Assembly: GCF_033153115.1 (NCBI RefSeq)
Contig: NW_026889751.1
Coordinates: 8,680,001 to 8,744,000, forward strand
From: Saccostrea echinata
Taxonomy: Eukaryota
DNA length: 64,000 nucleotides
Reading direction: 5' to 3'
Shown here: positions 1-64,000 of the stretch, piece by piece
Layout: the number at the start of each line of letters is the position of its first letter
How positions within the stretch are numbered: position 1 is the first letter of the stretch
Made by a program: the position numbers and the translations under genes
The notes under the pieces: generated by a model
Told to the model about the DNA's origin: nothing
Seen by the model: only the letters and a program-made list of their open reading frames with translations
Databases searched by the model: none

Positions 1-200
1 TCAGGGTTACCACATTTATCTTTATGTAATAACCAGATGAACGTTTTATTTTCATTTGTTGCTAAATTTAAAACTAAACACAGTTTACAGACACGATACA
101 GATAATTCCTATTTGAAAATTAGAAAAAAAGTTTTTATTGAAAAAAAGCTACAAACCTGATGGGTTACAATTTTGTTAATTGTAAATATGAATTTCACAG

Positions 201-3200
201 CCCCAGCCATCGTCGCTGAAGCACCCATTCCTCCTCCTAAAGCTAGCTCACCTGAAACTGGCCGTAAGTAATTTTATCATAACCGAGGTACAAAATTGAT
301 AGAGAAAGTTACAATCACACGAAATGTTGTGGACTAGCTTGAATCGTTAAAATAAACTTGGAACTAATATTTNNNNNNNNNNNNNNNNNNNNNNNNNNNN
401 NNNNNNNNNNNNNNNNNNNNNNNNNNNNNNNNNNNNNNNNNNNNNNNNNNNNNNNNNNNNNNNNNNNNNNNNNNNNNNNNNNNNNNNNNNNNNNNNNNNN
501 NNNAAGTGACTTTTTTTGGGGGGGGGGGGGGGATCTACTTTTTATTTTACAAAACATAAAAAGTAGGGCATCAATATTCTATGTAAGTTAGGTAACGATA
601 TAATTTTATTGAATGAGATGGCAATTGCCGGTAGATTGAATGAATAATAAATATTTCGATGCAGGTAAATGTAAAAAAGAGAAAAAGGTTGTGAGATGTG
701 CAAGCCGTAGATTACAACTCAGTAGTGGTCGACAGAAGGAGATCAAGAAGCTTTGTAGACTGGGGAATACCAGAGAAATTGAAGACGTCAGAGTCCAACT
801 GGTCAAGCAAGATAAAGTGTCTAAACCTTGCATCAACAAAAAGTCGTTTCGCTTACTCAAGAGGAAAGGGAGATGGCATTTGGAAGTTCGCAATGGTTGT
901 CGAGGGAAATTCAAGATCCGATATCGCAGGAAAAGTAAGATTTCAAATAAGTTTATTTCTCATTCTCAGAGAATTTGATTTCCTATATTAATTCCCATGT
1001 TAAGTACATTGTTACTGAGCTTGTCGTAAGATATATGATCCTTTGTTTACGACGTAGATTGCTCCAGAAAATGCGGTCCCAATGCTGTTTGGAAGAAGAG
1101 ACGAAGAGGCAGAGGAGGCAAATGTCGATGCAAGAGAGGTTATCGTGGAAATCCAAAGAAGGGAGGATGTACTGGTAAGATGATTTGTGAGTCTTGAAAC
1201 TTACAATACGATGGAAACAGTTTTTGAAAAAATATGACCAAAATCTATAAACCAAAACAAACTAACAAAAAAAAAATCATTTAAAAAAACAACAGCATAA
1301 AAAGTTCCCATTTTTCATGTGCTAATGAAACTTACATACCGATACTTGTACATGAATTTAGTTGGTAATCTTGACAACTCCTCTTTATTTGCAAATTGAT
1401 ACATTTGTGGGGGAAAAAGTTGACAATATGTTGAGGAACTTGTCAAGATGAAATAATGGATTTTGGATATTGATGACCATGATCCAAATCCCATCTCTCT
1501 GTCCAATTCTCTTTCAGCTTCTTGTGTATGCCGAGCTTCTGGAGACCCACACTATTCTACATATGACGGTCAGAAAATCCACTTCATGGGCACTTGCAAG
1601 TACACGCTGACAAGAACATTGGGAAAGCAACCCTGTGCCTTTAACATCATGGTGTACAACGAAAGACGAAACAACAAGAAATCAGTGTCCTATACCAAAC
1701 AAGTGGATGTGGAAATTGGCAACAACAGAGTTTCACTATTCAAAGGCAAGATATCCCAGGTAGGAACCTTCATGCACATCATTCTTCTTGTGAGTGGTGT
1801 TGCCATGGCCAAATACTAGTATGCGATGAAAACATGTATGATACATGGGTACTTTTTTGTTGGAGGGATTGTCTGATGACAAATGGAACTTGATTGTACC
1901 TGTTGGATTTGTAGGTCAATGAAAGAAATGTAAACATCACACAAATGCCCTTTGAAAAAGATGGCATTTTGTTGACGACTGTAGGGCGCCGTTTCGTCAA
2001 ACTTCAATCACCATCTTGTGGATTGACCGTGCTTTGGGATGGCAAGCATTCTGTGGAAGTTTCTGCCGACAAGGGTAAGTACGGCGGCAAAATGACTGGA
2101 ATCTGTGGGGACTGCAATGGAAAGAGAGATGACTTCCGCTTGGCCAATGGAACAAATGTATCACGATTGCCAGCAAAGGAAAAGTACAGAGAAATCGGAG
2201 ATAGTTATCGCGTGACAGATGCAAAGAGTCCTATATCTGCGTGAGTACGACGTTTAACGTGGTCCGACAGACAAGTTGCGTTCCCTGTATCGTTTGCACG
2301 TGCTATGAAATATCCATGAAAATTGTAAGAGTTGTTGATTTTCAGATGTGGTCCTACACCGGCATTTTCAAGTTGCACTCCGGAACAGACAAAGAGATTC
2401 AGTTCCAATGAAGCTTGTGGATTGATGGAGAGTACATCCGACGAAAATCCATTCAAGGAATGCGTCAAATGGATGAAAACGACTAAAGATGCGGACGGAA
2501 ACAGTCCATTTTCTTCTTGTCTTATTGATGCATGCAACAACGACGGAGCGAAGTTGAAGACAGTGACCTGCCCCGCGCTGGAGGAATTCGAAGAAATATG
2601 TGTAGAGAATGGCTACGCCCCACCAGAGGATAATATCTGGCGAAACATCACTTCCTGTTGTGAGCATTTGTATTTCATACATGTATTTCTCATTGCCTGA
2701 AACTTTACTTTTAACTTCATAAGGGACTAACCCCGATTAATATCTTTTGAGTTGATTTCAATTGCTTCAAGAAATAATAATCGTAAGCATTTATTTAAAG
2801 CATTGGCAGAGGTTGAAAAATGCCATAAAAATGAGGAGTACGTAGAAGATGGAAGTGGATGTCCCAACACATGCCTGTCCCCAAAGGCGGAAGAAACCTG
2901 TTCTGATCCTGATGTTGCAGGGTGTCAGTGTAAGAAAGGTTTTGTGAGAGATGGAGATATCTGCATACCTGTCAGTCAATGTGGATGCACTCTACTGAAG
3001 AAACGCGTTCCTGTACGGCATTACACTATTGTTTTCTTAAGCGATAAAACTTTTATTTGGAGGCAATAAAAATTGATTTTACGCAAGTCTTTTTTACTTT
3101 AAAAAAAATCTTTTCTGTTTTGGATGTTAAAAATAGTTTTGAGAAATGAAGAAAAACCTGAACCCGAGAACAGTAATTTGATAAGGATAAAGAAACATTA

Positions 3201-3420
3201 AATACTTTAGATATTTAGAATAATTTGATTCTATCTGTAGGTTCATAAAATAACACGTTCTCGATATTGTAGGTAAATTCGAGCATACTTTCAGTAGACT
3301 GCAAACAGAGAATTTCATGCACTCTGAGGAACGGTGTTCCAAAAGTTATAGAAGAACCAGCAAAGTGTAGAACTGACGAAATATGTCTGAATCTAAAAGG
3401 AAGAGGGGAATGTAAAAAAG
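201..3420 (+). CDS. Cassette copy 1 (564 aa). Exons: 201-263 Pro linker; 665-934 DUF3011-like; 1058-1174 EGF-like; 1518-1759 and 1915-2240 VWD; 2346-2659 C8; 2801-3012 TIL; 3273-3420 TILa-like
   Basis: Exon lengths 63+270+117+242+326+314+212+148 = 1692 nt. The unit starts and ends in phase 1. The same eight lengths recur in the diverged copy 7, which supports the boundaries. Confidence 0.88.
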
Positions 3421-6400
3421 GTAGTCTATATTCAACGGATTTTTTTCTGCTAAGAATTCGTTTAACGTAATTTCATTAGGCTATTGATGATCTCGTAAAC
3501 GGAATAATAAATAAAGCCTTAAAATTAGAAACTTAAAAGTTGTAGTTTATGTGTATTTGGAGTTCAGGGTTACCACATTTATCTTTATGTAATAACCAGA
3601 TGAACGTTTTATTTTCATTTGTTGCTAAATTTAAAACTAAACACAGTTTACAGACACGATACAGATAATTCCTATTTGAAAATTAGAAAAAAAGTTTTTA
3701 TTGAAAAAAAGCTACAAACCTGATGGGTTACAATTTTGTTAATTGTAAATATGAATTTCACAGCCCCAGCCATCGTCGCTGAAGCACCCATTCCTCCTCC
3801 TAAAGCTAGCTCACCTGAAACTGGCCGTAAGTAATTTTATCATAACCGAGGTACAAAATTGATAGAGAAAGTTACAATCACACGAAATGTTGTGGACTAG
3901 CTTGAATCGTTAAAATAAACTTGGAACTAATATTTNNNNNNNNNNNNNNNNNNNNNNNNNNNNNNNNNNNNNNNNNNNNNNNNNNNNNNNNNNNNNNNNN
4001 NNNNNNNNNNNNNNNNNNNNNNNNNNNNNNNNNNNNNNNNNNNNNNNNNNNNNNNNNNNNNNNNNNNTTTTTTGGGGGGGGGGGGGGATCTACTTTTTAT
4101 TTTACAAAACATAAAAAGTAGGGCATCAATATTCTATGTAAGTTAGGTAACGATATAATTTTATTGAATGAGATGGCAATTGCCGGTAGATTGAATGAAT
4201 AATAAATATTTCGATGCAGGTAAATGTAAAAAAGAGAAAAAGGTTGTGAGATGTGCAAGCCGTAGATTACAACTCAGTAGTGGTCGACAGAAGGAGATCA
4301 AGAAGCTTTGTAGACTGGGGAATACCAGAGAAATTGAAGACGTCAGAGTCCAACTGGTCAAGCAAGATAAAGTGTCTAAACCTTGCATCAACAAAAAGTC
4401 GTTTCGCTTACTCAAGAGGAAAGGGAGATGGCATTTGGAAGTTCGCAATGGTTGTCGAGGGAAATTCAAGATCCGATATCGCAGGAAAAGTAAGATTTCA
4501 AATAAGTTTATTTCTCATTCTCAGAGAATTTGATTTCCTATATTAATTCCCATGTTAAGTACATTGTTACTGAGCTTGTCGTAAGATATATGATCCTTTG
4601 TTTACGACGTAGATTGCTCCAGAAAATGCGGTCCCAATGCTGTTTGGAAGAAGAGACGAAGAGGCAGAGGAGGCAAATGTCGATGCAAGAGAGGTTATCG
4701 TGGAAATCCAAAGAAGGGAGGATGTACTGGTAAGATGATTTGTGAGTCTTGAAACTTACAATACGATGGAAACAGTTTTTGAAAAAATATGACCAAAATC
4801 TATAAACCAAAACAAACTAACAAAAAAAAAATCATTTAAAAAAACAACAGCATAAAAAGTTCCCATTTTTCATGTGCTAATGAAACTTACATACCGATAC
4901 TTGTACATGAATTTAGTTGGTAATCTTGACAACTCCTCTTTATTTGCAAATTGATACATTTGTGGGGGAAAAAGTTGACAATATGTTGAGGAACTTGTCA
5001 AGATGAAATAATGGATTTTGGATATTGATGACCATGATCCAAATCCCATCTCTCTGTCCAATTCTCTTTCAGCTTCTTGTGTATGCCGAGCTTCTGGAGA
5101 CCCACACTATTCTACATATGACGGTCAGAAAATCCACTTCATGGGCACTTGCAAGTACACGCTGACAAGAACATTGGGAAAGCAACCCTGTGCCTTTAAC
5201 ATCATGGTGTACAACGAAAGACGAAACAACAAGAAATCAGTGTCCTATACCAAACAAGTGGATGTGGAAATTGGCAACAACAGAGTTTCACTATTCAAAG
5301 GCAAGATATCCCAGGTAGGAACCTTCATGCACATCATTCTTCTTGTGAGTGGTGTTGCCATGGCCAAATACTAGTATGCGATGAAAACATGTATGATACA
5401 TGGGTACTTTTTTGTTGGAGGGATTGTCTGATGACAAATGGAACTTGATTGTACCTGTTGGATTTGTAGGTCAATGAAAGAAATGTAAACATCACACAAA
5501 TGCCCTTTGAAAAAGATGGCATTTTGTTGACGACTGTAGGGCGCCGTTTCGTCAAACTTCAATCACCATCTTGTGGATTGACCGTGCTTTGGGATGGCAA
5601 GCATTCTGTGGAAGTTTCTGCCGACAAGGGTAAGTACGGCGGCAAAATGACTGGAATCTGTGGGGACTGCAATGGAAAGAGAGATGACTTCCGCTTGGCC
5701 AATGGAACAAATGTATCACGATTGCCAGCAAAGGAAAAGTACAGAGAAATCGGAGATAGTTATCGCGTGACAGATGCAAAGAGTCCTATATCTGCGTGAG
5801 TACGACGTTTAACGTGGTCCGACAGACAAGTTGCGTTCCCTGTATCGTTTGCACGTGCTATGAAATATCCATGAAAATTGTAAGAGTTGTTGATTTTCAG
5901 ATGTGGTCCTACACCGGCATTTTCAAGTTGCACTCCGGAACAGACAAAGAGATTCAGTTCCAATGAAGCTTGTGGATTGATGGAGAGTACATCCGACGAA
6001 AATCCATTCAAGGAATGCGTCAAATGGATGAAAACGACTAAAGATGCGGACGGAAACAGTCCATTTTCTTCTTGTCTTATTGATGCATGCAACAACGACG
6101 GAGCGAAGTTGAAGACAGTGACCTGCCCCGCGCTGGAGGAATTCGAAGAAATATGTGTAGAGAATGGCTATGCCCCACCAGAGGATAATATCTGGCGAAA
6201 CATCACTTCCTGTTGTGAGCATTTGTATTTCATACATGTATTTCTCATTGCCTGAAACTTTACTTTTAACTTCATAAGGGACTAACCCCGATTAATATCT
6301 TTTGAGTTGATTTCAATTGCTTCAAGAAATAATAATCGTAAGCATTTATTTAAAGCATTGACAGAGGTTGAAAAATGCCATAAAAATGAGGAGTACGTAG

Positions 6401-9400
6401 AAGATGGAAGTGGATGTCCCAACACATGCCTGTCCCCAAAGGCGGAAGAAACCTGTTCTGATCCTGATGTTGCAGGGTGTCAGTGTAAGAAAGGTTTTGT
6501 GAGAGATGGAGATATCTGCATACCTGTCAGTCAATGTGGATGCACTCTACTGAAGAAACGCGTTCCTGTACGGCATTACACTATTGTTTTCTTAAGCGAT
6601 AAAACTTTTATTTGGAGGCAATAAAAATTGATTTTACGCAAGTCTTTTTTACTTTAAAAAATATCTTTTCTGTTTTGGATGTTAAAAATAGTTTTGAGAA
6701 ATGAAGAAAAACCTGAACCCGAGAACAGTAATTTGATAAGGATAAAGAAACATTAAATACTTTAGATATTTAGAATAATTTGATTCTATCTGTAGGTTCA
6801 TAAAATAACACGTTCTCGATATTGTAGGTAAATTCGAGCATACTTTCAGTAGACTGCAAACAGAGAATTTCATGCACTCTGAGGAACGGTGTTCCAAAAG
6901 TTATAGAAGAACCAGCAAAGTGTAGAACTGACGAAATATGTCTGAATCTAAAAGGAAGAGGGGAATGTAAAAAAGGTAGTCTATATTCAACGGATTTTTT
7001 TCTGCTAAGAATTCGTTTAACGTAATTTCATTAGGCTATTGATGATCTCGTAAACGGAATAATAAATAAAGCCTTAAAATTAGAAACTTAAAAGTTGTAG
7101 TTTATGTGTATTTGGAGTTCAGGGTTACCACATTTATCTTTATGTAATAACCAGATGAACGTTTTATTTTCATTTGTTGCTAAATTTAAAACTAAACACA
7201 GTTTACAGACACGATACAGATAATTCCTATTTGAAAATTAGAAAAAAAGTTTTTATTGAAAAAAAGCTACAAACCTGATGGGTTACAATTTTGTTAATTG
7301 TAAATATGAATTTCACAGCCCCAGCCATCGTCGCTGAAGCACCCATTCCTCCTCCTAAAGCTAGCTCACCTGAAACTGGCCGTAAGTAATTTTATCATAA
7401 CCGAGGTACAAAATTGATAGAGAAAGTTACAATCACACGAAATGTTGTGGACTAGCTTGAATCGTTAAAATAAACTTGGAACTAATATTTNNNNNNNNNN
7501 NNNNNNNNNNNNNNNNNNNNNNNNNNNNNNNNNNNNNNNNNNNNNNNNNNNNNNNNNNNNNNNNNNNNNNNNNNNNNNNNNNNNNNNNNNNNNNNNNNNN
7601 NNNNNNNNNNNNNNNNNNNNNNNNNNNNTTTTTTTGGGGGGGGGGGATCTACTTTTTATTTTACAAAACATAAAAAGTAGGGCATCAATATTCTATGTAA
7701 GTTAGGTAACGATATAATTTTATTGAATGAGATGGCAATTGCCGGTAGATTGAATGAATAATAAATATTTCGATGCAGGTAAATGTAAAAAAGAGAAAAA
7801 GGTTGTGAGATGTGCAAGCCGTAGATTACAACTCAGTAGTGGTCGACAGAAGGAGATCAAGAAGCTTTGTAGACTGGGGAATACCAGAGAAATTGAAGAC
7901 GTCAGAGTCCAACTGGTCAAGCAAGATAAAGTGTCTAAACCTTGCATCAACAAAAAGTCGTTTCGCTTACTCAAGAGGAAAGGGAGATGGCATTTGGAAG
8001 TTCGCAATGGTTGTCGAGGGAAATTCAAGATCCGATATCGCAGGAAAAGTAAGATTTCAAATAAGTTTATTTCTCATTCTCAGAGAATTTGATTTCCTAT
8101 ATTAATTCCCATGTTAAGTACATTGTTACTGAGCTTGTCGTAAGATATATGATCCTTTGTTTACGACGTAGATTGCTCCAGAAAATGCGGTCCCAATGCT
8201 GTTTGGAAGAAGAGACGAAGAGGCAGAGGAGGCAAATGTCGATGCAAGAGAGGTTATCGTGGAAATCCAAAGAAGGGAGGATGTACTGGTAAGATGATTT
8301 GTGAGTCTTGAAACTTACAATACGATGGAAACAGTTTTTGAAAAAATATGACCAAAATCTATAAACCAAAACAAACTAACAAAAAAAAAATCATTTAAAA
8401 AAACAACAGCATAAAAAGTTCCCATTTTTCATGTGCTAATGAAACTTACATACCGATACTTGTACATGAATTTAGTTGGTAATCTTGACAACTCCTCTTT
8501 ATTTGCAAATTGATACATTTGTGGGGGAAAAAGTTGACAATATGTTGAGGAACTTGTCAAGATGAAATAATGGATTTTGGATATTGATGACCATGATCCA
8601 AATCCCATCTCTCTGTCCAATTCTCTTTCAGCTTCTTGTGTATGCCGAGCTTCTGGAGACCCACACTATTCTACATATGACGGTCAGAAAATCCACTTCA
8701 TGGGCACTTGCAAGTACACGCTGACAAGAACATTGGGAAAGCAACCCTGTGCCTTTAACATCATGGTGTACAACGAAAGACGAAACAACAAGAAATCAGT
8801 GTCCTATACCAAACAAGTGGATGTGGAAATTGGCAACAACAGAGTTTCACTATTCAAAGGCAAGATATCCCAGGTAGGAACCTTCATGCACATCATTCTT
8901 CTTGTGAGTGGTGTTGCCATGGCCAAATACTAGTATGCGATGAAAACATGTATGATACATGGGTACTTTTTTGTTGGAGGGATTGTCTGATGACAAATGG
9001 AACTTGATTGTACCTGTTGGATTTGTAGGTCAATGAAAGAAATGTAAACATCACACAAATGCCCTTTGAAAAAGATGGCATTTTGTTGACGACTGTAGGG
9101 CGCCGTTTCGTCAAACTTCAATCACCATCTTGTGGATTGACCGTGCTTTGGGATGGCAAGCATTCTGTGGAAGTTTCTGCCGACAAGGGTAAGTACGGCG
9201 GCAAAATGACTGGAATCTGTGGGGACTGCAATGGAAAGAGAGATGACTTCCGCTTGGCCAATGGAACAAATGTATCACGATTGCCAGCAAAGGAAAAGTA
9301 CAGAGAAATCGGAGATAGTTATCGCGTGACAGATGCAAAGAGTCCTATATCTGCGTGAGTACGACGTTTAACGTGGTCCGACAGTCAAGTTGCGTTCCCT

Positions 9401-11066
9401 GTATCGTTTGCACGTGCTATGAAATATCCATGAAAATTGTAAGAGTTGTTGATTTTCAGATGTGGTCCTACACCGGCATTTTCAAGTTGCACTCCGGAAC
9501 AGACAAAGAGATTCAGTTCCAATGAAGCTTGTGGATTGATGGAGAGTACATCCGACGAAAATCCATTCAAGGAATGCGTCAAATGGATGAAAACGACTAA
9601 AGATGCGGACGGAAACAGTCCATTTTCTTCTTGTCTTATTGATGCATGCAACAACGACGGAGCGAAGTTGAAGACAGTGACCTGCCCCGCGCTGGAGGAA
9701 TTCGAAGAAATATGTGTAGAGAATGGCTACGCCCCACCAGAGGATAATATCTGGCGAAACATCACTTCCTGTTGTGAGCATTTGTATTTCATACATGTAT
9801 TTCTCATTGCCTGAAACTTTACTTTTAACTTCATAAGGGACTAACCCCGATTAATATCTTTTGAGTTGATTTCAATTGCTTCAAGAAATAATAATCGTAA
9901 GCATTTATTTAAAGCATTGGCAGAGGTTGAAAAATGCCATAAAAATGAGGAGTACGTAGAAGATGGAAGTGGATGTCCCAACACATGCCTGTCCCCAAAG
10001 GCGGAAGAAACCTGTTCTGATCCTGATGTTGCAGGGTGTCAGTGTAAGAAAGGTTTTGTGAGAGATGGAGATATCTGCATACCTGTCAGTCAATGTGGAT
10101 GCACTCTACTGAAGAAACGCGTTCCTGTACGGCATTACACTATTGTTTTCTTAAGCGATAAAACTTTTATTTGGAGGCAATAAAAATTGATTTTACGCAA
10201 GTCTTTTTTACTTTAAAAAAATCTTTTCTGTTTTGGATGTTAAAAATAGTTTTGAGAAATGAAGAAAAACCTGAACCCGAGAACAGTAATTTGATAAGGA
10301 TAAAGAAACATTAAATACTTTAGATATTTAGAATAATTTGATTCTATCTGTAGGTTCATAAAATAACACGTTCTCGATATTGTAGGTAAATTCGAGCATA
10401 CTTTCAGTAGACTGCAAACAGAGAATTTCATGCACTCTGAGGAACGGTGTTCCAAAAGTTATAGAAGAACCAGCAAAGTGTAGAACTGACGAAATATGTT
10501 TGAATCTAAAAGGAAGAGGGGAATGTAAAAAAGGTAGTCTATATTCAACGGATTTTTTTCTGCTAAGAATTCGTTTAACGTAATTTCATTAGGCTATTGA
10601 TGATCTCGTAAACGGAATAATAAATAAAGCCTTAAAATTAGAAACTTAAAAGTTGTAGTTTATGTGTATTTGGAGTTCAGGGTTACCACATTTATCTTTA
10701 TGTAATAACCAGATGAACGTTTTATTTTCATTTGTTGCTAAATTTAAAACTAAACACAGTTTACAGACACGATACAGATAATTCCTATTTGAAAATTAGA
10801 AAAAAAGTTTTTATTGAAAAAAAGCTACAAACCTGATGGGTTACAATTTTGTTAATTGTAAATATGAATTTCACAGCCCCAGCCATCGTCGCTGAAGCAC
10901 CCATTCCTCCTCCTAAAGCTAGCTCACCTGAAACTGGCCGTAAGTAATTTTATCATAACCGAGGTACAAAATTGATAGAGAAAGTTACAATCACACGAAA
11001 TGTTGTGGACTAGCTTGAATCGTTAAAATAAACTTGGAACTAATATTTAAGTTCAAATTACCTTTC

Positions 11067-11135
<69 letters not shown>

Positions 11136-14100
11136 TTGAATTCCATGAAAGTGACTTTTTTTTTTGGGGGGGGGGGATCTACTTTTTATTTTACAAAACA
11201 TAAAAAGTAGGGCATCAATATTCTATGTAAGTTAGGTAACGATATAATTTTATTGAATGAGATGGCAATTGCCGGTAGATTGAATGAATAATAAATATTT
11301 CGATGCAGGTAAATGTAAAAAAGAGAAAAAGGTTGTGAGATGTGCAAGCCGTAGATTACAACTCAGTAGTGGTCGACAGAAGGAGATCAAGAAGCTTTGT
11401 AGACTGGGGAATACCAGAGAAATTGAAGACGTCAGAGTCCAACTGGTCAAGCAAGATAAAGTGTCTAAACCTTGCATCAACAAAAAGTCGTTTCGCTTAC
11501 TCAAGAGGAAAGGGAGATGGCATTTGGAAGTTCGCAATGGTTGTCGAGGGAAATTCAAGATCCGATATCGCAGGAAAAGTAAGATTTCAAATAAGTTTAT
11601 TTCTCATTCTCAGAGAATTTGATTTCCTATATTAATTCCCATGTTAAGTACATTGTTACTGAGCTTGTCGTAAGATATATGATCCTTTGTTTACGACGTA
11701 GATTGCTCCAGAAAATGCGGTCCCAATGCTGTTTGGAAGAAGAGACGAAGAGGCAGAGGAGGCAAATGTCGATGCAAGAGAGGTTATCGTGGAAATCCAA
11801 AGAAGGGAGGATGTACTGGTAAGATGATTTGTGAGTCTTGAAACTTACAATACGATGGAAACAGTTTTTGAAAAAATATGACCAAAATCTATAAACCAAA
11901 ACAAACTAACAAAAAAAAAATCATTTAAAAAAACAACAGCATAAAAAGTTCCCATTTTTCATGTGCTAATGAAACTTACATACCGATACTTGTACATGAA
12001 TTTAGTTGGTAATCTTGACAACTCCTCTTTATTTGCAAATTGATACATTTGTGGGGGAAAAAGTTGACAATATGTTGAGGAACTTGTCAAGATGAAATAA
12101 TGGATTTTGGATATTGATGACCATGATCCAAATCCCATCTCTCTGTCCAATTCTCTTTCAGCTTCTTGTGTATGCCGAGCTTCTGGAGACCCACACTATT
12201 CTACATATGACGGTCAGAAAATCCACTTCATGGGCACTTGCAAGTACACGCTGACAAGAACATTGGGAAAGCAACCCTGTGCCTTTAACATCATGGTGTA
12301 CAACGAAAGACGAAACAACAAGAAATCAGTGTCCTATACCAAACAAGTGGATGTGGAAATTGGCAACAACAGAGTTTCACTATTCAAAGGCAAGATATCC
12401 CAGGTAGGAACCTTCATGCACATCATTCTTCTTGTGAGTGGTGTTGCCATGGCCAAATACTAGTATGCGATGAAAACATGTATGATACATGGGTACTTTT
12501 TTGTTGGAGGGATTGTCTGATGACAAATGGAACTTGATTGTACCCGTTGGATTTGTAGGTCAATGAAAGAAATGTAAACATCACACAAATGCCCTTTGAA
12601 AAAGATGGCATTTTGTTGACGACTGTAGGGCGCCGTTTCGTCAAACTTCAATCACCATCTTGTGGATTGACCGTGCTTTGGGATGGCAAGCATTCTGTGG
12701 AAGTTTCTGCCGACAAGGGTAAGTACGGCGGCAAAATGACTGGAATCTGTGGGGACTGCAATGGAAAGAGAGATGACTTCCGCTTGGCCAATGGAACAAA
12801 TGTATCACGATTGCCAGCAAAGGAAAAGTACAGAGAAATCGGAGATAGTTATCGCGTGACAGATGCAAAGAGTCCTATATCTGCGTGAGTACGACGTTTA
12901 ACGTGGTCCGACAGTCAAGTTGCGTTCCCTGTATCGTTTGCACGTGCTATGAAATATCCATGAAAATTGTAAGAGTTGTTGATTTTCAGATGTGGTCCTA
13001 CACCGGCATTTTCAAGTTGCACTCCGGAACAGACAAAGAGATTCAGTTCCAATGAAGCTTGTGGATTGATGGAGAGTACATCCGACGAAAATCCATTCAA
13101 GGAATGCGTCAAATGGATGAAAACGACTAAAGATGCGGACGGAAACAGTCCATTTTCTTCTTGTCTTATTGATGCATGCAACAACGACGGAGCGAAGTTG
13201 AAGACAGTGACCTGCCCCGCGCTGGAGGAATTCGAAGAAATATGTGTAGAGAATGGCTATGCCCCACCAGAGGATAATATCTGGCGAAACATCACTTCCT
13301 GTTGTGAGCATTTGTATTTCATACATGTATTTCTCATTGCCTGAAACTTTACTTTTAACTTCATAAGGGACTAACCCCGATTAATATCTTTTGAGTTGAT
13401 TTCAATTGCTTCAAGAAATAATAATCGTAAGCATTTATTTAAAGCATTGACAGAGGTTGAAAAATGCCATAAAAATGAGGAGTACGTAGAAGATGGAAGT
13501 GGATGTCCCAACACATGCCTGTCCCCAAAGGCGGAAGAAACCTGTTCTGATCCTGATGTTGCAGGGTGTCAGTGTAAGAAAGGTTTTGTGAGAGATGGAG
13601 ATATCTGCATACCTGTCAGTCAATGTGGATGCACTCTACTGAAGAAACGCGTTCCTGTACGGCATTACACTATTGTTTTCTTAAGCGATAAAACTTTTAT
13701 TTGGAGGCAATAAAAATTGATTTTACGCAAGTCTTTTTTACTTTAAAAAAATCTTTTCTGTTTTGGATGTTAAAAATAGTTTTGAGAAATGAAGAAAAAC
13801 CTGAACCCGAGAACAGTAATTTGATAAGGATAAAGAAACATTAAATACTTTAGATATTTAGAATAATTTGATTCTATCTGTAGGTTCATAAAATAACACG
13901 TTCTCGATATTGTAGGTAAATTCGAGCATACTTTCAGTAGACTGCAAACAGAGAATTTCATGCACTCTGAGGAACGGTGTTCCAAAAGTTATAGAAGAAC
14001 CAGCAAAGTGTAGAACTGACGAAATATGTCTGAATCTAAAAGGAAGAGGGGAATGTAAAAAAGGTAGTCTATATTCAACGGATTTTTTTCTGCTAAGAAT

Positions 14101-14596
14101 TCGTTTAACGTAATTTCATTAGGCTATTGATGATCTCGTAAACGGAATAATAAATAAAGCCTTAAAATTAGAAACTTAAAAGTTGTAGTTTATGTGTATT
14201 TGGAGTTCAGGGTTACCACATTTATCTTTATGTAATAACCAGATGAACGTTTTATTTTCATTTGTTGCTAAATTTAAAACTAAACACAGTTTACAGACAC
14301 GATACAGATAATTCCTATTTGAAAATTAGAAAAAAAGTTTTTATTGAAAAAAAGCTACAAACCTGATGGGTTACAATTTTGTTAATTGTAAATATGAATT
14401 TCACAGCCCCAGCCATCGTCGCTGAAGCACCCATTCCTCCTCCTAAAGCTAGCTCACCTGAAACTGGCCGTAAGTAATTTTATCATAACCGAGGTACAAA
14501 ATTGATAGAGAAAGTTACAATCACACGAAATGTTGTGGACTAGCTTGAATCGTTAAAATAAACTTGGAACTAATATTTAAGTTCAAATTACCTTTC

Positions 14597-14681
<85 letters not shown>

Positions 14682-17600
14682 TTGAATTCCATGAAAGTGA
14701 CTTTTTTTTGGGGGGGGGGGATCTACTTTTTATTTTACAAAACATAAAAAGTAGGGCATCAATATTCTATGTAAGTTAGGTAACGATATAATTTTATTGA
14801 ATGAGATGGCAATTGCCGGTAGATTGAATGAATAATAAATATTTCGATGCAGGTAAATGTAAAAAAGAGAAAAAGGTTGTGAGATGTGCAAGCCGTAGAT
14901 TACAACTCAGTAGTGGTCGACAGAAGGAGATCAAGAAGCTTTGTAGACTGGGGAATACCAGAGAAATTGAAGACGTCAGAGTCCAACTGGTCAAGCAAGA
15001 TAAAGTGTCTAAACCTTGCATCAACAAAAAGTCGTTTCGCTTACTCAAGAGGAAAGGGAGATGGCATTTGGAAGTTCGCAATGGTTGTCGAGGGAAATTC
15101 AAGATCCGATATCGCAGGAAAAGTAAGATTTCAAATAAGTTTATTTCTCATTCTCAGAGAATTTGATTTCCTATATTAATTCCCATGTTAAGTACATTGT
15201 TACTGAGCTTGTCGTAAGATATATGATCCTTTGTTTACGACGTAGATTGCTCCAGAAAATGCGGTCCCAATGCTGTTTGGAAGAAGAGACGAAGAGGCAG
15301 AGGAGGCAAATGTCGATGCAAGAGAGGTTATCGTGGAAATCCAAAGAAGGGAGGATGTACTGGTAAGATGATTTGTGAGTCTTGAAACTTACAATACGAT
15401 GGAAACAGTTTTTGAAAAAATATGACCAAAATCTATAAACCAAAACAAACTAACAAAAAAAAATCATTTAAAAAAACAACAGCATAAAAAGTTCCCATTT
15501 TTCATGTGCTAATGAAACTTACATACCGATACTTGTACATGAATTTAGTTGGTAATCTTGACAACTCCTCTTTATTTGCAAATTGATACATTTGTGGGGG
15601 AAAAAGTTGACAATATGTTGAGGAACTTGTCAAGATGAAATAATGGATTTTGGATATTGATGACCATGATCCAAATCCCATCTCTCTGTCCAATTCTCTT
15701 TCAGCTTCTTGTGTATGCCGAGCTTCTGGAGACCCACACTATTCTACATATGACGGTCAGAAAATCCACTTCATGGGCACTTGCAAGTACACGCTGACAA
15801 GAACATTGGGAAAGCAACCCTGTGCCTTTAACATCATGGTGTACAACGAAAGACGAAACAACAAGAAATCAGTGTCCTATACCAAACAAGTGGATGTGGA
15901 AATTGGCAACAACAGAGTTTCACTATTCAAAGGCAAGATATCCCAGGTAGGAACCTTCATGCACATCATTCTTCTTGTGAGTGGTGTTGCCATGGCCAAA
16001 TACTAGTATGCGATGAAAACATGTATGATACATGGGTACTTTTTTGTTGGAGGGATTGTCTGTTGACAAATGGAACTTGATTGTACCCGTTGGATTTGTA
16101 GGTCAATGAAAGAAATGTAAACATCACACAAATGCCCTTTGAAAAAGATGGCATTTTGTTGACGACTGTAGGGCGCCGTTTCGTCAAACTTCAATCACCA
16201 TCTTGTGGATTGACCGTGCTTTGGGATGGCAAGCATTCTGTGGAAGTTTCTGCCGACAAGGGTAAGTACGGCGGCAAAATGACTGGAATCTGTGGGGACT
16301 GCAATGGAAAGAGAGATGACTTCCGCTTGGCCAATGGAACAAATGTATCACGATTGCCAGCAAAGGAAAAGTACAGAGAAATCGGAGATAGTTATCGCGT
16401 GACAGATGCAAAGAGTCCTATATCTGCGTGAGTACGACGTTTAACGTGGTCCGACAGTCAAGTTGCGTTCCCTGTATCGTTTGCACGTGCTATGAAATAT
16501 CCATGAAAATTGTAAGAGTTGTTGATTTTCAGATGTGGTCCTACACCGGCATTTTCAAGTTGCACTCCGGAACAGACAAAGAGATTCAGTTCCAATGAAG
16601 CTTGTGGATTGATGGAGAGTACATCCGACGAAAATCCATTCAAGGAATGCGTCAAATGGATAAAAACGACTAAAGATGCGGACGGAAACAGTCCATTTTC
16701 TTCTTGTCTTATTGATGCATGCAACAACGACGGAGCGAAGTTGAAGACAGTGACCTGCCCCGCGCTGGAGGAATTCGAAGAAATATGTGTAGAGAATGGC
16801 TATGCCCCACCAGAGGATAATATCTGGCGAAACATCACTTCCTGTTGTGAGCATTTGTATTTCATACATGTATTTCTCATTGCCTGAAACTTTACTTTTA
16901 ACTTCATAAGGGACTAACCCCGATTAATATCTTTTGAGTTGATTTCAATTGCTTCAAGAAATAATAATCGTAAGCATTTATTTAAAGCATTGACAGAGGT
17001 TGAAAAATGCCATAAAAATGAGGAGTACGTAGAAGATGGAAGTGGATGTCCCAACACATGCCTGTCCCCAAAGGCGGAAGAAACCTGTTCTGATCCTGAT
17101 GTTGCAGGGTGTCAGTGTAAGAAAGGTTTTGTGAGAGATGGAGATATCTGCATACCTGTCAGTCAATGTGGATGCACTCTACTGAAGAAACGCGTTCCTG
17201 TACGGCATTACACTATTGTTTTCTTAAGCGATAAAACTTTTATTTGGAGGCAATAAAAATTGATTTTACGCAAGTCTTTTTTACTTTAAAAAATATCTTT
17301 TCTGTTTTGGATGTTAAAAATAGTTTTGAGAAATGAAGAAAAACCTGAACCCGAGAACAGTAATTTGATAAGGATAAAGAAACATTAAATACTTTAGATA
17401 TTTAGAATAATTTGATTCTATCTGTAGGTTCATAAAATAACACGTTCTCGATATTGTAGGTAAATTCGAGCATACTTTCAGTAGACTGCAAACAGAGAAT
17501 TTCATGCACTCTGAGGAACGGTGTTCCAAAAGTTATAGAAGAACCAGCAAAGTGTAGAACTGACGAAATATGTTTGAATCTAAAAGGAAGAGGGGAATGT

Positions 17601-20600
17601 AAAAAAGGTAGTCTATATTCAACGGATTTTTTTCTGCTAAGAATTCGTTTAACGTAATTTCATTAGGCTATTGATGATCTCGTAAATGGAATAATAAATA
17701 AAGCCTTAAAATTAGAAACTTAAAAGTTGTAGTTTATGTGTATTTGGAGTTCAGGGTTACCACATTTATCTTTATGTAATAACCAGATGAACGTTTTATT
17801 TTCATTTGTTGCTAAATTTAAAACTAAACACAGTGTACAGACACGATACAGATAATTCCTATTTGAAAATTAGAAAAAAAGTTTTTATTGAAAAAAAGCT
17901 ACAAACCTGATGGGTTACAATTTTGTTAATTGTAAATATGAATTTCACAGCCCCAGCCATCGTCGCTGAAGCACCCATTCCTCCTCCTAAAGCTAGCTCA
18001 CCTGAAACTGGCCGTAAGTAATTTTATCATAACCGAGGTACAAAATTGATAGAGAAAGTTACAATCACACGAAATGTTGTGGACTAGCTTGAATCGTTAA
18101 AATAAACTTGGAACTAATATTTNNNNNNNNNNNNNNNNNNNNNNNNNNNNNNNNNNNNNNNNNNNNNNNNNNNNNNNNNNNNNNNNNNNNNNNNNNNNNN
18201 NNNNNNNNNNNNNNNNNNNNNNNNNNNNNNNNNNNNNNNNNNNNNNNNNNNNNNNNNNNNNNNNNNNNNNNNNNNNNNNNNNNNNNNNNTTTTACAAAAC
18301 ATAAAAAGTAGGGCATCAATATTCTATGTAAGTTAGGTAACGATATAATTTTATTGAATGAGATGGCAATTGCCGGTAGATTGAATGAATAATAAATATT
18401 TCGATGCAGGTAAATGTAAAAAAGAGAAAAAGGTTGTGAGATGTGCAAGCCGTAGATTACAACTCAGTAGTGGTCGACAGAAGGAGATCAAGAAGCTTTG
18501 TAGACTGGGGAATACCAGAGAAATTGAAGACGTCAGAGTCCAACTGGTCAAGCAAGATAAAGTGTCTAAACCTTGCATCAACAAAAAGTCGTTTCGCTTA
18601 CTCAAGAGGAAAGGGAGATGGCATTTGGAAGTTCGCAATGGTTGTCGAGGGAAATTCAAGATCCGATATCGCAGGAAAAGTAAGATTTCAAATAAGTTTA
18701 TTTCTCATTCTCAGAGAATTTGATTTCCTATATTAATTCCCATGTTAAGTACATTGTTACTGAGCTTGTCGTAAGATATATGATCCTTTGTTTACGACGT
18801 AGATTGCTCCAGAAAATGCGGTCCCAATGCTGTTTGGAAGAAGAGACGAAGAGGCAGAGGAGGCAAATGTCGATGCAAGAGAGGTTATCGTGGAAATCCA
18901 AAGAAGGGAGGATGTACTGGTAAGATGATTTGTGAGTCTTGAAACTTACAATACGATGGAAACAGTTTTTGAAAAAATATGACCAAAATCTATAAACCAA
19001 AACAAACTAACAAAAAAAAAATCATTTAAAAAAACAACAGCATAAAAAGTTCCCATTTTTCATGTGCTAATGAAACTTACATACCGATACTTGTACATGA
19101 ATTTAGTTGGTAATCTTGACAACTCCTCTTTATTTGCAAATTGATACATTTGTGGGGGAAAAAGTTGACAATATGTTGAGGAACTTGTCAAGATGAAATA
19201 ATGGATTTTGGATATTGATGACCATGATCCAAATCCCATCTCTCTGTCCAATTCTCTTTCAGCTTCTTGTGTATGCCGAGCTTCTGGAGACCCACACTAT
19301 TCTACATATGACGGTCAGAAAATCCACTTCATGGGCACTTGCAAGTACACGCTGACAAGAACATTGGGAAAGCAACCCTGTGCCTTTAACATCATGGTGT
19401 ACAACGAAAGACGAAACAACAAGAAATCAGTGTCCTATACCAAACAAGTGGATGTGGAAATTGGCAACAACAGAGTTTCACTATTCAAAGGCAAGATATC
19501 CCAGGTAGGAACCTTCATGCACATCATTCTTCTTGTGAGTGGTGTTGCCATGGCCAAATACTAGTATGCGATGAAAACATGTATGATACATGGGTACTTT
19601 TTTGTTGGAGGGATTGTCTGATGACAAATGGAACTTGATTGTACCCGTTGGATTTGTAGGTCAATGAAAGAAATGTAAACATCACACAAATGCCCTTTGA
19701 AAAAGATGGCATTTTGTTGACGACTGTAGGGCGCCGTTTCGTCAAACTTCAATCACCATCTTGTGGATTGACCGTGCTTTGGGATGGCAAGCATTCTGTG
19801 GAAGTTTCTGCCGACAAGGGTAAGTACGGCGGCAAAATGACTGGAATCTGTGGGGACTGCAATGGAAAGAGAGATGACTTCCGCTTGGCCAATGGAACAA
19901 ATGTATCACGATTGCCAGCAAAGGAAAAGTACAGAGAAATCGGAGATAGTTATCGCGTGACAGATGCAAAGAGTCCTATATCTGCGTGAGTACGACGTTT
20001 AACGTGGTCCGACAGTCAAGTTGCGTTCCCTGTATCGTTTGCACGTGCTATGAAATATCCATGAAAATTGTAAGAGTTGTTGATTTTCAGATGTGGTCCT
20101 ACACCGGCATTTTCAAGTTGCACTCCGGAACAGACAAAGAGATTCAGTTCCAATGAAGCTTGTGGATTGATGGAGAGTACATCCGACGAAAATCCATTCA
20201 AGGAATGCGTCAAATGGATGAAAACGACTAAAGATGCGGACGGAAACAGTCCATTTTCTTCTTGTCTTATTGATGCATGCAACAACGACGGAGCGAAGTT
20301 GAAGACAGTGACCTGCCCCGCGCTGGAGGAATTCGAAGAAATATGTGTAGAGAATGGCTATGCCCCACCAGAGGATAATATCTGGCGAAACATCACTTCC
20401 TGTTGTGAGCATTTGTATTTCATACATGTATTTCTCATTGCCTGAAACTTTACTTTTAACTTCATAAGGGACTAACCCCGATTAATATCTTTTGAGTTGA
20501 TTTCAATTGCTTCAAGAAATAATAATCGTAAGCATTTATTTAAAGCATTGACAGAGGTTGAAAAATGCCATAAAAATGAGGAGTACGTAGAAGATGGAAG

Positions 20601-23600
20601 TGGATGTCCCAACACATGCCTGTCCCCAAAGGCGGAAGAAACCTGTTCTGATCCTGATGTTGCAGGGTGTCAGTGTAAGAAAGGTTTTGTGAGAGATGGA
20701 GATATCTGCATACCTGTCAGTCAATGTGGATGCACTCTACTGAAGAAACGCGTTCCTGTACGGCATTACACTATTGTTTTCTTAAGCGATAAAACTTTTA
20801 TTTGGAGGCAATAAAAATTGATTTTACGCAAGTCTTTTTTACTTTAAAAAATATCTTTTCTGTTTTGGATGTTAAAAATAGTTTTGAGAAATGAAGAAAA
20901 ACCTGAACCCGAGAACAGTAATTTGATAAGGATAAAGAAACATTAAATACTTTAGATATTTAGAATAATTTGATTCTATCTGTAGGTTCATAAAATAACA
21001 CGTTCTTGATATTGTAGGTAAATTCGAGCATACTTTCTGTAGACTGCAAACAGAGAATTTCATGCACTCTGAGGAACGGTGTTCCAAAAGTTATAGAAGA
21101 ACCAGCAAAGTGTAGAACTGACGAAATATGTCTGAATCTAAAAGGAAGAGGGGAATGTAAAAAAGGTAGTCTATATTCAACAGATTTTTTTCTTCGAAGA
21201 AAGCGTTTAAGATAATTTCATTATAGATGGTCTCGTAAATGGAATTATAGCACAAAAATGCCAAAAATAAATTGTGAGGTAACCAGAATGTCCCTTTCAT
21301 ATCTTTGTTTTTGATAATCTAATGCGTGTATTAAGAAAACTTTTTTTTTCCTCATCAGAAGTTCAGAACTAATGTTTTCTTGTTTAAAATATATTTTTAT
21401 GGTGGAAGAGAAGATTTTTTTTAAAACTTAAATATACAAATTAGTGTAGGTTATACATATATATCACCAGCCAAGGAACTGATGAAGTAAATTTAAATAT
21501 TGACCTGCTAAGAGAGGTTAGCAAAATCAATATGATTTGAAATAATGGACATATCTATGTTTCGGTACTTTGATGATCAACATTTTAAACAGAATTCAGT
21601 ACGCATATTTCGAAATTATGCGAATATTACAGTACCCTACATGTTCAATTGCTGAGAGGATGTCATTCTCAAAGTATTTTAAAAGCAAATGCTAAAAAAA
21701 TACATACTTAACACCTCATGGAAAAAATGTAATGCAATATACAGTGAAGGCAATAAATGCTTTGTCGTCTGACATCTGAATTGCTTGACCTAAAACTCTG
21801 ACATCAGTTTATTAAATTCTCAACTGAAACCTCAGAATTTTCTGCTGAATAAAATAAGCACTTTCATACTCCGATGTTAACCGTATGACCACTTTGCACT
21901 CATAAAATTTCATATCCAAATACAAAACATAGAATATTTTCTGTATATACGTTCTTGAGATTTTTTGTTCTTTAAAAATAAAATTGTTTATTTCCTATTG
22001 TAGTACAAAAGAGTGCTCAAACAATGTTTTGTAGAAATATTTTGAGTTCTGCGCTATGTTTGTAGAAATTTACCATAAAACATATCTTCATTTGATACAC
22101 CTGTATATATGCTATTTTTACTTACAATCATAATGCAAGATAGATTGACTTCAACATTCACTATCCCTTTCAACTATTTCCAGTATTTACAAATATTGAT
22201 GCACTCGAAAATTTTAGGCTATAATGGATGTAAAATTATATATTGAATACATAATGTTAATTAAATTTCACAATTCCTTTTTTTTTTTTTTAAATATTTT
22301 ATTCAACTTAATGTATTAAACAAACAATTTTCATACATAATTTAATAATGAATACTGAAATTTCATTTCTTCTTAATTAACCGATTGGAAATGTCTCATT
22401 ATTTGTGTATATTTAAATCTTAATTTTATATTATTATCACATCAGAGTATTGTATCTATCACAAATCCTCTTAATATCAATAGGGTGTTAAGCACCTTCA
22501 TAACGTACCCATGGATTCGATGATGAAAGAAAATTTACATATCAGTTTTAATTTTTTTCAGCTAGTAAATGTTTACAAACATGGAATATTTGATATTTTT
22601 CTGTATTTATAAATAAAAATATTGCAGCTCCATCTGTTGCTACCAAAGCACCCATTTCACCTCCAAAAGCTTACTCACCTGAAACTGAACGTAAGTAATT
22701 TCGTTTTTTTTTTTTAACTAAATGCAATTCTCAAAAACTAAAAAAGAAATGAATTCTGCAGTTTTAATCCTTTTTTTAAAAATTCTTCCATAGAACGAGT
22801 CAGATTCCCTTTCTGCTATACTTATATACGAAAAAGGGTTTGACTTCAAAAGAAAGATTGTGAAACTACAGTGTGGTAGGGTAAAAAATACACAAAATGT
22901 TTATCTGTGTAAAGAATTGAATGCAAAAGATTGTTTGTATTCTTCATAAAATTATAGCAGAAAATAAAAGGTTGGTGTCACACAGATGGTCAAAGTCACA
23001 TAGCTAGGATGTAAAAAATAAAGATGATATAAATTCATTAAAAGAAACTCAATATAAAGGAAGGAAAATTGAGAGAGTGGTTAAAAAATAAAACTTGGGG
23101 TGAAATTCTTTCATTTTTTGTTATAAGTGGCTGCAAAATATTATTTTCAAGAAAAAATACATGAGAGAAAATCATAATAAACATTAAAATAAATTACTTC
23201 TGACTGAAATGTTTTCAATTAAATGCGTGTTCGTATAACTTTGTTTACTTGTGTAAGGCATTCCTGAAAAAAAAAAAGTTTAATATAATTTTGGAGATTC
23301 AGAACATTAATTCACACGAAAGGTTATTATCACGCAATTGAGTTGGAAAAAAAAGTTGTGTGAGAAAATTCTTTGCAATGCACTGAATAACATTATTATA
23401 AGGAGCTTTAAAGTTGAAATTCTGAAATACTGTCGATTCTGATAGCAACTTGTAGATTTGTAAAATGTTATTGTGAGTAATTGGTGGATTCTATAAAGAT
23501 ATTCAAAGAAAGAAGACAATGATTAAAACTACTGTGTTTTTTCATATCAACACCTTAGCTTGAGAATACTTACATATATGAAGTTTTAAAAACTTGCATC

Positions 23601-26600
23601 TAGAGCGAAAAAAAATTCTCGTTTGGAAAAATTCTACGCAAAGTGTTTTCTATAAGGATGAAATTTTATTGAATGAGATGATAATTGCTAGTAGGTAGAG
23701 TAATGTAATAATTTCGTTTCAGGTAAATGTAAAGAGGAGAGAAAAGTAATTCGGTGTGCAAGCCGTACTTTGCAGCTCAGAAGTGGACGAGAGAAAGATA
23801 TCAAGAAACTTTGCAGACTGGGAATCACCAGAAAAGTCGAAGACTTAGGAGTCCAATTGGTCAAACAAGACAAAGTGTCTAAACCTTGTATCAACAAGAA
23901 GTCATTCCGCTTACTCCGGAGGAAAGGGAAATGGCATTTGGAAGTTCGCAATGGTTGTCAAGGGAAATTCAAGATCCGATATCGAAAGAAAAGTGAGACC
24001 CTTTTTTTACTGTATTACCCATGCTTTGGTACCAGGTTGTGTTCTTTTTCGTAATTTTTTTTTTGAAGTTTTATTTCTCCGTTTGTTTATTTGATCCATA
24101 CTTAACGTAGACTGTAACAGAAAGTGTGGACCCAATGCAATATGGAGAAAAAATCGAAGAGGTAGAGGAGGCAAGTGTCGATGCAAGAGAGGCTATCGTG
24201 GAAATCCAAAGAAGGGAGGATGTACTGGTAAGATGTTTTCATAAATCTTGAAAATTTGATTTAAAAAACATCCTCAATGTTGTTGCTCAGAGGAAATTTC
24301 AAACATTATTTTTTTTGGTCTCTAAATACTACCTTTAGAAACTGTAGCGCTTCTCTTTTTCGTATTGTCTGTTTTTTTTCTATTCAGCTTCCTGTTTGTG
24401 TCGAGCTTCCGGAGACCCGCACTATTCAACATTCGATGGACAGAAAATCCATTTCATGGGCACATGCAAGTACACACTAACAAAAACGCTTGGTAAACAA
24501 CTATGTGCCTTCAACGTGATGGTGTACAATGAGAGACGGTACAATAAGAAATCTGTCTCCTATACCAAGCAGGTAGACGTCGAAATTGGCAGTACCTACG
24601 TTTCGTTATTCAAAGGCAAGGAAACAAAGGTAGTAACAATTCAAACACTCAATGAGGGAAAGGGAATCACAGACTTTATAAGGAATCAGTCCTCTTTTAA
24701 TCGATTGGGGTCATAATAAAGTGCACATGGATTTTTATGCGTTCATTTATTTTTATCCCCTGTTTTAGACATTTGCGACTCTTTTGTGCCTTTTGCAATT
24801 GTAGGTCAATGGAAGAGATATAAACGTTAGTAAAATGCCCTTTGAAAAAGATGGCATTTTACTTACGACGATAGGGCGCCGTTTCGTGAAACTCCAGTCA
24901 AAGTCTTGTGGATTGACGGTGCTTTGGGATGGCAAGCATTCTGTGGAGGTGACAGCCGACAAGAGAAGTTACGGTGGCAGGATGACTGGTATCTGTGGAG
25001 ACTGCAATGGAAAGAGGGATGACTTCCGTTTGGCCAATGGTACCAATGTATCACGATTGCCAGCAAAAGACAAGTACATAGAAATCGGAGATAGTTACCG
25101 TGTGACAGATGCTCAGAGTCCTTTATCTGTGTGAGTATTAGATGGAACGAGTATTCTCGGACCTCTTTTATTCAAAACTTAAAAGCTGATTTTGTTACAT
25201 GCTCAACTTGCAAACATGCAAGTCGCTTTTATGCTAGACATTCTTGAGGATATTTCGAACATCAAGATATAATTTTGTTTTCAATTGATTATTTTACATA
25301 TTAAATGTTTTAGAACATATGTTATTTACATTTTGTTTGGTTTTGCTGACAATTATAAATCATAATCTTGATTTTGTGTTCAGATATACTACATGTAGTA
25401 AATGTTTCAAGAACAGTTCTGGACTGATTGTCGGCACATTTATCTGAATGCGAGAAAACTGATTTTTAACAAGGCATTACCTCCCGACAGTGTTGACTGG
25501 TTTTTTTTTATTATAAACACTAACTCTTACAATTGTCGGTCCTATTTTCATTCAGTGGCTATTTCCTTTTGTGTTTTCTAGGTGCGGTCCCACGCCGGAA
25601 TTTTTAAGTTGCACTCCTGAGCAAAGTAAGAGGCTTAGCTCTCAAGAAAATTGTGGACTGATGGCGAGCACGTCCATCGAAAACCCATTCAAAGTATGCG
25701 TAGAGTGGATGAAGAAAACAGTGGAAGCGGACGGAAATAGCCCCTTTTCTTCCTGTCTCATTGATGCCTGCAATAACGACGGCACTCGACTGAAGAGCGT
25801 GACTTGCCCTGCACTAGAAGAATTCGAAGAAGTATGTGTAGAGAACGGTTATCCTCCACCAGAACAGAATAATTGGAGAAATATAACCTCTTGTCGTAAG
25901 TAATTTTTGCATTGATAAATTTTGAATCAGTTGATATAATTTCATTTAATGATAAAGGAAAAATAAACTTGAACAAATTAAATTTTGAACGTTATTTTTA
26001 AATAAGTAGATCATAAGCAGCTATACTACCTAAACTTTGCTTGAAGTTGACAATTTTCTGTTTAAATTTCTATTTAAAACGAATACATCGTACACTGATT
26101 ATAATATCAGCCTCTTTTATTATCTTAGAAAATCATATACAGATATTTTCTTTTGTAGCATTAACAGAACCCGAAAAATGCAAAGATAATGAGGTGTATT
26201 TGGAGGATGGAAGTGGTTGTCCCAACACTTGCCTGTCCCCAAAAGCGGAAGAAACCTGTTCTGATCGTGATATTGCAGGGTGTCAGTGTAAGAAAGGTTT
26301 TGTGAGAGATGGAGATTTTTGCATTCCTATTAGTCAATGTGGATGTGTCCTATTTAATAAACATTTCCCGGTAAGTTGATCTGTTTACACTCTTTTTAAG
26401 AAAGCAACCTATCAGGATATTTGCAGAAAAAGTATCACATTTGAGATAAATTGTAATACTTTTCTTTACGCATACAAAATGCGTGATGGAGTTCATATAC
26501 ACATTTGGTGGAATGCAAAATAAAAGTAACTAAATCTTGAGAAAGTTGTCCAGTAGTAGTAGAGCCCTTCTGAATATTTCAGATTTATCTGACAAGAATA

Positions 26601-38600: not shown

Positions 38601-41600
38601 TAGTTAGTAATACAGAAGTAAATGCTCTAAAAGGATAGATATGGCATTTATGAATTTATGAAATAATTTTTTTTCCAGAAAAATGTATCGATAGCGACTG
38701 TCCTTCAAATGCTGAGTGTTCAAACAACAAATGTACCTGTAAAACTGGCTTCATCGACGTTATGGGGACTTGTGAGAGTGAGAATTAATTGATTTATTTA
38801 TTTTTGTTATTTTTGTTAATATTTTGTAAATAATAATCGTATCAATAACAGCAGGATCATAACATAACACATCAGAATCAGTACGTCAGAAGGTCTGACT
38901 AATATTTGAATTAGATATATCGATGAGGAAGATTAATAGAGGTCAGTGTGAGATGAGGTAGATAGAAACAGTGATGAATTATAGGATTCATATATACGTA
39001 TTAAGTTTGTGCCAGTTAAGGTTGTAGTAAGTGTGAAATAAAATGTAAAAAAAAGTCTAATAAAAATTTATTATGAAATCTTGTGTAGATACTTTCAAAT
39101 ACATGTATGGTAAATATTAAAATCAAGGTAAGAGAAGTAATATTTTGAACTTTCATATTGATCTGAACTGGTTCTGGGTTGTTAAAAAGTAAACTGGTGG
39201 TTTGTGTTTAATGAATAGTTTTGTTTACATCTGAAACTCTGAAGATAATTTTCATATCCAGTTTTCCTAAATAAATATGAAGAAATCTGTAGAAAAATAA
39301 TTATTTTTCTCTCTTGCAGCTGAATGTGTAGATAAAAATTGCCAGACAAATGCACTTTGCAAAAACAACAAATGTGTCTGTGTAGATGGCTACATAGACA
39401 ATGGTGGAATTTGTGAAGGTAACAGAAATTATTGAAACGTTTAAAATGTTTAATATGTATCATCTCCAGCATTTTAGAGAATTTTTTTTCTACTCCTGCA
39501 CTTCGGTAGTGTGGTATCAGTACCGTTTAATTCAATGGAAGACATATACGTATATTGTATTGCTTACATTTTTATTTGTGGAATATAATTAAAGTGTTAC
39601 TAACCTTGCAGTAAAGTGTGTGGATAGTGCATGTCCATCGAATTCAGCTTGTGTAGACAACAAATGCAAATGTAATTCCGGATATGTAGAAATCAATGGC
39701 GAATGTGAAGGTAAGTTTTCCTCTTTTCAATATTTCTCCACTTTATACATTCTGCTGGGTTTCAGATAATATTTTAGATTAAATGATAATTCGAAAAAGT
39801 ACTGAAGTTAAGGATTCAGTTCTTATTATATACATGTATTATTATAATAGTGAAATGTGTGGACAGTGATTGTAAAGCTAATGCAGTTTGTCGCCACAAT
39901 AAGTGTACCTGTAAAGTGGGCTTCATTGAAAGAAGTGGTAGTTGTGAAGGTAAGACTACAATGACCTATCAGATACAAAACTCCTGTAAACTAGTTTAGT
40001 ACATATTTTATATGATTGACTTATTCTTCACACAAAATTGCCCTTCTCCAGATCAGTGTAAGATAAAAATTATCCAAGTCACACTTCGTTATTTTCACCA
40101 TGTAAAGATTTTACTAGTGTTTTTGGCAACCCCTTTTTTGTTTTAGAACTTTGCCACTCTTTTAACTGTCCTCGATTTGCTTCATGCGTCGACAACAGAT
40201 GCACGTGTAACAGAGGATACGTGATGATTGGAAACAAATGTGAAGGTGTGTGGAATTCGTTTAAGGAACTATCACATACTCTGACTTAACTGTCATAAAA
40301 TGTACATCTTTTTATTAATTTCTTTTCTTCTGTATGGAATTTCTATTTGTAGTTAAATGTGATGCTTCGAAATGCGCGCGAAACGCAAAGTGTCGATCCA
40401 ATAAATGCCAGTGTAAGAGAGGGTATATAGGAGACGGTGCCACTAAGTGTCAAGGTAGAACGTTAATAAATTATGTATTTGATTTCATTTTGTTGGCAAT
40501 ATTCGAAAAGATGGAAGGTAAACTTATGGGTGTTTGAATAGGCAGATAATCTTACATCTATTATTTTTGTTTGTGACACTTATTTTAAAACCAGAAAGCT
40601 GTGGAGGTAAGGTCTGTGGAAAGAATGCTCGATGTTCACGATATGGACGCAGAAGGAAATGCAAATGTGTAAGAGGCTTCTATGGCGATGGTTTCACTTG
40701 TACAGGTACAGTTTACCCACTACTATTGTATCAAAAAAGAAAAAAAAAAACTCATTTGAACAAAACGGTAATTGTTTCATCATATGTGCATGATTTCTCA
40801 GACATTTTTAATGGTATATCCTTTACCATCTCAAATGATTACTTGTTTGAAAAAAAATACAAATACATTACAAGCGACATATTTCTTTTGTTCTGCAGAT
40901 ACCTGTGGTGGAAAGAAATGTCATATGTATGCACGATGTATAAATAACAAATGTGTCTGTTCTATGGGTACTTACGGATCAGGAGAAACTTGCAAGAGTA
41001 TGTATAGTTTATTCTTGTAAATCACTGGTTTGAGCTTTCGACATGTTTAGACTTTTAGGCTAGAAAGACTTCAAAGAAATTAACTTTATGATAGTTTCGT
41101 ATCAATTCCTGATGTCTGTAAGCCTTATAAAATAAAATTATTAATTAAGATTCATTGTACTTATCGTAAAAGGTAGCGCTAATGGGGATAAATGTCTTTC
41201 ATTCCTTTTTAACAATCCTACTCATGTAACATTTTGCCCTGAAGGGTATGCTGAAATCGTGTGCATTTTAGTTATAAATTTGATTTTTTTTTTTTAGAAA
41301 ATCATAAGCGTTAAAGAAAATTTTTATACGAGTGAACAGTAGGATGATAGACCTTAGAGGGAACTTATTATTATTTTTTCTTTTTTATCGAATCACCTCT
41401 CTTCAGCTCGGTTTTCCTAGATCTAAGTAACATCGTGTTTCTTTTATTAACATATTAGGGACAAGTACTACGTACATTTAGTACCTTTATTAAGAGTAGA
41501 ATGTATAGAGTGAGGTTTGGTTCCTGATTTATTGTTTGTTTTGTGATTTATTGTATGTTATTGTCAGGACTGTGTGGGTGGAAGCGAGTTAGATGCGGTG

Positions 41601-44222
41601 ACAATGCCAGCTGCTACAGAGGAAAATGTAAATGTGACGGGGGATTCGAAGGAGACGGCATGATCTGTAAAAGTAAGTTGTTTATAAATCGGGGGAGGGG
41701 CGGTCACTTTTGCAAATTAAAATGATTGATTACAAAATACTTTCCAGCGAGAGTTTGAAGTATGGTCAAGTCAAATAATGCATGAAAAATCTTTTTGATT
41801 TTTTAAAAAATTATTTCTAGAACTATGCACATGCACAATCACGAGTGACACGTGGTATAATCTGTACGATGGGAACTTTGTGAGGTTTGCTGGAACTTGT
41901 AAATACGCCTTGTCCCAATACAGTAATTCCAGTTCCCCATGTCAATACACGACGGAGATAAAGTACAAAAAGACAGACTCTCCAAGAAAGGGAACAACGT
42001 TAGAGTATATCGAAATCTCTGCTGCAGGAAGGAAGATACACATGGGTAGAAATTTAGAAGTCATGGTAAGACTGGATTCAACCATTAAATTTGTAGAAAG
42101 ATCTTTCAAACGGCATTATAGTGAATCCATATATGTATTTATATTTTACTTCATAATGCTTATTAAAACACATGTACATTTTTATCTTCAATTATTATGA
42201 CATTTCATGTAGAATTTGGTGGTAATTTCCCTCTTGCTTATCAATATTTTTTCAATACATGTATAACCTTTTTGGTAGACAAAATGTGTACAGCTAGATG
42301 CATTTTCTTATTATGGATGCAGAAAGAATCTTTATATTTCATATCACCTTATTCTCAGGTGGACGACCTCCAGGTGTACTTACCTTACACATCTGCCGCC
42401 GTAACAATTCACTACAGCGGGCTAGGTGTGATCGTCCTTTTTAACGGCTGTAGTATTCGGTTGTTCTGGAATGGAAGGGGAATGGTAGCACTGTCTGTTC
42501 CATTAGACTTTGGTGATTCTTTGACTGGAATCTGTGGGAACTGTAACAAAAAGAGGGACGATTTGAGAATTAAAGGTGGTGAAGATGTTACGAGTTATGG
42601 ACAGGAGGCTGGGTCATATATTGGAAACAGCTATTTAGTGACAGAAATGGAGAATAACCAAACGTAAATGTCAAGATTATTTTTGATTTGTATTGCGTTA
42701 TCATCCAAAATGCTAAAGGATAGTTAGTAATCAATTCAAATTCTTTTGGTCATTAAGATTTAATGGTTAGCCAAAGAATCATAGAATCTTTAAAATTTTA
42801 GATGCGAGTCCCTTGGGTCTACCATAACATGTTGGAACCGTAGGGGCTCCTACTCGTTCAGGAAATGTGGATTGCTTAACAGGAAATACAAATATTCACC
42901 ATTCAAACGTTGTATGAAAGCGTTCCCAGAGCTTGCAGACAGAATGTATAAAGCCTGCAGGCAGGACTATTGTGCCAGTGGCCTTGAGGCTGATTCCACT
43001 CTCTGTAGACATTTAGAAGGATTCGCCACTCTGTGCGCCAAACGTGGTCAGCTCGTATATTGGAGGTACCGTGTTCCGACTTGCAAACGGAGTGAGTTAA
43101 TATTTTCTTTGCATTGCTGATTGTAAAGAATTCATATCTGCTTGTATGCTTTGTTTTGTCACCATTTGAAAAAAAAATACATATATACGATTGAAACTCT
43201 GAGAAAATAGATTTTACAAGTACTATTATTTTAATACAATACCGTTGTAGAACTTAAGTGTGGAAAGAGAAAGTTTTACTGGTGGTTTGCATCTGCATGT
43301 CCCAATACATGTATGGATCCAAATGCAGAAAAGAAATGCATTCTGCCAAAGACTGAAAGCTGTCGTTGTGCTCATGGTTTTGTCTTAAGTGGAGAAAAGT
43401 GTGTCAGGGCAAAAGATTGTGGGTGTTCAAGGGGTCCTTATTATTTTCCAGTACGTTATCATGATTATTTATTATTGTAATGGCGTATCCATAATTATTG
43501 ATTTCATCTATAAAACTTGCAAATTTTGTCTCTCCTATTCTAGTTAAAAGCAGTTTACACGAAGCCCGATTGCTCTGGAGTCGACACGTGTCGTAAATTA
43601 CCAGGCAAAAAGCGCCCTCAGTTGGTCAAGGGCAAAAAACAAACTTGTCACACTGAGGCTACTTGTGACGTCATACACGGTGTACCTCAGTGCACATGCC
43701 AGATTGGATTTACAGGGGACGGTGTCATAAAATGTAAACGTAAGTGAAAAGTAAAATTTGATCGTTTTTTATTTTAAAAAAAAACCATGCATCTCTCGTA
43801 AATATTTTGTAACTAGACACAAATATTGCATAGAATGCCATAAGTAAATCAGGCCTATGTACATGATCTCGTTAAAAAACTGACGTACACGTATGCTGGG
43901 TCCACATAATCATAAAATATTGTTCATTTTCTCTTCCATAGCGGCAACGTCGTGTTCTGTGTCAGAAAACGTTCGAAATTGCAGTGCTACTATTGAGTTA
44001 GCGGGAGAATGTTTCTACAAATCCAGACATACGCAGGCTTGTAGATACACCACGCTCAGCGTCACAGACGGCAAGAAACATCGTGCTTACGTCAAGTTTA
44101 AGGGCCAGACTAAAAGCCGATCTCTGCCCCGTGGTCACACGTCTTCGGGATGTGCAGACTTTACGTTTTCAGGAGACCGAGTTATTATAGAGGAAAAAAT
44201 ATGTGATTGTCCTGGACATTAA
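201..44222 (+). CDS. Giant multi-VWD/C8/TIL/EGF extracellular protein (FCGBP/zonadhesin/gel-forming-mucin-like), 5'-truncated; 87 exons, ~5,440 aa inside the window
   Basis: All exons listed below have GT-AG boundaries with compatible phases. There is no in-frame stop until TAA at 44220-44222 and no start or signal-peptide exon in the window. Motifs: CRASGDPHYSTYDG and GICGDCNG (VWD), GSGCPNTC...GCQCKKGFVRDGDICIPVSQCGC (TIL), and EGF Cys spacing. No transmembrane segment at the C-terminus. Confidence 0.85.
373..503. other. N run over the (TA)n site of copy 1; equivalent runs at 3936-4067, 7491-7628 and 18123-18289
   Basis: All four N runs begin after the same flank (GAACTAATATTT) and cover the position where copies 4 and 5 show (TA)n. 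Confidence 0.9.
3764..6975 (+). CDS. Cassette copy 2 (8 exons, 564 aa)
   Basis: Near-identical to copy 1; ORF-track offset +3555; A>T change in the TIL exon (ALAEV to ALTEV). Confidence 0.85.
7319..10533 (+). CDS. Cassette copy 3 (8 exons, 564 aa)
   Basis: Near-identical to copy 1, splice sites intact. Confidence 0.85.
10877..14063 (+). CDS. Cassette copy 4 (8 exons, 564 aa)
   Basis: Near-identical and gap-free; (TA)n is resolved in its first intron. Confidence 0.85.
11071..11133. repeat. (TA)n microsatellite, ~31 units
   Basis: Read directly. Confidence 0.95.
14407..17607 (+). CDS. Cassette copy 5 (8 exons, 564 aa)
   Basis: Near-identical and gap-free; private M>I change in C8 (KWIKTT). 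Confidence 0.85.
14601..14679. repeat. (TA)n microsatellite, ~39 units
   Basis: Read directly. Confidence 0.95.
17951..21165 (+). CDS. Cassette copy 6 (8 exons, 564 aa)
   Basis: Near-identical; identity with the other copies breaks down at ~21181, just after the last exon. Confidence 0.85.
22628..26778 (+). CDS. Diverged cassette copy 7. Exons: 22628-22690, 23723-23992, 24111-24227, 24388-24629, 24805-25130, 25582-25895, 26159-26370, 26631-26778
   Basis: Same eight exon lengths and phases as copies 1-6. Many synonymous changes, largely unalignable introns, GDPH retained. Confidence 0.9.
27458..28598 (+). mobile_element. Non-autonomous Helentron/HINE-like element (oyster pearl/CvA style) with ~7 internal tandem repeats of ~140-156 bp
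   Basis: 5' inverted repeat ATGCCCCCG...CGGGGGCAT, then a (GTCC/GTCT)n microsatellite. Core units begin CTTTAACCTT at ~27555, 27711, 27851, 27990, 28130, 28269 and 28414. 3' hairpin GTGTTTAACAAACAC, followed by a T-rich end. Confidence 0.75.
28626..29006. mobile_element. MITE with CAG...CTG ends and 5-bp target-site duplication CCAAT
   Basis: CCAAT at 28621-28625 and 29007-29011; imperfect terminal inverted repeats; TTAGTCGCCA motifs in both orientations near the ends. Confidence 0.65.
29197..34326 (+). CDS. Eighth VWD assembly. Exons: 29197-29259 Pro linker; 29437-29541 6-Cys EGF; 31006-31229 and 31332-31594 VWD; 32925-33217 C8; 33449-33660 TIL; 34140-34326 TILa/EGF-like
   Basis: Phase-compatible GT-AG exons; motifs FETFDGKILHFSGKCQY, GICGNCN and SGCPQTC. 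It lacks both GDPH and the DUF3011-like exon. Confidence 0.82.
29805..30751. mobile_element. Possible degenerate DNA-transposon remnant with an iterated TTACGGAAGTTAA motif
   Basis: Motif or close variants at ~29905, 30062, 30078, 30230 and 30420; weak TAAAGG...CCTTTA inverted ends. Confidence 0.3.
31714..32836. mobile_element. Non-autonomous TTAA-targeting DNA transposon (Kolobok-like), 1.1 kb
   Basis: TTAA|GGTAGTATGGGATACC ... GGTATCCCATACCACC|TTAA: a 16-bp TIR with one mismatch, TTAA on both sides, and no transposase ORF. Confidence 0.8.
33717..34090 (+). mobile_element. Degenerate Helentron/HINE-like fragment
   Basis: TTTATGCCCCC...GGCATATAGTGTTACCCC followed by a decayed TCTGTC tract, resembling the 5' end of the element at 27458. 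The right boundary is uncertain. Confidence 0.4.
34431..36575 (+). CDS. Pro/Thr/Ser-rich mucin-like linker micro-exons: 34431-34481, 35041-35106, 35574-35642, 35996-36055, 36507-36575
   Basis: Short phase 1-1 exons (51, 66, 69, 60, 69 nt), e.g. DLSTPPNAPPSTTTPAFILQTE and GTTPLTSVAIAPPTRPPILSPSI. Confidence 0.7.
37107..41672 (+). CDS. 13 one-exon EGF-like repeats: 37107-37205, 37495-37593, 37744-37842, 38047-38145, 38679-38777, 39320-39418, 39612-39710, 39851-39949, 40147-40245, 40353-40454, 40595-40705, 40899-40997, 41568-41672
   Basis: Each is a 99-111 nt phase 1-1 exon with six Cys, e.g. KCIDSDCPTNAECSNNKCTCKTGFIDVMGTCE. Confidence 0.88.
38164..38632. repeat. 37-bp intronic minisatellite, ~12.5 copies (AAATGCTATAAAACGTATCAGTTAGTAATACAGAAGT)
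   Basis: Head-to-tail units with no spacers; period 37 (38172 to 38209). Confidence 0.95.
41821..44222 (+). CDS. Ninth VWD assembly and C-terminus. Exons: 41821-42065 and 42359-42663 VWD; 42802-43091 C8; 43251-43450 TIL; 43544-43739 TILa/EGF; 43942-44222 terminal exon
   Basis: Motifs YDGNFVRFAGTCKY, TGICGNCN and SACPNTC; the protein ends ...EKICDCPGH-stop. Confidence 0.85.
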
Positions 44223-44270
44223 ATTTCAATGCATGAACAAATTGTCTATATATTTATTGTAATTTACTGG

Positions 44271-44276
44271 AATAAA
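44271..44276 (+). terminator. Polyadenylation signal of the VWD gene
   Basis: AATAAA about 50 nt after the stop codon. Confidence 0.6.
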
Positions 44277-47177
44277 ATATCTTTAAAAGATCACTGTATT
44301 CATGTACATAATGTAAAATGGACTGGGAAATAGAACGCTTACAATTGCAAATAACACATGATTAACAAAAAACAATATTATAACTGAATATGGCAAATGA
44401 AGAAGTCAGATGTGACCGAAATTGAGGAATGTCCTGCAGATTTTAAAAAATACAATTTTTTATTAACAGTATTGTTTCTTAGCGTCCATGTATATATTCA
44501 TATTCATTTTTCCTTCACTATTAAATATGATGTTTCCTCAGAATTTAGTTTCCTTTCCTGTAACAGCAAGTGAACAATGAGGTCCACTTTTCTTTGAATG
44601 TCTTTCTCTTTCGCTAGAAATGTAAATAATTGAGAAAAAAATGATTGATTCCTATTGAAAGATCAGTAATTTTCAATTTTTTTTCTTAAATATTTTTTTT
44701 TCTTTCAGTAAACTTTAAACTTCATTGAGTATTCCAGACAAAAAAATATGAAGATTACTTTATATCTTTATTGTTTTGTTTAATACTTAATACGGTTTTT
44801 TTACGGATGAAAAATGTCCAGAATAATTGTAGAGAAACATGATTTTTTCAGTGGTAGTGATACGAGTAAATATATAGAGGAAATTTAGAAATAAGTAGAT
44901 TTAAAGCAAATTCTAGTACTTCTAGTGATTAGCTGAGAACTACTTACTGATCAATGAATTACTTACAGTTCGACCTGTCTGTGTTAATCCATTTTTCTTA
45001 CCAACAGCACTCTCATTTTTCAGCTGCTGTAAAGCACTTCCGATTATGTTCTCAACGTACAACTGAAAATATTTATACATAAATGAAATGTGTTAATCAT
45101 TTTAAACGAAGTATTATATGGAGTATAAAAAGCATGACTTTACGTAGGTTATTTCTTCTTTTACCTCAACTTCCGCTGGATCTGGTTCTACACCCACTTT
45201 AACGTTGTTATTTTTATTTAACGACATGGTTTGGAGTACATCTATAGATAACCTACTGATATTTAAATTCCTGTAAAAAACAAATCAAAATTAAAGATTT
45301 TCAAGTTTTATTCAAAATCGGCATATTAAATTAAATGAAAACATTCAAATTATTGAGAAAATTGCTCACAAAATTCTAATATTTTAATAATATCTTTTAA
45401 AGAGCATTGTATTTTTTCAAAACAGAAATTTTGTCAATATACAGAACCAACATATACTTTAAGGGGAAAAAAACGTATGAGAACCGGGATCATGAAACAG
45501 ACTTAGACTTGAGTCAAAATTTCAATTATCTGTAAGATGATTATTTCGAACTGAAACTATTTAATTTGCACATAGCAGTAGTTTGGTGATTTTTGGCTTC
45601 TAGATTATTTCAAAGATTTTGACGTAAGCTAAAGATGTTTTGTGATTCCAAGGGAATTTCGAGTTCTTTCGGCTATGAATTGGGTTCTCCATTCAATGAA
45701 CTACGTTGGTAATTCAAATTTAATTAAATCACTGGTGAACGAGCGAAATGAGAATGTATACAAGTTAACGATAAAGATTTGTGATGTTAAATGTTTTAGA
45801 GACCAAAATGAATATACATGTAGTGCACATCTTTCAGGTTAACATTTTAATTAACATTAAAAGAAAATATTCTATAATGTTGTTATCTATTTAGGATAAA
45901 AATTATTATTTTTATTATTATTATTTTTGACGTGGCAGTTCAGTTCATTTTATTCTCTAAAAACCATGTAAATGGTACGTGAGGTACAAAATATATATAT
46001 ATATATATAACACATATACATACAATGGGTCAAGCAAGAAGTGTGAGTCAAGTCTAGCTAGAGAGGGAGAGGAGATGAAACAATTAATTTTAGTAATAAA
46101 CGAACAGCGCTTTCTTAAAATTTCAACATCTTTTGAGCACTTAATTTCACAAAACTTCATAATATTTGGCTTATAACAAAATTTCTGGCTCAAGATTTTT
46201 TTCCCCTCAACTATCCTAAAACATTATATTCTAAAATATAGTGGTATTCATCTGTTCTCTCTTTACTATAGCACAAAATACAAAGTCGTTCATTGCCTGT
46301 TTCGACTGGGAGGTGGTGATTTTACAAGAGTTTTCCAAAATTTACATGATAACAGAGATAGATAATTTTGGTCTTAAAAATTCTGTAATTTACACATTTG
46401 AACATTCTCGAACTTCACTATTCCACTTCAGAATATATTGATATTTTAACCTTTGTTTGACTGTTGCATTTATCCATTTTACATTACAATGTATGAAAAG
46501 TTTGCTCATACTATAAATTTGATAAACAACAGTTGTCAAAAATACTTTAACAAAGGAAATCCGGGAATTTGCTGCTTCACCTTAATTATATTGTTTACGC
46601 AGATACAAATATACAATTCTACACAATTTATTTTCTTTTCCATACACAAGTTTTGTTCAGTATGACTCTATAATATATATTAAACTACTTTATCAAACAA
46701 ATCCAGGTGACATTCAAAGTGTAAGTCATATTGGCTAATCTTACGTATCACACCATGCATTGCCTTTTGTGCTTGTTAACACAAACGTTTTCTTGCTTTG
46801 TATAATTAACCCAAACGTGAAAATACAATCCCCAAGTAATTCAACATGTTACCATTATAAGGAAAATTTTTTTTGTGGTCTACTCTTTGAAAAAAAAAAA
46901 AATTTTTGTCTTTTATATATATATATATATATATATTTATGCATAATATACAATTTTCACAATATTAGCCTCGCAGAGATCTAAGATCAAGAGTCATAAT
47001 CAAATTCACATCTTCCTCCAGAGAAAAATCAACGAACAAAAAAATGTGAATAGAAGAAAGAAACGAAAGTTTAATTATGTTTAAATGAATAGAAGTGGAG
47101 TATACTTGCCAAGTATCAAATGTATCAAGTATTAAAAACTTACCGCCAGCATTTTCTTTCTTCAACGATAGGCTATT

Positions 47178-47248
47178 GTGACGTCACTGATTATTTATCT
47201 TAGCAATGCAGAGATAGTGACGTCATTCATTGTTCAATGGACGGAAGC
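47178..47248. promoter_or_regulatory. Two perfect CRE palindromes (TGACGTCA at 47179-47186 and 47218-47225) and a CGGAAG ETS-like core, upstream of TKFC-1
   Basis: Exact motif matches 39 bp apart, ~850-900 bp before the ATG. Function is inferred. Confidence 0.4.
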
Positions 47249-48076
47249 AGCTGAATATTTCATGTTTATATTCATTCGAAATGCACAAACGCGTAGTATA
47301 CACGTCGAGCATACCTCGTGTACAAAGCATATATAACTACATGTACCATAAAAAAGCAAACGAAACAAAACATTTCATTATTAAATGATGTCAATATATG
47401 TTAATACTATGTCTTTTTTGTTTCATCAGAGGCAATGAAAAACATTTGTTCATTTTATGCATAAGTATATTATTGCTGCTTTCTTTAACTAAAGTCATAT
47501 ATGGCGTATTTTTGATAAGTTCAGACTAACTAAAATTAAAAAGATCTTTCTATTTGTTTTATTACTTTATATAAAGATAGGACTTTCCTGTAAATTACAA
47601 ATTTTGATTAAATCAATCGCGTTTCATAGATATAAGAAATTTAAAACAATAACCGATTCATTTTCCGACTCCGCATTTAAATATCAGACTCAGTTTTAAG
47701 TCAATTTAACTATAGAAACGAAGGGTTATTCAAGTTCAAAAACGGTGAAAATTATAAATTTGAACGTAATTTTGTATAACAAATATCATGTTCATCTGCA
47801 CTCAATCTTGTACTTTTTATTTTTAAGGTCAGATACGCCATATATAGCTATAATATTGATAAGCATTAAATTATCAATTTATGTTTTTAAATGCGTTGAC
47901 GTAAAATACAGGTTTCATGAGTATTTAAAAATGTATTGTACCGCGACAGCTGTTGTTGTTATTCCGGAAAAAAGCTCTGTCAACTTTAACTTTTGCTTGA
48001 CTTTCGATTTTCAAACACTTTGAAGATACAGACTATTCATTCAGTCTACATTTCCTCTGCTACAGTGATCGTTATC

Positions 48077-51000
48077 ATGTCATCAAAAAAGCTGATAAAT
48101 TCGGTGGAAAGATGCGTTGACGAGGCATTAGAAGGGTTGGTATTCATAAACCCCGGTCTACAGATTTTGCAGGGACACAGAGTCGTGGTCCGCAGTGACG
48201 TAGAAGATGTCATCAAAGCTGGAAAAGTAACCCTCCTCTGTGGAGGAGGGTCTGGACATGAACCGGCACATGCAGGTTAATATTAAATATTTACAGGTCT
48301 CTTTTTTATGACTACTTCAATACTGATTTATTGGCTATTTTTTCAAAATTTGAGAGATTTTTTGCAGGACTTGGGCAAAAACTTTTAGACGAGACATGTT
48401 ATCTATGTTTCTGCTCTTAGCACAAACTCTGTTATCGTTTTAACATATCCACAACGTCAATTTTCAAGGGTACTTTGGGGTCCCTTTCTGCACCATTTAC
48501 ATAATACTACATTACTCTATATGTTATGTATTATGTCATTAAGAAGTTGGTCAACTAGACAAGGTTTATACCTGCTACAAAATTGATAAATATGGGAACA
48601 CTTAAGATAAATCTGCATTATAAGCTTGCCTACACATTAACAGTATAAGATTAAATCTATCAATTTGCAATCATTTTGGGGAAAAATCATATTAGATTTA
48701 GTAGTAAGATGGAAACATACTTCAATGGAAAAAATATCCTTTACAAATAGAGACCGTTTTCTATGAGATGATAAATGATTAAAGTTTGTAACAGTTCTGA
48801 TAATCATGTGTGTTAATTAGGCCTATTAAAAAGAAAAAATATAAATTTGCATGTTTTAGTAAATTTTTTAAGTATTCTTGCAATTTATTTTACATGTATT
48901 TTTTCATGTATCATTAAGTATGAAAGTTTAGTGGTTACTTGGCAATTAGTATAATTCATATTTTTAAAAAACATCACAGGCTACATTGGCTCTGGAATGC
49001 TGTCAGCAGCTGTAGCTGGGGCAGTGTTTACCTCCCCTCCTCCCAGCAGCATACTAGCAGCCCTCAGGTCTATCACTAGGGCAGGGGCAGGTATGTAAAA
49101 TATACTTAATTAATTAATACTTAATATCAAAAATTAACACAGTTTCACATACCCGGTATATAACATTTGAATTGTTTTTTTACAGCTTTATTTTCGTAGA
49201 GTTAGACCAATTTTAAAGCATGAAACTTGTTTTCATTGTATGCTAGAAATCATTTAAAAGGGCAATGTGAGTAATGAGCTGCTGTGTTAATTGTCATTGG
49301 AAGCTTTCTTGCAAAATGATCATGATAACTACACTAAGTTCCTATTTAAAATGCCACACTCTTTCTGATTTCACCAGATAATTTTTTTTAAAGTTGTCAG
49401 GAAATAAAGATTAAAATAAATACAGGAATTATCAAATTAAAATGAATACCAGAATTATCATGGTTATTATCAGCTATGACAAATAATAATACTTCTTCAC
49501 ATGAAGTCAAACATTACATGTAATATATGAAAATTTGTAAGGGTAGTGCTTGTCCAGCAAGAATTGATCAATCCATTTTTCAAAAGCTACATACATCCTA
49601 TCAGTTTCCAACTTTCCTTTTGGGTAGCTGGTTCTTTGATCATTGTGAAGAATTACACTGGGGACAGACTGAACTTTGGCCTGGCAGCAGAAAGGGCAAA
49701 GGCTGAGGGGTTAAAGGTCAACATGGTTGTTGTTGGAGAGGACTGTGCCCTTACATCTGCTGACAAAACTGCAGGCAGACGAGGACTTTGTGGCACAGTT
49801 TTTATTCATAAGGTATTGAATGTATATTTTAAAGAGAATGACAGAATTAATTCAAATGTATAGAATGTCAATGGATGTCAGAGATCTTTTCATAGAGATC
49901 TTGCTCAAGTTTATTCACAGGCAAAAACTAGAATGCTTTAATTTGCATCAGGACCAAAAAAATCTTTAAGGGAATTTCTTCCCACTGATTTGTTATTCAG
50001 TTTTTGAGGGATGTTTCATTTTCTCTCTTTTTTGTACATTTTAGATTTGTGGTGCATTAGCAGAAGAAGGAAAAAGCTTGGAAGAAATCCATCAGGTGGC
50101 TAGTAATGCTGCCAAAAATATGGGTCAGTTTACAGAAGACTTACAAAGATACATCACGATTTATTTTCATAATCTTTTTAGATACTTATAATCACACGGG
50201 AAATGAAAAATTACTTTTATAACATTGATACAGATATATTTTCATTAAAAAAAACTAGGTATAATTTAAAATAAGATTGTAGAACAAAAGAATGAAATAC
50301 AGCATACAAGGACAAAGATATTTGTCCCAATCTAAAGCTCTTGCTCTGCTAATTATATCTTTTATTTAGGCACCATCGGAGTTAGTTTGACTCCCTGCAG
50401 TCTTCCAGGGGCAGGGCCATCATTTGAACTGAAGAGTGATGAAATGGAGTTAGGGTTAGGTAAGCATTTCCTCTAGCATCTGCATGAGATTCATGTATGT
50501 TTTTCTGTTTGTAAATTCAGTTGTGAGTGAAATCTGTTATATTCCAAACTTGCATGACAGAGGACCCATTGTGAAAAACAGTAATGTTTGTATATAAAAT
50601 TGTACATGTTCAAGGAATAAGAATGGAAATACTGAGCAATATAACTCTGAATGATTCACACAGCACATATATGTAAATTACTGTTGTTTTTTCGTTCACA
50701 GGTATACATGGGGAAGCTGGTGTCAAAAGGACAAAAGTAATTATAATCTTCTATTTTACTTAATTTGCTTTAAAATAATTCAAGGACTCCAACATATTGA
50801 TATAAAAGCAACTTGATTTGATTTCGAGATACTTAAAGTCAAGTGTCCTTATATCTCTTATGAATTTCCGTCTCTGATGAAATATATAAGGAAGGGATGC
50901 CTCTAAGTACCACTGAGATGTATTTTTATGATGTATTTTTTTTTAAATCAGCTTGTATCAGCCAAAGAAGTTGTTACAATGATGCTGGATCACATGACAA

Positions 51001-54000
51001 ACCCCAAAACATCAACTCACATTAACCTAAAAAAAGGTAAGGGAGTAACCATTAGCAGCTAATGTTACAGATACCTATAGTGGTTTTCCCTATAGAATTT
51101 TTTTACCTGTAGAAACTATATCAAATGCTTCTTTTACAGGTGACAAAGTGGCATGTATGATTAACAATCTTGGTGGGACTTCAGTTTTAGAAATGAGCAT
51201 CATTGCCAGAGAGGCTATTCAGCAGTTAGGTACATGTAGGAATTTTAAGTATTTGTATATGAAAGAACAGCCAGTATTGACCATACAAATTACATTATTA
51301 AGAATTGTAGTTTTGAATTCATGAACAGCATTAAAATGAGCTTTTTATGATGTACAAATAGGTGGAGCTTCTCCCTTCTTTCTCATTTTGACCATACATT
51401 AAGGGAGAAAAAGTGTGAGGGCAACAACACACAGGAGAAAATGTGAAAAGATGAGAAACTGGGGGAAATATGAGGGTTGGAGAGTTAAAGTGGGAGGGAT
51501 TAAGACCACAAGGTTGATAACTCCATTTTAGGGACATGATAGAGAAAAATGCAAGAGTGGAGTTATGTGAAAGCAAGAATAACATCACCTTTGCAGTTAA
51601 GCTCTATTTTCCTTTTGTTGTTGCTCTAACCTTGTCTTGCTATCTTGTGTTTTTACCCTCACAGGCATGTAGCTGCCTATACGCAAGTGCGTACACATCA
51701 TTTTCAGAAAAAAGGGGGAAAAAGATAAGAAAAAAAAAGAAGAGAGAATTATTCGGAGAAAAAAATTTCAGTACCATCCAACAAATATTCGTGTTTCAAT
51801 TTATTCTGTGTCATACTGTGTCGATTTAAATTTTCAATTATCATGGCTGTATGATAAAATTTGAAATCTTTTATTTAATAACTGCCAAATCCAAATAAAT
51901 CATTCATTATTTTGTCATTGTTCTATCATACATTGATATTTTTTTTTAAGATCTTTGAAAAATTAAATTTCAGCCACATCGTTGAATGCTATGATCTACT
52001 AGTATGATTTACAATACGATATTTTTTTTGTTCATAATTAAAATTTTGTATACGTGTTTTTATACATTAAGAATGATTATATGATACCAATTAATATATC
52101 GGTTAAATTTTTAGCCTCAATTATATGTACAATAAGTTTCCATGGAATATTAATTTTCGTTAAAACAATAAATATTACTCTGTCTTTTATTTCCTAAACA
52201 AAAACTAAATGGCATAATTTTTATATTTAAAGAAAATGAATGAAATATTTGGTAAAACTCCGGAGCTTCTTGGCCCTCACCAGCAGGCACGTAGTGTAAG
52301 GGGAGCCTCCCCCTACTTATTCCCAAAACCTAACCTTTTACTATTGAAAATGTACATTGAAAGGGTGGACCCCCACTGTTTGTTGCACCATTGTTAAATC
52401 ATGGTAATTTGGTAATGTATTAATAAAAATTTGGATTATGAAAGATGGACACCCCCCCCCCCCCCTTCAAGAAACACACACAAGAAATAGGACTTCGAAT
52501 TTTGACAATCTTCCTTTTTCGTCCTTGCTTGACAAAATTTTTAAAGTTGTAATTTTTTTCCTGGCTGGCAAAAACTATATTACATGTCTGACCAGAGCCC
52601 TAAAACACTGGTGGGGGGGGGGGCCTCAAGACCCCCAACCCCCTGCCGTTCTCTGCGTACACATCAATTCTATTCTGCCTCAGTCTCTCACCCTAAACTC
52701 AAGGGGGAGGGGGGTGAATTAGCCTTCATAGAAAAAATGAGATTGTAAATCAATCTAGGAATAAATGTAAGTTGTGAAGAAAGAAGATTTTTCAAATTGA
52801 TTGAAATAGTCAGACTTGGTTTTAACATAGAAAGCATTTACTTACTCGAGATCAAAATATTCCACAGAGAGTAGAGGTGTAGCAGTGGAGCGGGCTTACT
52901 GTGGATCCTTGATGACATCACTAGAAATGGCAGGGGTTTCAATTACATTGTTACATCTGGATGACACAATCAGGCGCTGCTTGGGTATCAGAATAATTAC
53001 ATTGTTAAATAGAAATCTTTATTTTCTGGACTTTATGCAAAAAATACTGGTTTTCCTTTGCTACACAGTGGAGGTCTCTTTTAATTAGATGCCAAAACCA
53101 CAGCTCCCGGCTGGCCGGTGCCAATGTTGCCTGTGGGAAAATCAACACGCGAGAATCCTGCAGTAATGCCTTACAACCAGAAAGATGAGGCTGTGAAGTC
53201 TAGTAATGCTGTCAGTGTACCCAAAGGTAGAGCTTCTAGTAGTTACTACTCAGTTTTTCAAATTGTGTGATATGTGAACTACTGTAGATTCCCTATTTTA
53301 TGCGGGTACTTAATATCTCGAAATAGCCCTTAAACGTCAAATCGCGAGAACAATAATTCGCGAATGGATGGTTGATCAACTGATTTTACATGGATTTCAG
53401 CACAATAAAAATAAAAACGAGTAATTTTATTTCGCGAGAGATCCTTCTTGCGTAATTACGCGATAATTAATTCCTCGCGAATATTTAGGAATCTACAGTA
53501 TGTATGAGTAAGTACATGTATGTCTAAATATTATATCTTCAGAGACAGCTGACATGCTGTATGACATGTTAAGAAAGTCCATGGAAAAACTGATATCCTC
53601 AGAGGAGGAACTCAACAACCTGGACAAGGAGAGTGGGGATGGGGATTGTGGGTCAACACTGGCCAGGGGGGCCAAAGGTGAGACATTTTAAAGAGTCAGA
53701 GGAAGGGAGGGGGGGCATGGTACAAGTTGTGTTATTGGTCAGACATGTAAAAAGCACAAGAGAAGAAATAATTTGGATTCAGGTAAATCATGAAGGTAGC
53801 AGTTTTTTATGGAATGAAAGATAAACAGTGAATTCTAGAATAGACTTCAATATATATTGAAGTTGAAAGGGGAATTGATGATAATGTTGGGATCATTGAT
53901 TCATTTCTATATATAGCTATGGTGTTTTAAATATCAGTGTTAGAGATATTGAAGCTGAACTGTATTTGACAAGATAATTACTCAACCATTGAATAGACTT

Positions 54001-55630
54001 TTTACAATCACATTGATTGTCTTGTTCAGGTTTATATAAACTATGATCACCTTTTCTTTATATAGTTAAGATTTTGTTTCATAGAAGAAGGTAAAGTAAT
54101 GCATCTGCAATATTTATGTTTTTTTTCCAGGTGTTTTACAAAATCTGGGACCAAAGAATAATCCAAGTCTCCCTGTACAAATCCCAGCAGACCTTGCCTT
54201 GTCTCTGGCTAAGATTGTCGAGAACTCCATGGGTGGATCCTCAGGGGCGGTATAGAGTTTGTTTCAAGTTCACATTTGCATGACCTTAAAAATAATTATA
54301 TTTTTATTTTTTTTCAATTTGCACTTAATATTTTTACAGCTTTACAGTTTATTCTTGACATCTGCTTCACTCTGTCTCCAATCTTCTGTAACCCCTAAGG
54401 ACTGGGTCTGTGCTTTAACTAACGGGAACAACACAGTCATGAAGTAGGTATATTGGAAGCAGTGTTTTCTAAATGCTTGCTAATTTAACACATTGATATA
54501 CTGTAAATCACTTTTTTATTTGTCAGAACTTTATTTTCGTGTAATTATGCGTGTCTGCTCGGGAAAGTTTCATTCTCGCATAAATTTGTATTGTTAAGGA
54601 TTATATACAACACTAACCATTGCTCACAAAAATAAGGTGTCGCAAAAATATAGTGATCCACAGTATTCCCAATTTGCACTGCATGTAGATTACACAGTGT
54701 ATAAAAACTGGGAATGCAACATTAGGGTTATTACTCATGGTTAGTATGATAGTTTTTATTACCTTAATCATTAATTAATTATAATTACAGGTACGGAGGA
54801 GCTGAGCCAGGAGATAGAACAATGGTGAGGAGAAAGCAGAGTTTCTTAATTACTTAAAATATTTATATATCTGTGTGTCTTGAGTAGCAAAGAGATTTAT
54901 CCGTATATATATATATATTCTAAGGTGGACTCATTAGTAGCTGCTGGCACTACACTGTCAGAGAAAATATTATCGTCCACACCTGTTCAAGCTTTAGAGG
55001 CAGCAGTACAGGTAAGCAAAATTTACAGGCCCTTAAACCACAATGCTCACCAAAGCTTGTGTTTTTAATTAATTTAAAAACTAAAAAGTAACTCTTAGGT
55101 TTGGGCCTGCTGTATAAGGGATTTTTTGTTTGAAAATATGTCTGGAAAAATATGACACAGGTGAATTTTCTTTCCAAGGGACTTTTACTTTCTACTGGTA
55201 TCTATGTCACAAGTTACAAGAAACATGGTTGCATGCTTTATTTCCATCCAAAACTACCTTGAACAGTTTGATGCATTTTTGAAAAAGAGACATCCACAGC
55301 ATACAATCATGAAAAATATTATCTATATCTGAGATGGAGTTGATTTTGGCCCATATTGCCCCATGCGTTGTGGTAGTTGTACATTTTTAAAAAAAAATGA
55401 TATAGATAAAAAGACTTTTTTTTTAATGTTTTTTTCATTGAATACATATTGAATTTTTTTTTATAATGCTACAGGCAGCAGAAAAAGCCACCCAGGCCAC
55501 TGCTGAAATGAAAGCCAAGGCCGGAAGGGCAAGCTATGTGAGTGCAGAAAGGTTAAGGAGTCCAGACCCAGGGGCTGTTTCTGTTACTTATTGGATGAAA
55601 GCAGTGTTAGAGGTCCTCAAAACAGCATAA
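48077..55630 (+). CDS. TKFC: Triokinase/FMN cyclase (dihydroxyacetone kinase) paralog 1, 587 aa. Exons: 48077-48275, 48980-49090, 49628-49812, 50045-50123, 50370-50459, 50702-50736, 50952-51036, 51140-51229, 52868-52984, 53089-53226, 53543-53677, 54131-54249, 54340-54443, 54791-54824, 54925-55011, 55475-55630
   Basis: Dak1 motifs [31 protein letters not shown] and ELGLGIHGEAG; Dak2 motifs GDGDCG, MGGSSG, GDRTMVD, GRASY and PDPGA. Exons sum to 1764 nt, in frame. Confidence 0.95.
52285..52720. mobile_element. G/C-run-rich degenerate repeat fragment in TKFC-1 intron 8; related fragment at ~57352-57680
   Basis: Both share G(C/T)ACGTAGT...GGGG and AAAATG...CATTGAAAGG.TGG.CCCCC. Boundaries are approximate. 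Confidence 0.35.
53282..53498. mobile_element. TA-flanked MITE (Tc1/mariner-type target site)
   Basis: TA|CTGTAGATTCC ... GGAATCTACAG|TA. Confidence 0.8.
54501..54663. mobile_element. TA-flanked MITE related to 53282-53498
   Basis: TA|CTGTAAATCACT ... AGTGATCCACAG|TA, imperfect TIR. Confidence 0.6.
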
Positions 55631-55773
55631 AACACAGATAAAGAGGTCCTCAAAGCAGCATAAAACACAGATAAAGAGGTCCTCAAAACAGCATAAAACA
55701 CAGATAAAGAGGTCCTCAAAACAGCATAAAACACATATAAAGAGGTCCTCAAAACAGCACAAAACACAGAGAA
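55609..55773 (+). repeat. 33-bp minisatellite, 5 copies, overlapping the TKFC-1 stop codon
   Basis: Unit AGAGGTCCTCAAAACAGCATAAAACACAGATAA; period 33. Confidence 0.95.
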
Positions 55774-55879
55774 ATTACAATCTGATCCATATGGCTTTTA
55801 ATCCTGGACTACCAAATAGTGCATTTTATCCTAGGAAGATTCCATACTAAATTATTTTGACTTTTAAGCTTTGTTTTTT

Positions 55880-55885
55880 AATAAA
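55880..55885 (+). terminator. Candidate polyadenylation signal of TKFC-1
   Basis: AATAAA 250 nt after the stop; the AT-rich background lowers specificity. Confidence 0.4.
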
Positions 55886-56288
55886 ATGGATCGTTGAATT
55901 CCATATTGTACTTGAATTACAGTCAAGTTTATAATTTTGAGAATTTTAACTGTAAATTCGGAATTTTTTTTAGGTGCTTGGGTAAGTTCAAGATATTAAT
56001 TTTGGTGTAAATTATACCTAGAATATACAGGATTATTATGATTACTGTTGAATGGCATTTGATTTACTAAGTACATTTGTATGATAAAATATTAATGTAC
56101 AAATTATTGATTTATATTGATTATATGATATTAAATACCGGTATGTCCGTGTTTCAAGATTTGCCATGCGCACAGGACATTGTTTTATATATATGAGGGT
56201 AAAAAACCCTGTGATATTTTCAGTGATGGCAAATTATTAAATCTATATTTATAACTTAAATTATTTGTTTTTCTCAATGTACAAGGCA

Positions 56289-56464
56289 CATTCAAACCTC
56301 GTTATATCGAACTTGGTGGGACCAAGAAAAAACTTCGAGATATCCGAAGGTTCGAGATATTGAGGGTAAAATACTTAGAGAAAAATTGCTTAGGGACTTC
56401 CAGATCATTTCGACATATCCATGGTATTCGAGATATCCGTGTCCGAGATACCAAAGTTCAGCTG
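56289..56464. mobile_element. Short pogo/Tigger-like MITE
   Basis: CATTCAAACCTCGTTATATCGAAC ... GTCCGAGATACCAAAGTTCAGCTG|TA, with internal TTCGAGATATC repeats. Confidence 0.6.
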
Positions 56465-57116
56465 TATTTGTTTGAGACACATGTAAAAAGATGTAGAGTG
56501 TCAGTGCTTAAAATTCTCGTAGGGAATTCTAGAAACCAAGTTAGATGAAGTAATTATCCATTAGTTGTATTTTATCAAAATCTGCTATTTTTGCCCCGTA
56601 CAAGTCAGAAAAATCTCAATCTTAAGGTAAGAGTACTTTTGATGTATCAAGGCTTCTCTGCAAAATTTAAAGAAAAAAATATATGACGGAAAATTGTCCT
56701 ACTTTTGTCAACAAATCGGATTATTTCTGAAAAAGCTATTATTTTGTCCCCCACATAAAAACTTGTTTTTCATTTATTTTCATTTATATCATTCTTTTTC
56801 TTCATAAATACATGTTCATGCAAACCGTAGTTGAAATATATAAGAATATTAAGAAATAGGACAATACTACAGCCAAAGAGTTGTTTTTCTTTGAATGATA
56901 CGAAACCTAGACTGGGTACGTTTATGTTGATTTACCAAATTGTAAACACATTTTTTTTTTTTTTTACAAAAAGCATGTCTATAAGCCGGGGGAACAAATA
57001 ATGGCCTTCCTTCCTATCGGAAAATCATTAAAGCAAAATTTTTATTTGAGTAAACAGTTGTATAATGAACCTTAAAATGATCTTAAAGAGGTGTCCTTTT
57101 ATCATGCTGTAATGTT

Positions 57117-57195
57117 TTTACTAAGTGGAAGTAAATGCAAATTGTACAACACGATACATATGTTGTCAATTTTGCATTTACTTCCACCTAGTAAA
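57117..57195. repeat. Near-perfect inverted repeat (~35-bp arms, ~9-nt loop)
   Basis: TTTACTAAGTGGAAGTAAATGCAAATTGTACAACA pairs with TGTTGTCAATTTTGCATTTACTTCCACCTAGTAAA. Confidence 0.85.
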
Positions 57196-58083
57196 TTCAA
57201 AATCTACAACATATGATACTCCTATGTAACTACATTGTAATGGTGAACACTAAAAATAGTACTGAAAATATACATATAGAGTATTTCAATGAAATATTAC
57301 ATTATTTATATAATAGCAAGATATGAAAGATAATTTCAGCATATGTATATAGGTACGTAGTAATGGGGGAGGAGATGCTTCCTCCTACCTTTTTTCCAAA
57401 TATGACCTATTGTTGAAAATGGTCATTGAAAGGTTGGTCCCCCCCCCCCCCCGCCCTCTACCCCATTTTTTGTGGGACTTAATTTGATAAATCAATATTT
57501 TAATTTTGTTCTTGTCAGTTCCATTGTATTATCTGTGTATAAAGTAATTAATAATGACAAAAAAAATATTATCAAACTTTTAGTTTCAGGGGCCTGAAAG
57601 TTGTCCTCCAACTCCCCTCATACTTGCACATACGCATAACCGTAGTATATTATTATAAAGCCTAGATCCGCCCTTGGGAAAGTTTTGGTACGAAGACCAG
57701 TAATGCACGGATCCAGGAATTTACCGGGGTCAAGAGGAACGCACACCCACTTGAAAAAAATCGTACTCATATTTTTTTTTTTGGACAGCCCCCCCCCCCC
57801 CCCCAGGAAACAGCTGTCCACACCCGATCGAAAAAGCTATTTCGAGTGAAAGGGGGGGGGCTGTAGGTCCGCGCATGTCATATTAATACGTACTGTGTGA
57901 GAACTGAATTGTAGTTGTGAAATCTGTACAGAAAAAATATTGGAAAAGCGCATTTCATTAGGTAAGATACCATATCAGACAACCTCTTTTCAATTTTTGA
58001 CAAATTGGAGAATTTATGTATTTATCGGCTATCGTACAAAGCTGAATGATAAATACGATCGTCAAATATAGTATTATGTAGAG

Positions 58084-61000
58084 ATGACCACAAAAAAGTT
58101 AATAAACTCTGTGGACGGTTGTGTAGACGACGCTCTCCGGGGACTGGTCAGTGTCCATTCCTCCCTTCGTATTTTGCAGGGACACAAAATCGTCGTCAGA
58201 GAAGATGTTGAGGAGGTGATAAAAGCGGGAAAAGTCACGCTGCTGTGTGGTGGAGGGTCAGGGCACGAACCAGCGCAGGCAGGTAAATATGGAGGGCCAC
58301 TCTGATAAACGCAAAAGCTTTCTGATAACGAAGAAATATTTATCTGTCTTGATTTTGAAATTCTGTCATGCAATAAGCCTCACTCTATGCCTTCATTTAA
58401 GGAATACATGTGTGACCTGTATGCGATCTACTCTTTTACACTGGGAATTCAGTTTTTTGTACTCACTAGGTTATGTCGGACGCGGTATGTTGACTGCGGC
58501 CGTTGCTGGAGCAGTTTTCGCTTCTCCTCCACCGAGCAGTATCCTCACAGCCCTCAGATACGTCACCAAACACAATTCTGGTGAGTCCTACAATTAGTTA
58601 CGCATTCATGGATTAAAAACATGACTTTGTACTGTCTGAATAATATATCTACATTAGACAAACCTTTGTTAATAAAAAGAAAAATCTGGGTTATACCTTG
58701 ATAACCACACTGGATGTCGTGTGACCTCCCATTATTTTCTTTCTGCATTCCTTTTTTGGTTTTCATTACGTCAGAAAGCCTGACTTTGTATATATTGATT
58801 AGGTAAAGATGTAGGCTAGAGCAGGCACGTAGGGTCCTTTTTTGAAAGAGAGAGGAAGAAAAAAAGACAACTACATTACCAATATACCCTGGTTTGACTA
58901 TACTGCAACAAATTATCACGAGCTCCCATGTCAGTTATCACCTGATACACATCAAATCTAAAAAAGACTATTTCATACATACATGTATACAAAGAAACCG
59001 CATTTAATTATTTATCACATTTTTAGCCGGTTGTGTCGTTGTAATCACCAATTATACCGGGGATCGTCTAAACTTCGGATTGGCGATAGAATGCGCAAAG
59101 AGGGAAGGACTAAATGTGGACTCGATAACCATTGGCGAGGACTGTGCTCTGACGTCATCAGACAGATCAGCAGGGCGAAGAGGGTTGGCGGGAACTGTTC
59201 TCCTAAATAAGGTAAACTATTAGCTTTATTCCTTACTTAAACTAAAATACTCTTAACATAAAAGTAACATGATTTTAATGTAGATATGCGGTGCGTTAGC
59301 GGAGGAAGGGAAAAGTTTAGAAGAAATAGTTGAAGTTGGAAAACATGTCACTGCAAACATGGGTAAATATCATTCAGTTGATATCATAGTTCGATGTTGG
59401 TACTCGAAAATTCCAGCTAATTTTTCTGTGTTTGAATAGTTTCCCAACTATAACAACTAGCAGCTTTACTCAAATTGTTTTCAAGGAACGATGGGTGTAA
59501 GTCTGACATCATGCAGTGTCCCCGGTTCTGGACCAACTTTTAGTCTTGGCGAGGATGAAATGGAACTTGGTTTAGGTATATCAATGAAAGAAGCATCTAT
59601 TAAAAAAAGAAACCAGCAAGAAAACATTTTTCATTTCCTTTGCATTGCAATTCTTTCTAGTTATAGAATTTTTTTCGTACCTCAGGTTTACATGGTGAGG
59701 CAGGTGTTAAAAGAACGAAGGTAAGAACGTTGATTTCATTTACTAGATTTAGTTAAAAAGGCAAAAGGATTTAAAATGCTTCACGAAAGGATAACTCGGA
59801 CGAAGGCTACGTTTTGATAAAATTTTGCGCCTTACATTCACAGCAGTAAAATGAAACCACAAAAATGTATTAAAAAACAAATAAAGATGGTTATTTAATG
59901 GCAAAAAAGCGTTATGGAATTTTGAATTAATAAAAGAAATTAAATTTTAGATTAAACCAGCTAATGAAGTCGTAAAGATGATTCTTGACCACATGACCAA
60001 CACCAGTACTACAACACATATCAAGCTAAAAGCGGGTATAGTTTAGATTTAGTATACTGTAGTTTGGTGTATAGAGGATCTATGATTTGGAATTTCAAAA
60101 GAATTTCAACGAATAAATGTACATGTAGCTTCTAATATTTTGTTAGAAATAAATATACTTATACATGTTTGAATATTTCCGATTTTCAGTGGTTTGTAAT
60201 AAATAAGCTATAAATCAAAGTTCAAATTTGGTTATTTTTGGAATATGATGCTACTGTAGGGGACAAGGTGGCCTGTATGGTAAATAACTTGGGAGGAATG
60301 TCGCTGCTGGAAATCAACATAATAGTCGGGGAAGTCATCAAGCAATTAGGTACCGACCTTTAAAAAAAACTTTCCCCCAACATAGTACCAAAAAATCTAA
60401 ATTTTTAAATCTTGGTAACAAACAATGACTAATTTCCCACTCTGTTTCCGTGCAGAGGAGAGGGGCGTGGTTGTGGAGAGAGCATATTGCGGTTCGTTTA
60501 TGACGTCATTAGAAATGGCCGGACTGTCTGTCACTATTCTTCATCTGGATAAAACAATCAAACGCTGCCTAGGTATGTCCGTCCAAAACGAAGAATTGTA
60601 AAATATCCATGTATCTTAATTGTTTTCCCAGTAATTTTTTTTATTTATTTCAATGAAGATAAAGTGAGTGAAGGGTAATAATGGAATAAATTTTGTTAAA
60701 TATTTTACGTATAAAACGGAGGTTTATGCTTTTTTTATTATTGTGTACCATTGCTGTTAATTAGGTGATTGTTTAAAAAAGTAATTCAGTAGAAATTCAA
60801 AAAACACGAAAGAAAATTTTGACTTCTGAAATAATTTTTTAAAGATGCCAAGGCAACTGTTCCGGGCTGGTCCAGTCCTATTATATCACGTGATAGTTCT
60901 GTGAGAAAAACACCACTGTTTATACCGATTGAAGAAGAAGAAAACCATGTGAAAACTGGCAATTCTGTTCGTACATCTAAAGGTATTTTATTTACAATGT

Positions 61001-63709
61001 TTAAATATATACTCAAATATTACACTTTTATATCCAGGATGTTGACAATCAATGGTTACTAGCTATTAGCTAAAAGGAACAGCAAGGGCTTGTACCAATA
61101 AAATTTTGAAAAAGGGGTTACACATGTGTTAACCCTTCCTAAACTTTTGGATCAAATGTTTCTCGAATATTGCTCATTTCTATGACTAAGTAATGGTGGG
61201 ACATATTTATTTTACCATCTAAGATTTTTTTTTTTTGAAGGAAGAATCTTATTCCTTTTCTAATTATTAGTTAGCACTGGTACTAGTTTCAAACTTTAAG
61301 GCTTTTAAAATATTGAAGAAAAAAGATTGCCAAATGAGGGGTGTTTTTTCCCAAAGTGTTTTAGTTTCCCCTGTCATTTTCAGAGACAGCTGACATGCTA
61401 CATGACATAATAAAGCTGTCCATGGAGAGACTGATATCCTCTGAGGAGGAACTCAACAACCTGGACAAGGAGAGTGGGGATGGAGACTGTGGTACAACAC
61501 TCGCCAGAGGGGCCAAAGGTCAGCATTATTTCAGGGGTGAAAGGGGGCAAAGGTCAGCATTATTAAAGGGGTTAGAGGGGGCAATGGTTCGTATATGTGC
61601 GTAAGGTCAGAAGGCAAAGGTGAGAGGGAGAGGAGCAAAGTTCATGCTGCATTATTTCATGGGTCAAAGGAATAAAAGTTGATTAACCAGATGTGGTCTC
61701 TTTGTAATCAAATAAGGCCTATGATTGGTTCATTTATTTGTACTGTATGACTGAAATATTACTCCTCATTAGTTGTTATTTATGGCGATGTTAACTAAGA
61801 GAGGGAATCTTGAAGAAAAATTACGTACATATTAATATATCTGTATGTCACTTAACTGCTGTATGGATTGCACATGTAGTGCAAGTTCTTTTTAATGCTG
61901 GACTGAACCCGAAGTCATTAAAGTTGACTTACATGTCATGTACTAAAAAATGTTGATAAAATCTACTTTTTTGTGAAAGTGCGAGTTTAATATTTACATG
62001 CCAGAAGAAAAAAATCCAATAGTTGTAATGTGTTTAATGATATGTTATATGTATACATGTATAATTTTCAAGATTTAATTACATTTTCAAATGCCTTTGT
62101 CCGAGATAAAACTTCAATGAAGTGAATAACTTTATATCTTCATTAAAGCCATTTGTTTTGGCATCCTTTTTTGTGCCTTTTATGCAAATTATTACATGAC
62201 TGAACTGCTTGTTCAAATCATAAAGCCAAGAAAAAATTAGACAGTAATTCCTTAAATTTTATACCTAAGCAAGAAAGTGGTATCTTTTGGGAACATTATT
62301 GGGGAAAACAACTTTTAAAAATTCAATAAACTTGAAAAGAAAAATATTATTATCATCAAAATTTAATTCGTAATATAGCAATAATGAAAGAACTGGGACA
62401 GAAGGAGAAGCCTAACTTACCTGTAGACAATCCAGCAACCTTAGCTCTGTCACTAGCAAGGATTGTAGAGAATTCAATGGGCGGATCATCAGGAGCGGTA
62501 GGACAACTAGAATTTTCAAAATTAGTGTATTGGCAAAAATAAATCAATTCATTATTTCATATGGTTACTGGTACAGATTGTGATTATTTTTTTTTTATTC
62601 ATAGCTGTATAGTCTGTTCTTCACATCGGCCTCCCATTCTTTACAAAATAATGTTAGTATGACAGGATGGAAGGAAGCCCTGAGTAATGGGACCTCCACA
62701 ATAATGAGGTAAAACGAAGATTTTTAAAGCATGTTTAAATGATGCCTCATTTAATGTGAAATAATTTTTATATCCCCGGTTTTATTTAGATATGGAGGTG
62801 CGCAGCCCGGCGATAGAACGATGGTATGTAGTATTCTGAGGTAACTCCGTGCTCAATATTTATTTACACAAGTCAAGGAATATTTTCAAATAAAACCGTT
62901 ATCTGAATCAAAATATAATTTGATATCGTCCAAGATAATGATAATGGCGAAGATTTGTACAAATTTATTTAACACATATAATTGATATAAACCTAATTTC
63001 CTTAGAACTACCCTTTAGCAATACGTACATGTACAAACAGTTGAAGATTTAGCAAGGGATTTTTTTTTCTCCCGGGAATGTCTTGATATCAAAAGAAAAC
63101 AAGAAAAATCAAACTATATCTGCAAAAGATCTCTAATCTCGAGTTGGCATTAACGTAAACTTTGATATTTTATTATTTTTTATTCGTGGTTCCGAAAATA
63201 TAGTTTTAAATTTCGCAGCATCTTTAACATTTTGTCATATCCTATGAACAACAATATAAGAACAGGCTAAAACGCTCCTCAAAAATTTTCTTAATTCGAA
63301 GACACATTCTAAATTAGGCTGTTCATAAAAAGTTGAAAACCATGACATTCTTCAGGTTGACGCTTTATTTGCTGCCGATTCAGCTTTGAAAACTTCGGGA
63401 TCGTTATCTAGTCCTGTTAAAATTCTGGAGACAATTGTGCAAGTAAGTATATTCAACACTCTAAAAAGTCATAAATTGTGCAGAAAAAATGAATTTTAAG
63501 AAATATAACTTGAGGAAACTCCTCCTCCATTTCACTTTGTATCTTCATAACAGGCCACAGAATCTGCTGCCCTAGCCACAGCTTCTATGAAAGCCCAGGC
63601 TGGGAGGGCAAGTTATGTCAGTGCAGAGAGGTTAAAGAACCCCGACCCCGGGGCAGTGGCCGTGACAGTGTGGTTCAGAGCAATACTTGAGATTCTCAAG
63701 AAGACATAA
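58084..63709 (+). CDS. TKFC: Triokinase/FMN cyclase paralog 2, 587 aa. Exons: 58084-58282, 58470-58580, 59027-59211, 59284-59362, 59486-59575, 59686-59720, 59951-60035, 60260-60349, 60456-60572, 60845-60982, 61384-61518, 62379-62497, 62605-62708, 62790-62823, 63356-63442, 63554-63709
   Basis: Same Dak1/Dak2 motifs (GSGHEP, NYTGD, GLHGE, GDGDCG, GDRTM, GRASY, PDPGA). All 16 exon lengths equal those of paralog 1; open frame to TAA. Confidence 0.95.
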
Positions 63710-63804
63710 AAGCGATTAATAATTACTGATGGAATCTTTTGGAAACGATTCTATATGAGAAAATTCAGTATACATATTTAATCTGTAAATAGCCACTACA
63801 AGAA

Positions 63805-63810
63805 AATAAA
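63805..63810 (+). terminator. Candidate polyadenylation signal of TKFC-2 (a second one at 63911-63916)
   Basis: AATAAA ~95 nt after the stop. Confidence 0.4.
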
Positions 63811-64000
63811 ATCCAATTGTATCAGTAGGAATATTTAGAAATATGATTATTTGATTTCATTTTGCTGTTGTTTATAGAAACTGTGAAATGAACGTCTCAA
63901 TGATATTGAAAATAAAGATAAATATTTTTTTTCATATTTGTCATTATTGTACATGTAATCATACAAATATTATACATATAAACTAATATATAAATACAAT

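What the first reader, a model, noticed from the sequence alone, without database searches (positions are those of the whole stretch)
665..934. Extremely basic DUF3011/ADEL-lectin-like domain on a symmetric exon inside a VWD protein
Seen: a 90-aa phase 1-1 exon with the pattern C-A-S...C...V-x-L-V-K-Q...S-K-P-C...S-F...L-E-V-R-N-G-C-R-G-K-F-K-I-R-Y, with about 34 K/R against 7 D/E. Recognised by eye as resembling DUF3011 (C-x-S...C...L-x-x-Q-x-S...C...W-V-x-x-G-C-R-x-x-F), a family I recall from bacteria and from molluscan egg lectins of the ADEL type. It is absent from VWD assemblies 8 and 9, which suggests gain or loss by exon shuffling. Inferred roles: binding glycans, polyanions or microbial surfaces.
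Basis: partly seen in the sequence, partly recalled or inferred. Interest (0 to 1): 0.75.

Follow-up and report, generated by a model that had tools for sequence, protein, structure and literature searches.

The report
Hyper-basic DUF3011-like lectin exon, repeated tenfold
A 270-base exon, repeated ten times inside a giant secreted oyster mucin/zonadhesin-like gene, encodes a very positively charged, distant relative of the sugar-binding domain of sea-hare egg lectins, and probably acts as a multivalent binder of negatively charged sugars or surfaces.

Summary
Window 665-934 (+) is a 270-nt phase 1-1 exon.

It is one of 10 copies in a single gene. Eight are identical in protein, inside a 3.56-kb tandem unit that is 99.2-100% identical including introns. 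Each unit has 8 exons (564 codons): Pro linker, this domain, a basic EGF-like exon, VWD with GDPH, C8, TIL and an E module.

Spliced RNA contigs from two runs, about 94% identical to the window, include the exon with GT..AG borders. The three diverged copies give dN/dS of 0.11-0.15.

- **Homology to DUF3011 is well supported but remote.**
  - Pfam's only hit is PF11218, at 17.2 bits against a cut-off of 25.
  - A profile of the three diverged copies found 6 proteins among 1.84 billion. One is a canonical DUF3011 protein (E 2e-5; hhalign 94%).
  - The four cysteines align with canonical DUF3011 exons of the same genome, which are also phase 1-1.
- **The fold could not be tested.** No solved DUF3011 structure was found.
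- **Binding of polyanions or acidic glycans is inferred, not shown.**

I class it as a new variant of a known kind. The scan had already noted the first copy, upstream of this window.

The parts
665..934 (+). The finding: a 270-nt phase 1-1 exon encoding the basic DUF3011-like domain (array unit 3 of the gene, first copy in the window).
   Evidence: Splice sites and open frame. Only Pfam hit is PF11218. The equivalent copy at 11309-11578 is spliced in RNA contigs.
4220..4489 (+). Identical copy of the exon (100% nt).
   Evidence: blastn; profile hit.
7779..8048 (+). Identical copy of the exon (100% nt).
11309..11578 (+). Identical copy of the exon. This is the copy on which RNA contigs were laid.
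   Evidence: In one search the joint 11578->11702 is GT..AG in both X1 and X2.
14853..15122 (+). Identical copy of the exon.
18410..18679 (+). Identical copy of the exon.
23723..23992 (+). Diverged last copy (85% nt, 82% aa; net charge +23).
201..263 (+). Pro-rich linker exon (APAIVAEAPIPPPKASSPETG), phase 1-1, upstream of the domain exon.
   Evidence: Sequence. The RNA contig joins the linker to the domain exon. The same order is seen in P0001.
1058..1174 (+). Basic EGF-like exon, phase 1-1, with 15 K/R and 0 D/E. It has 5 Cys, with Trp where EGF Cys3 would be.
   Evidence: Weak EGF_3 Pfam hit, E 0.03. Composition. RNA joint. Compared with the 6-Cys EGF of assembly 8.
1518..1759 (+). VWD exon 1, with the GDPH motif.
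   Evidence: Pfam VWD 60.5 bits; RNA joints.
1915..2240 (+). VWD exon 2.
   Evidence: Pfam VWD 37.8 bits; RNA joints.
2346..2659 (+). C8 exon (acidic, pI 4.4).
   Evidence: Pfam C8 29.5 bits.
2801..3012 (+). TIL exon (acidic, pI 4.5).
   Evidence: Pfam TIL 40.8 bits.
3273..3420 (+). Cys-rich 'E' exon that closes the unit. No Pfam hit.
29430..34361 (+). VWD assembly 8 (ordinary 6-Cys EGF, then VWD, C8, TIL, E). It has no DUF3011-like exon.
37091..44219 (+). A run of about 12 EGF-like exons, then VWD assembly 9 and a Cys-rich terminal exon (43884-44219). No DUF3011-like exon.

Best explanation
The exon encodes one repeat of a divergent, strongly cationic subfamily of the DUF3011 (PF11218) domain. 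DUF3011 is the repeat that makes up the galacturonic-acid-binding egg lectins AKL and ADEL of Aplysia. The domain is predicted to be an eight-stranded all-beta module held by the family's four conserved cysteines. It sits as a class 1-1 cassette exon at the head of each of ten units. Each unit runs: domain, basic EGF-like exon, VWD (GDPH), C8, TIL, E, Pro linker. The gene product is a secreted protein of very roughly 7,000 residues (my estimate from 10 units of 564 codons plus the 3' part), which NCBI calls 'zonadhesin-like' in a related oyster. SHOWN: the exon is real, spliced and under purifying selection; it occurs 10 times in one gene; it is remotely homologous to DUF3011; and the high positive charge is kept across the whole subfamily (net +13 to +26, against 0 to +7 for canonical oyster DUF3011 exons). 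INFERRED: (a) the domain keeps a lectin-like binding role; (b) its charge directs it to polyanionic ligands such as uronic-acid or sulfated polysaccharides or microbial surfaces; (c) ten copies on one D-assembly scaffold give avidity, so the protein works as a multivalent agglutinin or gel cross-linker. I put homology to DUF3011 at about 0.85-0.9, and the polyanion/acidic-glycan binding mechanism at about 0.4-0.5. The confidence given for this explanation (0.55) is for the two taken together.
For: Homology to DUF3011:
- PF11218 is the only Pfam hit of the exon (E 0.005, 17.2 bits), of the 82% copy (16.6 bits) and of the 70% copy (16.5 bits).
- It is also the top hit of 3 of the 4 outside subfamily members tested: P0002 20.4 bits, P0005 18.7, P0004 14.8.
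- The Pfam model has 197 positions and the exon matches positions 68-128, which is one of several repeats. Canonical single-repeat exons of the same genome score only 24.8-38.9 bits.
- A profile of the three copies searched against 1,835,955,588 proteins gave 6 hits at E<=0.001. Five are the same subfamily. The sixth, P0006 (E 2.1e-5, 2 stretches), is a canonical DUF3011 protein with 86.9 Pfam bits.
- hhalign of subfamily alignment A2 against P0006: probability 94.1%, E 1.3e-7, 47% identity over 43 columns. Against the genome's own canonical exons: 64.3%, E 6.4e-5.
- C11, C30, C55, C78, G80 and Y86 are invariant across basic and canonical exons.
- Against a small profile of the canonical oyster exons, the real exon ranks 5th of 5001 among full shuffles and 6th of 5001 among shuffles that keep the cysteines in place.
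- In the ESM Atlas the three best clusters are all DUF3011 (0.86, 0.84, 0.83; 190 of 256 features shared). With PF11218 excluded there was no usable hit.

Fold: AF2 model has pLDDT 91.2 and pTM 0.78, all beta. Its strand order matches the model of a canonical exon. 22 of the 50 listed PDB neighbours are shared between the two models, often with the same chain ranges (my hand count).

Reality of the exon: RNA contigs join it to its neighbouring exons. dN/dS is 0.11-0.15.

Genomic context: a canonical DUF3011 exon (35.5 bits) follows VWD-C8-TIL-E exons on contig C9 of the same genome. That run of exons ends in a terminal exon homologous to the one in this gene, E 9e-9.

Function precedent: AKL binds galacturonic acid, and ADEL agglutinates S. 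aureus (PMC5484111 and PMC8306185, passages read).

Charge is conserved across the subfamily.
Against: - All Pfam scores of the basic subfamily are below the 25-bit gathering cut-off.
- P0003 gave no Pfam hit at E<=1. P0001, which carries a truncated copy, showed no DUF3011 row at E<=1.
- The whole-genome scan with PF11218 did not return the window's copies.
- hhalign covers only the C-terminal half. Against the oyster canonical exons it reaches only 64%.
- The Atlas scores are under 0.9 and recognition is low (1566). The tool states that a third of shuffled proteins get a first hit of 0.8 or more.
- The G-x-(S/T)-(Y/F)-G and I-W-V motifs of canonical members are altered here (KKSFR; W-HLE-V).
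No sugar-binding residues are known for the family.
- The RNA contigs are about 94% identical to the window, so they come from a related source rather than demonstrably from this genome. Contigs cannot show rare exon-skipping isoforms.
Confidence: 0.55

Rival explanations
1. The domain is a DUF3011 homologue but no longer a lectin. It acts as an electrostatic module. The very basic domain plus basic EGF-like exon (48 K/R in 127 residues) would pair with the acidic C8 and TIL modules (pI 4.4-4.5), or with acidic matrix, mineral or mucin partners. That would condense, package or glue the protein, in the manner of a coacervate or adhesive, with no sugar specificity.
For: Basic and acidic modules alternate within each unit. 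The canonical motif positions G-x-S-Y-G and I-W-V are altered. Charge is the trait conserved down to 35-46% identity.
Against: Purifying selection acts on the whole exon, not only on charge (dN/dS 0.11-0.15). The cysteine framework and a confidently folded model are kept. A pure charge carrier would not need a conserved fold. There are no expression or localisation data.
Confidence: 0.3
2. The resemblance to DUF3011 is convergent or chance. On this view the exon encodes an unrelated small Cys-rich basic beta domain.
For: All Pfam scores are sub-threshold. The profile-profile match covers only about 40 columns. The Atlas evidence is weak by the tool's own calibration.
Against: The only non-subfamily hit among 1.84 billion proteins is a canonical DUF3011 protein (E 2.1e-5). 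No other family appears in Pfam or in the Atlas. Shuffles that keep the cysteines fixed still rank the real sequence 6th of 5001. The exon phase is the same as in canonical exons, and so is the placement after a VWD-C8-TIL-E block.
Confidence: 0.1
3. The basic runs mainly serve as proprotein-convertase sites (for example RYRR|K at the end of the domain, and KKRRRGR in the EGF-like exon). These would cut the polyprotein into units of about 564 residues or release basic peptides.
For: R-x-(K/R)-R-like strings are present in every copy. GDPH motifs suggest the protein is processed anyway.
Against: The strings lie in predicted strands of a confident fold (E78-88). RYRRK is not kept in distant subfamily members, which have TYQEK or TYEKK. 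No cleavage data exist.
Confidence: 0.1
4. The exon is a pseudo-exon or an assembly artefact that is not part of the mature mRNA.
For: The units are 99.2-100% identical, and 4 of the unit junctions carry N runs, so the copy number may be mis-assembled.
Against: Spliced contigs from 2 of 2 runs contain the exon with GT..AG borders, and one contig runs once round the 1692-nt unit. NCBI's model of a related oyster contains it. dN/dS is 0.11-0.15.
Confidence: 0.02

Closest known systems
AKL / ADEL, galacturonic-acid-binding egg lectins of Aplysia (DUF3011 family; PMC5484111, PMC8306185)
   Same: Molluscan and secreted. Built of DUF3011-type repeats of roughly 65-90 residues with conserved cysteines. 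By profile evidence the window's domain belongs to the same superfamily.
   Different: AKL is a free protein of about 218 residues with three tandem repeats, and it is not notably basic as far as the passages I read say. Here a single repeat per unit is embedded in a VWD-C8-TIL polyprotein, repeated 10 times, with net charge +26. It has longer hairpins (18 residues between Cys1 and Cys2, against 9-10 in canonical exons).
Bacterial DUF3011 proteins (PF11218), for example P0006
   Same: They share the C-x-S...C...L-x-K-Q-x-x-S-x-x-C...S-F...W...V-x-N-G-C-R-x-x-F-x-I-x-Y framework. Identity is 47% over the C-terminal 43 columns.
   Different: P0006 scores 86.9 Pfam bits with two or more repeats. 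The window's exon scores 17.2 bits, carries insertions, and has lost the glycines of G-x-S-F-G.
Canonical DUF3011 exons of the same genome (C9:45678272-45678577, C9:45796904-45797161, C9:45634954-45635160, C29:33913274-33913534)
   Same: Single-repeat, phase 1-1 exons in mosaic extracellular genes. One follows a VWD-C8-TIL-E block and lies in a run of exons whose terminal exon is homologous to this gene's. All four cysteines are invariant.
   Different: They score at or above the Pfam cut-off (24.8-38.9 bits) and have net charge 0 to +7. They are followed by Kringle exons. They carry an extra Cys in the last strand (V-C-Y) where the window's domain has Arg.
D-assembly proteins: zonadhesin, FCGBP and gel-forming mucins (VWD-C8-TIL-E repeats with GDPH)
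   Same: The scaffold of each unit has VWD, C8 and TIL above the Pfam cut-offs, plus a GDPH motif. The relative's protein is named 'zonadhesin-like' by NCBI.
   Different: From my own knowledge, these vertebrate proteins have no DUF3011-like or hyper-basic module between their D assemblies. Here every one of ten assemblies is preceded by one.

Membership tests
DUF3011 (Pfam PF11218) | Score at or above Pfam's gathering cut-off (25 bits). | tested here: not met
   17.2 bits; 16.6 and 16.5 for the diverged copies; 14.8-20.4 for outside relatives and no hit for P0003. The model spans several repeats, and canonical single-repeat exons reach only 24.8-38.9 bits.
DUF3011 (Pfam PF11218) | Significant profile-level homology to accepted members. 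| tested here: met
   The profile of 3 copies hits canonical P0006 at E 2.1e-5 among 1.84 billion proteins. hhalign gives 94.1%, E 1.3e-7, and 64.3%, E 6.4e-5 against the oyster canonical exons.
   C11, C30, C55, C78, G80 and Y86 are invariant in alignment A4 of 9 basic and canonical sequences.
DUF3011 (Pfam PF11218) | Conserved G-x-(S/T)-(Y/F)-G and I-W-V segments between Cys3 and Cys4. | tested here: inconclusive
   S-F and W...V are kept, but the glycines are replaced (KKSFR) and W and V are separated by HLE.
DUF3011 (Pfam PF11218) | Same three-dimensional fold as a family member. | tested here: inconclusive
   No solved member was found (Foldseek found none at E<=0.001). The AF2 models of the basic exon (pLDDT 91) and of a canonical exon (pLDDT 75) have the same strand order and share 22 of 50 listed PDB neighbours. 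Model coordinates could not be superposed here.
AKL/ADEL-type lectins | Binding of galacturonic acid or galactose; haemagglutination. | not testable with these tools
   Only known from the literature (PMC5484111, PMC8306185). No binding-site residues are defined.
AKL/ADEL-type lectins | Three tandem DUF3011 repeats in a free polypeptide of about 218-230 aa. | tested here: not met
   There is one repeat per 564-codon unit, flanked by a linker exon and an EGF-like exon.
VWD-C8-TIL D-assembly proteins (host gene) | VWD, C8 and TIL domains in order, above the Pfam cut-offs, with a GDPH motif. | tested here: met
   VWD 60.5 and 37.8 bits, C8 29.5, TIL 40.8. 'SGDPHY' is in the VWD exon.

The most novel reading that the evidence does not exclude
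The hyper-basic DUF3011 repeat and the neighbouring EGF-like exon form one disulfide-clamped polycationic module. The EGF-like exon has lost Cys3 to Trp, and the domain keeps an orphan N-terminal Cys. Present ten times on a GDPH-cleaving D-assembly scaffold, this module would make a new kind of lectin-mucin hybrid. Such a protein would be a giant secreted polycation that captures uronic-acid-rich or sulfated polysaccharides (algal, biofilm or bacterial capsule) or cross-links acidic matrix. It could serve in oyster mucosal defence, particle capture or adhesion.
Probability: 0.2. Interest if true: 0.7.

Novelty: new variant of a known kind. Interest (0 to 1): 0.45.

Why it matters
DUF3011 is a poorly understood family. 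Its only characterised members are small Aplysia egg lectins, and no solved structure was found here. This locus adds three things.

- The repeat also exists as a shuffled class 1-1 exon inside large mosaic extracellular proteins of an oyster.
- A whole cationic subfamily lies below Pfam's cut-off, so it goes unannotated. NCBI's name for the orthologue is just 'zonadhesin-like'.
- Multivalency can be reached by repeating a D-assembly unit ten times, rather than by tandem lectin repeats.

The locus offers a concrete, expressible 90-residue domain for testing what DUF3011 binds. It is also a clear case of concerted evolution: array units with introns 99-100% identical, flanked by old diverged end copies.

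Tried and rejected
1. Sequence searches of the PDB gave no relevant match. I searched with the exon, with its profile, with a canonical oyster exon, with canonical P0006 and with the joint profile A4. The only rows were CFA/I fimbrial subunits at E 0.01-0.32 for the canonical exon, with no stretch passing on its own.

3. A possible relic of the exon lies at 35771-35845 (profile E 0.024, 'LNLRNGDAGKLKIRFH'). It was not supported at DNA level: local alignment score 26, against up to 35 for 55 control chunks.

4. The whole-genome scan with PF11218 missed the window's own copies.

5. The shuffle test against the small canonical profile gave only p of about 0.001.

The genomic context and organisms of P0002-P0005 therefore stayed unknown, and the taxonomic range of the basic subfamily is not established.

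7. The proprotein-convertase and pseudo-exon readings were considered and ranked low (see the rival explanations).

8. I made no comparison with the AKL/ADEL sequences themselves, because none was on hand. Figures and supplements of the papers were not seen; Figure 4 of PMC5484111 (the alignment) might bear on motif conservation.

The proposed inter-domain disulfide between the domain and the EGF-like exon is therefore untested.

Literature: a search for 'DUF3011' found 4 papers. I read passages of three of them: PMC5484111, PMC8878817 and PMC8306185. PMC13027682 I saw only in the listing. None of the passages read describes a DUF3011 domain inside a VWD protein. A search for 'zonadhesin' + 'oyster' + 'VWD' found 2 papers. 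I read passages of the bioRxiv preprint 10.64898/2026.05.15.723513, which did not bear on this gene. PMC9275260 I saw in the listing only.
Full report
**Observation.**
The stretch 665-934 (+) is bounded by an acceptor AG (663-664) and a donor GT (935-936). Frame 667-933 is open and reads KCKKEKKVVRCASRRLQLSSGRQKEIKKLCRLGNTREIEDVRVQLVKQDKVSKPCINKKSFRLLKRKGRWHLEVRNGCRGKFKIRYRRK. The other two frames carry stops. The exon is 270 nt and phase 1 at both ends. It has 33 K/R, 7 D/E and 5 Cys in 89 full codons, pI 11.2.

**The exon is one of ten copies.**
- A protein search of the window's own genome (G000; the window is C2:8680001-8744000) found 10 matches from 11 candidates, all in one array. Eight are 100% identical in protein, one is 82% and one is 70%.
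- In the window the copies start at 665, 4220, 7779, 11309, 14853 and 18410 (100% identical DNA) and at 23723 (85%).
- The whole unit of about 3,556 bp, introns included, is 99.2-100% identical between copies.
- The flanking copies are old: dS is 0.64 and 1.33 to the core. The core has therefore been homogenised or recently amplified.
- N runs sit at the same place in 4 unit junctions. I left them alone. The copy number therefore depends on the assembly.

**Unit anatomy.**

| Exon | Window coordinates | Phase | Pfam result |
|---|---|---|---|
| Pro linker | 201-263 | 1-1 | none |
| This domain | 665-934 | 1-1 | PF11218, 17.2 bits |
| Basic EGF-like | 1058-1174 | 1-1 | EGF_3, E 0.03 only |
| VWD, exon 1 (SGDPHY) | 1518-1759 | 1-0 | VWD, 60.5 bits |
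| VWD, exon 2 | 1915-2240 | 0-2 | VWD, 37.8 bits |
| C8 | 2346-2659 | 2-1 | C8, 29.5 bits |
| TIL | 2801-3012 | 1-0 | TIL, 40.8 bits |
| Cys-rich E | 3273-3420 | 0-1 | none |

The coordinates come from reading the sequence together with the RNA joints. The exon lengths sum to 1692 nt, or 564 codons.

The rest of the gene:
- A candidate signal-peptide exon (MERRHFLPYVLGIIVLGLLEFSISA, with a GTGAGT donor in phase 1) lies about 790 bp before the first, 70%-identical copy. No unit-like exon was found in the 30 kb upstream of that copy. This 5' end is inferred, with no RNA support.
- After unit 10 comes assembly 8, with an ordinary acidic 6-Cys EGF and no DUF3011-like exon.
- Then follow about 12 EGF-like exons, assembly 9 and a terminal Cys-rich exon ending at 44219.
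- A profile of the exon against all 2063 six-frame ORFs of the window found the 7 copies and nothing else better than E 0.024.

**Is the exon expressed and constrained?**
One search for sequencing runs returned two runs with a small share of words. Laid on window 10300-15300, both hold spliced contigs.
- X1 (kind 'RNA?', a guess by the tool) has one 1722-nt contig. It joins E, linker, 11304-11578, 11702-11816, both VWD exons, C8 and TIL, and then 'goes back 3271'. That is, it runs once round the unit with a period of 1692 nt.
- X2 (an RNA-Seq library) has a 405-nt contig that joins 11321-11578 to 11702-11816.
- The joint 11578->11702 is GT..AG in both runs.
- The contigs differ from the window at about 6% of letters (16 of 275 in the domain exon). 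They therefore come from a related source, and they cannot exclude rare skipped isoforms.
- P0001, which NCBI names 'zonadhesin-like [Saccostrea cucullata]', has the same order of modules.
- dN/dS among the three diverged copies is 0.11-0.15.

**Relation to DUF3011: evidence for.**
- PF11218 is the only Pfam hit of the exon (E 0.005, 17.2 bits) and of both diverged copies (16.6 and 16.5 bits).
- The match covers positions 68-128 of a 197-position, multi-repeat model. Bona fide single-repeat DUF3011 exons elsewhere in this genome (contigs C9 and C29) reach only 24.8-38.9 bits.
- A profile of the three copies, with no canonical sequence in it, was scored against 1,835,955,588 proteins. Six reached E<=0.001.
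  - P0001 is the orthologue.
  - P0002-P0005 are the same basic subfamily at 35-59% identity. They come from unnamed contigs.
  - P0006 reached E 2.1e-5 with two stretches. P0006 is a canonical DUF3011 protein (86.9 Pfam bits).
- hhalign of the 8-row subfamily alignment against P0006 gives 94.1%, E 1.3e-7, 47% identity over 43 columns. Against the four canonical oyster exons it gives 64.3%, E 6.4e-5.
- In a joint alignment the four cysteines, G80 and Y86 are invariant.
- Against the small canonical profile, the real exon ranks 5th of 5001 among full shuffles and 6th of 5001 among shuffles with the cysteines fixed.
- The three best clusters in the ESM Atlas are all DUF3011 (0.86, 0.84, 0.83). 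With that family excluded nothing usable remains. The tool itself rates scores under 0.9 and this recognition value as weak evidence.

**Relation to DUF3011: evidence against.**
- Every Pfam score of the subfamily is below the cut-off.
- P0003, and P0001 with its truncated copy, showed no DUF3011 row at E<=1.
- The genome scan with PF11218 did not return the window's copies.
- The profile-profile match covers only the C-terminal half.
- The G-x-S-(Y/F)-G and I-W-V segments are altered.

**Fold.**
AlphaFold2 on the 8-row alignment gives pLDDT 91.2 and pTM 0.78, with eight strands. No solved relative was found.
- Foldseek found 0 matches at E<=0.001.
- Sequence searches of the PDB with canonical members were also blank.
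- A model of a canonical oyster exon (pLDDT 75.1) has the same strand order, minus one hairpin.
- That model shares 22 of its 50 listed neighbours with the basic model, often over the same chain ranges (my hand count).

This agrees with a common fold but does not prove it. I could not superpose the two models.

**Context and origin.**
- The canonical exons on C9 are also phase 1-1.
- One of them (35.5 bits) lies on the same strand just after WSC, EGF, VWD, C8, TIL and E exons, and before two Kringle exons (83.4 and 78.8 bits) and a terminal exon. That terminal exon is homologous to the window's terminal exon (E 9e-9).
- So a VWD-C8-TIL-E block followed by DUF3011 already exists in canonical form in a likely paralogue. 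The basic exon is most simply a diverged derivative of that arrangement, later multiplied with its unit.
- A joint profile found 15 matches in the genome (a lower bound): the 10 basic copies, all in this one gene, and 5 canonical-type exons.

**Mechanism.**
The high charge is a kept trait of the subfamily. Net charge is +13 to +26 in all 8 rows of A2, against 0 to +7 in the 4 canonical oyster exons. The homogenised core copy is the most basic. The next exon is basic as well (15 K/R, 0 D/E), while C8 and TIL are acidic.

The only characterised DUF3011 proteins bind an acidic sugar, galacturonic acid, and ADEL agglutinates S. aureus (PMC5484111 and PMC8306185, passages read). My best reading is a lectin-like module tuned to polyanionic ligands, made multivalent by ten copies on a D-assembly scaffold. 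This is inference; I put it at 0.4-0.5. The main rival, at about 0.3, is a purely electrostatic role in condensation or adhesion.

One structural detail is only partly tested. Canonical oyster exons carry an extra N-terminal Cys and an extra Cys in the last strand (V-C-Y). The basic domain keeps the first of these but has Arg at the second position. The adjacent EGF-like exon has Trp where assembly 8's EGF has its third Cys. That leaves one orphan Cys in each module, so an inter-domain disulfide is possible. I did not fold the joined exons.

**Comparison and verdict.**
The domain works, as far as can be inferred, like a DUF3011 lectin repeat. As for membership, it fails Pfam's operational cut-off. 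It meets the profile-homology and cysteine-framework tests. The fold test is inconclusive and the binding test was not possible.

It is not an AKL-type lectin in architecture: it has one repeat per unit, embedded in a mosaic protein. I class it as a new variant of a known kind, namely a cationic, sub-threshold DUF3011 subfamily used as a repeated cassette in a zonadhesin-like polyprotein. Interest is moderate at 0.45. It would be useful to specialists in mollusc lectins and mucins, and as an entry point to what DUF3011 does, but it is not a new principle. The scan's first readers had already noted the upstream first copy (s1-805464) and the repeating module (s1-805428).

Noticed in passing
G000:C9:45675775-45686706 (- strand; loci L019, L020, L002): A run of same-strand exons: WSC, EGF, VWD, C8, TIL, E/EGF_3, canonical DUF3011 (35.5 bits), two Kringles, and a terminal Cys-rich exon homologous to window 43884-44219 (E 9e-9). 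It is probably a paralogous mosaic gene that carries the canonical form of the domain after a D assembly.
   Followed up: partly
G000:C9:45795136-45805941 (- strand; loci L021, L022, L001): Many WSC-domain exon pairs, followed by a canonical DUF3011 exon (38.9 bits), two Kringle-like exons and a similar terminal exon. This looks like another mosaic gene using the same cassette. Only the DUF3011 exon was scanned against Pfam; I named the WSC and Kringle exons here by eye.
   Followed up: partly
window 1-21249 and G000:C2:8672000-8680000: Eight array units of about 3,556 bp are 99.2-100% identical including introns, while the end units differ by dS 0.64-1.33. This points to concerted evolution or very recent amplification. 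N runs (373-503, 3936-4067, 7491-7628, 18123-18289) sit at the same place in 4 junctions, next to a poly-G tract, so the copy number may be uncertain.
   Followed up: partly
window 1058-1174 (and each copy): The EGF-like exon has 5 Cys, with Trp where assembly 8's EGF (about 29430-29540) has Cys3, and a KKRRRGRGGK loop. Together with the domain's orphan N-terminal Cys, this suggests an inter-domain disulfide.
   Followed up: partly
G000:C2:8669202-8669277 (upstream of the window): Candidate first exon: MERRHFLPYVLGIIVLGLLEFSISA, followed by a GTGAGT donor in phase 1, with a TATATAAG about 35 bp upstream of the ATG. If real, the mature protein would begin directly with the first (70%) copy of the basic domain. 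No RNA evidence.
   Followed up: partly
window 35771-35845 (+): A short ORF reads RTMFVSRNVLNLRNGDAGKLKIRFH and resembles the domain's last strand (profile E 0.024). It lies between assembly 8 and the EGF run, and might be a decayed relic of the exon. It is not supported at DNA level (score 26, against controls up to 35).
   Followed up: yes
window 37091-41722 (+): About 12 tandem EGF-like exons (for example KCIDSDCPTNAECSNNKCTCKTGFIDVMGTCES) lie between VWD assemblies 8 and 9. I read these by eye and did not scan them against Pfam.
   Followed up: no
window 1518-1560 and each unit: Every VWD exon carries SGDPHY. From my own knowledge this is the GDPH autocatalytic cleavage motif of MUC2, FCGBP and zonadhesin-type D domains. 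The polyprotein may therefore be cut once per unit, leaving the basic module at the C-terminal end of each fragment.
   Followed up: no
G000:C29:11122348-11122572 (-): A further weak DUF3011-like exon (E 2.7e-4 with the joint profile A4). I did not examine it.
   Followed up: no
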